A DNA stretch of 64,000 nucleotides from an uncultured Cytophagales bacterium (GTDB lineage Bacteria > Bacteroidota > Bacteroidia > Cytophagales > UBA9547), in NCBI GenBank assembly GCA_945957555.1, contig CAMFLX010000001.1, forward strand, positions 28,759 to 92,758. Direction: 5' to 3'. The notes under the pieces were generated by a model. The model had not been told where the DNA came from. It searched no databases and was given only the letters and a program-made list of their open reading frames with translations. Made by a program: the position numbers and the translations under genes. Below, piece by piece: positions 1-64,000 of this stretch; the first letter of the stretch is position 1, and every line of letters begins with the position of its first letter.

Positions 1-908
1 GAAATGGTTGAACCCAATGGTAGATTCAAGATCGCCCTTAGGTGTTGCTCAAACTGTGATGTATAATTTGCCTTGATGGTATGATGTCCGCTATTGTGTG
101 GCCTAGGAGCAACTTCGTTCACCAAAACTTGTTGGTCTTTAGTTACAAACATTTCCACGGCCAGGATTCCAACTATACCTAATTTATTAGTTACCTCTAG
201 TGCTATTTTCTTTGCCTTCTCTGCTACTTCTGGCAAAATATTGGCCGGCGCAAACAAGTACTCAACCAAGTTCTTTTCTGGGTGAAACACAAGCTCTACT
301 ACTGGAAATACTGCGATTTCACCTTTTTCATTGCGAGCAGTAATTACCGAAATCTCCTTTTCAAAATCTACAAGTCTCTCTAGAACACTCGCAGACTCAA
401 AACCTTTTTCAATATCCGATACATCCTTTATTTTCATTACCCCTCTGCCATCATAACCACTTTTGCCTAGCTTTTGTACTGCAGGCAATAAATTAAGATG
501 TTTTTTGATATCATCGCGATGATCAATAAGCACAAACTCAGAAGTGGGAATATCGTTATTCTTATAAAACTGCTTTTGTGTCCTTTTATCTTGGATGAGG
601 GCGATTACGTCTGGTTGCGGATATACAGTTTTACCTTCTTTTTGAAGTTTTCTCAGAGCATCAACGTTTACGTTTTCTACTTCAATGGTAATAAGGTCTA
701 AATTCTTACCAAAAGCGTATACATCGTCAAAAGAGGTAGGATCACCCAAGATAAATTTAGAGGCGAATTCTTTGCAAGGAGATGAATCATCTGCGTCGAG
801 AACGGTCGTATGTATATTAAAATCAACACAAGATTGTATAAGCATTCTGCCCAACTGACCTCCTCCTAATATTCCAAGCTTGAAATCTTGGTAAAAGCTT
901 TTATCCAT
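1..908 (-). CDS. purK: N5-carboxyaminoimidazole ribonucleotide synthase (PurK); 3' end runs off the window
   Basis: Absent from the ORF track because there is no stop in the window. My reverse-strand translation from the ATG at 908-906 reads MDKSFYQDFKLGILGGGQLGRMLIQS... and near position 1 reads ...NEVAPRPHNSGHHTIKANYTSQFEQHLRAILNLPLGSTI. GGGQLGRM and APRPHNSGH are PurK/ATP-grasp hallmarks. Confidence 0.85.
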   Translation of the reverse strand, partial: MDKSFYQDFKLGILGGGQLGRMLIQSCVDFNIHTTVLDADDSSPCKEFASKFILGDPTSFDDVYAFGKNLDLITIEVENVNVDALRKLQKEGKTVYPQPDVIALIQDKRTQKQFYKNNDIPTSEFVLIDHRDDIKKHLNLLPAVQKLGKSGYDGRGVMKIKDVSDIEKGFESASVLERLVDFEKEISVITARNEKGEIAVFPVVELVFHPEKNLVEYLFAPANILPEVAEKAKKIALEVTNKLGIVGILAVEMFVTKDQQVLVNEVAPRPHNSGHHTIKANYTSQFEQHLRAILNLPLGSTI

Positions 909-930
909 AGAATATGGTGTAAACCTGTTT

Positions 931-962
931 AAAATGACAAAAGCCCTCCTTTGCAGGAGGGC
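931..962 (-). terminator. intrinsic terminator downstream of the tRNA pair
   Basis: GCCCTCCT (943-950) pairs with AGGAGGGC (955-962) around a TTGC loop. On the minus strand it is followed by TTTTGTCATTTT. Confidence 0.55.
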
Positions 963-966
963 CTTG

Positions 967-1052
967 TACCAGGAGCGGGACTTGAACCCGCACGTCCGTT
1001 ACCGAACACAAGATTTTAAGTCTTGCGTGTCTACCAATTCCACCATCCCGGC
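967..1052 (-). tRNA. tRNA-Leu (anticodon TAA), long variable arm
   Basis: Reverse complement reads GCCGGGATGGTGGAATTGGTAGACACGCAAGACTTAAAATCTTGTGTTCGGTAACGGACGTGCGGGTTCAAGTCCCGCTCCTGGTA. The anticodon loop is CTTAAAA and the T-arm is GCGGGTTCAAGTCCCGC. The acceptor stem pairs with two G-U pairs. Confidence 0.9.
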
Positions 1053-1106
1053 AGAAAAAAAAAAGCCATTGTTTCTTTTTCGGATTCCAATGACTTTGTA
1101 TTTCAG

Positions 1107-1179
1107 AGCGAAAGACGAGACTCGAACTCGCGACCCCAACCTTGGCAAGGTTGTGCTCTACCAACTGAGCTACTTTCGC
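1107..1179 (-). tRNA. tRNA-Gly (anticodon GCC)
   Basis: Reverse complement reads GCGAAAGTAGCTCAGTTGGTAGAGCACAACCTTGCCAAGGTTGGGGTCGCGAGTTCGAGTCTCGTCTTTCGCT. It has a canonical D-loop, a TTGCCAA anticodon loop and a GTTCGAGTC T-loop. Confidence 0.92.
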
Positions 1180-1199
1180 TTATTGTCCCAATGGGATTG

Positions 1200-1207
1200 C
1201 AAAGATA
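1200..1207 (-). promoter_or_regulatory. candidate Bacteroidota -7 box (TATCTTTG) for the tRNA-Gly/tRNA-Leu transcript
   Basis: The minus strand reads TATCTTTG, matching the TAnnTTTG consensus, about 21 nt upstream of the tRNA-Gly 5' end. Confidence 0.35.
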
Positions 1208-1228
1208 GAAACTCATTTTTTAATTGCA

Positions 1229-1250
1229 AAAAATTTTTGAAAAATTTTTG
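1229..1250. repeat. tandem AAAAATTTTTG x2 (A-tract/T-tract) in a divergent promoter region
   Basis: Two adjacent copies read directly at 1229-1239 and 1240-1250, between the tRNA operon and the 1287 gene. Confidence 0.6.
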
Positions 1251-1259
1251 AAAAAAATG

Positions 1260-1267
1260 TATCTTTA
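1260..1267 (+). promoter_or_regulatory. candidate -7 box (TATCTTTA) for the DUF2721-like gene
   Basis: Near-consensus TAnnTTTG element 20 nt upstream of the ATG at 1287. Confidence 0.3.
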
Positions 1268-1286
1268 AATCACAATATACCCCAAA

Positions 1287-1697
1287 ATGACAGAACTAAG
1301 CATCACTACACCCGCGGTACTTTTTCCCGCAATATCACTTCTCTTGTTGGCCTACACCAATAGATACATAGCTATCAGTAACAGAATCAGGATACTACAC
1401 GACGCATATCATAAAGAGAGGAACGACATTGTCATTGACCAGATCCGGATTTTGAAGAAACGAATTAATCTCATTAAAAACATGCAACTCTTTGGGGTTA
1501 TTAGTATTTTCTTTGCCGCCTTTACGATGTTTTTGCTTTTTGAGAATCTTAAAATTTGGCCAACATGGACTTTTTTTATGAGTATGTTAAGTTTATTGGT
1601 TTCTCTAATATTGTCTATTTATGAGATAATGCTCTCCAATAAAGCACTTTTTATATTGCTTAGAGACATAGAAAAAGAAATCGAAAAGGACCATTAA
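1287..1697 (+). CDS. small membrane protein, DUF2721-like
   Basis: 136-aa ORF with hydrophobic N- and C-terminal segments flanking a charged helix (RIRILHDAYHKERND...RILKKRINLIK). This architecture is typical of DUF2721. Confidence 0.55.
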   Translation: MTELSITTPAVLFPAISLLLLAYTNRYIAISNRIRILHDAYHKERNDIVIDQIRILKKRINLIKNMQLFGVISIFFAAFTMFLLFENLKIWPTWTFFMSMLSLLVSLILSIYEIMLSNKALFILLRDIEKEIEKDH

Positions 1698-1732
1698 ATA
1701 TTAAGATAAGCCTTAACTGTGCATAATAGGGT

Positions 1733-2619
1733 TTATTCAAAATAAGATTGATAGGTCTTTGGAAACGTTTCGATTTTCTGGATTTTAATGTCTTTAAAGA
1801 AAACTTCAGTGGCTTCGCTTTGCAACTGAATTTTACCCTTCGTTAAAGGCTTTATGATTGAGCCCTCTTTGTATCTCGAATGTGATAAGGCCATGACTAC
1901 GACTCCATTTACAATATGGACACTTTTGTCCTCAAAACAAATCAACTCCAAGGTATTCCACTGACCATTGGGGTTTTCGGCATGTGGAGCACTTTGACAA
2001 AAATTCCCATTTCCTGTTTCGGAGCCAAAAGCTAATAATTTACCCTCGTTCTTGAATCTGTAGTTTTTAATATCATTGCTGATAGATTGGACGGCTTTGA
2101 TGTCTATCTCAGAACTGGCGATATTCCAGTAGTCCCCCATGCTTTTCTCTATAATCTGAAATTCTTGAGCAAGCATCCAAGAACGCCAATAATCCACACC
2201 ACATTCACCTTGAGAATGATACAAAATACCAGAATCCATGTCTTCGTTCAGTCTTGGAGCCCACTTTTTGTTCCCCACCTCACTTTTAGTTTGAGGTGGT
2301 AGTTTTCAAATATCTCTTTTGTGAAAACACAACCATAAATCTCACCCGTTATTTTAAGCACTGGCTCCCCATTTTCTTCAATCACAGAAAATACTTGACC
2401 CTCATTCCCATTGTAGCCAATAGGCATAATGGTATCGCCATTAGCTGTTACTGGCAGCTCGCCCTTATAACCCACCTGATGTCTATAACTTTGGTATATT
2501 TCCCATTTCGACAAATCTTTGTCAAGTAATGATACCCACCTATTTTGTTTCAAAAAAAAACTACTGACGAGAATAATAGCCAATAAACTAAATAAAGGTA
2601 AATAAGGCCTTAGTTTCAT
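1733..2619 (-). pseudogene. DUF1080 (3-keto-disaccharide hydrolase-like) secreted protein split by a 1-nt frameshift
   Basis: ORFs 2248..2619 (signal peptide ...HLKLKVRWG) and 1733..2278 (GNKKWAPRLNEDMDSGILYH...KGKIQLQSE) overlap and together read as one DUF1080 protein. The frames switch at a G4/A5 homopolymer (plus strand C4 at 2273-2276 and T5 at 2265-2269). Confidence 0.6.
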
Positions 2620-2620
2620 A

Positions 2621-3055
2621 TTATTTCTTGTAGAATAAATATACAGAGATGCCCATAAGTACTAAGCCTGCAAGTCTCTTATAATCGAAAGAGATTTGCT
2701 TTGCACCCATTAATCCAAAATGATCTATCATAGTACTACAAGCAAGTTGACCCACGATTAAAGTGGTGAGTGCCGCCGCGATCCCAATCCTAGGGACTGC
2801 CACGACCATAATCATGATGTAACAAGCTCCTAATAAACCTCCTGTGAGCTGCCACTTGGGTATTTCAAATACACTTTGAAGACTACCCTTTCTGGTAAGA
2901 ATATAAATGATAAACAAAAAAATGGTGCCTACTGTAAATGAGACGAGTGCAGCTTCTATAATACCCACCCTTTTGCCCAACAATCCATTCACACCTGCTT
3001 GTATAGAAGTAGCGGCACCAGCAATCAAAACCAATAGTAAAACGAACCAATTCAT
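2621..3055 (-). CDS. DMT-superfamily membrane protein (DUF606/YdcZ-like)
   Basis: 144 aa with about 5 TM segments. The N-terminus GAATSIQAGVNGLLGKRVG resembles the YdcZ family. Confidence 0.55.
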   Translation of the reverse strand: MNWFVLLLVLIAGAATSIQAGVNGLLGKRVGIIEAALVSFTVGTIFLFIIYILTRKGSLQSVFEIPKWQLTGGLLGACYIMIMVVAVPRIGIAAALTTLIVGQLACSTMIDHFGLMGAKQISFDYKRLAGLVLMGISVYLFYKK

Positions 3056-3094
3056 GAATCTAAAATTATAACAGACGAATATATTTGAGTGATA

Positions 3095-3667
3095 TTATAA
3101 ATACAAACCTTTGAATTTTATATACTTCTCTACCTCTTCTTGAAGCAAATATTTAACAGATTTGTTCTTTTTTATTGACTCTCTTATAAATGTGGCAGAT
3201 ATTTCAAACAATGGCGCTTCTACAAGCTTCACCTTGGGGTGATATACCATATCTGTCTTCGGTGCATAAGGTCGGGGGTATACCAATATTCTGTGATTGT
3301 CCAAAATTTCTTCGTGATTGTGCCAATTGGTGAAATCGGCAATGTTGTCTGCACCCATGATCAAATCAAAAACATCATCAGGGTTATCCTCTCTAATTTT
3401 GCGCAAAGTCACATAGGTATAATTGGGTTTGGACATCGCAAATTCTAGATCGTTTACTTTAAAGTTGGGATTGTCCATAATCGCCAACTCAACCAATCGA
3501 AGTCTGTCATTTTCAGATAATAAGCCCTCAATTTTTTTAAATGGATTTTGTGGAGAAACAACAAACCATACTTGATCTACATATCCAATTTCAATGATGG
3601 AATTGGCGATCACTAAGTGACCTATGTGTATTGGATTGAAAGAACCAAAAAATAGACCTATATGCAT
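3095..3667 (-). CDS. nadD: nicotinate-nucleotide adenylyltransferase
   Basis: N-terminus GLFFGSFNPIHIGHL (GxFxPxHxGH nucleotidyltransferase motif); 190 aa; ISATFIRESIKK near the C-terminus. Confidence 0.9.
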   Translation of the reverse strand: MHIGLFFGSFNPIHIGHLVIANSIIEIGYVDQVWFVVSPQNPFKKIEGLLSENDRLRLVELAIMDNPNFKVNDLEFAMSKPNYTYVTLRKIREDNPDDVFDLIMGADNIADFTNWHNHEEILDNHRILVYPRPYAPKTDMVYHPKVKLVEAPLFEISATFIRESIKKNKSVKYLLQEEVEKYIKFKGLYL

Positions 3668-3726
3668 ATTGGCTTTTAGAAATGTATATTATAAAACACC
3701 CTATGATTGATTTGTTTAAAAACCAA

Positions 3727-4287
3727 TTACTCCTTAGTTTCTCCTATTTCATTATCAACTGTGGCAAAATCCTTTGGCTGAGGCAAGTCTGATAGCGCAC
3801 TAATACCAAAATATTCCAAAAACTTATCGTTGGTGCCATACAATATTGGTCTTCCTACAGTGTCTGCTTTCCCTTTAATTTCTATAATTTCCTTTTCAAG
3901 CAGTTTCTGAACCGCATAGTCACAATTAACACCCCGAATTTGTTCCACCTGTGATTTTGAAATGGGCTGCTTATAAGCGATTATTGAAAGCGTTTCTAGT
4001 GCTGATGCAGATATGCGTTTTTTAGTAGAATTTTTAAGATAAATAGAAAGACTTGTTTGATAAGCGGGCTTTGTAAGGAATTGATAGCCATTGGCTATAT
4101 TAAAAATGCCAAATGAAAAATCATCCGACTCATATTTGTTCACAAGTTGACTTACTGCTTCTTTTATATCCGATTCTTGTACTTGTGCATCAAACATTGC
4201 AGACATACATTCTTGTATCTCTACTATACTCACTGGCTTTTCGGAGCAGAATACGATAGCCTCTATGTGTTTCTTTAGTAACTCCAA
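3727..4287 (-). CDS. scpB: segregation and condensation protein B
   Basis: 186 aa with EAIVFCSEKPVS, ETLSIIAYKQPISKSQVEQIRGV and GRPILYGTNDKFLEYFGI. These are the tandem winged-helix motifs of ScpB. Confidence 0.85.
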   Translation of the reverse strand: MELLKKHIEAIVFCSEKPVSIVEIQECMSAMFDAQVQESDIKEAVSQLVNKYESDDFSFGIFNIANGYQFLTKPAYQTSLSIYLKNSTKKRISASALETLSIIAYKQPISKSQVEQIRGVNCDYAVQKLLEKEIIEIKGKADTVGRPILYGTNDKFLEYFGISALSDLPQPKDFATVDNEIGETKE

Positions 4288-4674
4288 TTATCTATCCCTT
4301 GCTATTTTAGCCTCCGTTGTTTGTTGTGTATGCGGTACTAAGCGTAACCTCTCCTTTGGTATTAATTTACCAGTATCCACACAAATACCATAAGTGCCAT
4401 TTTTTATCCTAATTAGTGCTTTTTCTAGCTGTACTATAAATTTCTGTTGGCGTCCAGCCAATTGGTTATAATTTTCTTTTTCCGCCGTTTCAGCGCCATC
4501 CTCTAGCATCTTTACTGCACCAGCCGTATCATCGGTACCTTGATCGTTTTTTCTGCTCAACTGCTCTTTGTAGTAGTTCAATTCCTTTTTCGCCACCTCA
4601 AGCTTTTCAAGGATCAAATCTTCGAATTCCTTTAATTCTTCATCCGAATACTTTAACTTACCCTCCTGCGACAT
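4288..4674 (-). CDS. DksA/TraR-family protein (degenerate zinc finger)
   Basis: 128 aa with an N-terminal coiled coil and IRIKNGTYGICVDTGKLIPKERLRLVPH in the position of the DksA C4 finger. It abuts the scpB start. Confidence 0.65.
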   Translation of the reverse strand: MSQEGKLKYSDEELKEFEDLILEKLEVAKKELNYYKEQLSRKNDQGTDDTAGAVKMLEDGAETAEKENYNQLAGRQQKFIVQLEKALIRIKNGTYGICVDTGKLIPKERLRLVPHTQQTTEAKIARDR

Positions 4675-4823
4675 AATATCAAGTTTTTAAATTTAATGCG
4701 AATTTAATATATTTTTTAATTCAAATTCGGGTTTACATACGATTTAACAAGATGTTATGTTACAACGGTGCCCTTTTAATCCGTTTTGGACACCCCTCAG
4801 CATGAAAATTTAAAATATTTGTG

Positions 4824-4831
4824 TATGTTTG
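4824..4831 (+). promoter_or_regulatory. candidate -7 box TATGTTTG
   Basis: Matches TAnnTTTG, 22 nt upstream of the ATG at 4854. Confidence 0.3.
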
Positions 4832-4853
4832 TTTACAGTAGGTTTAAAAATCG

Positions 4854-6773
4854 ATGAAAAAATTACTCTTATTCATTATATCTATTATTTGTGTTGCCAA
4901 CTTATTTGGACAAGTAAGTGAGCCAGAAACAAAGGACTCCATAAAAGTTTGTGAAGGCCAAGAAGTGGACGGAATGAGAGAAGGCATTTGGAAATATTAC
5001 CATCCCTCCGGTGCCCTCATCAAAGAAATCTATTTTGAGAATGATACAGCTAACGGAGTTTGGAAAGAATATTATACCAATGGAATACCGAGCTTATTAT
5101 CCTTTTATAAATTTGGAGTGGAAGATAGTATATGGGTGGAATATTCAACAACTGGCCAAAAACTGATAGAAGGAAATTATGATTTAGGCTGGAAAAACGG
5201 TCTTTGGAGGACTTTTGACAACACAGGTCATCTTATTCAAGAATGCAGTTACCAAAACGATTCCCTTAACGGTCCATTTTACAAATACAAACTAGGTGTC
5301 CTCTTAGAAAAATCTAATTATCTGAGGGATAGCCTTGATGGGGAATATGTTAGCTATCACAGCAAGGACAAGATAGCGCTTAAACAATACTTCAAAGGAG
5401 GAAAAGCAAACGGAACCATAGAGGAATATACTGTAAATGGCAACCTAATCTATAAAGGGAAGTATGTAGCAGACAAAAAGGAAGGCGAATGGACTTACTA
5501 CTACGACAATGGCCAGATCAAAATAACCGAAACTTGGAAGGACGACAAATTACTAGAAGTAACTGATTATTATGACCATAAAGGCAAGGTTCTTGCCAAA
5601 AAGAACCTTAAGGCAGGTAATGGTGCAGTAAAATATTTCTACAACTCAGGCAAAATCTCCTCCCTCATCATCCTTAAAAAAGGACTCAAAGATGGACTTT
5701 GCAAGTCTTTTTATGAAAATGGAATCATAAAATCTGAGATTACTTTTAAAAATGGTAAAGAAGTTGGCACCGCTAAAGAATATTATGATTTTGGACAATT
5801 GGCTGCTGAAAGTATCTACAAAAACGGCAATCTCAACGGGATCTACAAAGAGTATTATGAAACTGGCAATAAGAAGGTTTTAGGCTTTTACAAAGACAAC
5901 CTAGAAGACAGCTTATGGATCACCTTTTATAACTCTGGGGCTATTCTCGAAGAAGGGATCTACAAGAAAGGACTCAAGGAAGGGATCTGGACAGAGTATT
6001 TTGAAGATAGTGTAACTGCCGCTGAAGGCAAATATGTGAATGATAAACAAGAGGGAGAGTGGGCTGAATTCTACGAAGATAGTACCCTAGCAACTCTTGG
6101 TGTTTATTACCAGGGTAAAAAAGCTGGGTATTGGGAGAGTTATTTCCCCAATGGGCGCATGTCGATGGAAGGTAGTTTTGAAAACGGCCTTGAGGAAGGT
6201 AAGTGGACCATTTACTACGACAATGGCAAAGTAGAATCTGCAGGTAACTACAGTGCTGGCTTGCAAAATGGTACTTGGAGAGAATATTATGAAAATGGTG
6301 ACCTTAAGGCTTCTGGCAATTACTTCAACGACTTGGAAGATGGCAAATGGGTGAATTTCTACAGAAACAACAAACTTCAACAAGAGGAGGAGTGGAACAA
6401 AGGTAAACTTGTGGAACTTGGTGATTTCTTGGCACAGGATGGATCCAAACTTGATAAGGGCACGTTTAAAAATGGCTCAGGTACCAAGAAATCATATAGT
6501 GAAAACGGAATTTTAGTAGCTGAAGGAGAATTTAAGGAAGGCTTACCCAACGGTGTTTGGACCTATTATCACGAAAACAGTAAAATCTCTGGCAAGGGTA
6601 AAATGTTTAATGGACTTAGAGAAGGCTCTTGGAGCTATTATTTTCCTGATGGCAAGGTACAAGCGGAAGGCAAATATGTGAATGACGAAGTATCTGGTTT
6701 TTGGAAATTCTACAGTGAAGACGGTAGCCCTAAAGAAGAGAAAAACTTCGATATCGACGAAGAGATTGATTAA
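4854..6773 (+). CDS. secreted MORN-variant repeat protein (YwqK-like repeats)
   Basis: 639 aa with a signal peptide. It is almost entirely about 23-aa repeats of the form G.W..Y..NG....EG.Y..G... Confidence 0.75.
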   Translation: MKKLLLFIISIICVANLFGQVSEPETKDSIKVCEGQEVDGMREGIWKYYHPSGALIKEIYFENDTANGVWKEYYTNGIPSLLSFYKFGVEDSIWVEYSTTGQKLIEGNYDLGWKNGLWRTFDNTGHLIQECSYQNDSLNGPFYKYKLGVLLEKSNYLRDSLDGEYVSYHSKDKIALKQYFKGGKANGTIEEYTVNGNLIYKGKYVADKKEGEWTYYYDNGQIKITETWKDDKLLEVTDYYDHKGKVLAKKNLKAGNGAVKYFYNSGKISSLIILKKGLKDGLCKSFYENGIIKSEITFKNGKEVGTAKEYYDFGQLAAESIYKNGNLNGIYKEYYETGNKKVLGFYKDNLEDSLWITFYNSGAILEEGIYKKGLKEGIWTEYFEDSVTAAEGKYVNDKQEGEWAEFYEDSTLATLGVYYQGKKAGYWESYFPNGRMSMEGSFENGLEEGKWTIYYDNGKVESAGNYSAGLQNGTWREYYENGDLKASGNYFNDLEDGKWVNFYRNNKLQQEEEWNKGKLVELGDFLAQDGSKLDKGTFKNGSGTKKSYSENGILVAEGEFKEGLPNGVWTYYHENSKISGKGKMFNGLREGSWSYYFPDGKVQAEGKYVNDEVSGFWKFYSEDGSPKEEKNFDIDEEID

Positions 6774-6887
6774 AACGCCTTGCTATCTTGAAAAAACAAA
6801 TCGACAAACCCTATTAAGATTTCCTTGTCTCAACAATACTTAATGAACTTATAGAAGAAATAGCGCTTTCAAAATTATCAAATCTCT

Positions 6888-6895
6888 TATCTTTG
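6888..6895 (+). promoter_or_regulatory. candidate -7 box TATCTTTG
   Basis: Matches TAnnTTTG, 19 nt upstream of the ATG at 6915. Confidence 0.3.
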
Positions 6896-6914
6896 CAATT
6901 TAGAACGAAGGTAT

Positions 6915-8555
6915 ATGATTTCAGTTGACGGCGTAGCTGTAGAATTTAGCGGAAGAACTCTTTTTAGCGATATCACATTTAACATAAACGAAAAGGACAG
7001 GATCGCCCTCATGGGTAAAAACGGAGCGGGTAAATCCACCTTACTCAAGATCATAGCTGGGGTGGATAAGCCCACTCGCGGTAAAATATCAGCACCAGGC
7101 AATGCCGTGATTGCCTACCTGCCCCAACATTTACTTACTGAAGATAAGTGCACTGTTTTTGAAGAAGCCTCTAAAGCTTTTGCTTCTGTGTTGAATATGA
7201 AAGCAGAAATGGAGGAGCTCAATAAACAATTGGAAACTCGTACAGATTACGAATCTGACGAATATATGACCATCATTGAAAAAGTGTCTGAACTTAGTGA
7301 AAAATATTATTCAATAGAGGAGGTTAACTACGATGCCGAGGTCGAGAAAACTTTGCAAGGACTCGGCTTTGTGAGGGAAGACTTCACAAGATCTACCAGC
7401 GAATTCAGTGGTGGTTGGAGAATGCGCATAGAGCTTGCCAAAATCCTTCTGCAGAATCCCGACTTGATCCTGCTCGATGAGCCCACCAACCATATGGACA
7501 TAGAGTCTATCCAATGGCTGGAAGACTTCTTGATCAACAGTGCCAAGGCGGTCATTGTAATCTCCCACGATAGGGCCTTTGTAGATAACATTACAAACCG
7601 AACCATAGAAGTGACTATGGGACGTATCTATGACTATAAGGTACCTTATACTCAATATCTGCAATTGCGCAAGGAGCGTCGTGAACAGCAACAAAAACAG
7701 TTTGAAGACCAGCAAAAGGAGATTGCTGACATTCAGGAATTTATTGATCGTTTTAAAGGTACCTACTCTAAGACCCTTCAGGTGCAGTCACGTGTGAAAA
7801 TGCTTGAAAAAATAGTGCCTATAGAGGTTGATGAAGTGGATACCTCTGCCCTGAATTTGAAGTTCCCCCCAGCACCGCGTTCAGGAAACTATCCCGTAAT
7901 TGTAGAAAGCCTCACCAAGAAATACGGAGACCACGTGGTTTTCAAAGATGCGAGCATAACCATCGAGCGAGGAGAGACCGTAGCTTTTGTGGGTAAAAAT
8001 GGTGAAGGAAAATCAACTTTGGTCAAAGCTATAATGGGAGAGATTGACTATGAAGGTCAGCTCAAGTTAGGGCACAACTCCATGATAGGGTATTTTGCCC
8101 AAAACCAAGCCTCTTTGTTGGACGAAGACCTTACTGTTTTTCAAACCATAGATAACATAGCCGTTGGTGAAATTCGCACAAAAATCAAGGATATTCTTGG
8201 TGCTTTCATGTTCAGTGGCGATAGTATCAATAAAAAGGTAAGGGTGCTTTCGGGTGGTGAGAAAACCCGCTTAGCCATGATCAAACTCCTACTGGAGCCA
8301 GTAAACCTACTCATATTAGATGAGCCTACGAACCACTTGGACCTTAAGACCAAAGATATTCTGAAAGATGCTCTCAAGGCTTTTGATGGTACCATTATTT
8401 TGGTTTCCCACGACCGTGATTTCTTGAGCGGCCTTGCTACCAAAGTATTTGAGTTTGGCAATAAACGTATTAAAGAACACTTTGAAGACATCAATGGATT
8501 CCTCAGGAACAAGAAAATGGAGAATCTTAAAGAAATTGAGCGAAAAGCTAAGTAA
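6915..8555 (+). CDS. ABC-F family ATPase (two fused ABC cassettes, no TM domain)
   Basis: Two Walker A motifs (GKNGAGKST, GKNGEGKST), two LSGG signatures (FSGGWRMR, LSGGEKTR) and two Walker B motifs (LLDEPTNH, ILDEPTNH) joined by a charged linker. Confidence 0.9.
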   Translation: MISVDGVAVEFSGRTLFSDITFNINEKDRIALMGKNGAGKSTLLKIIAGVDKPTRGKISAPGNAVIAYLPQHLLTEDKCTVFEEASKAFASVLNMKAEMEELNKQLETRTDYESDEYMTIIEKVSELSEKYYSIEEVNYDAEVEKTLQGLGFVREDFTRSTSEFSGGWRMRIELAKILLQNPDLILLDEPTNHMDIESIQWLEDFLINSAKAVIVISHDRAFVDNITNRTIEVTMGRIYDYKVPYTQYLQLRKERREQQQKQFEDQQKEIADIQEFIDRFKGTYSKTLQVQSRVKMLEKIVPIEVDEVDTSALNLKFPPAPRSGNYPVIVESLTKKYGDHVVFKDASITIERGETVAFVGKNGEGKSTLVKAIMGEIDYEGQLKLGHNSMIGYFAQNQASLLDEDLTVFQTIDNIAVGEIRTKIKDILGAFMFSGDSINKKVRVLSGGEKTRLAMIKLLLEPVNLLILDEPTNHLDLKTKDILKDALKAFDGTIILVSHDRDFLSGLATKVFEFGNKRIKEHFEDINGFLRNKKMENLKEIERKAK

Positions 8556-8580
8556 AATTTTAGGCAACTTGTGATGTAAA

Positions 8581-8608
8581 GGCGGACTCTCTCAGTCCGC
8601 CTTTTTTT
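8581..8608. terminator. intrinsic terminator between convergent genes
   Basis: GGCGGACT (8581-8588) pairs with AGTCCGCC (8594-8601) around a CTCTC loop, followed by a T7 run. Confidence 0.8.
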
Positions 8609-8613
8609 ATTAA

Positions 8614-10254
8614 TCAATAAAACTTGGGACTAGCCACACTCCTACTGGGTCTTATAACTACCGCTTTGCTTCTTGGGTATTTCACAGAGAAACCAATATC
8701 CAACTTTTTAGAATCGTTTGGTGTGATGTTCAGCTTCCATCTCAGTTTTCCAGAGACAAGATCGTGCTCTGCACCTGAGATTTGCTTTACATCTACTTCT
8801 ATTTCACTCTCCTGAGCCACTGGCACTTGATCCACCACTTCTATTTCTATAGGAAAGTTGTTGTTGTTCCTCACCATGATCTGGTATTCAAACGACTCCT
8901 TCCTATTCAAACCAATCATTTTCTGTGCATTATGATCCACCTTCTTTACTTTGTTCACCACTACCTTTTCGTCAATACCCAAAGTCAGTTCTAGGGTATC
9001 GTTTGCAGTAGCGGTCTCTATAGGTGTTTTGCCCACATACTTGTTGTCCAAATACACCGAAGCTTCTCCGTCCAAAAGATTATAGTCTGCCCAATCTGCG
9101 ATTCTCGCAATAATGAATGCATCCTTTCTAAGCTTAGGCACTGTGTAGTAATAGTAGGATACACTATCTATGATATGTTGTTTCACGTCAGCCACTATAG
9201 GGAAACCGTTGTCAGGTACTGTGTAGGCCTCTTTGATCACAAAATCAGTAGCAAACTCAGATATTTCTATCATTTCTGTATTGTTATTAGGTTGCAATCC
9301 ATCAGCAAAAGAAACAATTGAATTGCGTTTCATTTCAGATTTTTCAAGTAAGCCCTCACTTCCACTACTATTGTAGCCTCTTGCCTTTCCTTTATAAGTA
9401 TAGTTGAAGTTCAATCCCCAAACTTCAAGGCTTGGTTTGGTATTGTCTCTAGAAGGGTCGGCAGTAGAAAGTACCAAATGCACTTTATCCCAAGCCTCAT
9501 GACTGTTGTTTACAATCGCGGCCTTATAGTCCAATCTTAAGCTCTTGCTTTTGCTCTGCTTTCTGATATCGTATTTGGGATTCCATGACGAACTTGGTTC
9601 ATAATAACTGAATTCCAGGTTTTCCTTAAGAACCTTATCTGACTTAATGGTCAATAGAATTTCAGAACAATATTTCTGGCCTTCACCTTTAAGGCTCGTG
9701 ATTTGTTGGCTCAGACGCTCCTTTACCTTATTTAGCCTAAGTACTGTTTTTTCATTTTTGAGGATCTTCTCATCAATTTCCTGAAGCTTGAGTCTATAGA
9801 AACTAGTTGCGTTAGATAGTTCAGCAGAACTCACCATGTTATTGGTGCCTACTCGCGAAACATTATTGGTCAGCAAACTCTTCTCGGTTTGAAAAGCAGT
9901 TGCCTCCATGTTGTACTTCTTCAAATCCCAAGTAAGTGCATCTAAACTATCCTCAAGTGCTTCCACTTTAATTCCAGCCTTTTTCACAGTTAGGTAGTTC
10001 TTGGCAGTAGTCATAGAAAGTATGCTACACTGATCTGAAAGCTGAAACTGAATACTATTGGGCTGAAGGTTTTGGCTTAAACCAACCAGTTTAAACTCGT
10101 TAATGCCAGGCTTAATGTCCAAACTTGCGTTTCTTATAATGTTTGAACCCGCAAAATAGACGATCACCTTGTCTATAGAACTCGTAATCTCTTTGGCCTC
10201 TTGTGCACAAACTATGATGGGTGAAAAACCCAAAATCAATATTTTCCTGAGCAT
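8614..10254 (-). CDS. secreted DUF4139/DUF4140-like protein (mucoidy-inhibitor MuiA-like family)
   Basis: The track ORF runs to 10434, but the signal-peptide start MLRKILILGFSPIIVCAQE corresponds to the ATG at 10254-10252. It has a central coiled coil and a C-terminal beta-rich region. Confidence 0.6.
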   Translation of the reverse strand: MLRKILILGFSPIIVCAQEAKEITSSIDKVIVYFAGSNIIRNASLDIKPGINEFKLVGLSQNLQPNSIQFQLSDQCSILSMTTAKNYLTVKKAGIKVEALEDSLDALTWDLKKYNMEATAFQTEKSLLTNNVSRVGTNNMVSSAELSNATSFYRLKLQEIDEKILKNEKTVLRLNKVKERLSQQITSLKGEGQKYCSEILLTIKSDKVLKENLEFSYYEPSSSWNPKYDIRKQSKSKSLRLDYKAAIVNNSHEAWDKVHLVLSTADPSRDNTKPSLEVWGLNFNYTYKGKARGYNSSGSEGLLEKSEMKRNSIVSFADGLQPNNNTEMIEISEFATDFVIKEAYTVPDNGFPIVADVKQHIIDSVSYYYYTVPKLRKDAFIIARIADWADYNLLDGEASVYLDNKYVGKTPIETATANDTLELTLGIDEKVVVNKVKKVDHNAQKMIGLNRKESFEYQIMVRNNNNFPIEIEVVDQVPVAQESEIEVDVKQISGAEHDLVSGKLRWKLNITPNDSKKLDIGFSVKYPRSKAVVIRPSRSVASPKFY

Positions 10255-10455
10255 AATTATTCTTTTTTCATATAAAGAGGCATAAAGTACAAATTTTTCA
10301 CAAACGAATTCGAAATTTTTTCTCGTGCAGAATAGCAACTTAATGAAAAGAACCTTAACCAAGTAGGAATACAGGGTATATAGGTAGAGCTTTCTGTTAA
10401 TAAAAAAAATGGTTAAATATTTCAGTATAAACAAATAAGGCTTAATTTTGTTGTT

Positions 10456-11730
10456 ATGAGCAATGAGTTCATTCTCCTTATAGGATCTTTACTGGCCGTC
10501 TCTTTTTTCTCTGGAATGGAGATCGCCTTTGTTTCTTCTAATAAACTTCATATCGAGCTACTCAAACAACAAGAGAGTGGTATAGGCAAAATCCTAGGTT
10601 TCTTCGTAAAAAACGCCTCCAAATTCATCGGTACTACGATGATCTGTAATACGTTTGCCATAGTACTCTATGACCAAACCATGACGGAAATCTTAGAAAA
10701 ACCCTTGGAGCATTTTCTTCATGACTACCTTGGCTATCACAACGATATTTTAGAGATTACGATACATGCAGTCTTAGCAACTATATTAGTACTTATTGTT
10801 GCAGAGTTTATTCCTAAAACGGTGTTCATGGCCAACCCAAACACTATGTTGGAGTTCTTTGCCTATCCGATGAAATTGATCTATTGGATCACCTATCCGA
10901 TCATTTGGCTGATTATGTTTCCTACCAAGTTTTTCATTGAAAATATACTTCGCATGGAGTTCTCCGAAGAAAAGCCTGTATTTGGCCTTACAGATTTGAA
11001 TCACTTTATTGCCAATCAAACTCCAAGCCCTGAATCAAAGGACGATAAGGCAGATGTAGACGCCAAGATTTTTAAAAACGCACTTAAATTCAAAAACACC
11101 AAAGTGCGTGAGTGTATGCGTCCACGTACCGAAATCGTAGCCATCGACTACACAGAAGGTTTGGACATGCTCTATGAAAAATTTCTAGAAAGTGGACATT
11201 CAAAAATCGTTGTTTACAAGGAAAACATAGATGACGTGCTTGGTTATGTACATTCCCACGCCTTTTTCAAGAAACCAAAATCTATCGACGAAGTACTTAA
11301 TCCCATTTTGATAGCTCAAGAAATCACCCCGGCGAACGAGCTTCTCATAGATTTTATTGAACAAAGGAAAAGTTTGGCGATCATTGTAGATGAATTTGGC
11401 GGCACGGCTGGTCTGGTGAGTATAGAGGACATCATAGAGGAAATTTTTGGGGAAATAGACGATGAGCATGACGAGGTAGAACAAAACGAGCTCAAAGTAG
11501 ACGATAAGACGTACATACTCTCAGCAAGATTAGAAATTGATTATCTTAACGATAAATATAATTGGGAAATACCAACAGGTGAGTATGATACTCTTGGTGG
11601 ATATGTAATCTCTGTGATAGAAGACTTGCCGCAGGTAGGGGATGTGATCGACTTGGAACCTTATCAATTTACCATCATTTCCAAGGAAGAAAACAAAATC
11701 GAAAAAATCAAACTTACGCTCAGAAAATAA
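10456..11730 (+). CDS. CNNM/DUF21 + CBS pair + CorC_HlyC transporter-associated protein (GldE/CorC-like)
   Basis: 424 aa with 4 N-terminal TM segments, RECMRPRTEIVAID, and GGTAGLVSIEDIIEEIFGEIDDEHD typical of HlyC/CorC proteins. Confidence 0.8.
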   Translation: MSNEFILLIGSLLAVSFFSGMEIAFVSSNKLHIELLKQQESGIGKILGFFVKNASKFIGTTMICNTFAIVLYDQTMTEILEKPLEHFLHDYLGYHNDILEITIHAVLATILVLIVAEFIPKTVFMANPNTMLEFFAYPMKLIYWITYPIIWLIMFPTKFFIENILRMEFSEEKPVFGLTDLNHFIANQTPSPESKDDKADVDAKIFKNALKFKNTKVRECMRPRTEIVAIDYTEGLDMLYEKFLESGHSKIVVYKENIDDVLGYVHSHAFFKKPKSIDEVLNPILIAQEITPANELLIDFIEQRKSLAIIVDEFGGTAGLVSIEDIIEEIFGEIDDEHDEVEQNELKVDDKTYILSARLEIDYLNDKYNWEIPTGEYDTLGGYVISVIEDLPQVGDVIDLEPYQFTIISKEENKIEKIKLTLRK

Positions 11731-11780
11731 TCTAATATACTTTTTCTTCAGTATAATCAAGATTGTCTCACATTCATTAA

Positions 11781-12548
11781 ATGGCAAAACGTAGAGCAAG
11801 TGCAAGCCCCAAAGCAAAAGTTAAAGGCAAAACTGCTTCCAAATCCAACTCTGGTTCTTGGTTTAAAAACCTCGGTGCTACCATATTGAGGTTTTGTATT
11901 AAAACCGTTATTTATTTCTTCATATTCAGTTTCCTCTTTACCCTAATGTACAGGTTTGTTCCTGTTCCTTTCACACCTTTAATGTTTATTCGGGTAGTGG
12001 AGCAGAAATTAGCCGGCAAACCCATGAAACTCAAAAAAGATTGGGTCTCTATAGAGGAGTCGGGCCCCATGCCCATTGCCGCCATGGCAGGTGAAGATGC
12101 CAAGTTTATGGATCACATCGGTTTTGACTTTGAAGCCATAGACAAGGCTGTGGACTACAACAAAACTCATAAAAAGAAGAAAGGCGCCAGTACGATTAGC
12201 CAACAGACCGCCAAGAATGTATTTCTATGGCCAGGCAGAACTTGGATCAGAAAAGGTCTAGAGGTCTATTTTACATTACTGATAGAATTGCTTTGGTCCA
12301 AAGAGCGTATTTTGGAAGTATACATTAACGTTATAGAAATGGGAGATGGTATCTATGGTGTAGAAGCCGCCTCACAATACTACTTTAAAAAACCTGCCAC
12401 CAAAATGACCCGTATGGAGGCCGCCAAAATTGCTTCCATATTGCCTAATCCACTTAAATGGTCGGTAAAGAAGCCTTCTCCTTATCTTGTAGCAAGACAA
12501 AACTGGATCCGAAACAATATGGATTATATCAAAGGCATAGATTTTTAG
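11781..12548 (+). CDS. mtgA: monofunctional peptidoglycan glycosyltransferase
   Basis: EDAKFMDHIGFD, GASTISQQTAKN and RKGLEVYFTLLIELLWSKERILEVYINVIEMG are GT51 motifs; single N-terminal TM segment. Confidence 0.88.
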   Translation: MAKRRASASPKAKVKGKTASKSNSGSWFKNLGATILRFCIKTVIYFFIFSFLFTLMYRFVPVPFTPLMFIRVVEQKLAGKPMKLKKDWVSIEESGPMPIAAMAGEDAKFMDHIGFDFEAIDKAVDYNKTHKKKKGASTISQQTAKNVFLWPGRTWIRKGLEVYFTLLIELLWSKERILEVYINVIEMGDGIYGVEAASQYYFKKPATKMTRMEAAKIASILPNPLKWSVKKPSPYLVARQNWIRNNMDYIKGIDF

Positions 12549-12600
12549 ATCCATAGAAGAAAACATACTAGACGATACTTATATAGAAAAAGATGAGCTC

Positions 12601-13092
12601 GTGGTTGCCAACTTTTGGCCTAGATTAAGAGCCTTTTTTATAGATTTAGTTTTTATTTGGATTTTCCTTTACCTAATTAGGCTATTCAGTCCTGTCTTTT
12701 ACGAATATAACACACACCTCTCTTCATTCATATATTTGCTCTACAAACCTATGTTCGAGTATCTATTTAGTGCCACTTTAGGGAAAATGATCGTTGGAAT
12801 CAAGGTCGTAAACCTAGACGGAAATTCAGCAAATTTTTCAAGTATATTGTTGAGAAACATAATTGGAATTATTTCAAACATTCTGAGAATTCTTGCTAGT
12901 TTAATATGGTTTGGAGAATTTTTATCAAACAGATTACCGATTGATATCTTAGGGCTTTCAAGATCCAACTTTACAATCTCAAGTTTGATCGTATTGTTAT
13001 TCTTTCTTTTAGATACAATAGTATTTGTCCTAAATAACAAAAACCAAGCCTTACACGATATCATTGCCAAGACTTTGGTCGTTAAAAAATAA
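12601..13092 (+). CDS. RDD-family membrane protein
   Basis: GTG start. It has WPRLRAFFIDLVF, multiple TM segments and a C-terminal ALHDIIAKTLVV typical of RDD domains. Confidence 0.6.
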   Translation: MVANFWPRLRAFFIDLVFIWIFLYLIRLFSPVFYEYNTHLSSFIYLLYKPMFEYLFSATLGKMIVGIKVVNLDGNSANFSSILLRNIIGIISNILRILASLIWFGEFLSNRLPIDILGLSRSNFTISSLIVLLFFLLDTIVFVLNNKNQALHDIIAKTLVVKK

Positions 13093-13110
13093 AAAGGGGC
13101 TGTTCGCCCC
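13085..13110 (-). terminator. intrinsic terminator for the minus-strand OMP gene
   Basis: GGGGC (13096-13100) pairs with GCCCC (13106-13110) around a TGTTC loop. On the minus strand it is followed by TTTTTATTTTTT. Confidence 0.6.
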
Positions 13111-13140
13111 TCTTCATTACCATATTCTTATGCACTATTC

Positions 13141-13947
13141 TTAAAACCTTACGCCTAGATCGAGACCTACCAAGTTATGTCTCACTTTCAATAGATCTGT
13201 AATACTCACTTCTCCATCATAAAACTTTGGATTAGTGTTATAAAACATCAAATTGGGATTCAGCACATTAGTAATTCCAAAATCCAAAGACAAACCACCA
13301 AAAAGTGCGAAATCATCAGAAAGTTTGTATTCTACACCACCATTGAGCATAAATGAAACATACAAAGGATTGAAAAGTGCAGTTGGGCCACCGTTACCAT
13401 TTCTCCCGCGCGTTGGGTCGGTATTGGTATCGTAGTTAGCCATACTCCAAAAGTGTGCATAGTCTCCCTTTCCATCCCTAGTATTAAGGCTTTCTGATAA
13501 TTTAAGACCTACTTGTGGACCACCAGACACATACCAAGTAAGGTTATCTGCAAGCTCTTTAGAGGATTTATATTTCACCAAAAGAGGAATCTGAAGATAA
13601 GTCATATTATACTTAGAGTTACCAGAGTAGTTTCCATCTCTATTGTACAAGCTTACATTGGTACCTGTAAACCAAAGTCCTGGAGAAAAGAATAAGGATT
13701 CCTTTCCAAAATCATAGTTGGCACCTAGGGTCACAAAATCATTTGCATAACCTTTTCCCTTAGCTCTACGCGTAGCGCCGTCGGCAGGATAATATTGCAA
13801 AGAACTCCTATTGTCTTTATCTTTTACTGAAATGGCATTAGAACCAGCACGGAGCCTTATGCTCAGCCTACCATCCAATCCTTGTGAAAAAAGCGGCATA
13901 CTCAAGGTCATGAGCATGAACGCAATAAGTGTATTTGAGATTTTCAT
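13141..13947 (-). CDS. outer-membrane beta-barrel protein (porin-like/PorT-like fold)
   Basis: Start moved to the ATG at 13947 (MKISNTLIAFMLMTLSMPLFSQ signal peptide). It has alternating amphipathic strands and a C-terminal ...GLDLGVRF beta-signal ending in Phe. Confidence 0.6.
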   Translation of the reverse strand: MKISNTLIAFMLMTLSMPLFSQGLDGRLSIRLRAGSNAISVKDKDNRSSLQYYPADGATRRAKGKGYANDFVTLGANYDFGKESLFFSPGLWFTGTNVSLYNRDGNYSGNSKYNMTYLQIPLLVKYKSSKELADNLTWYVSGGPQVGLKLSESLNTRDGKGDYAHFWSMANYDTNTDPTRGRNGNGGPTALFNPLYVSFMLNGGVEYKLSDDFALFGGLSLDFGITNVLNPNLMFYNTNPKFYDGEVSITDLLKVRHNLVGLDLGVRF

Positions 13948-14061
13948 ATAACGTATTTTTGTACAAAAATAATATAACATTTAAATTTTATAACACTTTG
14001 TCATATATTTCCATTGTATTTTCAACTCAAAAAAATATCAATAGTTTTAAAAATTTAAACT

Positions 14062-14069
14062 TAATTTTG
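14062..14069 (+). promoter_or_regulatory. candidate -7 box TAATTTTG
   Basis: Matches TAnnTTTG, 18 nt upstream of the ATG at 14088. Confidence 0.3.
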
Positions 14070-14087
14070 CGTCAACGATAATACTTG

Positions 14088-15170
14088 ATGCAAAAAAGAG
14101 TAATTCTGCCCGTAATCAATGATCTCTCAACAGACCAGAGAATGCATAAAATATGCACAGCATTACATGATATGGGCTATGACGTACTCCTCTTGGGAGC
14201 AAAGAGAAAAAAATCGCTAGACCTTATACCTAGGGCGTATAAAACTGCCAGATTCCCTCTTTGGATAGAAAAGGGAAAATTCTTCTATCTCGAATTCAGC
14301 ATTAGACTATTCATTTATTTATTAAGCAAAAGACCTCACATTATTACAGCAAATGATTTAGATACCTTGTTGCCCAGCTATCTGGCAAGTAAAATCAAAG
14401 GAGCAGAACTTATTTACGATTCGCACGAATATTTTACGGAAATGCCTGAGTTGGACCAAAGGCTTTTGACCAAAAAATCGTGGTTGGCCTTGGAGAAATA
14501 CCTTTTTCCTAAACTCAAAAAGGTAATGACTGTAAACGAAAGCATTGCTAGAATCTATGCTGATTTGTACCATAAGGATATCAAAGTCGTAAGAAATGTT
14601 CCCTTTAGGATTCTCGAGGTTCCCAAAGTCGCTAAACAAAACATTATTATATATCAAGGCAACATAAATAAGAGTAGGGGTATAGAGGTTATGATTGAAG
14701 CCTTGACTTTACTTGGTGATGATGTTATCTTTTGGTGCGTTGGGCCAGGTGACCTATTAGAAGAGATGAAAGATTATGCAAAGAGTTTGAATGTTGCCCA
14801 TAAGGTTAAATTTTGGGGACCAGTACCGTTTCAAAATCTCAAGGAACTTACCTTTCAAGCCAAAATCGGGATCAGTATAGAACAGCCCATAGGCCTAAAC
14901 TCCACGCTATGCTTACCTAATAAACTGATGGATTACATCCAATGCCACCTACCTGTGATCGTAACCGATCTGCCAGAAATGCGAAAGATTGTAGACAAAT
15001 ACCAAAACGGGATCATCTTGGAAAGATGCTCTGCTGATCTCTTGGCAGCAAGTATTCAAAAAATGCTTGCCGACGAAGCACTGCTTAACCAGTACGCAGA
15101 AAGATCTGCAGCAGCCGCTTATGAATTATGCTGGGAAAACGAGCAAAAAATACTTGCTCAGCTGTATTGA
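14088..15170 (+). CDS. GT-B glycosyltransferase (family 4-like)
   Basis: About 360 aa. The C-terminal half has the EQPIGL...LPNKLMDYIQCHLPVIVTD pattern (E-x7-E-like region) of retaining GT4 enzymes. Confidence 0.65.
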   Translation: MQKRVILPVINDLSTDQRMHKICTALHDMGYDVLLLGAKRKKSLDLIPRAYKTARFPLWIEKGKFFYLEFSIRLFIYLLSKRPHIITANDLDTLLPSYLASKIKGAELIYDSHEYFTEMPELDQRLLTKKSWLALEKYLFPKLKKVMTVNESIARIYADLYHKDIKVVRNVPFRILEVPKVAKQNIIIYQGNINKSRGIEVMIEALTLLGDDVIFWCVGPGDLLEEMKDYAKSLNVAHKVKFWGPVPFQNLKELTFQAKIGISIEQPIGLNSTLCLPNKLMDYIQCHLPVIVTDLPEMRKIVDKYQNGIILERCSADLLAASIQKMLADEALLNQYAERSAAAAYELCWENEQKILAQLY

Positions 15171-15368
15171 TATGATAAGTATCGCTTAAAACTCCACCCA
15201 TTTACCTCGGAGCTTTAGCCAAAGTAACCTTTTCTATAATTCCGCTTTTATTGAAATTCCTGTTGGCCGATTCAAAAAGATGCCCGCCTGTCTAAAGACT
15301 ATTTTCCATTACTCCCAATAACTCTAGACCCATCACAACTTTTACGCTTTAAGTTCTGGAATTTTATG

Positions 15369-15483
15369 TGCTATTATAATAGCATTTAGAATACTATTAT
15401 AATGACAATAGATATGCTATAATAATAGCAGCTGTTGTATTATTATAATAGTATATAATTTGCTATATTAATGACATGAATAT
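15369..15483. repeat. five tandem, exactly phased 23-bp repeats with a 16-bp palindromic core (iteron/operator-like)
   Basis: Units start at 15369, 15392, 15415, 15438 and 15461. The cores are TGCTATTATAATAGCA, TACTATTATAATGACA, TGCTATAATAATAGCA, TATTATTATAATAGTA and TGCTATATTAATGACA, giving the consensus TRCTATTATAATRRCA. Each is followed by a variable 7-bp spacer. Confidence 0.85.
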
Positions 15484-15488
15484 TTTTA
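15481..15488 (+). promoter_or_regulatory. candidate -7 box TATTTTTA for the HU-like gene
   Basis: Near-consensus TAnnTTTG element 31 nt upstream of the ATG at 15519, immediately after the last repeat unit. Confidence 0.3.
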
Positions 15489-15518
15489 GCCACTAATTCT
15501 TTCTAAAGATCAAGTAAT

Positions 15519-16223
15519 ATGCCACTAAAATACACATTACATCCACTGAAAATAGGGCCAGATAAAGAAAAGCAACAGTTTAGGGCAATTGCCAAAGCAC
15601 AAGACAGCATAGATCTTGATGGCGTGATAGACGAAATCATGCGGATGGGTACGACTGTGACACGAGCAGATGCTTTGGCAGTGATCTTGGCTTATCATGA
15701 AACAGTTTTGAATCTTGTTAGAGACGGATATAATGTGAATACACCTATCTTCCAGACCAAGCTCAGTATCAAAGGAGTGTTTGAGCACTATGATACCTCT
15801 ATAGATGCCTCACAACACCAGATAAAAGTAAACTTGAATCCCGGCACAGCGCTTCGTGCCTTGGAATCTTCGATCAAAGTTCAAAAAATAGGGGCAAGCT
15901 TACCTAGACCACAAATTTTACAAGTCATACATCTTTCGGGAACGGAGCAAGATAAACCCATACAAGCAGGAAGCATTATAAAAATAATAGGGGCAAGGCT
16001 CAATTTTGAAAAAAGCGATGTTGAACAAGGCGTTTTTTTAACCACCAATCTGAAAGATTGGTCAAGGATTGATATGATTCTTGAGATCAAGCCTTCTGAA
16101 GTTTTATTTCAGCTTCCGAGCCCTTTGCCGCCTAATCAATACCAAATACAAGTACGGTGCAAGCTCCGCAATACTACTCAGGTGAGGACAAGTGCCGATA
16201 TGATCCATTTGGAAATAGTTTAG
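15519..16223 (+). CDS. HU-like DNA-binding domain protein with DUF4469-like Ig-fold C-terminus
   Basis: 234 aa. The N-terminal half (KAQDSIDLDGVIDEIMRMGTTVTRADALAVILAYHETVLNLVRDGYNVNTPIFQTKLSIKG) resembles Bacteroidota HU-HIG proteins. The C-terminal beta-rich domain resembles DUF4469. Confidence 0.6.
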   Translation: MPLKYTLHPLKIGPDKEKQQFRAIAKAQDSIDLDGVIDEIMRMGTTVTRADALAVILAYHETVLNLVRDGYNVNTPIFQTKLSIKGVFEHYDTSIDASQHQIKVNLNPGTALRALESSIKVQKIGASLPRPQILQVIHLSGTEQDKPIQAGSIIKIIGARLNFEKSDVEQGVFLTTNLKDWSRIDMILEIKPSEVLFQLPSPLPPNQYQIQVRCKLRNTTQVRTSADMIHLEIV

Positions 16224-16310
16224 TGCCTTTTTTTGATGTTATAAAACATGAGGCTTTAATAATTTCAAACACTTACATTGATGAGAGATTGAGACACCTG
16301 TCAAAAAGAA

Positions 16311-16341
16311 GCCCCTAGGTTTTTGAACCTAGGGGCTTTTT
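16311..16341. terminator. bidirectional intrinsic terminator
   Basis: Perfect 11-bp stem GCCCCTAGGTT/AACCTAGGGGC with a TTTG loop, a T5 run after it and an A-rich run before it. It lies between the convergent HU-like gene and asd. Confidence 0.85.
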
Positions 16342-16364
16342 GATATTGAATTATAGAACTCGAA

Positions 16365-17357
16365 TTATTTAACCAAACCTCTATTTAATAAGTCTTGCGC
16401 AATCTGTACAGCATTAGTAGCGGCACCTTTGCGAAGGTTATCAGCTACGATCCACATGTTCACAGTTTTTGGCTGAGACTCATCTCTACGGATACGACCC
16501 ACAAAAGTCTCATCTTTGCCATGTGCATTCATTGGCATAGGGTAGATCTGGTTTGCAGGATCATCTTCTAGCACAACGCCTGGAGATTCAGCAACAATTT
16601 TCTTCAATTCTGCCAAGTCGTACTCATTTTCAAACTCAATGTTCACAGACTCAGAGTGTCCTCCCATTACCGGGATACGCACCGTAGTAGCCGTTACCTT
16701 GATAGAGTCATCACCGATGATTTTACAAGTTTCCTTGATCATCTTCATCTCTTCCTTAGTGTATCCGTTATCTTGGAATACATCTATTTGAGGGATGACG
16801 TTCAAGTCTATCTTATATTTATAAGCCATAGGGCCTGCAATACCTGCTCTTTCGTTCATCAATTGATCAACAGCCGCTTTACCAGTACCAGTAACAGACT
16901 GATAAGTAGACACTACAACTCTTTTGATCTTATATTTTTTATGCAATGGACCTAGCACTAGCACCATTTGAATGGTTGAGCAGTTAGGGTTTGCAATGAT
17001 TCTATCTTCTGGGCCCACTACACTTCCGTTGATCTCAGGAACAACAAGTCTCTTGGTTGGATCCATTCTCCATGCTGAAGAATTGTCAATTACAAAAGTA
17101 CCAACTTCTGCAAACTTTGGAGCCAATTCCAACGAAGTGCTTCCTCCTGCAGAGAAAATGGCGATAGCAGGCTTCATTTCGATAGCTGTTGCTGCACTAA
17201 CCACCTTAAACTTCTTACCCTTAAACTCGATTTCCTTACCTACAGATTTTTCTGAAGCTACAGGAATCAACTCCGTTACGGGAAAGTTACGTTCTGCTAG
17301 TACTTTCAACATTTCGCCACCCACTAGGCCAGTGGCACCTACTAATGCTACTTTCAT
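16365..17357 (-). CDS. asd: aspartate-semialdehyde dehydrogenase
   Basis: MKVALVGATGLVGGEM Rossmann start, NPNCSTIQMV active-site Cys region and VRIPVMGGHSESV. Confidence 0.92.
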   Translation of the reverse strand: MKVALVGATGLVGGEMLKVLAERNFPVTELIPVASEKSVGKEIEFKGKKFKVVSAATAIEMKPAIAIFSAGGSTSLELAPKFAEVGTFVIDNSSAWRMDPTKRLVVPEINGSVVGPEDRIIANPNCSTIQMVLVLGPLHKKYKIKRVVVSTYQSVTGTGKAAVDQLMNERAGIAGPMAYKYKIDLNVIPQIDVFQDNGYTKEEMKMIKETCKIIGDDSIKVTATTVRIPVMGGHSESVNIEFENEYDLAELKKIVAESPGVVLEDDPANQIYPMPMNAHGKDETFVGRIRRDESQPKTVNMWIVADNLRKGAATNAVQIAQDLLNRGLVK

Positions 17358-17416
17358 TTTTAGATTTATTTTGTTTTAAAAAGTCCGCAAAATTAATAAA
17401 ATTTTTAATTTTGATT

Positions 17417-19933
17417 ATGAAAACTTTCTCTATCGTACTAATTTATTTGAACTTAAGCCTGTGTTCCCAAATCTTGGATGATTTTTCTTCTACCAAATTA
17501 GATACTTGGTTTGGCGATACCAATCTTTTTTCGGTTGAAAACGACATGCTCAGATCTTTGGGCCCAAACCTGCCAAATCAAACGCTCTTCATTTCCAAAA
17601 GCAATACCTTGAGAAATGAAACAAGTTGGCAGCTACACCTTGAACTAAAATTCAATCCTACCACTAGCAATTTTGTAAGGGTCTATTTGGCTGCCAATCG
17701 AGATTCTCTCACAAAACCTTTAAATGGCTACTTTGTTCAACTTGGTGAAACCAACAGTGATACCTTAGACTTCTACCTGCAAAGAGGCAATACGATCACT
17801 AAAATATTCACTGGTAAAACGGCTTTTGCCAACACTGTAAATTGCAACATCAAAATCGCAACTGATAAGAACGGGCTTTGGAGTTTTTGGATTGATCCGG
17901 GTAGTACTGGCAATTATTCACTGGAAGGGTCCATAGTGGAAAACAGTATTACAACATCACAATTCTTTGGGATCTATTGCCAATACGCAACAGCAAGCAG
18001 ATACAACCAATTTTTCTTTGATGATATAGAGGTCAAAAAAACAGTAAAAGATACACTTCCCCCTTATTTGCAGAATGTCTTAATGGTTAACGATTCCATA
18101 CTAAACATACGGTTTTCAGAAAAAGTAAGGAATCCGATAATAAACATCAATAACATATCGATTGATCAATTTCAGTATTGTAACATCGACAGCACCATTC
18201 TCTGTTTGAACAGCAATGCATCTTTTCTGAAAGGCAAGGAAAATAAAATCACCATTCAGTCTATAGAAGATTTATTAGGCAATATCAATATTAACCTCAA
18301 CAGTACATTTATATACCCAAGAAATCCTCTCAAAAACGAACTGGTCTTTACAGAACTTATGATAGACGAAAGCCCGAGCCAAGGCTTACCCGAAAAAGAA
18401 TACATAGAAATATACAATCTGAGCAACGATTATTTAACAAGTAGTCATTGCAGCATCTTTGATGGTACAAAGAACTACGTTTTCCCTCAAGCTATCTTGA
18501 ATCCCAAAACCTATTATTTGTTATGTGCCACAAGTAGTGTTAATGATTTTGGATCCATCCAGAATAAATTATCTTTATCCTCTTTCCCTAGCCTTACTAA
18601 TTCTGGTAAAATCTTACAAATTTTTTATGATTCCACTTTGGTAAACACTGTAGCATATACTGATAAATGGTGTAGCGACCCCCACAAATGCGAAGGTGGC
18701 TGGTCACTTGAAATTCAGGACTTGGATAATTTCTGTATGGGATCCGCGAATTGGACAATGTCTAAAGCCGCTACTGGAGGTACCCCTTCAGCTGTAAATT
18801 CTGTGAATACGGAATTAGTTGATAGTACACCTCCGCGGCTTATAAATATTGATGTTAAAAGTACTTCTCTCATTAATTTGAAATTTAGCGAAAACTTAAA
18901 CAGTTCGTCTGATTTCACCAAGAACATCTTTATTAGCGGTGTAAATATCTTAAATATAGATTCTAAGTTAATAGCTGAAGGGATACTTATTCTACAAATA
19001 AACAGCCTTGACACTAACAAAACTTATGAAATAAGTATTATTAATTTGCAAGACTGCGAAGGTAATATCAATCCAAAACAGGATACTTCTATTTTCATTT
19101 GCCCAAAACTTCAAACAGGAGATTTGTTGATTAATGAGGTACTTTTCGATGCTGTCAGCAATGGCGCAGAATATATTGAGGTTTATAATTCAAGCGACCA
19201 TACCATTAATCTAAACCAAGTGCGATTTGCAAAAGCTCCAAATAATTATAAATCAGTGACAGAACAGGATCTGTTTCTGTTGCCACATTCGTATTTTGTA
19301 CTTACAGACAACAAATCTTTTGTCGAATCACACTACAATGATGTACTAAAAGACCATGTATTAGAGCTAAAATCTTGGCTTTCCTTGAGCGACGACTCAG
19401 GAAGCATATACATCCAAAATTTGGACAGCACTATTATTGACAAGTTTCATTATGACAAAAATTTTCATAATCCATTGGTAAACAATCCTGATGGCGTCTC
19501 ACTGGAAAAAACAAATCCCAAGGCTTTCAGTAATAATCCAGTTCATTGGCAGTCTGCTTCTGCAACATCAGGTTTCGGTACTCCAACATTGGAAAATTCA
19601 CAAATGCTAAAGACAAAAAGTAAAAGCGCAACGCTTTCTACCAAAGTTATTTCACCGAATGGCGATGGTAGAGATGACTACTGTTTGATCAACCTTGAAA
19701 ACAGAAAGCAAGCGGAATTTGTCAATATTAGAATCATTGATTCTGAAGGCAAGATAATCAAAACTCTTGCTAAAAACCTGAGTATTTCTGCTGCGGGCGC
19801 CCAATTCACATGGGACGGCACCTTAGAAAATAACTCAAAAGCACCAATAGGAGCTTATCTGCTTCATATAGAAACCTATGCTTACGATTCTGAAGCTTCT
19901 TTTGAAATACACAATATTGCAGTCTTTGAATAA
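17417..19933 (+). CDS. secreted protein with two lamin-tail (LTD) domains and a CHU_C-type (T9SS type B-like) C-terminal domain
   Basis: Start moved to the ATG at 17417 (MKTFSIVLIYLNLSLCSQ). The LTD signatures are LVFTELMIDESP...EYIEIYN and LLINEVLFDAV...AEYIEVYN. The C-terminus has VISPNGDGRDDYCLI. Confidence 0.65.
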   Translation: MKTFSIVLIYLNLSLCSQILDDFSSTKLDTWFGDTNLFSVENDMLRSLGPNLPNQTLFISKSNTLRNETSWQLHLELKFNPTTSNFVRVYLAANRDSLTKPLNGYFVQLGETNSDTLDFYLQRGNTITKIFTGKTAFANTVNCNIKIATDKNGLWSFWIDPGSTGNYSLEGSIVENSITTSQFFGIYCQYATASRYNQFFFDDIEVKKTVKDTLPPYLQNVLMVNDSILNIRFSEKVRNPIININNISIDQFQYCNIDSTILCLNSNASFLKGKENKITIQSIEDLLGNININLNSTFIYPRNPLKNELVFTELMIDESPSQGLPEKEYIEIYNLSNDYLTSSHCSIFDGTKNYVFPQAILNPKTYYLLCATSSVNDFGSIQNKLSLSSFPSLTNSGKILQIFYDSTLVNTVAYTDKWCSDPHKCEGGWSLEIQDLDNFCMGSANWTMSKAATGGTPSAVNSVNTELVDSTPPRLINIDVKSTSLINLKFSENLNSSSDFTKNIFISGVNILNIDSKLIAEGILILQINSLDTNKTYEISIINLQDCEGNINPKQDTSIFICPKLQTGDLLINEVLFDAVSNGAEYIEVYNSSDHTINLNQVRFAKAPNNYKSVTEQDLFLLPHSYFVLTDNKSFVESHYNDVLKDHVLELKSWLSLSDDSGSIYIQNLDSTIIDKFHYDKNFHNPLVNNPDGVSLEKTNPKAFSNNPVHWQSASATSGFGTPTLENSQMLKTKSKSATLSTKVISPNGDGRDDYCLINLENRKQAEFVNIRIIDSEGKIIKTLAKNLSISAAGAQFTWDGTLENNSKAPIGAYLLHIETYAYDSEASFEIHNIAVFE

Positions 19934-19992
19934 CAACAATAATTTTGGCGTTTGCCATCATTGGACCTTTATTTGCATCAGAACACAATGAT

Positions 19993-20445
19993 ATGTTAAA
20001 ATTCAAATCAGAAATACTCACTGCGTGTATTGATACCGTAAAAGAAAAAATAGATGTCGCAGAAAAGGAATTGCAAAAACTTGATAGCTCACAAGCATCG
20101 GAAACCAAAAGTAGCATGGGGGATAAGTATGAAACCTCACGGGAAATGATGCAAAGAGAGCGAGATACTTTAAACGCTAACTTACAAAACAACAAAACCC
20201 TTTTGAGCCAACTGCTTCATATTGACTTGACGAAAACCTTTAACAAAGCAGAAATAGGCAGTTTGATTGAGACTGAGCAAGGTTATTATTTTGTATCTGT
20301 TGGTTTGGGTAAGGTTACTGTAAATGATCAGACTGTTTTTGTGATTTCAGCACTTTCGCCAATAGGCAAACTTTTGGTAGGTAATAGTAAAGGTAACGTT
20401 GTGATTTTTAATGGACAGAAACTGACGTTAAGAGAAATATCATAA
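19993..20445 (+). CDS. hypothetical protein with a coiled-coil N-terminus and a GreA/GreB C-terminal-like domain
   Basis: ATG at 19993 (MLKFKSEIL...). The C-terminal segment VISALSPIGKLLVGNSKGNVVIFNGQKLTLREI resembles the GreA C-terminal fold. Confidence 0.35.
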   Translation: MLKFKSEILTACIDTVKEKIDVAEKELQKLDSSQASETKSSMGDKYETSREMMQRERDTLNANLQNNKTLLSQLLHIDLTKTFNKAEIGSLIETEQGYYFVSVGLGKVTVNDQTVFVISALSPIGKLLVGNSKGNVVIFNGQKLTLREIS

Positions 20446-20449
20446 AAAA

Positions 20450-20478
20450 GGCGCTTGAGTTTTCAAGCGCCCCTTTTT
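20450..20478. terminator. bidirectional intrinsic terminator
   Basis: GGCGCTTGA pairs with TCAAGCGCC around a GTTT loop, flanked by A6 upstream and CCTTTTT downstream. Confidence 0.8.
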
Positions 20479-20486
20479 ATAAAATA

Positions 20487-21356
20487 TTATATTCCATGTT
20501 TTAAAATATCAAGCAGATACTTTCCATAACCACTCTTTACCAGCGGTGCCGCGATCTTTTCCAACTGCGCAGCATTGATAAAGTTCATTCTATAAGCTAC
20601 CTCCTCGATACATCCCACTTTTAATCCTTGGCGCTCTTCTATTACCTGAACAAACTGTCCAGCCTGCATGAGCGAGGCATGCGTACCGGTATCTAGCCAA
20701 GCAGTACCCCTGTTCAAAATTCTGACTTCCAGTTTACCTTTTTCAAGGTACCATTTGTTTACATCTGTGATCTCTAGTTCTCCTCTCGGACTTGGCTTAA
20801 TGCTCTTAGCAATATTCACAACATCGTTGTCATAATAATACAAGCCGGGTACCGCAAAGTTTGATTTTGGAGCCACAGGTTTTTCCTCTATGGACAAGGC
20901 TTTTAATTCTTTGTCAAATTCCACTACACCATAGCGCTCAGGATCAGTAACATGGTAAGCGAAAACAATACCTCCATCGGGATCATTTGCACTTTGTAAG
21001 GTTTTGGTAAGTCCTGACCCGTAGAAGATGTTATCACCTAATATCAAACCAACTTTATCTTTACCAATAAATTTCTCACCTATGATAAACGCTTGTGCAA
21101 GCCCATCAGGACTTGGTTGTTCTGCATACGAAAAACTACACCCAAACTCAGAACCATCACCCAAAAGTTTCTTGAAATTGGGCAGATCGTGAGGTGTTGA
21201 TATAATAAGTATTTCATTAATCCCACTCATCATTAATACCGACAATGGGTAGTAGATCATTGGCTTGTCGTATACAGGCATCATTTGCTTACTCATAGCC
21301 AATGTAAGTGGATGCAACCTTGTACCGGATCCTCCTGCTAAAATTATTCCTTTCAT
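20487..21356 (-). CDS. rfbA: glucose-1-phosphate thymidylyltransferase
   Basis: [26 protein letters not shown] and [10 protein letters not shown] are canonical RmlA motifs. Confidence 0.93.
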
Positions 21357-21390
21357 GATTTTAATTTAATATGGGTCCTTTCCCAATTTC

Positions 21391-22386
21391 TTACAGTAAA
21401 TTTTGCTGATTGGCCAAAAACCAATCAAAAGTATGTTTTAAGCCTTCCTTTACGAATACCGTAGGTGAATAGTTTAAATCCCTCTGTGCTTTTGATATAT
21501 TTGCCAAGCTGTCTCTGATCTCACCAGGCCTCATTTCACTATATTTTGCTTCCAATCTGGAGCCTGTTACTTCTTTCAGATAACAAAAAAGTTCGTTTAC
21601 CGAAGTCTTATATCCGGCTGCAATGTTATAAACTTCACCAAACGTTATATCGTCTGCAAATAATGCTTTGATGTTCGCCTGTACAGCATTGTCAATATAC
21701 GTAAAATCCCTAGCCTGCTCCCCATCTCCGTAAATATTGGGTTGTTGATCAGTAAGTATCGCTTTGATAAATCGCGGAATCAGTGCCGCATATTCTCCTT
21801 CCGGACTTTGGTTCGGGCCAAAGATATTAAAATATCTTAAGCCAATAGTTTGCAAACCATAATTTTTATAGAAAACATTAGCATAGAGCTCATTCGCTTT
21901 TTTGGTCACTGCATACGGAGATAAGGGAACCCCTACACGATCTTCTACCTTGGGAAGGCTCATATCGCTTCCATAAACTGAAGAGGAAGAAGCATATACA
22001 AATCTTTTTACTTTGTTTTCTTTCGAGGCATACAACATATTCAAAAAGCCATCGATGTTGACTTCATTAGTTGTTATGGGATCATTAATACTACGAGGCA
22101 CCGAACCCAATGCCGCTTGGTGCAAGACATAATTAACGTTTTTCGTTGCTTTTAAACAAACCTCCTTATCTCTTATGTCTCCATTTATAAATGAAATAGA
22201 ATTACTCCCACTATGTTCCGAGATGTTTTTCTGAAAGCCTGTGGCAAGGTTGTCCAGTACAATAATTTCACCAGCCTTATTTTCCACCAAATAATTTACT
22301 ATGTTGGATCCAATAAAACCCGCACCTCCTGTTACCAAAAAACTATACTTTGACAAATCGCTGTCGTGAAATTTTTTGTCAGCCAA
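21391..22386 (-). CDS. NAD-dependent nucleotide-sugar epimerase (extended SDR, WbpP/TviC-like)
   Basis: TTG start. It has VTGGAGFIGSN, a SPYAVTKKANE catalytic YxxxK region and 331 aa. Confidence 0.8.
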   Translation of the reverse strand: MADKKFHDSDLSKYSFLVTGGAGFIGSNIVNYLVENKAGEIIVLDNLATGFQKNISEHSGSNSISFINGDIRDKEVCLKATKNVNYVLHQAALGSVPRSINDPITTNEVNIDGFLNMLYASKENKVKRFVYASSSSVYGSDMSLPKVEDRVGVPLSPYAVTKKANELYANVFYKNYGLQTIGLRYFNIFGPNQSPEGEYAALIPRFIKAILTDQQPNIYGDGEQARDFTYIDNAVQANIKALFADDITFGEVYNIAAGYKTSVNELFCYLKEVTGSRLEAKYSEMRPGEIRDSLANISKAQRDLNYSPTVFVKEGLKHTFDWFLANQQNLL

Positions 22387-22397
22387 ATTTTTAAAAT

Positions 22398-22405
22398 TAT
22401 ATTTG
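22398..22405 (+). promoter_or_regulatory. candidate -7 box TATATTTG
   Basis: Matches TAnnTTTG, 36 nt upstream of the TTG start at 22442. Confidence 0.25.
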
Positions 22406-22441
22406 GTAAAATTATTAATTTGTATTTAAAATAAAACAGTC

Positions 22442-22870
22442 TTGCTATCAAAAAAAGCAAAATATGCACTAAAAGCCGTTTTGTATCTTACAAAACACGA
22501 TTCTCGGTATATTCAAATTGGGGAAATAGCCATATCAGAGCGAATGCCCCAAAAGTTTCTTGAAGCCATATTGCTTGAACTTAAGAAGCAAGGTTTTTTG
22601 GACAGCCAACGTGGTAAAAATGGCGGTTATTCATTAGCCAAAAGTCCAAAAGATATATCTATCGGCGATATAGTAAGATACATTGATGGTGGGTTAGCAC
22701 CTGTAGCATGTGTGAGTAAGCTTTACTACGAAAAATGTAAGGAATGTACAGACGAAACCACTTGTGAGATTAGAAAAGCTATGAAAAAAGTGAGGGATGC
22801 TATCGTTGAGGTAATGGACCGAACCTCTCTCATTGATGCGATAAATGATGCATCTATAATGGAACTATAA
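22442..22870 (+). CDS. Rrf2-family transcriptional regulator
   Basis: LSKKAKYALKAVLYL..., a wHTH segment (PQKFLEAILLELKKQGFLDSQRGKNGGYSLA) and a four-Cys cluster C-x8-C-x2-C-x5-C. Confidence 0.85.
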   Translation: MLSKKAKYALKAVLYLTKHDSRYIQIGEIAISERMPQKFLEAILLELKKQGFLDSQRGKNGGYSLAKSPKDISIGDIVRYIDGGLAPVACVSKLYYEKCKECTDETTCEIRKAMKKVRDAIVEVMDRTSLIDAINDASIMEL

Positions 22871-22984
22871 TTACCAAAACATAAACTATTCCCAAAACTA
22901 TTTAAGTAGCATATTCGAATTTATTTTTGATATTTTATTTGTCCCCTAAAATAATAGAGATTAGATTTGCACCATATTACAACT

Positions 22985-23716
22985 ATGTATAAGTCTCTTT
23001 CAGTCATTTTATTTCTTTTACTTTGTCAAGCTCTTTTTAGCCAAAGCAAAGTCACTACTCATAAAAACGAAAATTGGACTCAGGTGTATCTCAATGTAAG
23101 ATTAGCCAAAAGATGGGGTATAGCAGGTGATGTTGGGTATAGGTTTAAAAATGTTTTTGAAAGTAAAACCCAAACCCTAGTTAGAGTGGCTGGTGTTTAT
23201 TATTTTAACAATAACGTCTCATTTTCAGTGGGGATATCGTATTTCAGAAGTAATCCCCTAGAAGGTTTTGCAGTACCTGAGATACGACCGCACCAGAGGC
23301 TTTTTGTAAACAGTGTTAAAGGTAAATTTAGCATTTCACAAAGATATCGACTCGAGGAACGATTTATAAGAAAAAGCCTTCAAGATTCTTTACTAGAAGG
23401 TTACAGGTACAACTACAGATTTGGATATCAACTAAATGTTCAGTTTCCCATCAAAGGTAAGACCATTGAACCAAGAAAATTATTTGTGAATATTTATGAT
23501 GAGATCTTTGTAAATTTTGGGAAACAGATCGTCTACAACCAATTTGACCAAAACAGAATATTTATTGGTATGGGCTACCAATTTACAAAAAATGCCAATA
23601 TGATTATTGGCTATCAATATATATGGCAACAAACAAGTTCGGGAAATAAATTTAACGCTATAGATTGTGCTAGAGTAACCTTTAGCTATAACATTGATGC
23701 AAGAAAAGATAATTAA
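22985..23716 (+). CDS. DUF2490-like outer-membrane protein
   Basis: ATG at 22985 gives the signal peptide MYKSLSVILFLLLCQALFSQ. It has ENWTQVYLNVRL... and repeated aromatic beta-strand patterns. Confidence 0.5.
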   Translation: MYKSLSVILFLLLCQALFSQSKVTTHKNENWTQVYLNVRLAKRWGIAGDVGYRFKNVFESKTQTLVRVAGVYYFNNNVSFSVGISYFRSNPLEGFAVPEIRPHQRLFVNSVKGKFSISQRYRLEERFIRKSLQDSLLEGYRYNYRFGYQLNVQFPIKGKTIEPRKLFVNIYDEIFVNFGKQIVYNQFDQNRIFIGMGYQFTKNANMIIGYQYIWQQTSSGNKFNAIDCARVTFSYNIDARKDN

Positions 23717-23723
23717 CAATAAC

Positions 23724-24773
23724 ATGTCACAAGAAGAGATTGAAAAGTTAGAAGGAAGTGTTGCTCAACCTGAAATTCAGGAAAAGCTCATAGATGAGAT
23801 TAATAACGAAAACCAAAAAAGTCCAATTATTAAGTTTTTAGTAATTGGTTTAGCTATAATATTAGTCATTGCATTTACAATCACTTGGCTATTTACCACT
23901 GCTACAGACCAAACTAAAACACAAACGTTAGCCTTTTTGTCAAGCTTTTTTGACAAAGATCTTCTTAAATATTTATTTGTTGGTCTAGTAGCACAAATGG
24001 TGGATGGGGCTCTTGGAATGGCTTATGGCGCCACAGCTACAGCATTCTTAGCCAGCATAGGAGTAAGTGCCACACAAAGTAGTGCTAGTATCCATATTTC
24101 TGAGGTGTTTACTACTGGGGCTTCGGGTATATCACATTTCAAACTTGGAAACGTAAACAAAAAATTGTTTAACAACTTAGTAATACCTGGAATAATAGGA
24201 GCAATTCTTGGCGCTGCCATACTTTGTTTATTAGAGCATGGTGAGATTCTTACTGAAGATCAAATAAAAATGTACCTCCGTCCTCTAACAACCCTTTATA
24301 CATTAGTGCTTGGAATACTAATTTTAAGAAAAGCTATGATGAAGGTAATCCCTAAACGAAAAATCAAGAAAATTGCACCATTAGCAATATTCGGTGCTTT
24401 TATGGATAGTATTGGCGGTGGTGGTTGGGGCCCTATCGTTACATCTACATTGTTGAGCAGCGGTAGATCTATTAAATATACAATTGGCTCTGTAAATACA
24501 GCCGAATTTTTCGTAGCGCTGGCAAGCTCCATTACCTTTACCATATTTGTAGGTGTTGAACCTGGTCTTTGGAAAGTGATTTTTGGTTTAGTCGTAGGTG
24601 GAGTTTTTGCTGCGCCTTTCGCCGCAATATTGGTAAGCCGACTCAAACGCAGACCATTAATGGCTTTTGTAGGTGCTTTTATTATTTTCTTAAGCATTAG
24701 TACTTTTCTTAAGATCTTTTACAAAATAGATTTGTTTAAAAATGCAGCACACGCCATAACAAATTTATTTTAA
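23724..24773 (+). CDS. TauE/SafE-family anion exporter
   Basis: ATG at 23724. It has multiple TM segments with VDGALGMAYGA and GGGGWGPIV, typical of TauE/SafE (DUF81). Confidence 0.7.
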   Translation: MSQEEIEKLEGSVAQPEIQEKLIDEINNENQKSPIIKFLVIGLAIILVIAFTITWLFTTATDQTKTQTLAFLSSFFDKDLLKYLFVGLVAQMVDGALGMAYGATATAFLASIGVSATQSSASIHISEVFTTGASGISHFKLGNVNKKLFNNLVIPGIIGAILGAAILCLLEHGEILTEDQIKMYLRPLTTLYTLVLGILILRKAMMKVIPKRKIKKIAPLAIFGAFMDSIGGGGWGPIVTSTLLSSGRSIKYTIGSVNTAEFFVALASSITFTIFVGVEPGLWKVIFGLVVGGVFAAPFAAILVSRLKRRPLMAFVGAFIIFLSISTFLKIFYKIDLFKNAAHAITNLF

Positions 24774-24877
24774 TGAACTTTCTCTTTGTCAAACATACCA
24801 AAGGAATTCATAAACACATTAATCATTTTATTTAAATCGAATTCTTTATTTCTTTGTAAAAGAACTCTTTTAAAAAA

Positions 24878-25912
24878 ATGCTAAAAATTCTTTGTGTTGG
24901 ACCAATCTGGAGGGGCAGTAATGCTAAAGGCATGTTTGATGCGCTTTCAAGAATAGGAAATATCATCAATATTGTAGACGAAAATTATTACATTAACCTT
25001 TCTCAAAAATCTTTCTTTGCAAAAGCCTTAGCAAAAATATCAAGACCAATTCAGATCACCGAATTTAACAACGCCATACTACACCAAGCCCATTTGTTAA
25101 AGCCAGATGTCGTATTAATATACAAAGGCGCTTTTGTAAAGCCGGAGACGGTACACCTGCTCAAACAGAAGTACACCGTTGTAAACTTCTATCCCGATGT
25201 AAGTTTTAGAACGCATGGAGGTTTACTTCCCAAAACTTTACCACTCTACCATCACATATTTACTACAAAAACCTTTGGTATTAATGACTTGAGGGAGCAA
25301 TTTGGTTACAATAACTCTACGTTCATACCACATGGATATGACCCAACTTTACATAGGCCATTAGAGGTACCAGAAAATTTAAAATCGTTTTTAGACTGTG
25401 ACGTTTCTTTTATTGGTGGATGGTCAGCAAAAAAAGAGGAATTGGTCTCCGAAGTTAAAGATCAAAACCCAGCAATTAATTTAAAAATATGGGGCGGGCA
25501 ATGGCAAAATACTATGAGTAATAACATTAAAAGTGACATACAACATACAGGAATTCATGGAGATGTATATGTTCTTGGAATAAATGCATCCAAAATAAAC
25601 TTGGGAATTGTCCATGAGAAGGTTACGGGTGCTTCTAGTGGTGATTTTATTACTTCTAGGACATTTCACATTCCTGGTAGTGGTGGTTTCATGATACATG
25701 AATACAACGAAGAATCTATTCTCTATTTTAAAGAAAATGAGGAGGTCGTCTTCTATAAAGATAAAAACGATCTTGCGGAAAAAGTCAAGTATTACATAAA
25801 CCATGAAAACGAAAGGGAACTGATTCGTAAGGCTGGCCATGTGAGAGCTGTTAATGATCATAGTCTAGACAAAAGGGCGCAAAGCGTTGTTGCTGTCATC
25901 AAAAAAATGTAA
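24878..25912 (+). CDS. CgeB-like glycosyltransferase (Glyco_trans_1_2-type C-terminus)
   Basis: 344 aa. The C-terminal segment SRTFHIPGSGGFMIHEYNEE...FYKDKNDLAEKVKYYINHENERELIRKAG resembles CgeB-family proteins. Confidence 0.55.
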   Translation: MLKILCVGPIWRGSNAKGMFDALSRIGNIINIVDENYYINLSQKSFFAKALAKISRPIQITEFNNAILHQAHLLKPDVVLIYKGAFVKPETVHLLKQKYTVVNFYPDVSFRTHGGLLPKTLPLYHHIFTTKTFGINDLREQFGYNNSTFIPHGYDPTLHRPLEVPENLKSFLDCDVSFIGGWSAKKEELVSEVKDQNPAINLKIWGGQWQNTMSNNIKSDIQHTGIHGDVYVLGINASKINLGIVHEKVTGASSGDFITSRTFHIPGSGGFMIHEYNEESILYFKENEEVVFYKDKNDLAEKVKYYINHENERELIRKAGHVRAVNDHSLDKRAQSVVAVIKKM

Positions 25913-25923
25913 TTACTTTTTAT

Positions 25924-27264
25924 ATGAATGAATCCATAAATAATAAAAGGTTTACAATCTTAGGTGGTGGCCTAGTTGGTTCGCTTTTAAGTATATATCT
26001 CAGAAAAAGACACATAGATGTTCAAGTGTTCGAAAAACGAGGAGATATCAGAGCAAATAAAGAAGAAAAAGGTCGTTCTATCAACATGGCACTTAGCGAT
26101 AGAGGTTGGTTGGCCTTAGACAAAATAGGTTTAATACCTAAAGTTAAGCAACATGCTATTCCCATGTATGGTAGAATGATTCATCAAGTTAATGGCGAAC
26201 AAACATTTCAAGCCTATGGTGAACAAAACCAAGCTATATATTCCATTTCAAGAAATTTATTGACACAAATCCTTGTCGAAGAAAGCATTTCTTTGGGTAC
26301 ACACTACTCATTTAACCAAAAATGTACCAATATTGATCTAAAACAGAAGCAACTAATATTTCAAGAAGACAATATAGACTCTTTATATAAACATGGCTAT
26401 GATGTATTAATCGGTACCGATGGTGCTTTTTCAGAAGTGCGGTTGGCACTAACAAAGACCGATCGTTTCGACTATGAACAGTTTTACCTACATCATGGTT
26501 ATAAAGAACTTAATATACCTGCTCTTGAAAATGGCTCTCACAAATTGGAGAAACATGCCTTACACATCTGGCCAAGGGGGCATTTTATGCTTATTGCATT
26601 GCCCAACATGGATGGAAGTTTTACTTGTACTTTATTTTTACCTTTTGAAGGGATAGACTCCTTCCAAAGCATTACAAATGATCAAGACCTCTTTGCCTTT
26701 TTCTCAAAAAATTTCTCTGATGCTATTGACTTAATGCCGACTTTATTGACGGATTATTTCCATAATCCGACTTCTTCTCTAATGAATGTAAAATGTAAAC
26801 CTTGGAGTTATCAAGACTCAGTTTTATTAATGGGGGACGCCGCACATTCGATCGTTCCTTTTTATGGTCAAGGTATGAATGCCGGATTTGAAGACGTACG
26901 CATTTTTGGAGAGATGTTAGAGAACTCAAACAATGATTTACTTGGATTATTTGAAAAATTTCAATCGTCTAGAAAGCCCAATACAGACGCCATCTCACAA
27001 ATGGCTATTGATAATTTTGCAGAAATGAGGGATAAAGTCGGTGATCAAAAATTCCAATTGAAGAAAAAAATAGACGCTTTTTTACATGAGAGGTACCGGG
27101 AAAAATGGATTCCACAATATTCATTGGTGACCTTTTCACCGCACATTTCTTACTCAGAGGCATTGCGAATAGGAGAAAAACAGTCCAAGATTCTAGATAA
27201 GATTTTGGAAATAGATGATATAGAAAAGAAATGGCAAAACATTGATTATTTTGACTATTTATAG
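25924..27264 (+). CDS. kmo: kynurenine 3-monooxygenase (FAD-dependent)
   Basis: ILGGGLVGSLLSIYL dinucleotide fold, GRSINMALSDRG and LMGDAAHSIVPFYGQGMNAGFEDV are KMO signatures. Confidence 0.85.
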   Translation: MNESINNKRFTILGGGLVGSLLSIYLRKRHIDVQVFEKRGDIRANKEEKGRSINMALSDRGWLALDKIGLIPKVKQHAIPMYGRMIHQVNGEQTFQAYGEQNQAIYSISRNLLTQILVEESISLGTHYSFNQKCTNIDLKQKQLIFQEDNIDSLYKHGYDVLIGTDGAFSEVRLALTKTDRFDYEQFYLHHGYKELNIPALENGSHKLEKHALHIWPRGHFMLIALPNMDGSFTCTLFLPFEGIDSFQSITNDQDLFAFFSKNFSDAIDLMPTLLTDYFHNPTSSLMNVKCKPWSYQDSVLLMGDAAHSIVPFYGQGMNAGFEDVRIFGEMLENSNNDLLGLFEKFQSSRKPNTDAISQMAIDNFAEMRDKVGDQKFQLKKKIDAFLHERYREKWIPQYSLVTFSPHISYSEALRIGEKQSKILDKILEIDDIEKKWQNIDYFDYL

Positions 27265-28316
27265 TTATTCGTCTTTAAAAAAGCGTTTTCAATGCATTTT
27301 TGCCACATTTTTGCCAACTCATGAGTTCCTTTCTCATTAAAGTGTGTCCTATCGTATCTAAATTCATTTCCAAGACTATCAGAATTGGGTCCTGGATAGA
27401 CTATCCTTTCATCCCAAAGGGACCTCTGTGAAACCGCTATTTTTTCAGAAAACCAACCATTATGATATGATGCACAAGATACTAACCACGGGATTTGCGC
27501 ACCAATTTTTTTGTTACAATAGTCAATACTTTCTTTCAATGTGGTTCTGTAAAGATCAGGAGACGTGTTCTGGTCACTTTCTCCTTGATGCCATAAAATT
27601 GCCCTACACTTATTTTTCCCAAGCATTTTTATGCAATCTATAACTTCATTTAAATAATTAGAATCTTTAATCCATTGGCCTATATTACTTCCTGGCTTTG
27701 CCAGATTTATAAAACCAATCGGAGCGTTCATTTTTTTCGATAAACTATCCCCCAACTGCGGCCAAACAGCACCTCCCCAATTTTCTTTATAAGGATCAAT
27801 ACATTCTTTCCATACGATATTCCTATTGCCATAAAACCCATACTTTACTTTTCCTTCTTTTGAAGCATAAAACTTTTTGTCATATCCACAGGCATTTGAC
27901 TGACCTGCAACAATAAAAATCTCTCCAATATCAAAAACAATCGGTTCATGGACGAGTGGTGGCTTAAAGTTCTCCGATTTAGATGAAATCCATAAAATGT
28001 TACGACCAACAGTCGCATCAATTATTCCATTATATGCTATCCAATTTACAGAAGAATCTAACGTTTTCCAAGAATTGAGACAATCAGCCTTTTCGGCACA
28101 AATATATTCTATTTGTTTACTTTTTAGACCTACAAAACCAGAAATATTAATCTTTAAAAACCTTGAATCTAAATCCCTTTGTATTAAATCATTCGTTTGA
28201 ATTTTAGTAACAGTTAATACAGAATAGCCACATAATTTATATAAATCCTTCGCAAATAATAAAAGAGGTATTATCGTTATTGCAATAACAATAAAAAATA
28301 CTTTCTTTAATTTCAT
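27255..28316 (-). CDS. SASA/DUF303-type carbohydrate O-acetylesterase
   Basis: IVAGQSNACGY (GQSN nucleophile block) and ILWHQGESD. The stop overlaps the kmo stop by 10 nt (convergent genes). Confidence 0.7.
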   Translation of the reverse strand: MKLKKVFFIVIAITIIPLLLFAKDLYKLCGYSVLTVTKIQTNDLIQRDLDSRFLKINISGFVGLKSKQIEYICAEKADCLNSWKTLDSSVNWIAYNGIIDATVGRNILWISSKSENFKPPLVHEPIVFDIGEIFIVAGQSNACGYDKKFYASKEGKVKYGFYGNRNIVWKECIDPYKENWGGAVWPQLGDSLSKKMNAPIGFINLAKPGSNIGQWIKDSNYLNEVIDCIKMLGKNKCRAILWHQGESDQNTSPDLYRTTLKESIDYCNKKIGAQIPWLVSCASYHNGWFSEKIAVSQRSLWDERIVYPGPNSDSLGNEFRYDRTHFNEKGTHELAKMWQKCIENAFLKTNNYK

Positions 28317-29350
28317 AAATCCTGCTTTTTACGAAAAATACGTTTTGCAAGAATAGTTGTCAAGTTTATTGATGGTTTTTCGACCAATAAATAGAAAAAA
28401 TAAGAAAAAAGAAAGGAAAAAGAAAGGATTAGGACAAAATCAAAAACAGTAAAATGGTTTTTCCAATTAAAAACAAAACTAAGTATATAAGGGGTTAATG
28501 CATGACAAATATATAAAGAATAACTCCATTTCCCTGCATTTTCAAAAAACACAATTGGATCTCTTTTATTCCAGAAACTTATTTCTTTTCTCAACCATAT
28601 ATATGCAATTAATGAGAAAAAATTAAGACTGATTGAAAAACCAACCCAAAATTTATATCGCATTACAAAACAAATACATGAAATAAAAACAACTATGATT
28701 CTCCAAAAAACAATGGTTTTGAATGATGTATCCTGTTCTATTAGAACATCATAATCATCGGCAATTTTAACACCCAACAACCAACAGGGCAAACCAAGTA
28801 ACCAAGTATATTTAATCCCAAGCTCATGGTAATTACCATTAAAAGCCTCATGAGTAAATATACTTCTAATAGAATTAGAAGCTACAAACAAAACAATAAA
28901 TGCTAATAAAAATGTTACAACAAAAATATATTTAAGCTTATACCGTTGTTTTAATGTTAAAATCAGTGGGTACAATGTATAATATATCAACTCACAATAT
29001 AAACTCCAAAGGGGCAATAAATAAAATGATTCAAAAAAGTTAGCAAATAATGAAATTATCATAATGGGTATTCCAATTCTCAAATATCTTCGAAAAAGAA
29101 ACTCGTAGGTGTTAAACGAATTATTTTTTCGATATGGGAAGTGTATAACAATCCCAGATAATACAAAAAAACCTATAACAGCAGCTACACCGACAAAAGA
29201 TGAATTAAGCACATCCTCCAAAAACTTCCCAAACCAAATATTTGAAGTAAAAGGTTTAATATATTTACTGAATGGTATATGACTTAGTAATACCCATAAA
29301 GCCAAAAAAAATCTTATACTATCAAGGCCATTAATCCATTTTTTAGACAT
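28313..29350 (-). CDS. acyltransferase family 3 (membrane O-acyltransferase)
   Basis: LDSIRFFLALWVLLSH start and about 10 TM segments. It has a 4-nt ATGA overlap with the esterase gene. Confidence 0.75.
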   Translation of the reverse strand: MSKKWINGLDSIRFFLALWVLLSHIPFSKYIKPFTSNIWFGKFLEDVLNSSFVGVAAVIGFFVLSGIVIHFPYRKNNSFNTYEFLFRRYLRIGIPIMIISLFANFFESFYLLPLWSLYCELIYYTLYPLILTLKQRYKLKYIFVVTFLLAFIVLFVASNSIRSIFTHEAFNGNYHELGIKYTWLLGLPCWLLGVKIADDYDVLIEQDTSFKTIVFWRIIVVFISCICFVMRYKFWVGFSISLNFFSLIAYIWLRKEISFWNKRDPIVFFENAGKWSYSLYICHALTPYILSFVFNWKNHFTVFDFVLILSFSFLFSYFFYLLVEKPSINLTTILAKRIFRKKQDL

Positions 29351-29465
29351 TTTTCCTATTTTTTTACGAAGATATCTAAATCTTTAAATTGATGTAAGAA
29401 TGTTTATAAACTTATTTAATGGCTCAGTTTATGACTACAATATTGTGTACTTGTTTTACCCAATA

Positions 29466-30812
29466 TTATCGATATAATTCTTTCAAAACTATACTCGAAA
29501 ATAAGAATATCAAGTATACTGATAAAATAGTAACTACTGCTTGAATGTCTGCACCCAATTGAAAAGTTGCATAACCTATCAAATACAATGAAAATCCAAC
29601 ACCCAAAATGTTAAAATAATTCTTTACCATTCCACTTGCTTGCCATAGTTGAGCTATAAAATAACCAAATAAAAAGCTAATAATGATTACTCCATAATAC
29701 TCAAAATTTAAATATGCTTCACCATATATGGTCATGTTAATGGAATTATTGATACTTCCACTATCATTCCTGTAAGCTAAACCAATTCTTTCTGCAAACC
29801 AACCACCCTGTTGTATGATTGGTTTTTCCGGCCATACGAATCTGGGAATAAAAACATATGTTAAGTAAAGCATTGTTTTCCCAGAATAAAGACCATCTTC
29901 CTTTTTTACCCTAATAACCTGAGTAAGTTGATTAATTACAGTAGACCTTGCAAGAATTGTTTGCTTTTTTTGTTCATCTTCAAATTCTGCTACTTGTTCA
30001 TTATTAAATAAATAAGAAACTTTTTGTTGCCAACTAAATGAATAAATAGTCCTTAACATCCCGAGTTTATTAAATGAAAAAGAAAAGAAAAGGATAAGCG
30101 CAAAAATCGGTATGTACTTTGTATCAAAAAATGAGCGCACCCTTTTCGTTGCCATAAGAGATGATATTAAATAAATAATGGCAGGCGATATAATGTCAAA
30201 TCTCAAATAAGATGTAAAAAATGAATTTATTGTACAAATAAACACTAATATCCAAGAATAATTTTCAAGGTTTTTTACTTTATAAGTTATCCCAAACAAG
30301 TTTAATAAAAATATACTTGAAATTGGAATTAGACTTACTAACCTTTGAACTGGACCTGGAAAAACTATAAAACCTTGAAATATAACTATAAAAAAAGATA
30401 AATAAAAAAGATAATTTAAAACACTAATTGATTTAATTGTAAAATTAATTTCTGGTAAAACACCTGTGGACCTTTTGAAAGAATTAAATCCTAAAACAAT
30501 AAATAAGATACCAATAAAATATATTTCCATAGCTTCAGTATAGTTTTCTGGTACAGAGTATTTAAAATATTGAAAGTATGCTTCTTCCTTTTCTTTGATA
30601 TTATAGAAAGCTAAAAAATGTCCATATGCAGTATATAAACTCCCGATAGAAAAAACGAAAATCGGATTAATGTTGTTCAATTTGTACTTTTTGTAGTGAT
30701 CCACAACAAAACTCAAACAAAGAATGATTTGAGCAAAAGTTACAATTACAGGTGAATCACTAAAGTAACCGTAAAAATTAATGAGAAGCGATATAAGAAG
30801 TAAGAAGTTCAA
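29466..30812 (-). CDS. polytopic membrane protein, possible oligosaccharide repeat-unit (Wzy-like) polymerase
   Basis: 448 aa with more than 10 TM segments and one large hydrophilic loop (EQKKQTILARSTVINQL...). TTG start. The call rests on context within a glycan cluster. Confidence 0.4.
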   Translation of the reverse strand: MNFLLLISLLINFYGYFSDSPVIVTFAQIILCLSFVVDHYKKYKLNNINPIFVFSIGSLYTAYGHFLAFYNIKEKEEAYFQYFKYSVPENYTEAMEIYFIGILFIVLGFNSFKRSTGVLPEINFTIKSISVLNYLFYLSFFIVIFQGFIVFPGPVQRLVSLIPISSIFLLNLFGITYKVKNLENYSWILVFICTINSFFTSYLRFDIISPAIIYLISSLMATKRVRSFFDTKYIPIFALILFFSFSFNKLGMLRTIYSFSWQQKVSYLFNNEQVAEFEDEQKKQTILARSTVINQLTQVIRVKKEDGLYSGKTMLYLTYVFIPRFVWPEKPIIQQGGWFAERIGLAYRNDSGSINNSINMTIYGEAYLNFEYYGVIIISFLFGYFIAQLWQASGMVKNYFNILGVGFSLYLIGYATFQLGADIQAVVTILSVYLIFLFSSIVLKELYR

Positions 30813-30975
30813 ATCTTTCGAGGCTCAAACTTAATAAAATAATATCATATTATCAGCAATGACTGGATTTGCTAATAAGTAAAATGTAGTGAAGGAAATG
30901 CGCAAAGTATTTAAAACACAAAAAAACTATCCTTTTTAAGGAAAAGACGTATCATTAACATAGTTAATAAACATA

Positions 30976-32127
30976 TTGAAAAAGACATTAAAAATACTGG
31001 GATTATTCGTTCTCTTATTAGCAATAGGAATAAATCTATTTATTTTATTCTCTGGCAGGTTTTATCTATACAAAACCATACGATATAATTTCAGCAATAT
31101 TGATGATGGCAAAATTTTCCCAAAGCGAATAGTAACTATAGGAACGCCTGAACCATGGAATTTTTCAGTTTCTTATAACAAAACTCCAATGCCTGACAGT
31201 TTGGAAAAATTTATGGGATCCATAAGTAGTGTTGCTGCACTTGTCGTTAAAAACGACAGTATTATTTATGAAAAATATTGGGATGACTATAGTGATACCT
31301 CTCATTCAAATTCATTTTCTGTAGCTAAGTCAATGGTCAGTTTACTGATAGGGATCGCGCAAAAAGAAGGAAAAATCAATTCATTATACGATCCCGTAGT
31401 TAAGTATCTTCCTGAATACAAAAACAACTTAGGTAATCAAATCGCAATTATTCATTTACTTACTATGAGCTCAGGTCTTAATTGGGATGAGTCCTATATT
31501 AATCCACTTTCAATGACTACTGAGGCCTACTATGGCAGTAATTTAAAAGCTGTAATTAATAAACTCAAGCCCAGTAAAGAACCTGGTAAATATTTTAGCT
31601 ATAAAAGTGGAGATACTCAGATTCTTGGTATGTTGTTGAGAAAATTGTATAACAAACCTTTGGCTGAAATCATGTCTGAAAAAATATGGTCGCAAATAGG
31701 AGCGGAGCACCCTGCATATTGGTCTCTTGATGATGATAACGGAATTGAAAAAGCATATTGCTGTTTCAACTCCAATGCTAGGGATTTTGCAAGAATAGGG
31801 AAACTGATGCTTCAGAATGGAAAATGGAATGGAAAAACTATTGTCCCAGAAAGTTATATTATAGCTGCAACCAAACCCAATGAACTCATTGATGAAGAGA
31901 CACAAGACAAGGTTGATTTTTATGGCTGGCAGTGGTGGGTACTCCCAACCTATAGAGGAATGAATGATTTATACTATGCAAGAGGTGTAAACGGTCAGTA
32001 TATAATTGTCATACCTTCAAAAAACATTGTCATTGTAAGACTCGGGGATAAAAGAGGTGATAAATTTGGTAAGACTGTTCACCATAAAGAGACTATGGAA
32101 CTTATTGATTTCGCCCTAAGTCAATAA
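30976..32127 (+). CDS. serine hydrolase (beta-lactamase/class C-like fold)
   Basis: SFSVAKS (SxxK) motif and LLTMSSGL. It has an N-terminal TM anchor and a TTG start. Confidence 0.7.
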   Translation: MKKTLKILGLFVLLLAIGINLFILFSGRFYLYKTIRYNFSNIDDGKIFPKRIVTIGTPEPWNFSVSYNKTPMPDSLEKFMGSISSVAALVVKNDSIIYEKYWDDYSDTSHSNSFSVAKSMVSLLIGIAQKEGKINSLYDPVVKYLPEYKNNLGNQIAIIHLLTMSSGLNWDESYINPLSMTTEAYYGSNLKAVINKLKPSKEPGKYFSYKSGDTQILGMLLRKLYNKPLAEIMSEKIWSQIGAEHPAYWSLDDDNGIEKAYCCFNSNARDFARIGKLMLQNGKWNGKTIVPESYIIAATKPNELIDEETQDKVDFYGWQWWVLPTYRGMNDLYYARGVNGQYIIVIPSKNIVIVRLGDKRGDKFGKTVHHKETMELIDFALSQ

Positions 32128-32292
32128 CATATTTTTAAGGATGCCATATAATATACAAAACACATCCAATTTAATTGCAAATAGACCTTAGTCACTTTTG
32201 CAAAGTATTTTAAGCCTTTTGAAAAGACTTAACTAATCCAAACTGTTACTCTTGTATTTCAATAGTAACAAACATCAAAACAAATTATTATT

Positions 32293-34158
32293 ATGTGCAG
32301 TAAAGTAATAGCTTTCTTTTTATTATTTGTGGGCGCATGGACAGTCCATGGTCAAAACTTTGTGCAACGCCAAGGCAAAAAAGTATATTATAAAGGTGAT
32401 GAAATCCTTCTAAGAGGTATGGCCTTTGGTAACCTCGTCTGGGAGGACGCCTATGCAAATACGCCAAACAAACACCATTCTGAAATAGATTATCAAAGAC
32501 TCCAAGATTTGGGTATGAACGCCATTCGTTTCTACATGAATTACAAAACCTTCGAAAATGATGCAAATCCTTACAATTACAAACAAAATGGCTGGGACTG
32601 GATAGACCTCAATATTAAATGGGCTAAGGCTCACAATATTTTCCTGATCCTCAACATGCACATACCACAAGGTGGTTTTCAATCGCAATGCAAAGGTTCG
32701 GCACTATGGACGGATACGGCAAATCAAAATAGACTTGTAGCCCTTTGGAAAGCGATTGCCCATAAATACAAAGATGAACCCCAGATCGCTGGTTTTGATT
32801 TAGTCAACGAACCCACACCTTCTGGAAGCATTGAAAACTGGACCAATCTAGCCCAGAGAATCATTGACGGGATCAGGACCGTAGACAATAACCACATGAT
32901 CATCACAGAAAGGGCTTTAGCCCTTGGCTGTGACTATAGTTATACAGATGCAAATAGCAATTATCCTCAAATTACAGAATCAAACCTTATGTATACAGTA
33001 CACATGTACGACCCTTATGAGTTCACACATCAAAACTTAGCCTGGGCAGGCACTGGTGATGGTGGTAAATATCCTGATAATGACAAAATTACGGTACCAG
33101 CAGATGCATCCTACGCAACGGGCGATTACGATAATCCTTCTATTGGCTCTGGTACCAGTGATTGGAAGGAATACAAGGGCACTCCTTTTTCTATAACAGT
33201 GGATACACTACTATGTGGGAGAGTTGTATTCTTGTCCAACAAGATCGCCGAAGGTATGGTCTATTTCGATGACTTTGTCCTCAATGAACTTGATGCAAGT
33301 AACAATATTGTTAAAACAATCCATGCTGTGAATCTTACTTCTGGTGCTCAGTGGTACTGGTCGGCAAATAACACGGGTATGAATTCTACTTCAACATCCG
33401 GACATGGGGATAGTTTTTCTGTTACAATAACAGGTAACACTTCTAACGCCACTGTTATTCTTCCTGATTTTGCATTTAGAGTAGAAAAGGGCAAAAAATA
33501 TGCTATCAGTGGTTGGATGAAAGGCGATAACATACCATTAGGAGCTACCGCTTCTATCGCTACAGAATATTACTATTCGCCTTCACACAAACCTTTATCA
33601 GCAAGGAACTATCAGTATTTATTAAATCAAATTACCAACTATACCAAATACATTGAAGCAAAAGGATTTCCTGTATACTTTGGTGAATTTGGTGCAGGTA
33701 GACCCTGTTTTCTTAACAACAAAGGTGGTGATCGGTGGGTCGCAGATTGCATGCATATTTTTGACAGTCTTGGGTATCACTTTACCTATCACTCTTATAA
33801 AGAAAGTAGTTTTGGTTATTATGACGGTTGGGACCAACCAGTAGATCCCAGCACCGTAAACACCGATTTACAAGATGTTTTTAAAACATTTTTCGGTACC
33901 GCAAATTCAATACAGGACCTTACTAGCCCAAATGTCGTTGGTTTACGAATACATCCTAATCCCGTAGGCGACCTATTACAAATAAACCTGGGTGATGGGC
34001 ATAGGCTTGATGCAGCTATTATCATAGATGGTAGTGGTAGAAAAGTTATAGAATCGACCTCTATAGAAATCAACGTTCAGGCATTAAAATCTGGTATGTA
34101 TTACATTAAGGTAGTTACTCAAAACAAAAATGTCTCTTTGAAATTTGTAAAAAAATAA
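32293..34158 (+). CDS. GH5 glycoside hydrolase with a T9SS type A C-terminal sorting domain
   Basis: LVNEPTP (acid/base NEP), YFGEFG (nucleophile region) and the C-terminal tail IHPNPVGDLLQINL...GMYYIKVVTQNKNVSLKFVKK. Confidence 0.8.
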   Translation: MCSKVIAFFLLFVGAWTVHGQNFVQRQGKKVYYKGDEILLRGMAFGNLVWEDAYANTPNKHHSEIDYQRLQDLGMNAIRFYMNYKTFENDANPYNYKQNGWDWIDLNIKWAKAHNIFLILNMHIPQGGFQSQCKGSALWTDTANQNRLVALWKAIAHKYKDEPQIAGFDLVNEPTPSGSIENWTNLAQRIIDGIRTVDNNHMIITERALALGCDYSYTDANSNYPQITESNLMYTVHMYDPYEFTHQNLAWAGTGDGGKYPDNDKITVPADASYATGDYDNPSIGSGTSDWKEYKGTPFSITVDTLLCGRVVFLSNKIAEGMVYFDDFVLNELDASNNIVKTIHAVNLTSGAQWYWSANNTGMNSTSTSGHGDSFSVTITGNTSNATVILPDFAFRVEKGKKYAISGWMKGDNIPLGATASIATEYYYSPSHKPLSARNYQYLLNQITNYTKYIEAKGFPVYFGEFGAGRPCFLNNKGGDRWVADCMHIFDSLGYHFTYHSYKESSFGYYDGWDQPVDPSTVNTDLQDVFKTFFGTANSIQDLTSPNVVGLRIHPNPVGDLLQINLGDGHRLDAAIIIDGSGRKVIESTSIEINVQALKSGMYYIKVVTQNKNVSLKFVKK

Positions 34159-34174
34159 TCCTTTACTAGGTTTT

Positions 34175-34200
34175 GGTATGAGAGACATGTCTCTCATACC
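34175..34200. repeat. perfect 26-nt palindrome (hairpin) after the GH5 gene
   Basis: GGTATGAGAGACATGTCTCTCATACC read directly. There is no clear T-run on either side. Confidence 0.7.
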
Positions 34201-34271
34201 AGATTTAATTGGATCATGAGTTTAATACGGAAACTTACTAATTTCTTGACTACACAAAAGAAGTTTTATAA

Positions 34272-34655
34272 ATGTTAAACAAAATTCATCATATTGCTAT
34301 TATTTGTTCTGATTACGAGCTTTCGAAAAATTTTTACGTTAAGGTCTTAGGACTGGAAATTATCAAAGAAACGTTTAGAGAGGAGAGGAGCTCTTTCAAG
34401 CTAGATCTATCACTAAATGGAAACTATATTATTGAACTGTTTTCTTTTCCGAATCCCCCCAAAAGACCTTCAAGGCCAGAAGCTACTGGCCTAAGACATA
34501 TAGCTTTTGAAGTTGAAAATCTGGATGCTGTTATTGCCCATTTAAAAGCAAACAAAGTTGATGTTGAACCCATTCGTATAGACGAATTCACAAACAAACG
34601 CTTTACTTTTATTGCAGATCCAGATGATCTACCCATAGAGTTTTATGAGAGATGA
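34272..34655 (+). CDS. VOC/glyoxalase-family protein
   Basis: 127 aa with IHHIAIICSDYELSKNFY and GLRHIAFEV metal-ligand blocks. Confidence 0.75.
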   Translation: MLNKIHHIAIICSDYELSKNFYVKVLGLEIIKETFREERSSFKLDLSLNGNYIIELFSFPNPPKRPSRPEATGLRHIAFEVENLDAVIAHLKANKVDVEPIRIDEFTNKRFTFIADPDDLPIEFYER

Positions 34656-34698
34656 ATTTGGCAGAAGAATAAAGTATGTCGATATTAAAGAATAACGA

Positions 34699-36612
34699 TT
34701 ATTTTGCAGCTTCCAAAGTTTCGATCAAAACTTCCCATTCACTTTCTTTGGTAGACAATTGAGACTTTACCTCTGTATATTTAGTTTGAATATCAGATAG
34801 TTTACTAGCATTATTATACAATTCTGGTTTTGCGAGTTCTATCTCAAGTTCGGATTTTTGGCTTTCCAATTGAGCTATATCTGCTTCTATCTTGGAGATT
34901 TTATTGCTAATCTCCCTAGTATTCACAGTAGATTTTGGCTTAGCTGCTTCTACTGGTTTGGCTATCTCTTTAATTTCAACTTTTACTTGCTCTGGAACAC
35001 TTTGCTTTTGGTTGAGCACACGCTCTTCCATATAAACTTCCCATTCCTCATAAGAACCAGGATATACTTTGATTTCTTGATCTTCAATCCACCAAATCTT
35101 GTTGGCCACGTTACTCACAAAGTGTCTATCGTGAGAGACCGTCACAAAGCTTCCTTGGTAAGTGTTCAATGCATGAATCAAAATATTAACGGATTGCATA
35201 TCCAAGTGGTTGGTGGGTTCGTCTAGTAATAGAAAATTAGCTTCTGATAGCAAGACCTTTGCCATAGCCACCCTAGATTTTTCTCCACCTGACAGCACTT
35301 TGATTTTCTTGTATACATCATCATCGCTAAACAGGAAACAACCCAAAATACTTCGCAATTCCATGTCAGTTTTGCGAGACCCTGCTTGTTGAAGTTCCGA
35401 AAGTAAGTCATTATTCAAGTTCAAGCTTTCCAGCTGATGTTGCGCAAAAAAAGATAGTTTCACGTTGTGACCTTCTTCTCGTCCTCCCTCCATAGTCTCC
35501 GTTCCCGCAATGATACGTAGCAAAGTTGACTTTCCTTTGCCGTTAGCGCCAATAAGTGCTATCTTATCGCCACGCTCGATCAACGCACTTGCACTACTTA
35601 AAATATGAAGTGATCCGTATGATTTGGAGATATTTTTTAGATCAAGGATATTGCGGCCCGATTGCGAACCAAAATTAAACTTGAAATTGATTTTTGCGTT
35701 TTCGTCAACAACTTCTTCTATTTTATCTAGGCGGGCTAGAGCCTTTACTCGCGACTGTACCTGTCTTGCTTTTGTCGCTTTGGCCTTAAATCGCTGTATA
35801 AAACGTTCAGTTTGTCTGATTTGTGCTTGTTGGTTTTCGTAGGCACCCTTTTGGATTTCATTACGCAACTGTTTTTCTTCTATATAAAATGAGTAATTAC
35901 CAGAATATAAATTCAAACTCTGATTGCTCACCTCCACGATACTATCACAAACATTATCCAAAAAATATCTGTCGTGCGATACCACTATTACGGCGCCTTC
36001 ATATCTATCCAAATATTCCTCAATCCATTTAATGGAAGGTAAATCCAAGTGGTTGGTCGGCTCATCGAGCATTAGCAGCGAAGGCTTCATCAAAAGCAGT
36101 TTTGCTAACATTACCCTCATACGCCAGCCCCCAGAAAACTCTTTTAAAGGTCTTTGCAAGTCAGAAGTGTTAAAACCCAGGCCCTCAAGTATTTCCTCAG
36201 ATTTTGATTGAGCGGTATAACCATCCAATGTATCAAATTCTTCTTGAAGTTTTGTAAGCTTATCCACCAACTTATCCTCATAAGCAACTTCCATCTGATG
36301 AAGAACTTCATCGATTTTCTTCTGCAACTCCACGGCCCTTTCAAAAGCTTGCATAGCTACAGATAAGATACTATCATCAGTCTGATATGAAAGTAAATCT
36401 TGGTTCAAAAAGCCAATGCTACAATCACCACTTTTAGATATATCACCGCCATCGGGTTTGTAGTCACCGATCAAAAGTTTAAGTAAAGTAGATTTGCCAG
36501 TACCATTGGCTCCTATAAGACCGATCCTGTCTTTTGGCTTGATGTGTAGATTAACATTCTCATACAAAGCCCTTCCTCCAAAATAAAAAGAGAGATTGTT
36601 CACTGAAATCAT
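34699..36612 (-). CDS. ABC-F family ATPase with a C-terminal coiled-coil extension (Uup/YheS-like size)
   Basis: GANGTGKST and GANGKGKST Walker A motifs, FSGGWRMR and LSGGEKSR signatures, and a coiled-coil tail (IAQLESQKSELEIELAK...). Confidence 0.9.
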   Translation of the reverse strand: MISVNNLSFYFGGRALYENVNLHIKPKDRIGLIGANGTGKSTLLKLLIGDYKPDGGDISKSGDCSIGFLNQDLLSYQTDDSILSVAMQAFERAVELQKKIDEVLHQMEVAYEDKLVDKLTKLQEEFDTLDGYTAQSKSEEILEGLGFNTSDLQRPLKEFSGGWRMRVMLAKLLLMKPSLLMLDEPTNHLDLPSIKWIEEYLDRYEGAVIVVSHDRYFLDNVCDSIVEVSNQSLNLYSGNYSFYIEEKQLRNEIQKGAYENQQAQIRQTERFIQRFKAKATKARQVQSRVKALARLDKIEEVVDENAKINFKFNFGSQSGRNILDLKNISKSYGSLHILSSASALIERGDKIALIGANGKGKSTLLRIIAGTETMEGGREEGHNVKLSFFAQHQLESLNLNNDLLSELQQAGSRKTDMELRSILGCFLFSDDDVYKKIKVLSGGEKSRVAMAKVLLSEANFLLLDEPTNHLDMQSVNILIHALNTYQGSFVTVSHDRHFVSNVANKIWWIEDQEIKVYPGSYEEWEVYMEERVLNQKQSVPEQVKVEIKEIAKPVEAAKPKSTVNTREISNKISKIEADIAQLESQKSELEIELAKPELYNNASKLSDIQTKYTEVKSQLSTKESEWEVLIETLEAAK

Positions 36613-37197
36613 ATTGCAAAAATACGATAAATTGGTAGATTGTTTCTTTTTTTTGGATCCAGAATCTCTTTTTGAAAAAATATTCAGCTTTACCGTTTAC
36701 CTTTTTAGGGGTCTTTGTATTTATGTATGAATTTTTAAATACTTATTACATGAAAAACAATTACACAATAGATTATTTAATTCCTTTAAACAAACCAATG
36801 GTTATCAATATTAACTAGTTAGCATATATTAATTCATATTTAGCTATTATTTTTTGTAAAAAACAAACGAAAACATTCGTGTATATCGAAAGATATCCGC
36901 ACGTACAATATTCAAAATAAACGAAAACTTTTGCTTGTCTGTAGTTCTTAATTTTGGGAATATACTTTTTAAACACATTGATGTTCATTCTTAGCACGCC
37001 TAACTTTTACATTATTATTAGAAAAGACTCACAAAAACAATACTGGTATTGAACCAGGAGAATAGATACCCAAATGGGTGTATTTTTATCTAGAGTTATA
37101 ATAAAATAACAAGTTTATTTTAGCAGTTTTTACACAACCTAATTCTTTTTATTATAAATTTGTTATGAGTAGTATTTTATCATGACTCGTTTCTTTT

Positions 37198-37824
37198 ATG
37201 TACTATACACAACAGCTAGATCTAATTTTTGAACAAACTGTATATATATGGTTTTCAAAGCTTTTCAGACAAGACAAAACCCCGATTACAGAGGAAGAAC
37301 TTGTTTTCCTAGCCATCAAAAACCCAAAGCATTTCTCAAAAATATATGATATATACCATCACAAGATTTTCACTTACATATTTCGTAGAGTCGGTGATTT
37401 GGATCTTGCTGCTGATATTTGCTCCGAAACTTTTGTAAAGGCATTTTCAAACCTCCACAAATACCAATTCAAAGGTTTTAGTTTTTCTAGTTGGCTTTAT
37501 AAGATTACAACCAATGAGATCAACATGTACTTTCGCAAAAACCAAACAGAAACGAGACATATTGCTATCTATTCCAAAACAATCGATCTTTTAGTCGAAA
37601 TAGATGAAGAAACTTCGATAGAAGAAAAACTAGTACAACTGCAAAATGCGTTGGCCTTTTTGGAACAAGTAGAAGTTCAGCTACTAGAATGGCGTTTTTA
37701 TGAAGAACTAAGTTTTAAAGAGATTGGTTACCTCCTTGACATTAGTGAAGACAACGCTAAGATACGTACTTACAGAGTGATAGAGAAGATAAAAAAAAGC
37801 TTATTCAAACCCAAAAGAAAATGA
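37198..37824 (+). CDS. ECF-type RNA polymerase sigma-70 factor
   Basis: Region 2 (IYHHKIFTYIFRRVGDLDLAADICSETFVKAF...FSSWLYKITTNEINMYFRK) and region 4 (LEWRFYEELSFKEIGYLLDISEDNAKIRTYRVIEKIKK). Confidence 0.8.
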   Translation: MYYTQQLDLIFEQTVYIWFSKLFRQDKTPITEEELVFLAIKNPKHFSKIYDIYHHKIFTYIFRRVGDLDLAADICSETFVKAFSNLHKYQFKGFSFSSWLYKITTNEINMYFRKNQTETRHIAIYSKTIDLLVEIDEETSIEEKLVQLQNALAFLEQVEVQLLEWRFYEELSFKEIGYLLDISEDNAKIRTYRVIEKIKKSLFKPKRK

Positions 37825-38039
37825 CAAATATAAAAATACATATAGATCCAGAGGAACTAGACAAAAAGACTACCGAAAAATACAAGAACTTCAATCAAAT
37901 TGACAAACATGTGAATAGATTTTATACACTTTCTGGCATAAGAAATTTGTATAAAAAAAATCGATTATTGTTTGTTGGCTTGTTTTTACTTTGGCTCATT
38001 ACCTTTGTATGGCTTGTTACAGATCTGTTTAATGACTAA
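37821..38039 (+). CDS. 72-aa single-pass membrane protein, candidate anti-sigma factor
   Basis: ATGA overlap with the sigma gene. It has a C-terminal TM segment LLFVGLFLLWLITFVWLVTDLF. Confidence 0.4.
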   Translation: MTNIKIHIDPEELDKKTTEKYKNFNQIDKHVNRFYTLSGIRNLYKKNRLLFVGLFLLWLITFVWLVTDLFND

Positions 38040-38146
38040 TCACAAAAATCTTCTTTAACTCACTTCCCAACCTTCTTAACTATTCGAAAAGCCAAGTTCC
38101 CTAAGTTTACATTTTAAGAAAGAAAACCCTTATCTACATTCGCATC

Positions 38147-38821
38147 ATGCAAAGTAGGGTAAAATATATAGAGGGACTTTTGGAGACAAGTATTTGGTTA
38201 CCAATCTTGTTTTTATCCTCCTTATTGATACACAACGGCTTGCTTTATTATAAATTTGATATTAGCTATGGTATCCTCCCAGAAAAACAAATTGCATTAA
38301 AAGACGATCTTTGGGTTGTTTGTTTTTACATTCATGTGATTACGGGCATTTGTTGCTTGCTAATACCTATGGTCAACCTTATTGGTAGACATTTCAAGCT
38401 ATCTACAAGATGGCACCAAATCATTGGTCTTTTTTACGTTTGGAACAACCTCATCTTTGTTGCGCCTACTGGTATGTATATTGCCACTTATTCCAAAGGT
38501 GGTTGGTGGGCCGAGGTTGGCTTTATATTTCAAGGGGCTTTACTTATGTTCTTTAGCTATTTTGGTCTCAAATATTCGACGATTTCTATCTCAAAACATG
38601 TGAAATTTATGATAAGGAGCTATGCAATTGCTCTTTCTGTCCTTACATTCAGGGTTTTGCACATCATTTTCATTGTTATGAAACTTCCTTATAATGACAA
38701 CTATGCACTCTCGCAATGGTTAAGCATCACGCTCAACCTCTTTATGGCCGAGCTCATTATCACATATATCATGGCAAAGCAAATTTTAAATATTCCACTC
38801 ATTAGATATACAAATATATGA
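38147..38821 (+). CDS. DUF2306-like polytopic membrane protein
   Basis: 224 aa with about 6 TM segments. The pattern HVITGICCLLIPMVNLIGRHF...WHQIIGLFYV resembles DUF2306. Confidence 0.45.
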   Translation: MQSRVKYIEGLLETSIWLPILFLSSLLIHNGLLYYKFDISYGILPEKQIALKDDLWVVCFYIHVITGICCLLIPMVNLIGRHFKLSTRWHQIIGLFYVWNNLIFVAPTGMYIATYSKGGWWAEVGFIFQGALLMFFSYFGLKYSTISISKHVKFMIRSYAIALSVLTFRVLHIIFIVMKLPYNDNYALSQWLSITLNLFMAELIITYIMAKQILNIPLIRYTNI

Positions 38822-39267
38822 AAAAGCAAATTTTAAACGTTTCCTTATTATTGGTATCGTCTGCAACTATCATTGCTATCTGGGCAATTCCTCGACAGGG
38901 CTTAGAAGAAGATAGCTTATATGTAAGGGATTACAAGGAAGATGTTTGGGTACCAGAAGAGGATAAGAAAGATTCAACTAAAAACAATACAGAAAATGGT
39001 AAAGAAAAGAAAAATGATTCAGTTAAGAATAGCGACACTATCAATGTCTCAAAAAAACAGGAGTCATCAATTAATCAAAGCAAAAAACTACAAAAAAAGG
39101 CTAAAACAAAGCTCATAAAACGAATGGTGGTAAAAACAGATACCATCGGTGCTGATATGAAATTAAAAGACATCAAATTGGAAGATTACGGTCGTGGAAT
39201 CCAATTTAGAAAAACCAGTAAATCAAAACCTGATATTAAAATACAGAAGGCTGATTCCACCCTGTAA
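38818..39267 (+). CDS. secreted or anchored Lys/Ser-rich hypothetical protein
   Basis: ATGA overlap with the previous gene. It has an N-terminal hydrophobic segment followed by low-complexity K/E/S/N-rich sequence. Confidence 0.4.
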   Translation: MKKQILNVSLLLVSSATIIAIWAIPRQGLEEDSLYVRDYKEDVWVPEEDKKDSTKNNTENGKEKKNDSVKNSDTINVSKKQESSINQSKKLQKKAKTKLIKRMVVKTDTIGADMKLKDIKLEDYGRGIQFRKTSKSKPDIKIQKADSTL

Positions 39268-39296
39268 TAAAGATACTAGTAGTTTTTATTTGAGTT

Positions 39297-39330
39297 CAAA
39301 AAACTAGATTCTCTTGAGTCTAGTTTTTTT
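39297..39330. terminator. bidirectional intrinsic terminator
   Basis: AAAAAACTAGA...TCTAGTTTTTTT with an inner CTC/GAG extension. The T-run overlaps the stop codon of the minus-strand kinase. Confidence 0.7.
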
Positions 39331-41434
39331 ATGACCAAGGTATCGTGATCGTAAACTGAGTACCTCTATCAAGCTCGCTTTCTATAACAACTTTTCCTCC
39401 CAATTGTTCTACCTGAGATTTCACCAAAAAAAGGCCCATGCCCTTTCCTTCTTGCTCATGGTCAATTTTATAGAATAGCTTAAATACATGCTCTAATTCG
39501 CTTGGAGGTATTCCCTTTCCGTTATCTCGTACTTTTAATACTAAATGATTTTCTGTATACATAGACTCAACCCAAATTTTGATGCTTCGATCCATTGAGC
39601 GATATTTTATAGAATTGTTAATGAGGTTGTACAAGATACTTGTTATGTAAGGAGGGAAACTTCTGAAGTAATTTGCTTTAAAATCAGTAATGATTTCACA
39701 ACTACTATCTAGAATCTGAATAATAAGTTTATCTTTTATGTTTTCGATCTCTTTTACCAAATTAACTTCCGTAAACTCGATTTCTGTTTCCTTATCATGT
39801 GTCACTAGTATATTGATGTCATCAATGATATTTTTAAGTTGCTGATTGGTCTTTTTGATAACTTTAAAATATTCCTGTGTTTCCTCATCAAGGTTGCTTT
39901 CATTAACAAAATCCAAAAGGGTGTTCAAATTATTAACCGGTGATTTTAAATTGTGAGAAACAATATATGTAAACTGCTCTAGCCTCATTGTTTTTTTCTC
40001 CAATTGCATATTTGAATATACAATCTGCTTTGTTCTTTCTTCTATTTGTTGTTCTAAATTATCATTATACTTCTTTATAAGTTCGTTTTGTTCCGTGATG
40101 GTTTGAGAGAAGGATTCTAGCTTTTTACTTTTCTCTAAGATTTCTTCCGTTCTACTACCAATTTTTGTTTCTAAAATATTATTCTGCTCCGAAATAAAGC
40201 GCTCCTTATCTTGTATAGCAATACGTTCATTGTTTTGTGCCTTTATACGTTCAATATCTAGTTTTCTCAGTTTATCTGCTAGAGCTAGAGAAATAAATAT
40301 AGTATCGATCACTATACCAATTTCAAGCATAAATTCCTGCGAATCATTTCCTTTGATAAATCCTAAAATCCTGAAACTCGTCAAAGCAACACTTACCATA
40401 AAAAATGTAGTTGCAAACAAATAAAATCTTGCAACATCATTACCCTTATACCAACTGTATAGACTTATAAAAAAAATAAAACATGGTGTAATGATAAAAA
40501 GCGTGGAAGCAAAACTGGCTGTTATCTTGTATGGCATAAAAAAAGAGAATAGCCATATGATGACGCCTAGTAATATAAAGAATTTTAATATAATCGCACC
40601 TATTCTTTCTTTATTCTCTAATTCTAAAAACAAATAACAAAACAAACAGCTTATTATATTAGTAAGTACAGCGAAATTTGAAAAAAGATGATTTAATAAG
40701 TTCCTATTTTCATCGAATATCCCAAAATACGAGATAAAACCATTGAACGTACTAATGGCAGTAACCGTGACTATTATATAAATATTATAAAGTAAGTATA
40801 TAAAATCTCTAAGTGTAAAAAACAAGAAGAAATTATAAATAAGAACAACCAAAATCGCACCATAAAACAAACCGTAATATATATATTTATTTTTTTCATA
40901 ATTATATAAATATGGTTCGCTAGTAATAGTAATGGGAAGATAAACAGAACCACTTGTCTTTATTTTAACATATATCACTTGTTGCTCCTCAAGAGGAGCT
41001 TTGATTGGGAATACTATGTTTTTCGTATCATAGTACCTTGTATAACTAGGATATAACTCCCCTTGTTCCATAGGAGCATAGTTCTCATTTTGTGAATACT
41101 GATATAAAAATACTGAATCCAAAAGAGAGTAATTGATATAAAAAACATATTTGTCATATTTAGGGTCAGCATTTCTAAAAGGTAATTTTAACCAAACAGT
41201 CTTTCCTAACAGACCTAAATTTAAGTTTTCTTGATTATGATGTTGGTAAAACCTTCTTGCATCTAGTTGTTTTACTTCTTCCAAGGTCATACTTCCAGAG
41301 CTATCTATGAAATAATCAAACGATGGATTCTTCATAAATTGAGCTTGGTCATTCAGGTGAATCATGTTATTCTGAGCTTTCAGAAAACCATAAACGATTA
41401 AAACCAATACAAAAAACAATTTGTATAGAAACAT
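39329..41434 (-). CDS. 7TM-DISM sensor histidine kinase (DISMED2 + 7TM + HisKA + HATPase)
   Basis: Signal peptide, extracytoplasmic domain, 7 TM segments, coiled coil, H-box FTYIVSHNLKSPVNNL, and N/G boxes (LINNSIKY, DNGKGI, GKGMGLFLV). Confidence 0.85.
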   Translation of the reverse strand: MFLYKLFFVLVLIVYGFLKAQNNMIHLNDQAQFMKNPSFDYFIDSSGSMTLEEVKQLDARRFYQHHNQENLNLGLLGKTVWLKLPFRNADPKYDKYVFYINYSLLDSVFLYQYSQNENYAPMEQGELYPSYTRYYDTKNIVFPIKAPLEEQQVIYVKIKTSGSVYLPITITSEPYLYNYEKNKYIYYGLFYGAILVVLIYNFFLFFTLRDFIYLLYNIYIIVTVTAISTFNGFISYFGIFDENRNLLNHLFSNFAVLTNIISCLFCYLFLELENKERIGAIILKFFILLGVIIWLFSFFMPYKITASFASTLFIITPCFIFFISLYSWYKGNDVARFYLFATTFFMVSVALTSFRILGFIKGNDSQEFMLEIGIVIDTIFISLALADKLRKLDIERIKAQNNERIAIQDKERFISEQNNILETKIGSRTEEILEKSKKLESFSQTITEQNELIKKYNDNLEQQIEERTKQIVYSNMQLEKKTMRLEQFTYIVSHNLKSPVNNLNTLLDFVNESNLDEETQEYFKVIKKTNQQLKNIIDDINILVTHDKETEIEFTEVNLVKEIENIKDKLIIQILDSSCEIITDFKANYFRSFPPYITSILYNLINNSIKYRSMDRSIKIWVESMYTENHLVLKVRDNGKGIPPSELEHVFKLFYKIDHEQEGKGMGLFLVKSQVEQLGGKVVIESELDRGTQFTITIPWS

Positions 41435-41473
41435 TTAGCTTTCCTTTTTCCTTATTATGTAAAATAAATTGAT

Positions 41474-43570
41474 TTATTTATTGGGAAGATGTATGTAGAA
41501 CGTTGTTCCTTCACCCAATTTACTAGTCACTTCTATTTTCCCATCTAGTAGCTCTACTTGAGATTTCACGATAAACAGTCCCATGCCTTTCCCCTCCTGC
41601 TTGTAATCTATTTTATAAAACAACTTAAATACATCTTCAAGTTGTGATTCGGCTATTCCTTGCCCATTATCTTTAACTTTTATAATTGTCGTTAGATCTC
41701 CATCAAAACTCTCTACAATTATTTCAATTGGTCTATCCGAAGATCTATATTTAATAGCATTACTTACTAAATTGTAAATTATGCTTGTGATGTACGCAGA
41801 AAAACTTTTTATTTTGCTTACTTGGAAATTAGTTTTAATAGTGCAATTTGTCTTTTCAATTTGGATGACCAATTTGTCTTTTATGTTATCAATTACAGCA
41901 TTTAAATCTATTTCTGTATATTCAATATCCGTACCCTTATCAAGTTTTACTAGTATATTTATTTCCTCAATGATGTTTATAAGTTGGTTACTTGTCCTTC
42001 CTATTACAGAAAAGTACTCCTTATTTTCTTCGCTTAAATTATCAAAATTAACAAAGCCCAATAGAGCATCTAAATTATTAACTGGTGATTTAAGATTATG
42101 AGAAACAATATAGGTAAACTGCTCCAGCCTATCTGTCTTACGTTCTAGTTGCTTATTAGTTTCCAAGATTTCTTTAGTCCTGGCCTCAATTTGTTGCTCT
42201 AAGTTCTCAGTATAATCCCTCAAGAGATCGTTTTGTTGCTTAATAGTTTGTGAGAATAATTCCAGTTGATCATTTTTCTCCAAAATTTCCTTAGTTCTGC
42301 TACTGATCTTTCTTTCCAAAATATTATTTTGTTCAACAATCAAACGTTCCTTTTCAGCAACGGCAGCTAGTTCACTTTCTTGGGATTTCTCTTTATCCAT
42401 TCTTAATTTCCGAAGTTTGTCAGCTAAGGCCAGAGAAATGAGTACTGCGTCAATAATGACACCCAATTCAATAAGTGTTTCTTGAAATTTATTACCTGTA
42501 ATAATACCCATTACCCGAAAGCTCATCATCAATACACTTACAAGAAAAAAGCTTGACGCCAATGTATAAAATCTGGCAGTATAATTTCCACTAATCCAAG
42601 AGCTTAAGCTAATGTAAAGAAGAGCACATGGTGTAACAATGTAAAGAATAGAAGCTATCCTAATGGTGGTTTGATACTCAACAAAAAAGGATAAGATAGT
42701 AAAGATAATGCCTGTAAATATTATAAACTTCAATATGTAACCATAATACTTATTTGTTTTTTTTATTTCTAAGAAATAATAACAAAACAAGCTACTGATA
42801 ATAACAAAATTAAAGACTATGTTTCCAAAAAGCTTGTTCAGTAGAATGCGATCATGATTGAAAACCCCGGAATAAGAAATAAATCCGTTAAAATAACTCA
42901 AAATGGCAATAATGACAAATACGTAAGTACAGTACAAAAGATAAACAAAATCTCTTAATGTGATGAATAACAATAAATTATATGTCAATATTAAGATCGT
43001 AGCACCATAGAAAAGTCCATAAAAAAGATAGTTCTTTTTTTCAGTATCGTACATTGATTCTTCACTCGAAATGCTCATTGGCAAGTAAACGACGCCTTCC
43101 GTCTTTACTTTAATATAAATAGTTTGGATATCATTATAAGATATCTGGAGTGGTAAAACAATATTTTTTGTATCGTAATATTTATTGTAAGTTGGGTACA
43201 TCTCACCTTGTTGCTTTATTTGTACCATGCCATTGGCGGAAAGTTGGTAAACAATAATAGAATCTATAAGGGGAAAGCCAAAATTGAGAACCCATTTTTC
43301 AAGTTCAGAATTATTGTTTTTAATTCTTAATTTTAGCCAAACAGCCTTATCAAAAATTCCTAAATTTAATATATTAGTTTTCGCAGTAAATCTTTCATCA
43401 GACAATTTATCAATAGTAGTAATGGTATAAGTATTCGAACTATCTATAAAATATTTGAAAGCTGGATTTTCTACAATATGCTTACTATCATACAATTGTA
43501 TGACCCCAACTTGTGCAAAAATCGATTTACACACTAGGATGAAAACATTTATAAAAATGATTTTTTTCAA
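41474..43570 (-). CDS. 7TM-DISM sensor histidine kinase, tandem paralog of the preceding gene
   Basis: Same architecture and a near-identical H-box region (EQFTYIVSHNLKSPVNNLDALLGFVN...). TTG start. Confidence 0.85.
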   Translation of the reverse strand: MKKIIFINVFILVCKSIFAQVGVIQLYDSKHIVENPAFKYFIDSSNTYTITTIDKLSDERFTAKTNILNLGIFDKAVWLKLRIKNNNSELEKWVLNFGFPLIDSIIVYQLSANGMVQIKQQGEMYPTYNKYYDTKNIVLPLQISYNDIQTIYIKVKTEGVVYLPMSISSEESMYDTEKKNYLFYGLFYGATILILTYNLLLFITLRDFVYLLYCTYVFVIIAILSYFNGFISYSGVFNHDRILLNKLFGNIVFNFVIISSLFCYYFLEIKKTNKYYGYILKFIIFTGIIFTILSFFVEYQTTIRIASILYIVTPCALLYISLSSWISGNYTARFYTLASSFFLVSVLMMSFRVMGIITGNKFQETLIELGVIIDAVLISLALADKLRKLRMDKEKSQESELAAVAEKERLIVEQNNILERKISSRTKEILEKNDQLELFSQTIKQQNDLLRDYTENLEQQIEARTKEILETNKQLERKTDRLEQFTYIVSHNLKSPVNNLDALLGFVNFDNLSEENKEYFSVIGRTSNQLINIIEEINILVKLDKGTDIEYTEIDLNAVIDNIKDKLVIQIEKTNCTIKTNFQVSKIKSFSAYITSIIYNLVSNAIKYRSSDRPIEIIVESFDGDLTTIIKVKDNGQGIAESQLEDVFKLFYKIDYKQEGKGMGLFIVKSQVELLDGKIEVTSKLGEGTTFYIHLPNK

Positions 43571-43880
43571 AAAAGATCTTACGAATTTATCCGCCTAAAA
43601 TACAAATTATTGATGAATTTATTCATTTATTTCAGGGATAAGCTCTTTATATTAGATCAAAAAGCTAGGTTGTGTCATTATCCTGACAATCATTATGCGG
43701 CGCATAATTATTCTGGAGTTTTTTTATAAAAAGTAACAATTAGTAAACTGATATTCTCACTGGGTAAAAAGCTCTTTTCATTTAGGCACTTACGATATAT
43801 AATCATAACTAATTAATAAACAGAAAGATAAATATATATTCTGTTTTGAAATCTTATACAAAACTTATTAAATTTGAAAC

Positions 43881-45866
43881 ATGCATGTTATCAATAAAAA
43901 TTTAAAACTTATCTTTTCTGTCCTTCTTGTCTTTGTAGCACCCTTCAATTCATATAGTTCTGATGGCCGTGAAACAGCGAGATACTATATTGATAAGGCT
44001 AAGGAGATAAGGTTTAGCGCTCCAGAGAAAAGTCTAGAATACCTTCAACAAGCACTAGTTCTTTGTATAAAATCTGATAATGTAGAAGAACAAGTAGAAT
44101 GCTATACTTTAATCGGGGATATAAATCTTCAAAACAAACTTTATGAAAGTGCATTAAACAATACATCCAAAGCATTAAATTTGAAAAACTCGATTACTAC
44201 TAGCAAAAAAACGTTCAAGAAACCAAAGACATCAAGAAATTCAATATCTAAAGGCGAAATCTATTTACAGTTAGCAAATGCTTATCATTTAAATAACAAA
44301 TCAGACGAGGCTTTAAAAATTCTGCAGAACAATACATATTTCGAAACGGAAAAGGAAAAAACGGATGCAGATCTATTAATTGCGGAGGTTTATAAAAGCC
44401 AAAAAAATTATAAAGAATCCTTAAAGCAATATGATAAACTACTTAAGAAAAACAATATCGATGTTAGCTCCAACGATCTGGCAATTATTAACTCTAAAAT
44501 CGCCGAGGTTTATCGTGATCAAAACATATCTGACAAATCTTTAGAATATTTGAAAAAAGCCAAGGTTGATGCACTCGAATCGAAAGACATTGATCTGATC
44601 AAAGATATCAACAACCTCATCAGCGAAGAGCTCAATGAAAACAACAACTACAAAGAGGAAATCAAGATAAGGGAGCAAAACTTAAACATTAGTATTTCAA
44701 AAAAGGATACCAGTTCATATATTAATGAAGCTGTAGCTCTCGCATATCTGTATCTGAGATCAAACCAGTTTAAAAAAGCTGAAGATCTCGCAAATAGGGT
44801 GATTTATTTTGCACAAACAAATCATAAACACATTAAGGTAGAAGCTATGGCCTATAAAGCTAAAGCAATACTTTACCAACTTAATGGAAACTACCCATTA
44901 TCAAACACTTATTATAAATATTATGCAAACACAATAGACACTCTTCTTAGATTAATAGATGAAAAGGAAGCAAAAAGCATGAAGACTAGTGCGCTATTTG
45001 CAGAAAAACAAAAACAAATAGATCTACTGGAAAAGGATGTTATGATCAATAAAAAAACCATTGAGGCCATGTCCAGTGCACAAACAGCAATAGATGAACG
45101 GATAGCTCGGCAAAAAATAATCATCTGGTCACTCACCCTAGGCCTCATACTCATCATTCTTTCTACATATTTAATTTATAAAAATGCACAAAGACGCAGG
45201 CTTGCCAACCAACTTCTCGCGCTAAAATCGCTCCGAAGCCAAATGAATCCTCATTTTATTTTTAACGCACTCAATTCAGTAAACAGCTTTATATCTATAA
45301 ACGACGAAAAGTCTGCAAACAAATACTTGGCTGATTTTTCAAGACTCATGCGAATGGTAATGGAAAATTCACAATATGAATTCATAAATCTTAGCCAAGA
45401 AACTGAAATTCTCACTTTATATTTGAGTCTTGAACATTTCAGATTTTTAAATAAATTTGAATATGAATTTATTATTGACGACCGCATAGACCGAGATTTC
45501 GTAAGTATACCACCAATGATTGTACAACCACATATAGAAAATGCTATCTGGCATGGCCTAAGGTATAAAGCAAATAAAGGTTTTCTGAAAATTCACATTT
45601 TCAAGTTAGATGAAGATATGATCAAAATAACCATTACCGACAATGGTATCGGTCGAACAAAGTCTCAAGAACTAAAAACCAAAAACCAAAAAAGCAATAA
45701 ATCTACTGGTATCAAAAATACAGAAAGCAGAATCCAACTCATAAAGGAAATCTATGGTAGAGATATTAGCATTAATATCATGGATGCAAACCCCAAAGAG
45801 AACGATACGGGCACTATTGTTGAAATAATCATACCATCATTCTTAAATCAAGAAAATCATGCTTAA
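43881..45866 (+). CDS. TPR-domain sensor histidine kinase of the LytS/His_kinase (PF06580-like) type
   Basis: Signal peptide, TPR-like repeats, one TM segment (IIIWSLTLGLILIILSTYLIY), LRSQMNPHFIFNALNSVNSFI, and a GHKL ATPase (VQPHIENAIWHG, DNGIG). Confidence 0.85.
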   Translation: MHVINKNLKLIFSVLLVFVAPFNSYSSDGRETARYYIDKAKEIRFSAPEKSLEYLQQALVLCIKSDNVEEQVECYTLIGDINLQNKLYESALNNTSKALNLKNSITTSKKTFKKPKTSRNSISKGEIYLQLANAYHLNNKSDEALKILQNNTYFETEKEKTDADLLIAEVYKSQKNYKESLKQYDKLLKKNNIDVSSNDLAIINSKIAEVYRDQNISDKSLEYLKKAKVDALESKDIDLIKDINNLISEELNENNNYKEEIKIREQNLNISISKKDTSSYINEAVALAYLYLRSNQFKKAEDLANRVIYFAQTNHKHIKVEAMAYKAKAILYQLNGNYPLSNTYYKYYANTIDTLLRLIDEKEAKSMKTSALFAEKQKQIDLLEKDVMINKKTIEAMSSAQTAIDERIARQKIIIWSLTLGLILIILSTYLIYKNAQRRRLANQLLALKSLRSQMNPHFIFNALNSVNSFISINDEKSANKYLADFSRLMRMVMENSQYEFINLSQETEILTLYLSLEHFRFLNKFEYEFIIDDRIDRDFVSIPPMIVQPHIENAIWHGLRYKANKGFLKIHIFKLDEDMIKITITDNGIGRTKSQELKTKNQKSNKSTGIKNTESRIQLIKEIYGRDISINIMDANPKENDTGTIVEIIIPSFLNQENHA

Positions 45867-46608
45867 AGCAATCATTGTCGACGACGAACAAGCCAGCCGA
45901 GATACTTTGTTCAACTATCTCAGCAAATATTGCGAAAATGTACAAGTACTAGCACAAGCTGAAGATGTTAAAACAGCCTTACCACTTATACACAAGCACA
46001 ATCCTGATATCGTATTTTTAGATGTGGAAATGCCTTACGGAAACGCCTTTGATCTTTTACAACAAGTAGGCGACATAACCTTTGAAACGGTCTTTGTTAC
46101 CGCATTCAGTCATTATGCTCTTAAAGCCTTAAATTTGAGTGCTTCATATTATATCCTAAAACCAATTGATATAGAAGAACTTGTTTCTGCCGTTGAAAAA
46201 ATTTCTGAAAATAGAAAAACAAAAAAAGAGAGTCTCCACAACAAGATAATTGTGGAAAACATCAATACTGTTAACAAACAACTCCAGAAACTAGTCCTAC
46301 CAAGGCTTGATGGTTTCGAAGTTGTTCAAATAAGTGATATCCTTCGTTGTCAAGCAAATGATAACTTTACAGAGTTCTTTTTTTTAAATGGTAAAAAAGA
46401 GCTCGTTTGTCGTACTCTTAAATTCTATGAAGACACCCTATCGGATTTTGGATTTATCAGGATCCATAAGTCTCATTTGATTAACAGTCAGTTTATCAAA
46501 CGCTATATAAAGGGTAAAAGTGGGACTATTATCATGGTTGATGGTTGTGAATTAGAACTTTCACAACAACGCAAAGAACAGTTTTTGGAACAATTTGGTA
46601 AAATATAA
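45859..46608 (+). CDS. LytR/AlgR-family response regulator (REC + LytTR)
   Basis: AIIVDDE...DIVFLDVEMP receiver domain and a LytTR C-terminus (FIRIHKSHLINSQFIKRY). It has an 8-nt overlap with the kinase gene. Confidence 0.9.
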   Translation: MLKAIIVDDEQASRDTLFNYLSKYCENVQVLAQAEDVKTALPLIHKHNPDIVFLDVEMPYGNAFDLLQQVGDITFETVFVTAFSHYALKALNLSASYYILKPIDIEELVSAVEKISENRKTKKESLHNKIIVENINTVNKQLQKLVLPRLDGFEVVQISDILRCQANDNFTEFFFLNGKKELVCRTLKFYEDTLSDFGFIRIHKSHLINSQFIKRYIKGKSGTIIMVDGCELELSQQRKEQFLEQFGKI

Positions 46609-46741
46609 ATCGATTATAATATTCATCACGGATTTAGCCTTTTTTGATAGTAAAACCTGAAACATAAAGTTTCTTAGCATCTTTATTACAAACAAATTTA
46701 TCTGTTTGAACAAATATTATAGTTATTTTGTATGATATGGT

Positions 46742-47629
46742 ATGGAACGTAAACACTTCTTGAAACTCATGTCTCTTACGCCATTTTTCGGTATCGCACA
46801 AAAAATGCACGTTTTAAACGAACTTTCTAACCATCTCCCCAATACAGAAACGATGCCTGTTCTCTTTGTTGGCCACGGAAGCCCGATGAATGCGATAGAA
46901 GACAATATTTTTTCCCAAGGAATGAAAGAAATAGGGAAAAAAATCAATAAACCAAAAGCTATTCTGATGGTTTCGGCTCATTGGGAAACAAAGGGTACAT
47001 TTGTAACAGCTCAAAGCTTGCCACCAACCATTCATGATTTTGGAGGCTTCCCTCAAGCACTATTTGACGTACAGTATCCTGCTCCTGGTAGCAAATGGCT
47101 AGCAGAAGAAACACAAAAGACAGTGACAAGTACAAATATTGAACTCAATGACAAATGGGGCTTCGATCATGGTTGCTGGAGCGTTACAAAAAATATGTTT
47201 CCAAATGCAGACATCCCCATCATTCAGCTGAGTTTGGATTATACACAAACAGCACAATACCATTATGACTTAGCAAAACAGCTTGCATCCTTACGTAAAA
47301 AAGGAGTTCTCATCATCGGAAGTGGTAATATGGTTCATAATTTTAAGTATGCTATGGTAAAGGGGAACGATTTCAACGCACCTTTTGCACATGATTGGGC
47401 CATAGAAGCCAATACTACTCTTAAAAAACTGATATTAGACAATGACTACAAATCCTTAATCAATTATAAAACATACAGCAAAGCCCTCGATCTTTCTGCT
47501 CCAACACCAGAGCATTATTTACCAATGCTTTATGCCATAGCCTTGAGGGACAGAGAGGAATCAATAGATTTCTTTAACGATGTTACAGTAGGCGGCTCCT
47601 TTTCCATGACATCAATAAAAATTGGCTAA
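46742..47629 (+). CDS. ygiD: 4,5-DOPA dioxygenase extradiol (YgiD family)
   Basis: PVLFVGHGSPMNAIEDN, VSAHWET, DHGCWSV and GSGNMVHN motifs. Confidence 0.85.
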   Translation: MERKHFLKLMSLTPFFGIAQKMHVLNELSNHLPNTETMPVLFVGHGSPMNAIEDNIFSQGMKEIGKKINKPKAILMVSAHWETKGTFVTAQSLPPTIHDFGGFPQALFDVQYPAPGSKWLAEETQKTVTSTNIELNDKWGFDHGCWSVTKNMFPNADIPIIQLSLDYTQTAQYHYDLAKQLASLRKKGVLIIGSGNMVHNFKYAMVKGNDFNAPFAHDWAIEANTTLKKLILDNDYKSLINYKTYSKALDLSAPTPEHYLPMLYAIALRDREESIDFFNDVTVGGSFSMTSIKIG

Positions 47630-47740
47630 GAAATATTTGTTATTTAAAAATTCTTCTATCAAATATTTTTGGATCACGCGTATCTAGTTTATATTAGAAA
47701 TTATTAAAAGTCATCAATAACATATAAAACAAGAAAAACA

Positions 47741-48469
47741 ATGCAAAAGCTTTTATTTTTGTCAATTTATATTCTGATAATCAATGTTTTCGCTGAAAAT
47801 CATACTTTTTACACAATCGCAAAATCAGGCCTCAACCTCAGGTCAGAAGCAAACACTTCTTCAAAAGTATTGGCAACAATAGCCTATGGTGAAGAAGTGA
47901 TTCTCGTTACTAATTATGTAGCCGACATAAAAGTCGACAATATGTCTGGCTATTGGGTAAAAGTAAAATATAAGAACCTAGTGGGTTTTTTGGTAAACGT
48001 ATATTTGGTTCCTAACAAGGCTCCTCTCGGAACCATAAATTCGCTCTCTGACTACTTTTCGCAAATCAGCACTATGGCCTACAAAACAGAAGAAATCAAA
48101 AACGGTAATTTCACAGATGATAGCGAAGGCTATAGCTCAATACAAAAAACGCTATATAAAAATGGTATGGAAATTCATTACTTTACAGGTTATGAATTTG
48201 GTGAGCAAACCTTTTTCTTACCCAATTGGAGCAAAGAAAACACTTTTCTATTACTCAAATCCATTACTGACTTTAAAATATTGAACGATTTTTCTATCAT
48301 GTACCCGACGGTTAGTAAAGTATATAAGAAAGGTGAAAAAACTGTGGATGTTAAAGTTGATGCAAATAGTGGCGTTATCCATATTTCTTATGAAGAAGGT
48401 GCGATGTATGAGATCACGATCACTTACCAAAGCAATCAAGCTGTTGTTACTCTTTCTTCAGGTGTTTAG
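47741..48469 (+). CDS. secreted SH3 (SH3_3-like) domain protein
   Basis: Signal peptide, then LNLRSEANTSSKVLATIAYGEEVILV...GYWVKVKYKNLVGFL, typical of bacterial SH3 domains. Confidence 0.55.
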   Translation: MQKLLFLSIYILIINVFAENHTFYTIAKSGLNLRSEANTSSKVLATIAYGEEVILVTNYVADIKVDNMSGYWVKVKYKNLVGFLVNVYLVPNKAPLGTINSLSDYFSQISTMAYKTEEIKNGNFTDDSEGYSSIQKTLYKNGMEIHYFTGYEFGEQTFFLPNWSKENTFLLLKSITDFKILNDFSIMYPTVSKVYKKGEKTVDVKVDANSGVIHISYEEGAMYEITITYQSNQAVVTLSSGV

Positions 48470-48613
48470 TTTTTCTACTTTCCTAGATTTTTATTGTAAA
48501 CCATAATGAAAAAGTAAATCTTTTAAAATTATTTTTCTGACCATTACGTTATATATTTAATAATCCATTTAAAAAAGTTTCATTATTATTATTTTTACAC
48601 ATAAATAGCCCAA

Positions 48614-51600
48614 ATGCACAAAGACGAAGATATATTAATTGATAAAATAAAGGATTTTAGAAGAAAATTCTTTCTAAAATCGGTTTACAAAGGTATTGTT
48701 CTGTTTGTTATTCTTCTTGTTTCAGCTTTTATTGCTATCAATGTACTAGAATATTACGGCAATTTCAATAGTATCATAAGAAGTGTCTTATTTTTTTCCT
48801 TTTTGAGTATAGCACTTTGGGGCGGTATAAAGTATATTGCAATACCCAGCTATAAATTTATCAACAAAGAGAAAGAACTTGACAATCTAAAAACAGCAGA
48901 GCTCATCGGACAAGGGTTTCCTTCTGTAAAGGATAAACTGGTAAACTATCTACAGCTACTCCAAAATTCAGAAAACAATACTCTGGCTCAAGAAGCATTA
49001 AAACAAAAAAAGGGGGAACTTAAATCCGTTCCCTTTTTGCAAATCATAAGATTTGAAGAAATTAATAAGTATCTAAAATACAGTGTAATACCGATTATTA
49101 TACTCTTGGGAATATTCATGATAAGCCCTGCCATATTTAGTGAAGGTTCTAATAGGATCATCAACTATAATAAAACTTTTGTTCTTGATGCACCATTTAA
49201 GTTTACAATCAAAAACAAAAACTTAAAAACTTTTCAGAATGAAGATTTTATATTAAACGTTGGACTTTCAGGACAAGCCCTACCAGAAAATATTTATGTA
49301 GAATACAACGGGCGAAAGATCAAGCTTGAGAATGTAAATGGCAATTTCTCTCATATTTTCAAAAACATCCAAAATGACATCATTTTCAATTTAGAAGCAT
49401 CAGGATACTCTAGCAATAACTACAAGTTAGAAGTTATTCAAAAACCAACGCTCAATGGCTTTAACATAACACTCGATTATCCGTCATACATCGGTAAAAA
49501 ATCTGAAACGCTCGAAAACAGTGGAAACATGACAGTACCAGAAGGTACCCTGATAACTTGGGATATAAATGCAAGACAAACAGATACCGTAATTTTTACT
49601 TTTGGTGATCGTGAAATAAAAAAAATAGACAAGTCTCTGATTAACAGTCATTTCAAAACAAGTAAAAAAATTCTTAACAATATTCCCTATAATGTTACCC
49701 TATTAAAATCTGGTGTTGATAAAAGAAGTGAAACCAATTTTAATATTGAAGTTATAAAAGATCAATACCCTAGTATTCTATCAGAGTCCGTCTCAGATAC
49801 CGTACTATATAAAGAAATAAATATAGGGGGAAGTATTAAAGATGATTATGGTTTTAGTAGATTAACGCTGATCTACAGCATACAAGATGAGAGTGGTAAG
49901 CACATTAGTCAAAAATTAATACCAATACCAATAAACCCAAAAAATTATTCACAGAACTTCTATTATAGCTGGAACATAGACACACTTAAAATCAAGCCAG
50001 GAGAACGTATTACTTACTATTTACAAGTATGGGACAACGATGGAGTAAATGGCGCAAAATCTGCAAAAACCAATGTATATGAGCTCAAATTACCAAATCA
50101 GAAAACGATAGAAGAACAAATTCAAAATTCTGCTGAAAAGACGGAAGGCCAATTAGACAATTCTATGTCTAAAGCCATGGAATTACAAAAAGATTTTGAA
50201 AAGCTACAGAACAAAATAAAGGGCAAGAAAAACCTAGACTGGCAAGACAAAAAAGCAATTGAAGACTACATCAAAAAACATGATGCTCTCAAACAGGATA
50301 TTGAAAAACTAAGTGAGCTCAACAAAAACCTCAACGAAAAACAGGAGAAATTCACCGAGGAAGATCTAAGAATCGCAGAAAAAGCAGAAAAACTACAAGA
50401 CCTCATACAAAACATAATGGATGAAGAAACAAAAAAACTATGGGAGGATCTTCAAAAACTTATGGAAGAGAAAAACAAGGATTCTGAGATTCAAGATCTA
50501 TTAAACAAAATCGACCAAAAAGATGAATCTATGGAAAAAGAATTGGATAGGGCCATGGAATTCTATAAACAACTACAATTTGATAGAAAACTAGAAGAAA
50601 ACATTGAAAAGCTTCAGGAACTAGCTGATAAACAAAAAGAACTTTCTGATAAATCCAACGAAAAAAATACAGATACTAAAGAGCTAGAAAAACAACAGGA
50701 GGAACTCAACAAGAGTTTTGAAGAAATAAAGAAAGAGATGAAAGAGATGAAAGACATCAACAGTTCTCTTGAAAACAAACACGACCTCAAGGATCTTGAT
50801 CAAATGGAGAAAGATGCTGAGCAAAAAATGCAGGAAGCCAAGGAAGAGCTCAATCAAGGAGACAAAAAGGATGCAAACAAAAAGCAGAAGGAAGCCTCTA
50901 ACAAAATGCAAGACATGGCAAACCAAATGCAAAAAATGAAGCAAAGCGAAGAGCAAAAGCAAAATGAGGAAAACATGGATGACTTGAGGCAAATCCTTGA
51001 AAACCTCATCAAACTCTCTTTTGACCAAGAAGAATTAATGAAAAACCTAAAAAAGGTCAACAAATCTGATCCAAAATACCTACAATACAGCCAAGAACAA
51101 CTAAAACTACGTGATGATGCCAAGGTAATAGAGGATAGCCTCTTCGCTCTTTCCAAAAGAGTACAAGAAATAGAAAGCTTTATCAACAAAGAAGTAGGAA
51201 ACATGAAAAACGACATGGATGAAAGCTCGAAATTGATCAAAAAGCGAGAACCCATGTTTGCAAGTGCCAAACAACAAGCAGCTATGACCTCTATGAACAA
51301 CCTAGCGCTCATGCTAGACGACGTTCTCAGAAGTATGCAAGAGAAAGACCAACAACAGAACCAAGACTCCAAGAGTGGCTCGGGAAGTTGCAAGAAACCG
51401 GGATCTGGCAAAGGACAAGGCAAAAAGAAAGGGAATAAACCTTCACCAGGCCAAATGCAAGAGCAACTAAACCAACAAATGCAACAACTCATCAATGGAG
51501 GCAAAAGTGGCTCAAAAATGTCTGAACAATTGGCCAAAATGGCAGCCCAACAAGAACGGATTAGAAAAGCTCTCCGAGAGATGGAAAACATGAGAAAAAT

Positions 51601-52012
51601 GGGGGAGAAGGGAAAAGGAAATTCCGAGAAACCCGGCGAGAATGGCAAAGAAGGAAATCAAGGTAAAAACGGACAATCAGGGAGTGGGGGAGATGCCGAT
51701 AAAATGCTAAAGGAAATGGAAAAGATCGAGGAAGAAATTGTAAACAAAAGGATCAATCCAGAACTTATCAAAAGACAAAAGGAGCTAACCACAAGGCTCC
51801 TTGAATTTGAAAAATCATTACGTGAACGAGAAATGGAAGAAAGAAGAGAATCGAAAACAGGAAAAGACATGGAAAGAACGATTCCTCCTTCACTCTTGAA
51901 ATATTTTTCAGAAAAAAACAAGGTTACAGAGATGATTAGGACGGTTCCTCCAAATCTTAACCCATATTACAAGAAAAAAGTAAATGATTTCATACAAAAT
52001 CTAAACCCTTGA
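48614..52012 (+). CDS. giant membrane-anchored protein with a long K/E/Q-rich coiled-coil region (DUF4175-like)
   Basis: 1132 aa with two N-terminal TM segments and a beta-rich middle. It then has about 550 aa of charged low-complexity coiled coil including G/K/S-rich patches. Confidence 0.6.
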   Translation: MHKDEDILIDKIKDFRRKFFLKSVYKGIVLFVILLVSAFIAINVLEYYGNFNSIIRSVLFFSFLSIALWGGIKYIAIPSYKFINKEKELDNLKTAELIGQGFPSVKDKLVNYLQLLQNSENNTLAQEALKQKKGELKSVPFLQIIRFEEINKYLKYSVIPIIILLGIFMISPAIFSEGSNRIINYNKTFVLDAPFKFTIKNKNLKTFQNEDFILNVGLSGQALPENIYVEYNGRKIKLENVNGNFSHIFKNIQNDIIFNLEASGYSSNNYKLEVIQKPTLNGFNITLDYPSYIGKKSETLENSGNMTVPEGTLITWDINARQTDTVIFTFGDREIKKIDKSLINSHFKTSKKILNNIPYNVTLLKSGVDKRSETNFNIEVIKDQYPSILSESVSDTVLYKEINIGGSIKDDYGFSRLTLIYSIQDESGKHISQKLIPIPINPKNYSQNFYYSWNIDTLKIKPGERITYYLQVWDNDGVNGAKSAKTNVYELKLPNQKTIEEQIQNSAEKTEGQLDNSMSKAMELQKDFEKLQNKIKGKKNLDWQDKKAIEDYIKKHDALKQDIEKLSELNKNLNEKQEKFTEEDLRIAEKAEKLQDLIQNIMDEETKKLWEDLQKLMEEKNKDSEIQDLLNKIDQKDESMEKELDRAMEFYKQLQFDRKLEENIEKLQELADKQKELSDKSNEKNTDTKELEKQQEELNKSFEEIKKEMKEMKDINSSLENKHDLKDLDQMEKDAEQKMQEAKEELNQGDKKDANKKQKEASNKMQDMANQMQKMKQSEEQKQNEENMDDLRQILENLIKLSFDQEELMKNLKKVNKSDPKYLQYSQEQLKLRDDAKVIEDSLFALSKRVQEIESFINKEVGNMKNDMDESSKLIKKREPMFASAKQQAAMTSMNNLALMLDDVLRSMQEKDQQQNQDSKSGSGSCKKPGSGKGQGKKKGNKPSPGQMQEQLNQQMQQLINGGKSGSKMSEQLAKMAAQQERIRKALREMENMRKMGEKGKGNSEKPGENGKEGNQGKNGQSGSGGDADKMLKEMEKIEEEIVNKRINPELIKRQKELTTRLLEFEKSLREREMEERRESKTGKDMERTIPPSLLKYFSEKNKVTEMIRTVPPNLNPYYKKKVNDFIQNLNP

Positions 52013-52074
52013 TAATTATTTACGTATAGTATAATTTTGTATAGAATTTAGAATAACGCGTGTTCCGATTATAT

Positions 52075-52473
52075 ATGGATAGTATAAGATTACAGATACC
52101 CTCATTACCAGAAAATGTTAGGATAGTGGAGAGTTTCATTGATAACGCCAAAGAAAAATTTCACATTGATGACGATGTGTATGGTAATATAATGGTTGCC
52201 GTAACCGAATCAGTAAACAATGCTATTATTCATGGCAATAAATGTGATAAGAGTAAAAATGTAAATATCAGCTTAGAAATGGGCGATCATGCATTAAAAT
52301 TTGTCATAGAAGACGAGGGCAAAGGCTTTGACTACCAAAACTTACCTGATCCTACAGCTCCAGAAAATCTGCTAAACACTGGTGGTAGGGGCATTTTCTT
52401 AATGCAGAACCTATGCGATAAAGTAGAGTTCTTCAACGAGGGCAAAAAAGTAGAACTAAGTTTTGCTGTATAA
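52075..52473 (+). CDS. RsbW-like anti-sigma regulatory factor / GHKL ATPase (HATPase_c_2)
   Basis: ATG at 52075 (MDSIRLQIPS...). It has VTESVNNAIIHGN (N-box), DEGKGFD and GGRGIFLM. Confidence 0.7.
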   Translation: MDSIRLQIPSLPENVRIVESFIDNAKEKFHIDDDVYGNIMVAVTESVNNAIIHGNKCDKSKNVNISLEMGDHALKFVIEDEGKGFDYQNLPDPTAPENLLNTGGRGIFLMQNLCDKVEFFNEGKKVELSFAV

Positions 52474-52901
52474 TGGCTAAGATCAACTTTATCGCTGAAG
52501 ACGTAGATATACGGTTTTTCAAAAATAAAGAGAAGATCAGAAATTGGATTAAAGAAGTACTAGCATCCCATAAGGCAAAGCCTATTGAGATCAACTACAT
52601 CTTTTGCTCGGATGAATATATTCTCAAAATAAACAAAGAATATTTAGACCACGATTACTATACAGACATTATCACTTTTGACAACTCCGAAAAAGCTGGA
52701 GAAATCGAAAGTGATATTTTTGTTTCTATAGATCGAATAAAAGATAATGCCCTAGCTCATCAAGAAACTTTTGATAGAGAATTTCATAGAGTACTCATAC
52801 ATGGCATACTCCATCTTGTTGGATATAAGGACAAAACAGATGATGATGAAGCCAAGATGAGAGAGAAAGAAAACAAATGTTTAGCTATTATTGATCTATA
52901 A
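52473..52901 (+). CDS. ybeY: rRNA maturation endoribonuclease YbeY
   Basis: HRVLIHGILHLVGYKD zinc-binding H-x-x-x-H-x-x-x-x-x-H motif; 142 aa; TAATG overlap with the upstream gene. Confidence 0.92.
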   Translation: MAKINFIAEDVDIRFFKNKEKIRNWIKEVLASHKAKPIEINYIFCSDEYILKINKEYLDHDYYTDIITFDNSEKAGEIESDIFVSIDRIKDNALAHQETFDREFHRVLIHGILHLVGYKDKTDDDEAKMREKENKCLAIIDL

Positions 52902-52940
52902 TATAAGAGGTGTTCCACGAGGAACACCTCTTATATTATA
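52897..52940. terminator. 44-nt perfect hairpin (20-bp stem, ACGA loop) overlapping the ybeY stop codon
   Basis: TATAATATAAGAGGTGTTCC (52897-52916) pairs with GGAACACCTCTTATATTATA (52921-52940), read directly. The core is TGTTCC-ACGA-GGAACA. Confidence 0.75.
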
Positions 52941-52947
52941 ACACTTA

Positions 52948-53112
52948 TCAAACGAAACACCTTACCGAAAATAATATACCTAAATGATATATGCCTGAAA
53001 AAGAGTAGCTAATCATATTGACCAGCCAAAAAATAGCTTTCAAATAACAACGTATATGGTATTGTACGTATATAAATCGCTCAATCATAAAAGCGGAAAC
53101 AGAAATTAGCAT
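52948..53112 (-). CDS. possible 54-aa hydrophobic small protein (below the ORF-track cutoff)
   Basis: My translation is MLISVSAFMIERFIYVQYHIRCYLKAIFWLVNMISYSFSGIYHLGILFSVRCFV. The stop lies 7 nt from the bidirectional hairpin. There is no homology evidence, and the minus strand is T-rich, which can create such ORFs by chance. Confidence 0.2.
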   Translation of the reverse strand: MLISVSAFMIERFIYVQYHIRCYLKAIFWLVNMISYSFSGIYHLGILFSVRCFV

Positions 53113-54253
53113 AAAACAATTAGATTCTGTAAGATAGGTTCCATTATTATCCCAAGAATTGACTGTGGTAGTGGATCAATGTACCATTCTTGATTTATAA
53201 TAGCGAATTGGTCATTGGTATATCCTCAATCAAGAAACAACCCTGAAAAGGTTGAATATGAATAAGCTGTCCCGAACTTCTGAGAGGCTCATGAGCATTG
53301 AGGGGTTGGAAGTCGAAGGTCATTCAACGACACAGAAACGGATTGAATTATACGTGATAATATACATAAAGCTGGGTTTCTACGGCACCTATAATTGGAT
53401 AACTGCCAGGTTTTTGCCTTCACGCTTCCTCGAGCTTCGTACGCGGCTATTCATACTCAATTTCTCCAGCGTTGTTCTTGGTCTGCCTCAAATAATCGTA
53501 TAATCATTGATTATGGAACGCATGATTACCCTGTATCAAAAATAAGTCCCAAAAGTCTTGGAATTAAAGGAAACATAACGATATCGGCTGACGATCTATA
53601 AGGGTGTATACAAAAAGCTTTTTGGTGTCTTACTTTTATTCTAAAACTTATCTAAGCAATTCTTAAAATAAATATAGTTTAATATAGTCGATTCCTATCT
53701 AATTAGAGTTTCTGGTTATTAACCAAAAGGTTTTTCTAACTAAAATATTTGTGATTCTTAGAAATAATATCAAAAAATAATGTGATATCTTTCCAAGAAA
53801 AGAATTCTATAGAACTTCAAAGGAAATAATCCCAACGACTTATATGATCCATACATGTAAATATGAATGTATCCACCATATAAATTCACTTACATCTTAC
53901 TAGAAACAACTGATAAACAAACTAAAGAATTAGTTTTTAGATTTGAAAGAGTTCTATATTAAATAGTTTTAGAAATCGAAAATCAGAAATAATGGATCAT
54001 TGAATTAATTCGATTTCACTTTGATTATGAAATCATATTCCATAAACTGACAAAAGATATGATAATTCGTTAACAAGCAATACAACCTAGTAACTGACGA
54101 AATGGACATCTCTTGCCTTACGATAAAATCAAAACGAGGATACTTTAGTCATTTAGAAAACTCTAATGTTTTCAACCATAGAAAATACCAAATCAAGGCA
54201 GATCTCAATACTATCCGAACCAACTAATACAAAAGAAACTAAAAGCATTCAAT

Positions 54254-54273
54254 ATGTTCCCCGTGGAACACTT
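54254..54273. repeat. copy 1 of the 20-bp repeat ATGTTCCCCGTGGAACACTT (TGTTCC-CCGT-GGAACA hairpin)
   Basis: Read directly. It is identical to 54912-54931 and related to the core of the ybeY hairpin. Confidence 0.85.
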
Positions 54274-54911
54274 TAAAGTTTAAATACAAATTATACAAAA
54301 ACCAAAAGGTAAAATTCAATTATTAAAACAGGTATATGAATCAAGAAGGCAGATAAAACAAACTAAGTAGGCAATAAAAATAAACTACATTGTACCTACG
54401 TTATAAAAGGATCCCGAAGAACTAGACACAAACTTCTGACTTCATACAAAAAATACTATGTAAACAAAAATTAAGCTTGCTTCATTATATTTATCGCTCA
54501 GAAAATGATAAAACTTCAATTCTAGTAAAGCCCTTCATATATACATAAAGAAAGAAGAAGAAAGGCTTATGTAGATGCAGTAATCTGTCTGACATCAAAC
54601 AATATTTACCATTTCTTAACAGTTGGAAAAAGACCAAAAAGTAATTCATCTAAACTACTCTACTCAAAAGTACAATGGGTAAATCCTACAAAAACCCATT
54701 AAACCATAACTTTAACTAAAAACACATTCTTAAAATACTAACAAGAAAATCCATGTCAATGATCATATAAAAAACAATAAGAAGCACATATCAATTTTAT
54801 TTTACACTGGTTATATCTGCCAATCGTTTGCTTCTCACTAACTTTGCAGATTAAACAATTTTGAGTAAAATTCTCAATTCAGTTAATTATAAAGAATAAA
54901 AGTTTAACAAA

Positions 54912-54931
54912 ATGTTCCCCGTGGAACACTT
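54912..54931. repeat. copy 2 of the 20-bp repeat ATGTTCCCCGTGGAACACTT, 15 nt upstream of the mnmG ATG
   Basis: Read directly. It also opens a 9-codon ORF, MFPVEHLYT-stop (54912-54941), ending 4 nt before the mnmG start. Confidence 0.85.
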
Positions 54932-54945
54932 ATATACATAAACAA

Positions 54946-56811
54946 ATGTTTAAAGAGTACGACGTAATAGTAGTAGGGGCAGGACATGCTGGAAATGAAG
55001 CAGCAGCAGCAGCAGCAAACATGGGTTGTTCTGTTCTTCTTATCACAATGGACATGACAAAGATTGGTCAAATGTCCTGTAATCCGGCAATGGGTGGTGT
55101 CGCAAAAGGGCAAATAGTTAGAGAGATCGATGCTCTTGGTGGTTTATCAGGAATAGTTACCGACAATACAACTATACAGTTTAGAATGCTAAATAGATCA
55201 AAAGGCCCTGCCATGTGGAGCCCAAGGGCACAATGTGATAGATGGAAATTTGGAGAAGAATGGAGAATCCAATTAGAAGCCATTCCAAACCTAGATTTTT
55301 GGCAAGAAATGGTAAGTGGTCTTATCGTAAAAGACGGACATATAAAAGGTGTAAAAACAGCATTAGGCATAGAAATATTAGCAAAGTCTGTAGTACTTAC
55401 CAATGGTACTTTCTTAAATGGTCTTATACATATTGGTGAAAAAAACTTTAGTGGAGGTAGAACTGGCGAGAAGGCTGCTACGGGAATCACAGAACAATTA
55501 CTTCAATTGGGTTTTGAAAGTGGAAGAATGAAAACAGGCACACCAGCTAGAATAGATGGAAGAAGTATAAATTATGCATTAACAGAAGAACAAAAGGGAG
55601 ATGAAAATCCTGAGAAGTTTTCCTATTCGGATGCTACCAAAGCACCAGAAAAACAGATGAGCTGTTGGATCACTTATACTAATGATGAAGTTCATGAAAT
55701 ATTAAAAACAGGATTCGAAAAATCCCCTATGTTTCAAGGAAGGATAAAAGGACTAGGACCAAGATATTGCCCTTCCATAGAAGATAAAATAAATAGATTC
55801 TCTGAAAGGGAAAGACATCAGCTGTTTATAGAACCTGATGGATGGAATACTTGTGAAATTTATCTAAATGGCTTTTCTTCTTCACTTCCAGAAGAAGTAC
55901 AATTAAAAGCGCTTAGAAAGATAAAAGGTTTGGAGAATGTAAAGATATTCAGACCCGGTTACGCTATAGAATACGACTATTTCCCACCAACACAATTAAC
56001 GCTTACCCTTGAAACAAAACTGGTTAAAAACCTCTTTTTTGCCGGACAGATTAATGGTACGACTGGTTACGAAGAAGCTGCTGCCCAAGGACTGATGGCT
56101 GGAATAAATGCTGCCCTAAATGTAAAAGGGGAGGAGTCTCTCATACTTAAGCGCGACGAAGCATACATAGGTGTATTAATAGATGACCTAATAAACAAAG
56201 GGACTGAAGAACCTTATAGGATGTTCACTTCTAGGGCAGAGTACAGAATCTTACTAAGACAAGATAATGCAGATATTAGACTTACAGAAAAAGGCTACAA
56301 AGTTGGACTGGCTACAGAAAAGGCTCTTGATAAAGTAAAGGAGAAACTTAATGAAACAAAAAGAATAACAACTTGGTTAAACACTACCAAAATAGATCTC
56401 TCTACCATCAACCCTTGGCTTGTACAAAAAGAAAGTGCAGAATTACGAGAGAAAACATCTTTGATGAATTTACTAAAAAGACCAAATATAAGTATAACTG
56501 ATTTTTATGAAATCAACCAAGATGTAAAAGAATACCTCGATACACAAAAAAGAGAGCATTTAGAACAAGCAGAAATCATAGCTAAATATGATAACTATAT
56601 TGAAAAAGAAAGATTAATGGCTGATAAACTGAGATCTCTAGAAGATCTAAAATTGCCTAGCACGATAGATTACAATAACTTCACAGCACTGTCTAATGAA
56701 GCCAAAGACAAACTTAAAAAAATAAGACCTTTAACTTTGGGCCAGGCTTCAAGAATATCTGGTATATCGCCTTCAGATATATCAATAATCATGATTCAAA
56801 TCACAAAATAA
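54946..56811 (+). CDS. mnmG: tRNA uridine 5-carboxymethylaminomethyl modification enzyme MnmG (GidA)
   Basis: YDVIVVGAGHAGNEAA, GQMSCNPAMGG, RYCPSIEDK, FFAGQINGTTGYEEAAAQG and a C-terminal PLTLGQASRISGISPSDIS. Confidence 0.95.
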   Translation: MFKEYDVIVVGAGHAGNEAAAAAANMGCSVLLITMDMTKIGQMSCNPAMGGVAKGQIVREIDALGGLSGIVTDNTTIQFRMLNRSKGPAMWSPRAQCDRWKFGEEWRIQLEAIPNLDFWQEMVSGLIVKDGHIKGVKTALGIEILAKSVVLTNGTFLNGLIHIGEKNFSGGRTGEKAATGITEQLLQLGFESGRMKTGTPARIDGRSINYALTEEQKGDENPEKFSYSDATKAPEKQMSCWITYTNDEVHEILKTGFEKSPMFQGRIKGLGPRYCPSIEDKINRFSERERHQLFIEPDGWNTCEIYLNGFSSSLPEEVQLKALRKIKGLENVKIFRPGYAIEYDYFPPTQLTLTLETKLVKNLFFAGQINGTTGYEEAAAQGLMAGINAALNVKGEESLILKRDEAYIGVLIDDLINKGTEEPYRMFTSRAEYRILLRQDNADIRLTEKGYKVGLATEKALDKVKEKLNETKRITTWLNTTKIDLSTINPWLVQKESAELREKTSLMNLLKRPNISITDFYEINQDVKEYLDTQKREHLEQAEIIAKYDNYIEKERLMADKLRSLEDLKLPSTIDYNNFTALSNEAKDKLKKIRPLTLGQASRISGISPSDISIIMIQITK

Positions 56812-56886
56812 AAGTTGGTTCTTGATTAATAAAGTTTAATTTTTAAAATTAAGAGGATCTTAATAATTCTCTCTCTTGTATATACA

Positions 56887-58410
56887 ATGAAAAAAATAGC
56901 GTTAGTGATAAGTGTTAGTGGTACATTATTGTTGTTAAAATCTTGTGCCAATATTGGCAGCCCTAGTGGAGGAACAAAAGATACAACAGCACCTTATGTA
57001 AAAACTATAGTTCCAGAAAACAAAACTACAAACTTTACAGGAACCAGTATTTCTGTAGATTACTCTGAATTCGTTGACTTAAGTACCGTGGATAAAGAAT
57101 TAGCTATAGTTCCTCATGTTGAGAAATATGAAATTGAAAAGGGAACCAAAAGTCTAAAGATCAAATTCAAATCGAAACTTGAAAAAAACACCACCTATCA
57201 AGTATTTTTTGGTAAGGGTGTAAAAGATGTAAACGAAGCAAATGTATGCAAGCTAAAATCTTTAGTGTTCTCTACTGGACCATACCTAGACTCCTTGAGT
57301 ATTACAGGTACTACAACTTATCTACCTACAAACAAACCTACAAACTGCTTTATAGGTTTGTATAAATCCAGTGATACTTTAAATATTAGTAAGCATCTAC
57401 CTTATTATTGGTTAACTTCTGAAAACGGCAAATTTTCCTTTGAGAATATCAAAGAAGATAATTATGAAGTATATGCCTTCATTGATAACAACAAAAATAA
57501 ATTACTAGACAAAAAAGAAGCTATAGCATTCCTTACAAGTAAAGTTAACCCAAAACTTATGAAAACTGTGGAGCTAAAGCTAAGCCAGCAAAATCTTGAC
57601 ACATTAAAACTTATATCTACTACGGATACTAAAGACTTTTATCAAATAAAGTATTCTAAAGGTATAAATAAGTGTGAAGTATCTGATAGTCAAATATTTA
57701 AAATTGAAAATGAAAAGATATTAATTTTTAAGGGTACAGAAGACTCTCTTACGTCTACCATACTAGTCGAAGATACCTTAGGTACAGAGATTAAAACAAA
57801 ACTACACATAGACAACAAAGCAAAGCCCTCAAAAAACAAAACATTTATTAAATCCATTAATGCTACCGCAATACCCACTGAAAAATATGTCTTTCTCACC
57901 GAAAGAAAACTTTCAAAAATAGATCACGACTCCATAAACATTTCTTACGATACCAAGAAGCTTGGTAAGGAAGATCTCAAGATCGTAAAAGATTCTATTT
58001 ATTTTATTATACCTCAATACAAAGACTCATTAAAGATACAGTTTAAAAAAGGCTCATTCATCTCACTATTCAATGATACCCTAAGTGGTATTAATACTAT
58101 TCACAAAAACTTCGATGAGACCAATTATGGTCTCATTTCAGGAAAGATAGAGTTTGATGGCAACATCGTACTACAGCTCTTGAAAAACAATAGGGTAGAG
58201 TACAGTACGAGAAATAAGGTATTTGAAGCCAAATATATGGAAGCTGGTGAGTATACCATTAAAGTAATCAAGGATACTGATAATAATGGTTATTGGACCC
58301 AAGGTGATCATAGAATTAAAAAACAAGCAGAAGACATATTTTTTAACCCAAAAACCATTCTTTTGAAGGCAAATTGGGAGCTAAAAGACCTGTTGATAAA
58401 AGTTGAATAA
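56887..58410 (+). CDS. lipoprotein with an N-terminal SbsA/Big_5-like Ig domain
   Basis: Lipobox LLLKSC, then GSPSGGTKDTTAPYVKTIVPENKTTNF, typical of Ig-like (Big_5) domain proteins; 507 aa. Confidence 0.55.
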   Translation: MKKIALVISVSGTLLLLKSCANIGSPSGGTKDTTAPYVKTIVPENKTTNFTGTSISVDYSEFVDLSTVDKELAIVPHVEKYEIEKGTKSLKIKFKSKLEKNTTYQVFFGKGVKDVNEANVCKLKSLVFSTGPYLDSLSITGTTTYLPTNKPTNCFIGLYKSSDTLNISKHLPYYWLTSENGKFSFENIKEDNYEVYAFIDNNKNKLLDKKEAIAFLTSKVNPKLMKTVELKLSQQNLDTLKLISTTDTKDFYQIKYSKGINKCEVSDSQIFKIENEKILIFKGTEDSLTSTILVEDTLGTEIKTKLHIDNKAKPSKNKTFIKSINATAIPTEKYVFLTERKLSKIDHDSINISYDTKKLGKEDLKIVKDSIYFIIPQYKDSLKIQFKKGSFISLFNDTLSGINTIHKNFDETNYGLISGKIEFDGNIVLQLLKNNRVEYSTRNKVFEAKYMEAGEYTIKVIKDTDNNGYWTQGDHRIKKQAEDIFFNPKTILLKANWELKDLLIKVE

Positions 58411-58724
58411 CTTGTGGATAAGTGTGGACAACAATAGGAACAAGTTCTACACACTTTGATTATTGTAGATAGTTGTGTTTAACTATTACTTATCCTCAAT
58501 TATACACACATAAAGTTATCCCCAATTTAATATCCCCCATAAAGGGTGATACAAAACATAATTAATTGAATAACAAATAAATATATTGTTGATAACTATG
58601 TGGAAATAGTAAAAAGTTTATTTGAGTAATCAACATTCCACTTTTCAAAATTAATTTATCAACAAATCCACAGCCTTAATAATAATAGTAATTATATTTA
58701 TATCATTTATCATTATTATATTAT
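58391..58724. other. candidate chromosomal replication origin (DnaA-box cluster + AT-rich unwinding region)
   Basis: There is one perfect TGTGGATAA (58413-58421). Six 9-mers have one mismatch to TTATCCACA/TGTGGATAA (58391, 58423, 58490, 58516, 58587, 58656) and two have two mismatches (58599, 58664). A roughly 90 percent AT tract follows at 58676-58724. The region sits one gene from mnmG/gidA. Confidence 0.6.
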
Positions 58725-60548
58725 ATGTGTAAAACTCATTCGAAAGGACCTCTAATTTTAACATTCATCATTGTTTTGTTTGGAAACCTATTTTCCCAAA
58801 TAATAGGTGAATTGCAGCTTGCAAACGAATACTATAAATCTGGAGAATATAAAAAAGCAAAAATACTTTACGAAGAACTTCTGAAGGATAAGTCTAAAGT
58901 AGATTTTATCTATGATAACTATTTGGCAACTCTTGAAAAGCTTAACGAATACATTGCGGCGGAAAAGTTTATCAAGAAGAATGTGAAGAAGTTTGAGGAT
59001 AACCCAAAATACAAGATAGATCATTACTTGATATTCAAAAAGCAAAATAAAACCGAAGAAGCTAACAAGCTTAAAGAAAAGTACGCGGAACAGATCTCCA
59101 CAAATAGGAATCAAATATTTGATGCTTATGCAATACTTGCGGATAGGGGAGAGCATAATTTCATAATTTCATTACTGAGCAATGCTAGGAAAAACATGAG
59201 AGAGCCCACATTGTTTGCAGAGCAGTTGGCTAGTTCGTATAAGGCTCTTGGAAATAGGGAGATGATGATCACAGAAATGATCAACATGGTCAAGTATGAA
59301 AGTAATGATCAGGAGCTTTTAAAAAACAAGCTTCAACCACTTCTTGACAACGAACAAGATCTTGATATTTTGCAGAAATTGCTTATTGAAACTATTCAGA
59401 AAAATCCGGAGGACGATAATGCCACCCTATTGTTGGTTTGGGTACTTATTCAGAGAAGAGAATTTAATATGGCCCTTGTTCAAGCTAAAGCTTATGATAG
59501 AAGAAAAAAGGTAGGTGGAGAGCAGATCTATCAATTGGCGAAGATAGCTTTTGAAAATAAAGACTATGAGACCGTCATAGAAGCTTCTGGTTATGTTAAA
59601 ACTGTTTACCCTAGTACTGATACGTATTTTGCAATTTCGATGCTGTCACTGCGTTCTAAAGAAGAGATAATAAAACAGAGATACCCTGTAGATAGGTCTA
59701 AAGTTTCTGAATTAGTAATGGACTACGCGGACGTTTGTAAAAAAAACGCGGCTACGCCGTATTGTGCTGAAGCTTTAAGGAAAGAAGCCCTACTGCTCGC
59801 CTTTTACCTTAACAAGCAAGATACAGCCATTAAAATGCTTGAGAGCATTATTAAAACGTATGCCTATGATAGAAATATTGTTGACAGGGCAAAACTCGAT
59901 CTAGGCGATTTGTATATTCTTAAAGATGATCATTGGGAGAGCGTTTTACTCTATACCCAAGTAGAAAAAACACAAAAGGAAAATTTGTTGGGTCATGAAG
60001 CAAAATTTAAAAATGCTAAGGTGCATTACTATACAGGAAATTTCGACTTGGCGGAAGAGCAGTTAGATGTACTAAAACTAGCTACCTCACGCGAGATTGC
60101 AAACGATGCTTTGTACTTAAGTCTGATCATTCACATGAATAAGGCCGAAGATAGTTTGCAAAATGCACTCAATATTTTTGCCAAAGCAGATCTCGAAAAG
60201 TTTTCACAAAATCTGGAAGCTGCAGAAGTAAGCTATAAAAAATTGATCGATGAATATCCTAGAGATGCTTTGGTAGATGATGCACTATGGAATCTTGCTG
60301 AGATTTCAATCAAGAAACAACTATACAGCCAGGCCATTTTGCTGTTGGATCAAATATTGGAAAAGTATCATGATGATATTTTTGCAGACGATGCGTTGTT
60401 TACTAAAGCAGAACTCTATGAAATAAAACTTAAGGATTCTTTAAAAGCGATGGAGTTTTATCAAAAGCTCATGACAGATTATCCATCAAGTATTTACACT
60501 AGTGAGGCAAGAAAGAGATTTAGGAAACTTCGAGGAGATAAATTATGA
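58725..60548 (+). CDS. TPR-repeat protein
   Basis: 607 aa with an N-terminal hydrophobic segment and multiple TPR-like units (e.g. ANEYYKSGEYKKAKILYEELL, ALWNLAEISIKKQLYSQAILLLDQILEKY, ALFTKAELYE...AMEFYQKLMTDYPSS). Confidence 0.7.
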   Translation: MCKTHSKGPLILTFIIVLFGNLFSQIIGELQLANEYYKSGEYKKAKILYEELLKDKSKVDFIYDNYLATLEKLNEYIAAEKFIKKNVKKFEDNPKYKIDHYLIFKKQNKTEEANKLKEKYAEQISTNRNQIFDAYAILADRGEHNFIISLLSNARKNMREPTLFAEQLASSYKALGNREMMITEMINMVKYESNDQELLKNKLQPLLDNEQDLDILQKLLIETIQKNPEDDNATLLLVWVLIQRREFNMALVQAKAYDRRKKVGGEQIYQLAKIAFENKDYETVIEASGYVKTVYPSTDTYFAISMLSLRSKEEIIKQRYPVDRSKVSELVMDYADVCKKNAATPYCAEALRKEALLLAFYLNKQDTAIKMLESIIKTYAYDRNIVDRAKLDLGDLYILKDDHWESVLLYTQVEKTQKENLLGHEAKFKNAKVHYYTGNFDLAEEQLDVLKLATSREIANDALYLSLIIHMNKAEDSLQNALNIFAKADLEKFSQNLEAAEVSYKKLIDEYPRDALVDDALWNLAEISIKKQLYSQAILLLDQILEKYHDDIFADDALFTKAELYEIKLKDSLKAMEFYQKLMTDYPSSIYTSEARKRFRKLRGDKL

Positions 60549-60556
60549 TGAGTTGC

Positions 60557-62473
60557 TCAAAGTTTTTTTAAACTTTTGTCACAGTTTTCACAATAGTTCT
60601 TTTTGAGGTAATCATCTTCCAAAAGTTGGAATGATATACCGCCTTCACTATAGGCGGCATCATACATTTTGCAGAACCGCTCTGGGTTCACATTATGTGC
60701 GTTTAGCAATATGGTTCTGTACGCAGGTTTGGAAGTATATTTATTGTCGCTAATGGTTAAGTTTATAAAATAGAACAAAAGATCTTCTGTGATGTTGATT
60801 TTACTTACTCTGTATTCTATCATCTTAATCGCCCAATCTTGTTTGTTGTAAGCAGTAAAATATTTTGCAAGCCTTATCAAGTCTTCGTCGCTGTAAGGAG
60901 TGTTTTTGTAGTTTGAAAAAATATACTGTAGTGCCTTATCCTTTTCTGCATATTTTTTTTCCACCAGCAAGTATTCACACATAATGAGATGATAGTTTAC
61001 CATCATTCTTCTCACAATTCTCGGATCATATTTCAACTTTTCGAGCTCCTTAATCAATACCAACATTTTGTTTCTGTCAATAATCAGTTCGTTTTGTGAA
61101 AACAAGCTTAGATAAGTAACAGCAATGTTGTACTTGATATTTAAGTTTTTGGGATCGAGCTCTTGAAGTCTTTGAAAAGCAGTAAGTGCTGAAATCTCGT
61201 TACTAATCTGTTGATTTGATTTAAAAACAACCCTATTGCTAAGTATTGACAATAAAGAAGCAACTTCTGGAACTTCTAAATCCTCTAAGATCTTGGAATT
61301 GTACTTTTGAGTTTCTACGTTTTGGAAGATGACCTGCTGAAGCTCAAGTGCTAGAGCAATATTCTTTTGTTCGATGGCCTCATTGAACTTGAGGATCATC
61401 TGTTTTTCGGTTATGTCTAGATAGGTGTTCTTCTTTTCCATTTCAAGAAATAATACCGCTTTTCTGTGATTTTTAAGAATGGGTTCTATTTCTTCCTTCG
61501 AAGATTTTTTTTCGAGTTCTATTTTAATCTCTTCTTTACTAAGATTTTTGAGGTATGCGTATTTCGTATTTCCAATATCGTTTAAAAACTCTACCCAGTT
61601 TTCTGATGCTGAAACGTCTCTTTTGATCTTGATATTTTGGAAGGACTCTAGGGCACTTGTAATACTTTCAGCCCTTTTTTGCTGTAATTCTATATTTTTT
61701 TCTAATAACCCCTCTACAGATGAGTAAGCTCTGATTTTAAGAGAAGTAATGTTGTAGTAATTAAGCAATAAAGAGTCTCTGAGGGGAAATAAATCTTCTG
61801 CTTTATACTCATACTTGTTTTTCTCAAAAGGAATGGTAAATTCCATTTTTTTGTGAAAAGTAAGTTGTCTTTCATTTCTCATAGCTGGATCTTCATTAAA
61901 GGCAAGTGTATCCATGTAAAGATCAAGCTTCAAAAGCTCTAGTTTATGCTCAGGCAAATCATAAAATCTCATGTACCTGCACATTTCCTTTTTTTTAATA
62001 AGGATTAGGTTAAACTCTAAATCTTTGGAATCAGCGAGATCTTCAGGAAGTTCACAAAGAGGCACCAATATATCGTAACTATTTTTATCACCGACGTTTG
62101 ATTTTTTGATATCTTTCAGATATACCGGTCGGGTCATAATACCCTTTATAAAAGAGTTACTTCTGATTTCTTCTTTATCGCAATCGTACTGTGATTTTCT
62201 CAGGATATCAAGAGCTAAGGCGTCATTTTTATGGTCAATAAGCAAATGAAACCAATCAGCGTCAGTCATCCCAAAAAAAACAAAAGAACCAGATTTGAAT
62301 ACTCCATAGCGAACGTCTGCAGGCATACTCAATAATTTAGACTCACATTCTACGCAGCTTTTGGAAGGATGCAAAGGATTGTATTTAATTCCAAAAGTGT
62401 TTCTGTCTTTTTTTGATTGTCCTAAACTGGAAAAATGGAATATAGCAAATATTAGAAAAATGTACTTTTTCAT
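60557..62473 (-). CDS. secreted hypothetical protein (short OmpA-like segment, helical repeat C-terminal half)
   Basis: Signal peptide MKKYIFLIFAIFHFSSLGQ. The segment RAYSSVEGLLEKNIELQQKRAESITSAL resembles the OmpA-family core. I did not recognise the rest. Confidence 0.35.
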   Translation of the reverse strand: MKKYIFLIFAIFHFSSLGQSKKDRNTFGIKYNPLHPSKSCVECESKLLSMPADVRYGVFKSGSFVFFGMTDADWFHLLIDHKNDALALDILRKSQYDCDKEEIRSNSFIKGIMTRPVYLKDIKKSNVGDKNSYDILVPLCELPEDLADSKDLEFNLILIKKKEMCRYMRFYDLPEHKLELLKLDLYMDTLAFNEDPAMRNERQLTFHKKMEFTIPFEKNKYEYKAEDLFPLRDSLLLNYYNITSLKIRAYSSVEGLLEKNIELQQKRAESITSALESFQNIKIKRDVSASENWVEFLNDIGNTKYAYLKNLSKEEIKIELEKKSSKEEIEPILKNHRKAVLFLEMEKKNTYLDITEKQMILKFNEAIEQKNIALALELQQVIFQNVETQKYNSKILEDLEVPEVASLLSILSNRVVFKSNQQISNEISALTAFQRLQELDPKNLNIKYNIAVTYLSLFSQNELIIDRNKMLVLIKELEKLKYDPRIVRRMMVNYHLIMCEYLLVEKKYAEKDKALQYIFSNYKNTPYSDEDLIRLAKYFTAYNKQDWAIKMIEYRVSKINITEDLLFYFINLTISDNKYTSKPAYRTILLNAHNVNPERFCKMYDAAYSEGGISFQLLEDDYLKKNYCENCDKSLKKL

Positions 62474-62571
62474 GTAAATCTATAACGTGTAAATCTCACA
62501 AAAATAATAAACACTATTGATTTTCAATATAATAATTAAAAATAAGGGGAGGAATATAGGGAAGGGAGAAA

Positions 62572-63315
62572 TTAATTATTGATCAAGTGTGCCTTTTCTG
62601 CAATGTCTATAATTAATCTTTTGTTTGTTTCTATAGCATTTCCAACAACAACAATGTCAGCACCTGCCTCCCAAGCATCTTGGGCTTTTGCAACATTGTT
62701 TATGCCTCCACCTACGATTATTGGAGTATCCACACTTCTACTTACGGCACCTATCATTTTTCTTGAAATTGGGTTTTCAGCACCACTTCCCGCATCCATA
62801 TAAATTAATTTCATACCGAGCATTTCTCCAGCCATTGCGGTACACGCCGCTATGGAAGGTTTGTCAGAAGGGAGTGGAGTTGTATTACTAATATAAGAAA
62901 CTGTGGTATTTTTGCCTCCATCTACAAGCATGTAACCCGTTGAAAGAATCTCTAAATTTGTTCTTTTAAGAATCGGAGCAGCAATGACCTGTTGGCCGAT
63001 AAGAAGTTCAGGGTTTCTTCCTGAAATCAGGGATAAAAACAAGATAGCATCTGCTTGTGCATCTATATGCATATTGCTACCAGGAAATAGTATCACAGGA
63101 ATTGAGCAATTTGATTTAATTGTTTTGATGACTAAGCCAATATTGTCCTTTACTACCAAACTACCACCCACAAAGAAATAATCTATTTTACACTCTACTG
63201 CTAGCTGTATGAGATCTAACAAGGGACGTTGCTCGATATTATCCGGGTCAATAAGTACAGCAAAGGCTTTGTGCTTTGATTTTTTCTTCTCTTGTATGGA
63301 TTTATAAATGTTCAA
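62572..63315 (-). CDS. geranylgeranylglyceryl/heptaprenylglyceryl phosphate synthase (PcrB/GGGPS family)
   Basis: 247 aa with AVLIDPD, DYFFVGGS, YMDAGSGA and PIIVGGGI, the TIM-barrel GGGPS motifs. Confidence 0.8.
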   Translation of the reverse strand: MNIYKSIQEKKKSKHKAFAVLIDPDNIEQRPLLDLIQLAVECKIDYFFVGGSLVVKDNIGLVIKTIKSNCSIPVILFPGSNMHIDAQADAILFLSLISGRNPELLIGQQVIAAPILKRTNLEILSTGYMLVDGGKNTTVSYISNTTPLPSDKPSIAACTAMAGEMLGMKLIYMDAGSGAENPISRKMIGAVSRSVDTPIIVGGGINNVAKAQDAWEAGADIVVVGNAIETNKRLIIDIAEKAHLINN

Positions 63316-63473
63316 ACAGTCCTTTGCTTTTCTTTAAATACTTTGTACTCAAAATTAGTAATAAAGTTTGGAATAAAAAGTTTCCATGATTCTCAAACCA
63401 TAAAATTGGGTTTGAGAATTAAGAAAACAGGAAGCCTCCAAATTTTTTGTTATAAATACTGTACAAATAGCGT

Positions 63474-64000
63474 TTATGAATCAGAATGTTTCAAGAATTC
63501 TTTATACAGTTTACGATGATTCTTAACCATACGTAAATATTGTAGAAAACTGGGAGTCGTGTATTTATTACCATTACCCTGCGGTTTAGCATTGTTAAAA
63601 AAGGAGTCAAAATCTTTTAAAACTTTTATAAGCCCTTGTGCAGAAGCATCAAATAGCTTTGCATAAGTAGCAGATACAGTAGCTCCAAGTGTTGGACGAA
63701 AATCAATATCGACCTCTTCCCTTAAAACGATTGCTCCCGTATCTATATTCTTGTCTATTTTGTGGATGGTAAAACCTGTAATTTTGGAGGAATTGTACAA
63801 CTGCCAAATAACGCTTTGGGCGTTTTGATAATTGGGTAAAAGCTCATGGTGGATATTTAACATTCCAAATCTTGGTATATTAAATATTTTAGAACTTATG
63901 TAACCATTACCAAGGCTTAAGCCAAGTTCTGCACCACAGTTTGTCAAAAGTTCTTTAGTCTGGTCAGAGTTTAGTGTTTTTACAGTTGCAAAAGGAATGT
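63474..64000 (-). CDS. formyltransferase-family protein; 5' end lies outside the window
   Basis: FGMLNIHHELLPNYQNAQSVIWQLYNSSKITGFTIHKIDKNIDTGAIV matches the formyl_trans_N catalytic HxxLLP block. That block normally sits about 100 aa into the protein, so the true start is beyond position 64000. Confidence 0.7.
   Translation of the reverse strand, partial: IPFATVKTLNSDQTKELLTNCGAELGLSLGNGYISSKIFNIPRFGMLNIHHELLPNYQNAQSVIWQLYNSSKITGFTIHKIDKNIDTGAIVLREEVDIDFRPTLGATVSATYAKLFDASAQGLIKVLKDFDSFFNNAKPQGNGNKYTTPSFLQYLRMVKNHRKLYKEFLKHSDS

Follow-up and report, generated by a model that had tools for sequence, protein, structure and literature searches.

The window, a 64-kb stretch (64,000 nucleotides) of DNA from an uncultured Cytophagales lineage, contains ybeY (52473-52901, + strand; Pfam YbeY, E = 8e-30) followed by mnmG (gidA; 54946-56811, + strand; Pfam GIDA, E = 2e-165), and the two genes are separated by 2044 bp from the ybeY stop to the mnmG ATG (52902-54945, hereafter the island). 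All other intergenic gaps of the window measure 585 bp or less, so that an earlier note, made from the letters alone, was right to call this gene-free gap anomalous. The longest ORF in the gap has 83 aa (53252-53503) and the second longest, which overlaps it, 68 aa (53395-53601); both begin with TTG, in agreement with the remark that they lack a canonical ATG. The remaining ORFs have only 31-54 aa, and the claim that 53602-54903 is empty of ORFs therefore holds at a threshold of 60 aa but not absolutely. The sole tandem repeat is a 22-nt unit in two copies; as had been noted, there is no tandem array. The island is not an assembly artefact, because four other metagenome assemblies contain it with 100% identity (five independent assemblies in all) and strain L098 has it in nearly identical form (97.7% identity, with only 1.5% substitutions; MnmG 99.4% identical).

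The motif TGTTCCNNNNGGAACA occurs three times in the island (at 52911, 54255, and 54913) and is absent from the rest of the 64 kb, the chance expectation being 0.1; the hairpins at the edges and inside are thus related, as the earlier note had proposed. Each site is one mismatch away from the ParB-site consensus TGTTNCACGTGNAACA (PMC10197239; PMC7022226; PMC7383237), and no further site with two or fewer mismatches to this consensus was found in the 64 kb. A parS site was defined as a 16-bp inverted repeat matching TGTTNCACGTGAAACA with at most two mismatches, following the rule of PMC10197239, where ParABS is described as widespread, Bacteroidales included.

The first site, parS1 (52911-52926, TGTTCCACGAGGAACA, one mismatch from the consensus), is embedded in a perfect hairpin (inverted repeat I2, 52897-52940; 20-nt arms, 100% complementary) that overlaps the ybeY stop and looks like a bidirectional terminator, its RNA fold reaching -29.7 kcal/mol on the + strand (z = -8.8) and -32.2 kcal/mol on the - strand. 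The ACGA variant seen in parS1 is also present at the same place in relative L099. The other two sites, parS2 (54255-54270) and parS3 (54913-54928, 18 nt upstream of the mnmG ATG), both read TGTTCCCCGTGGAACA, a clade-specific variant, and form weak 6-bp RNA stems only, with no significant z-score. parS3 belongs to a conserved block comprising the mnmG promoter and 5' leader (54788-54945, + strand), where homology to relative L097 begins (77.5% identity over 160 nt). This block includes a -7 box of the Bacteroidota type (54839-54846, + strand; TAACTTTG, matching TAnnTTTG), which would act as a promoter element, as this motif does in Bacteroidota promoters. Together with its left flank (54225-54273), parS2 shares 80-84% identity with the parS3 region (54884-54931), mostly from the parS core; the left flank alone has no significant similarity to the parS3 region (z = 0.1, 471 of 1000 shuffles as high), and the parS2 and parS1 flanks are marginally similar (z = 3.0, 12 of 1000 shuffles as high). 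Growth of the island by tandem duplication between parS sites was considered and not established, the interiors being dissimilar (z about 0).

Of 80 Bacteroidota genomes, 64 have the palindrome in the 500 bp that precede mnmG, and a parS site upstream of mnmG was present in 7 of the 7 close relatives examined. Summed over the 80 genomes, 112 parS copies fall within 500 bp upstream of mnmG vs. 22 in the other 948 kb, and 25 genomes carry a copy just past the mnmG stop. That ybeY and mnmG are close neighbours in Bacteroidota had been stated correctly, the median gap being 89 bp in 62 genomes. The island resembles the standard ybeY-parS-mnmG spacer of the phylum (80 genomes) in flanking genes, in orientation and in parS positions, with a parS next to ybeY and another in the mnmG leader; it differs in having 2044 bp and three parS, whereas the standard spacer has about 89 bp (roughly 50-200 bp) and one or two. 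Comparable noncoding expansions among the genomes examined were seen only in L087 (2340 bp, two parS) and Terrimonas ferruginea (L077; 1043 bp, five parS).

Downstream of mnmG, and outside the island, a 314-bp spacer with 25% GC (58411-58724) carries seven DnaA boxes and is likely to be oriC, a prediction from sequence. The same spacer in relatives aligns strongly and has 4-9 DnaA boxes, in 13 loci, of which those with a name are Cytophagales, the distance from the mnmG start to a DnaA-box cluster downstream is 3.9-4.5 kb, and the lowest point of the cumulative GC skew is near 48-50 kb. The placement of the locus close to an origin, with a candidate oriC 3.5 kb away, is thus upheld by a conserved DnaA-box cluster.

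Taken as parS sites, predicted landing pads for ParB near the replication origin, the three hairpins are well supported: they are clustered above chance (three matches against 0.10 expected), parS3 is 3.5 kb from the DnaA-box cluster, and the position is conserved in related genomes. This identity accounts for the internal organisation of the island; the related hairpins, core and tail on which the earlier note had based that term are real, but their parS nature had been missed. All three sites depart from a perfect palindrome at central positions, which could reduce ParB affinity, and parS1 might act solely as a terminator. A scan of 28 window ORFs revealed neither parB nor parA.

The DNA between the sites behaves differently from the sites themselves. 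L099 shares 89% nucleotide identity with the window up to 52929, right after parS1, and is unrelated beyond; L097 shares 87% identity over 4.4 kb, only from 54788 onward, i.e., including the last 158 bp of the gap with the mnmG promoter and parS3. Smith-Waterman z-scores for the interiors are about 0, whereas the same pairs of genomes score 44-82 over the oriC spacer. No homologue of the interior was found beyond the same species in the related loci compared, and there is consequently no covariation support. L087 has a different, unrelated 2.3-kb noncoding island between ybeY and mnmG, and L096, whose MnmG is 95% identical to that of L087, has a 206-bp spacer with two parS. Real genes stand between parS copies at this site in L085 and L093 (an acetyltransferase and a 173-aa ORF; in L093 only 82 aa of the latter remain), and L092 has two small ORFs there. 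At this position, noncoding DNA of about 2 kb has been kept in each of two sister lineages. A conserved specialised noncoding locus or long ncRNA, as had been suggested, is not supported, since the interior cannot be aligned at 87-89% identity while other spacers align strongly; the comparison of spacing across relatives likewise speaks in part against the functional reading, for spacers equally long and not conserved were found (2.3 kb in L087), beside one of 206 bp in L096.

Along the interior, an AT-rich lineage-specific spacer (52941-53149) holds a 54-aa ORF (52948-53112, - strand) that is unlikely to be a gene: in strain L098 its frame is shifted by the loss of 1 bp at 53026, and the spacer has no match in Pfam or NCBIfam. 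A GC-richer core follows (53150-53600), which contains the two overlapping TTG-start ORFs and may represent the relic of a gene or an RNA specific to the lineage; its GC content of about 42% is coding-like, vs. about 26% in intergenic DNA. Compared with L098, the core has the highest substitution rate of the island (2.4%, plus a 9-bp indel), and these substitutions have no third-position (codon-phase) bias. The next spacer (53601-54254, 25-30% GC) is AT-rich, lineage-specific and without similarity to the islands of relatives; the one beyond parS2 (54271-54787) is AT-rich, A-rich and lineage-specific, and is unalignable with L097 upstream of 54788. The A-rich, G-poor tail (AT skew +0.18, GC skew -0.18) has 27% GC, and its GC content and GC skew are like those of other intergenic DNA of the window. 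The contrast of a GC-richer core with such a tail, as the earlier note described it, is thus apparent in the composition. Conserved structure was sought in the interior and rejected: fold z-scores in the core are only about -2, with both strands alike, and of the four L098 substitutions that fall in the long inverted repeat I1, three disrupt pairing.

Searches for known RNAs, genes and mobile elements returned little. No island match reached the gathering score in Rfam 15 (at E < 10 only miRNA and snoRNA models matched, on the hairpin, and are not meaningful), the loci of four relatives gave nothing in Rfam, and ARAGORN found no tRNA or tmRNA in the gap, which agrees with the earlier failure to see tRNA, rRNA, tmRNA, RNase P or SRP hallmarks. 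Stop-free segments in six frames had no significant similarity to 80, then 133, related loci or to the rest of the window, and island segments had no match in Pfam or NCBIfam. A 99-aa segment compared by HMMER with 1.84 billion representative proteins gave two hits, both repeat-protein artefacts, and a 68-aa segment gave no result in a word-indexed protein database. Plasmids and phages, searched by blastn in distant mode, gave no match to the island. A pseudogene was rejected, as translated similarity over a substantial part is absent and the sole signal is a 48-aa, 23-bit PHROG match; an insertion sequence or MITE was likewise rejected, with no transposase, no second copy in the window and related loci compared, and no plasmid or phage match.

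We consider it probable that the island is an origin-proximal parS centromere cluster lengthened by DNA that is specific to the lineage and probably without function. At parS, ParB is loaded as CTP-bound clamps, which then slide along adjacent DNA and recruit ParA and SMC. Assuming a cognate ParB, its dimers would nucleate on the 16-bp palindromes, and ParB, ParA and SMC at these sites would, by established ParABS biology, segregate and organise the origin region. Lineage-private DNA would have stretched the ybeY-mnmG spacer to 2 kb, leaving parS1 at the ybeY stop within its strong terminator-like hairpin and parS3 downstream of the conserved promoter in the mnmG leader, with parS2 as an extra interior copy. 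The remaining interior (52941-54787 without parS2) may be inserted or duplicated DNA whose composition has decayed to that of intergenic DNA, save for a GC-richer relic at 53150-53600; given its lack of conservation, it most likely has no sequence-specific function. Such filler may be tolerated because the ParB complex would simply cover whatever sits between parS sites. The roughly 2 kb found in two sister lineages and the 1.5% substitutions between strains are compatible with a function that depends on length or is specific to the lineage.

Where the filler came from is a separate matter, and one tentative proposal, compatible with the parS-cluster explanation, is that the interior is a decayed remnant of horizontally acquired genes or of a mobile or phage element inserted between parS sites. 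The coding-like GC of the core points this way, as do the genes and ORFs that L085, L093 and L092 bear between parS copies here. The 68-aa frame (53395-53598) matches phrog_21834 marginally (48 aa, 23 bits, E = 8.5e-5) and, in tblastn against phages, shows a faint similarity to tail-fibre C-termini (best E = 0.3). The PHROG match fails, however, to extend by read-through or frameshift, no phage or plasmid DNA matches, and no significant protein similarity appeared in any frame against the neighbours' genes, Pfam, NCBIfam, the 1.84 billion proteins or the word-indexed database. Nor does the island have a transposase or integrase (Pfam, NCBIfam), convincing terminal repeats, or a second copy in the window or the related loci compared. 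The earlier suggestion of a decayed mobile element thus found no recognisable decayed gene or element in protein, phage and plasmid searches.

It is improbable that noncoding RNAs specific to the lineage, one or several, are encoded in the interior. A candidate of about 300 nt would run on the - strand across the core, from a -7 box (TAnnTTTG, 53544-53537) to a terminator-like hairpin at 53254-53238. Three terminator-like sites lie on the - strand at 53006-53254 (0.8 expected), the - strand of 53220-53520 has a fold z-score of -2.2, and G53250A in L098, as we read the sequence, retains the terminator stem through a G-U pair on the - strand. Against these, chance alone would give 1.7 TAnnTTTG matches per kb, the two strands have similar fold z-scores, no Rfam model gave a meaningful match even at E < 10, homologues (and with them covariation support) are absent beyond the species, the core evolves faster than any other part of the island, and the pairs of I1 are mostly broken by substitutions.

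Slightly less probable still is a broader proposal in which the parS-bracketed spacer would be a hot spot for the repeated gain, exchange and loss of lineage-specific noncoding segments through recombination at or between the palindromes, perhaps kept gene-free as a loading platform for ParB and SMC, while the clade-wide asymmetric parS (CCCGTG centre) could reflect a co-evolved ParB specificity or oriented loading.

We regard it as very unlikely that the palindromes are not ParB sites and serve only as intrinsic terminators or as the operator of a transcription factor controlling mnmG. The very stable hairpin around parS1 at the ybeY stop, the copy that directly follows the mnmG stop in 25 of the 80 genomes, and the place of parS3 in the mnmG leader would suit such roles, but the motif is conserved as sequence, not merely as structure, and equals the universal parS consensus, parS2 and parS3 have weak stems, and the copies cluster near the DnaA boxes as chromosomal parS sites do. 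A reading of the palindrome as a DnaA box (its half-site TGTTYCACG resembles TTATNCACA) was set aside given its parS identity and the true boxes clustered elsewhere. That the island is itself part of oriC, a DNA-unwinding element or a DnaA-binding region, is scarcely credible: it is AT-rich, near the local GC-skew minimum and adjoins mnmG (E. coli oriC adjoins gidA), but it has no DnaA box (TTATCCACA-like, one mismatch or fewer) vs. seven at 58411-58724, and that spacer is conserved in sequence and boxes across relatives, which the island interior is not.

On the preferred explanation, a mysterious-looking noncoding island becomes an annotated parS centromere and origin neighbourhood in an uncultured Cytophagales lineage. 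The DNA between the parS sites is lineage-specific and unshared even with close relatives, which makes the locus largely ordinary, one of a known kind of origin-proximal parS cluster. dnaA is often a poor guide to ori in Bacteroidota MAG contigs; ybeY-parS-mnmG throughout the phylum, with oriC about 4 kb downstream in Cytophagales, may serve as a landmark for placing ori on them. The ParB field may find interest in the fixed asymmetric parS variant, NBS-like at one specificity position (see below), and in hypervariable, gene-free DNA bounded by parS sites.

Chromosomal parS clusters (Pseudomonas aeruginosa parS1-4, Myxococcus xanthus, Bacillus subtilis) share with the island 16-bp palindromes like TGTTCCACGTGGAACA, in several copies within a few kb, beside oriC, and mostly intergenic or in promoters. 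The island differs in that two of its three copies have a fixed asymmetric central base (CCCGTG; parS1 has CACGAG) and in that its copies are set 1.3 and 0.66 kb apart by gene-free lineage-specific DNA, where the known clusters have genes or short spacers; no ParB was identified among the scanned window ORFs. In E. coli, which has neither ParABS nor parS, the order is gidA(mnmG)-oriC-mioC, and there too mnmG is within a few kb of a DnaA-box cluster; unlike in E. coli, oriC here is downstream of mnmG, past a gene with a Big_5 domain. The Noc-binding site of Firmicutes (NBS, TATTTCCC-GGGAAATA) differs from parS at two bases, one of them half-site position 6 (PMC7383237), and one half-site of the parS of this clade has C for A at that position, as NBS does. 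That half-site nevertheless keeps G at position 1, unlike NBS, the other half-site is canonical parS, and Noc is a Firmicutes protein; the likeness is a resemblance only, not membership.

The ybeY (52473-52901) and mnmG (54946-56811) genes, both assigned by Pfam, are separated by 2044 bp (52902-54945; hereafter the island), and all gaps between the other long ORFs of the window are ≤585 bp, so the gap is as anomalous as the earlier note had claimed. Its description as ORF-free holds for long frames, since the longest are two overlapping ORFs of 83 and 68 aa with TTG starts (53252-53601), but not strictly, because ORFs of 31-54 aa also occur. The island does not stem from misassembly, as it is present at 100% identity in four further metagenome assemblies and at 97.7% identity in L098, a strain whose MnmG is 99.4% identical. 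The GC-richer core (53150-53600, ∼42% GC) and the A-rich, G-poor tail noted from the sequence are both real; the tail has 27% GC and a negative GC skew, both like other intergenic DNA of the window. Searches also agreed with the earlier note in finding no tRNA or tmRNA in the island and no genuine tandem array, and they gave no Rfam family at gathering score (and no meaningful match at E < 10). Upstream, the gene of a 137-aa anti-sigma-factor-like HATPase_c_2 protein (52060-52473) ends at the base with which ybeY starts. Close relatives whose contigs reach that side have the two genes in synteny, preceded by the gene of a ∼1100-aa DUF4175 protein.

The hairpins at the island edges and inside, previously described as related, share the core TGTTCC-NNNN-GGAACA, which within the 64 kb occurs only at 52911, 54255, and 54913 (0.1 expected). 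In a survey of 80 Bacteroidota genomes obtained via MnmG, the 16-mer TGTTYCACGTGRAACA was strongly clustered around mnmG: 64 of the 80 genomes carry one to four copies ≤500 bp upstream of the gene, and just 22 copies occur across the remaining 948 kb. A full-text literature search with the motif returned almost exclusively ParABS papers. By consensus match, the motif is the universal chromosomal parS, given as TGTTTCACGTGAAACA (PMC10197239) and, in Pseudomonas and Myxococcus, as TGTTCCACGTGGAACA (PMC7022226); each of the three window copies has one mismatch to the consensus. In everything that can be computed, namely motif, enrichment, nearness to the origin, and conservation of position, the sites behave as parS. 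No ParB was present among the 28 window ORFs scanned. The leftmost site, parS1 (52911-52926), is enclosed by a perfect hairpin (20-nt arms; −29.7 kcal/mol, z = −8.8), which overlaps the ybeY stop and probably doubles as a terminator; parS2 is at 54255-54270, and parS3 (54913-54928) is 18 nt upstream of the mnmG ATG. In 25 of the 80 genomes, a copy of TGTTYCACGTGRAACA is also found directly past the mnmG stop (∼1870-1950 nt after the mnmG start), so that mnmG is bracketed by parS sites; the named genomes are largely Flavobacteriales (Flavobacterium, Winogradskyella, and Algibacter). Terrimonas ferruginea has five parS within a gene-free 1043-bp ybeY-mnmG spacer.

The candidate oriC proposed in the earlier note is well supported. 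Seven DnaA boxes (defined as TTATCCACA with ≤1 mismatch), one of them perfect, lie in a 314-bp spacer (58411-58724; 25% GC) flanked by a Big_5-domain gene and a TPR gene, and in six relatives this spacer contains 4-9 boxes. Thirteen loci, of which those with a name are Cytophagales, have a cluster of ≥5 boxes 3.9-4.5 kb past the mnmG start, and the cumulative GC skew has its minimum near 48-50 kb of the window. This spacer is likely oriC; the island, with zero DnaA boxes, failed as a candidate for that role. The parS sites are 3.5-5.5 kb from the candidate oriC, a nearness expected of a chromosomal centromere. Divergence from L098 over 47000-62473 is mosaic: the LigB and SH3 genes (47000-48469) differ by 9-10%, the HATPase_c_2 gene by 0%, and the Big_5 gene by 0.2%, a pattern suggestive of recent recombination tracts near the origin. 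A 638-aa ORF on the minus strand (60557-62473) without a Pfam domain is kept in L098, where it is likewise unannotated. Farther away, a pair of neighboring paralogs on the minus strand (39329-41434 and 41474-43570), both of them 7TMR-DISM sensor histidine kinases (701 and 698 aa), adjoins a TPR/His_kinase and LytTR response-regulator pair (43881-46608).

That ybeY and mnmG are usually neighbors, as the earlier note stated, was confirmed by a median gap of 89 bp in 62 genomes, the bigger gaps being mostly gene-containing. We located close relatives by MnmG, compared their contigs, and measured their relatedness to the window. In L098 the island is the same apart from 30 substitutions and 12 indel columns; the changes include a 1-bp deletion within the minus-strand 54-aa ORF and an insertion of 9 bp into the core, and the substitutions show no codon-phase bias. 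Homology to L099 (89% nucleotide identity across ybeY) ends at 52929, where parS1 ends, and the next 234 bp are unrelated; for L097 (MnmG 97.7%, 87% nucleotide identity over 4.4 kb), the alignment starts only at 54788, its 386 bp upstream are unrelated, and the final 158 bp, which comprise promoter, parS3, and leader, are 77.5% identical. L087 (MnmG 90%) has a different noncoding island of 2340 bp with its own degenerate repeats, L096 (MnmG 91% to the window and 95% to L087) has a 206-bp spacer with two parS, L085 and L093 (MnmG 89%) carry three parS copies with real genes between them, and L091 and L094 (MnmG 77-78%) have spacers of 45-81 bp. The borders of the variable segment are parS1 (left) and the mnmG promoter with parS3 (right). 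Island interiors compared with one another gave local-alignment z ∼0, whereas the same genome pairs gave z = 44-82 for the oriC spacer and z = 10 for a 75-bp spacer, so the interior has been replaced between lineages rather than having merely drifted. In at least two lineages, and probably in three, the DNA between parS sites is both hypervariable and devoid of genes. In the nonhomologous island of the sister lineage L087 (5858-6901), ∼6-7 degenerate direct repeats (period 133-195 nt, 63-93% identity) were missed by TRF.

The best-supported reading is that the island is an origin-proximal parS cluster, stretched in this lineage by private DNA, which the lack of conservation suggests is probably functionless. 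In ParABS systems, ParB loads at parS, spreads, and organizes and segregates the origin region; by this established biology, ParB loading at the predicted parS of the island and then spreading would do the same here. It is possible that the private DNA instead encodes a lineage-specific RNA or has a length-dependent role. A candidate minus-strand RNA across the core is weakly indicated by a −7 box at 53544 and a terminator-like hairpin at 53254-53238, but has no conservation in relatives to be checked against. The sole protein signal was a 48-aa match (23 bits, E = 8.5e-5) of a 68-aa stop-free core frame (53395-53598, plus strand) to the functionally uncharacterized family phrog_21834. The match did not extend by read-through or frameshift, tblastn of the frame against phages reached only E = 0.3 (C-terminal ends of P1/P2-type tail-fibre proteins), and we regard it as probably due to chance, an unconfirmed lead. 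A pseudogene failed the test, as six-frame segments had no significant similarity to the relatives' genes at the ybeY-mnmG site, to Pfam, or to NCBIfam, and island segments had none to a word-indexed protein database or to 1.84 billion representative proteins (two matches being repeat-protein artefacts). An IS or MITE element, with no phage or plasmid DNA match and no second copy in the window or the relatives' loci compared, and an Rfam RNA family, with nothing at gathering score, were likewise rejected.

Read as a parS cluster, the locus is overall of a known kind, and its novelty is limited to two features slightly beyond the textbook picture, i.e., the hypervariable gene-free DNA between parS sites and a clade-wide parS variant. 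Within the six lineages at MnmG identity ≥89% (window 54255 and 54913, L085, L087, L093, L096, and L097), each of the 13 copies located upstream of mnmG is TGTTCCCCGTGGAACA in one orientation or the other, and the palindrome is canonical in relatives at 75-78% MnmG identity. The variant could reflect altered ParB specificity or the spread of a single copy. In TGTTCCCCGTGGAACA, the change falls on half-site position 6; this base and one other distinguish parS from the Noc-binding site (PMC7383237), and the variant shares with the latter the C at this position.

Follow-up and report, generated by a model that had tools for sequence, protein, structure and literature searches.

The gene mnmG (gidA) is a classical neighbor of the bacterial replication origin. 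The Escherichia coli oriC, for example, lies between mnmG and mioC, distant from dnaA. Many bacterial origins have been described in terms of a basal unwinding system (BUS), which was defined in Bacillus subtilis incC as DnaA boxes 6 and 7, a GC cluster, DnaA-trios, and an AT-rich region and is predicted in ∼85% of bacterial origins (PMC8287927; PMC6669920). A BUS is recognized by a DnaA box that departs from consensus at no more than 2 positions, accompanied in tandem and in the same orientation by a second box for which up to 4 mismatches are allowed. The spacer may be up to 16 nt long, most often measures 10–13 nt, and usually includes a short G/C cluster; beyond it come at least three consecutive NAN trios, the first of which is close to 3′-GAT-5′ (PMC8287927). 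In the supplementary table of that study, strands are given in the 3′-to-5′ direction and the box appears as AATAGGTGT, which puts the trios on the complement of 5′-TTATCCACA-3′. By this scheme, the E. coli origin counts as a rearranged BUS (PMC8287927).

In the Bacteroidetes, an oriC far from dnaA is common, as in Prevotella intermedia (PMC4755523). In two Flavobacteriaceae, Mariniflexile litorale (PMC11278836) and Algorimicrobium bowmanii (PMC12843772), the oriC predicted by Ori-Finder is adjacent to mnmG and consistent with GC skew. Among origins backed by experiment, the nearest is that of Cytophaga hutchinsonii, a member of the Cytophagales; replicative oriC plasmids confirmed it, and it matches the DoriC prediction (Xu et al. 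2012, as cited in PMC3531139).

The locus considered here comes from metagenome assemblies and lies in a 64,000-nt stretch of DNA (the window, meaning the whole stretch analyzed) from an uncultured Bacteroidota bacterium. By sequence, the nearest relatives of this organism are Cytophagales: among 185,579 species genomes, MnmG identity reaches at most 68%, and most of the top matches belong to this order. A preliminary description of the window proposed that a dense cluster of DnaA boxes and an adjacent AT-rich tract form an oriC. That reading is supported by a switch in third-codon-position (GC3) skew, a conserved unwinding module, and parS-like sites beside mnmG. The gap at 58411–58724, together with one box that reaches back to 58391, is very probably a DnaA-dependent oriC, with a probability of roughly 0.88.

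The predicted origin resembles other Bacteroidota oriC predictions (DoriC and Ori-Finder) in its mnmG neighborhood and in probably lying away from dnaA. Like the E. coli oriC, the locus is near mnmG and probably dnaA-distal, and it has a box cluster beside an AT-rich DNA unwinding element (DUE), with the DUE-proximal box pointing at the DUE. It differs from E. coli in that mnmG is one gene away and transcribed toward the origin rather than away from it, and in that no 13-mer repeats are evident in the gap.

Gene neighborhood and DnaA-box cluster

The features of the region are as follows, in order along the window.

48614–52012, plus strand: DUF4175 gene (Pfam)
52060–52473, plus strand: HATPase_c_2 gene (Pfam)
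52473–52901, plus strand: YbeY gene (Pfam)
52911, 54255, and 54913 (span 52911–54928), no strand given: three parS-like sites, each 1 mismatch from TGTTCCACGTGGAACA (motif scan)
54946–56811, plus strand: mnmG (gidA) (Pfam GIDA PF01134, E = 2e-165)
56887–58410, plus strand: Big_5 Ig-like domain protein, 507 aa, the left flank of the gap (Pfam)
58391–58431, minus strand: three TTATCCACA-like boxes, at 58391 (1 mismatch), 58413 (perfect), and 58423 (1 mismatch)
58490–58524, plus strand: three boxes with 1 mismatch each, TTATCCTCA at 58490, TTATACACA at 58500, and TTATCCCCA at 58516
58587–58635, both strands: middle boxes, at 58587 (minus, 1 mismatch), 58599 (minus, 2 mismatches), and 58627 (plus, 2 mismatches)
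58656–58672, plus strand: composite tandem DnaA box TTATCAACA+AATCCACA, 17 nt, aimed at the AT tract (candidate BUS box pair)
58673–58675, plus strand: GCC, the G/C spacer that separates the box pair from the trios (direct reading)
58676–58690, minus strand: DnaA-trio-like triplets (top strand TTA ATA ATA ATA GTA)
58676–58724, no strand given: candidate AT-rich DNA unwinding element, 49 bp, 93.9% A+T
58725–60548, plus strand: TPR protein, 607 aa, with a signal-peptide-like N-terminus, the right flank of the gap; its start codon abuts the unwinding element
58726–58734, minus strand: weak inward-facing DnaA box TGTGTAAAA, 2 mismatches, beyond the AT tract and overlapping the TPR start codon
after 60548, minus strand: three genes (ORFs)

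The preliminary description correctly placed mnmG one gene from the cluster. Pfam searches of 51 of the 53 window ORFs of at least 120 aa (all except 46742–47629 and 47741–48469) found no dnaA, dnaN, or parAB. A T9SS sorting domain found by Pfam among the window ORFs, together with the relatives named above, places the organism in the Bacteroidota.

The gene-free gap between the Big_5 Ig-like gene and the TPR gene is 314 bp long. Both strands were scanned for DnaA boxes with the E. coli consensus TTATCCACA as the query, and all mismatches are counted against it. Within ∼340 bp, the scan detects one perfect box, seven that differ at a single position, and six more with 2 mismatches. The perfect box is TGTGGATAA at 58413. 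Boxes with 1 mismatch are TGTTGATAA at 58391 and 58587, TGTGGACAA at 58423, TTATCCTCA at 58490, TTATACACA at 58500, TTATCCCCA at 58516, and TTATCAACA at 58656, and those with 2 mismatches start at 58445, 58464, 58474, 58599, 58627, and 58664, with another at 58726 beyond the AT tract. The first box, at 58391, falls within the 3′ end of the Big_5 ORF, whose stop codon occupies 58408–58410. All nine boxes named in the preliminary description were found by direct reading and by the scan at the coordinates and with the mismatch counts it gave; its list was incomplete, having missed TTATACACA and the 2-mismatch boxes at 58445, 58464, 58474, 58627, and 58726.

The cluster stands well above background. 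Eight boxes with at most 1 mismatch occur in 282 bp against 0.115 expected, the density in the rest of the window being 0.41 per kb. The corresponding Poisson P is 7e-13, or 1.6e-10 once multiplied by the number of such windows. It is by far the densest cluster of such boxes in the 64 kb; elsewhere, the listed positions give a maximum of 3 per ∼350 bp.

The candidate unwinding module and its conservation

The right-hand end of the cluster has the elements of a BUS in the expected order. At 58656–58672, TTATCAACA (1 mismatch) and AAATCCACA (2 mismatches) form a tandem pair in the same orientation, within the limits of 2 and 4 mismatches for the first and second box. Between the first box and the first trio lie 11 nt (AATCCACAGCC), a length within the 16-nt limit and the 10–13-nt mode, and the last bases of this spacer are the G/C cluster GCC. 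The strand complementary to that of the TTATCCACA-like box pair then reads 3′-AAT TAT TAT TAT CAT TAA TAT AAA TAT-5′, a run of nine NAN triplets in which the first trio, AAT, is close to GAT. Strand and orientation of the trios were assigned by the convention of PMC8287927 supplementary file 3. In AT-rich DNA, chance alone readily produces NAN runs, and it is their conservation that gives the trios weight.

The trios begin an AT-rich tract at 58676–58724 that had been estimated earlier at about 90 percent AT. Its A+T content is in fact 93.9%, and it holds the least stable duplex of the window: by nearest-neighbor free energy, the 50-mer from 58677 ranks first of 63,951 window 50-mers, at −43.0 kcal/mol against a window mean of −60.8 (sd 4.2). 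By this sequence-level test, the box cluster is adjoined by a low-stability, AT-rich element of the kind expected at an oriC. In Cytophagales-type loci, the predicted DUE lies between the tandem pair and an inward-facing box, and it reaches into the likely promoter and the start codon of a conserved gene for a putatively secreted TPR protein.

The module shares with B. subtilis-type BUS a tandem pair aimed at the unwinding region, an upstream box that is nearer consensus, a short spacer, at least three NAN triplets, and an AT-rich tract after them. It differs in two respects. Only the first trio (3′-AAT-5′) fits 3′-[G/A]AT-5′, the following ones being TAT, TAT, TAT, and CAT, and the two boxes abut with one base shared instead of standing 2–3 nt apart; the match is one at the level of sequence. 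The BUS entry of Salinibacter ruber has the top strand TTATCCACATTTCCACA CGA CTAATAATA (PMC8287927). This is nearly the same as the window module, with a 9+8-nt tandem box, a 3-nt spacer, and CTAATAATA. The entries for Leadbetterella byssophila and Marivirga tractuosa have the same layout (PMC8287927 supplementary file 3). The DoriC BUS entries of C. hutchinsonii, Runella, Dyadobacter, and Spirosoma look unlike the window module.

Conservation was assessed in a comparison set of 80 MnmG loci with 10-kb flanks. In Cytophagales-type loci, which include Lunatimonas, Emticicia, Runella, Roseivirga, Aquirufa, Fibrivirga, Larkinella, and several MAGs, 4–12 boxes (2 in one locus, L027) are clustered ∼2.4 kb downstream of mnmG. 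Flavobacteriales loci have no TTATCCACA-type cluster within 10 kb of mnmG. The gene order DUF4175-HATPase-ybeY-mnmG-Big_5-cluster-TPR recurs whole or mostly in the Cytophagales-type loci, as detected by tblastn, and the Big_5/TPR adjacency across the gap is kept in cultured Emticicia, Runella, Roseivirga, and Larkinella.

The module recurs at the TPR-proximal end of the gap as abutting boxes TTATCCACA and [A/T]ATCCACA, a spacer of 2–5 nt that is usually G/C-rich, a YTAATA… sequence, and an AT tract; judged by eye, the remaining intergenic sequence is dissimilar among loci. A 17-mer with at most 3 mismatches to TTATCCACAWATCCACA is found at the syntenic place in 14 of 15 Cytophagales-type loci. 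In the remaining one (L041), the 17-mer has 4 mismatches and was placed by eye. Both the synteny and the module are conserved in 15 Cytophagales-type loci, and this type of tandem box is present in 3 Chitinophagaceae loci as well. In 14 of 19 loci, TAAT[A/G] begins 3–4 nt past the box pair (background, 0.029), and the first trio in relatives is GAT or AAT. Of 16 syntenic loci, 12 have a box of no more than 2 mismatches that faces inward at a distance of 55–83 nt from the start of the module (∼0.065 expected per locus). Because the loci are related, binomial figures for the conservation of the module overstate its significance.

These comparisons bear on whether the boxes have anything to do with DnaA. 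In a genome of ∼33–37% G+C, in which the 64 kb hold 34 box-like 9-mers with 1 mismatch, DnaA-box-like sequences could build up by chance in an AT-rich promoter spacer. A cluster with P of ∼1e-10, a module retained at the corresponding position of 15 divergent loci, and the coincidence of the site with a switch in skew (see below) effectively refute this explanation, whose remaining probability is negligible.

Strand composition and parS-like sites

Replication origins are expected to show a negative-to-positive skew switch, and a GC-skew test had been proposed in the preliminary description. Plain GC skew in 2-kb windows falls from position 1 to ∼50 kb and then rises, placing the cumulative minimum at ∼48–50 kb, ∼9 kb left of the box cluster and not at 58.7 kb. 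A fit to whole-sequence skew separates it into a term for the side of the origin (r = 0.040) and a term for gene strand (t = 0.067). When regression is confined to third codon positions in 16 syntenic loci, the replication term is r = 0.082 and the transcription term is t = −0.010. The offset of the plain-skew minimum is not counted against the origin, since the whole-sequence skew is dominated by the coding-strand term, and the offset is gone when coding-strand effects are removed by using third-position skew.

Run in this way within the window, the test gives a third-position skew that changes sign exactly at the gap. On the plus strand, GC3 skew is negative in 41 of the 47 ORFs left of 58411, on either coding strand, and positive in all 4 ORFs right of 58724, where the window extends for only 5.3 kb. 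The cumulative GC3-skew minimum falls exactly between the ORF ending at 58410 and the ORF starting at 58725. The contrast in sign between the two sides has a Fisher P of 0.0008, although the switch within the window rests on few right-hand genes. Pooled syntenic loci agree: the right-flank skew exceeds the left in 14 of 16 (Wilcoxon P = 0.0017), although the pooled right-flank skew is weak and 2 of the 16 loci are opposite. Before any split by codon position or strand, whole-flank GC skew in the same 16 loci is about zero on the left and positive on the right. A replication terminus was considered and rejected, because the plus strand goes from C-rich to G-rich, which is the polarity of an origin.

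A switch in skew could also mark a recent inversion breakpoint or a chimeric contig join that happens to coincide with the box cluster. The source of the sequence in metagenome assemblies and the short 5.3 kb to the right of the site lend this some plausibility. However, a contig from an independent metagenome assembly (L001) spans the junction and is identical across 54425–59154 of the window, so the junction at the gap is no assembly artefact, and the Big_5/TPR order is kept in the four cultured genera named above. An inversion or a chimera is therefore very improbable.

Gene orientation is a point against the origin. The preliminary description remarked that plus-strand genes run toward the cluster from the left, and this is correct: 30 of the 47 ORFs left of the gap are on the plus strand, head-on to forks leaving the gap and opposite to the prediction of co-orientation. 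The head-on block on the left is kept in relatives. Bacteria that lack PolC generally show little gene-strand bias, and the conserved gene orientation does not outweigh the skew evidence. The ybeY-mnmG-Big_5 genes form a conserved head-on block that runs into the predicted origin from the other side.

The three parS-like sites lie 4–6 kb left of the cluster, beside mnmG, one of them 33 bp upstream of that gene. Allowing 3 mismatches, the window has 4 parS matches against 0.45 expected, 3 of which are in 52911–54928. In most of the 80 Bacteroidota loci, a parS match precedes mnmG by 30–80 bp. By their sequence and position, the predicted parS sites near mnmG may serve as origin-proximal centromere markers.

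The strand-composition and parS evidence also helps to distinguish an origin from a region that binds DnaA without being an active origin, such as a relic or secondary cluster that regulates neighboring genes or a datA-like site for DnaA titration. Regulation by DnaA has a precedent in Pseudomonas aeruginosa, where, at least as described in PMC13438810, DnaA is a transcription factor at a box cluster (oriCII) beside gidA. It also fits the right flank of the gap, where the TPR start codon abuts the AT tract, so that the TPR promoter must sit inside the box cluster. A scan for sigma-70 promoters and terminators found no enrichment (4 matches against 4.1 expected, with a model ill-suited to Bacteroidota promoters), and Rfam and tRNA scans gave no match in or near 58411–58724. 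A purely regulatory site would not be expected to coincide exactly with a switch in strand composition, nor does it account for a complete conserved unwinding module of tandem boxes, GC spacer, trios, and least stable duplex, with parS sites close by. A solely regulatory or titrating role is therefore unlikely. Taken together, four independent lines (skew, the BUS module, recurring synteny, and nearby parS sites) support the prediction of an active oriC.

Proposed mechanism and implications

A mechanism for the predicted origin can be taken by analogy from the B. subtilis-type basal unwinding system, and it is from this analogy that DnaA binding, unwinding, and firing are suggested. ATP-DnaA would occupy the roughly 14 boxes across 280 bp, and DnaA on the terminal tandem pair (58656–58672) would seed a DnaA filament. 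The filament would then cross the GCC spacer onto the bottom-strand trios at 58676–58690 and melt the adjoining 49-bp tract of 94% A+T (58676–58724). The replicative helicase would be loaded on the opened DNA, and two forks would depart in opposite directions.

A further proposal is that origin firing and transcription of the flanking envelope-protein genes are mechanistically coupled, with the Big_5/oriC/TPR order selected and not just inherited. Transcription into or out of the DUE might help to open or silence the origin, and DnaA might set TPR expression. Such coupling is a speculative idea and is judged quite unlikely.

The type of element, its distance from dnaA, and its mnmG neighborhood have already been described elsewhere, and the understanding of bacterial origins is unchanged by this locus. 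What is added is comparative support, in that the BUS module and the Big_5/oriC/TPR arrangement are conserved across the Cytophagales. For the organism itself, the predicted oriC would be useful for orienting the MAG contig, for peak-to-trough estimates of growth rate, and for building oriC shuttle vectors of the kind made for C. hutchinsonii.

parS sites beside mnmG and a published origin call

Most of the 80 Bacteroidota mnmG loci fetched with 10-kb flanks (L003-L082) carry parS, the origin-proximal centromere site (TGTTCCACGTGGAACA), 30-80 bp upstream of mnmG, at about 9,900-9,980 in locus coordinates. Flavobacteriales loci have an additional parS immediately 3' of mnmG. The window holds three parS-like sites.

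parS-like sites in the window, each with one central mismatch (e.g. CCCCGTGG)
52911-52926, parS-like site
54255-54270, parS-like site
54913-54928, parS-like site

From ybeY to mnmG, 2 kb of sequence (52902-54945) bounded by parS-like sites lacks any ORF of at least 120 aa and is A-rich on the plus strand. A palindrome with a 15-bp stem, immediately 3' of ybeY, contains the first of the three sites.

The published table of predicted basal unwinding system (BUS) entries, whose strand is written 3' to 5', gives the “species-specific DnaA box” of Flavobacterium johnsoniae (row NC_009441) as 3'-ACAAGGTGC-5', i.e. 5'-TGTTCCACG (PMC8287927 supplementary file 3). This box is a parS half-site, and complementing the tabulated box together with its spacer, ACAAAGTGCACCTTGT, gives full parS, TGTTTCACGTGGAACA. 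It is therefore likely that parS, and not a DnaA box, anchors the published F. johnsoniae BUS/origin call.

Genes facing the proposed origin

Left of the proposed oriC (window 1-58410), 30 of the 47 ORFs lie on the plus strand and are oriented head-on to outgoing replication forks. The DUF4175-HATPase-ybeY-mnmG-Big_5 block also points at the origin in Cytophagales-type loci, with individual genes absent in some. Immediately to the right, a 638-aa minus-strand ORF (60557-62473) has no Pfam match. Elsewhere in the window, the minus strand encodes a tandem paralogous pair of 7TMR-DISM sensor histidine kinases of 701 and 698 aa (39329-43570).

Two metagenome-assembled genomes, L003 and L006, are labelled “uncultured Limnohabitans sp.”, a betaproteobacterial genus, yet their gene order is that of Cytophagales. 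Their MnmG is 67% identical to that of the window, they share its oriC module, and TTATCAACAAATCCACAGCCTTAATAA of the window is found exactly in L006. The Limnohabitans label of both is probably wrong.

Modules and box arrays in Chitinophagaceae

The module (tandem DnaA box, GCC and CTAATA(A/G)TA) is also present in Chitinophagaceae, at 5912 in L055, 4514 in L062 and 6145 in L066, with four to seven boxes close by. Since these modules lie 4-5.5 kb upstream of mnmG, the Chitinophagaceae origin appears to be on the opposite side of that gene.

In L062 (Chitinophaga sp. Hz27), 15 one-mismatch DnaA boxes are spaced about 62 bp apart on a single strand (6795-7726), forming a tandem repeat of period 62/123. 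They occupy a 2.4-kb gap without ORFs, flanked by a BUS-like module on one side and ybeY/mnmG on the other; a shorter counterpart with five boxes is found in L055 (8165-8398). Such an array could be a datA-like, DnaA-titrating element or an extended origin.
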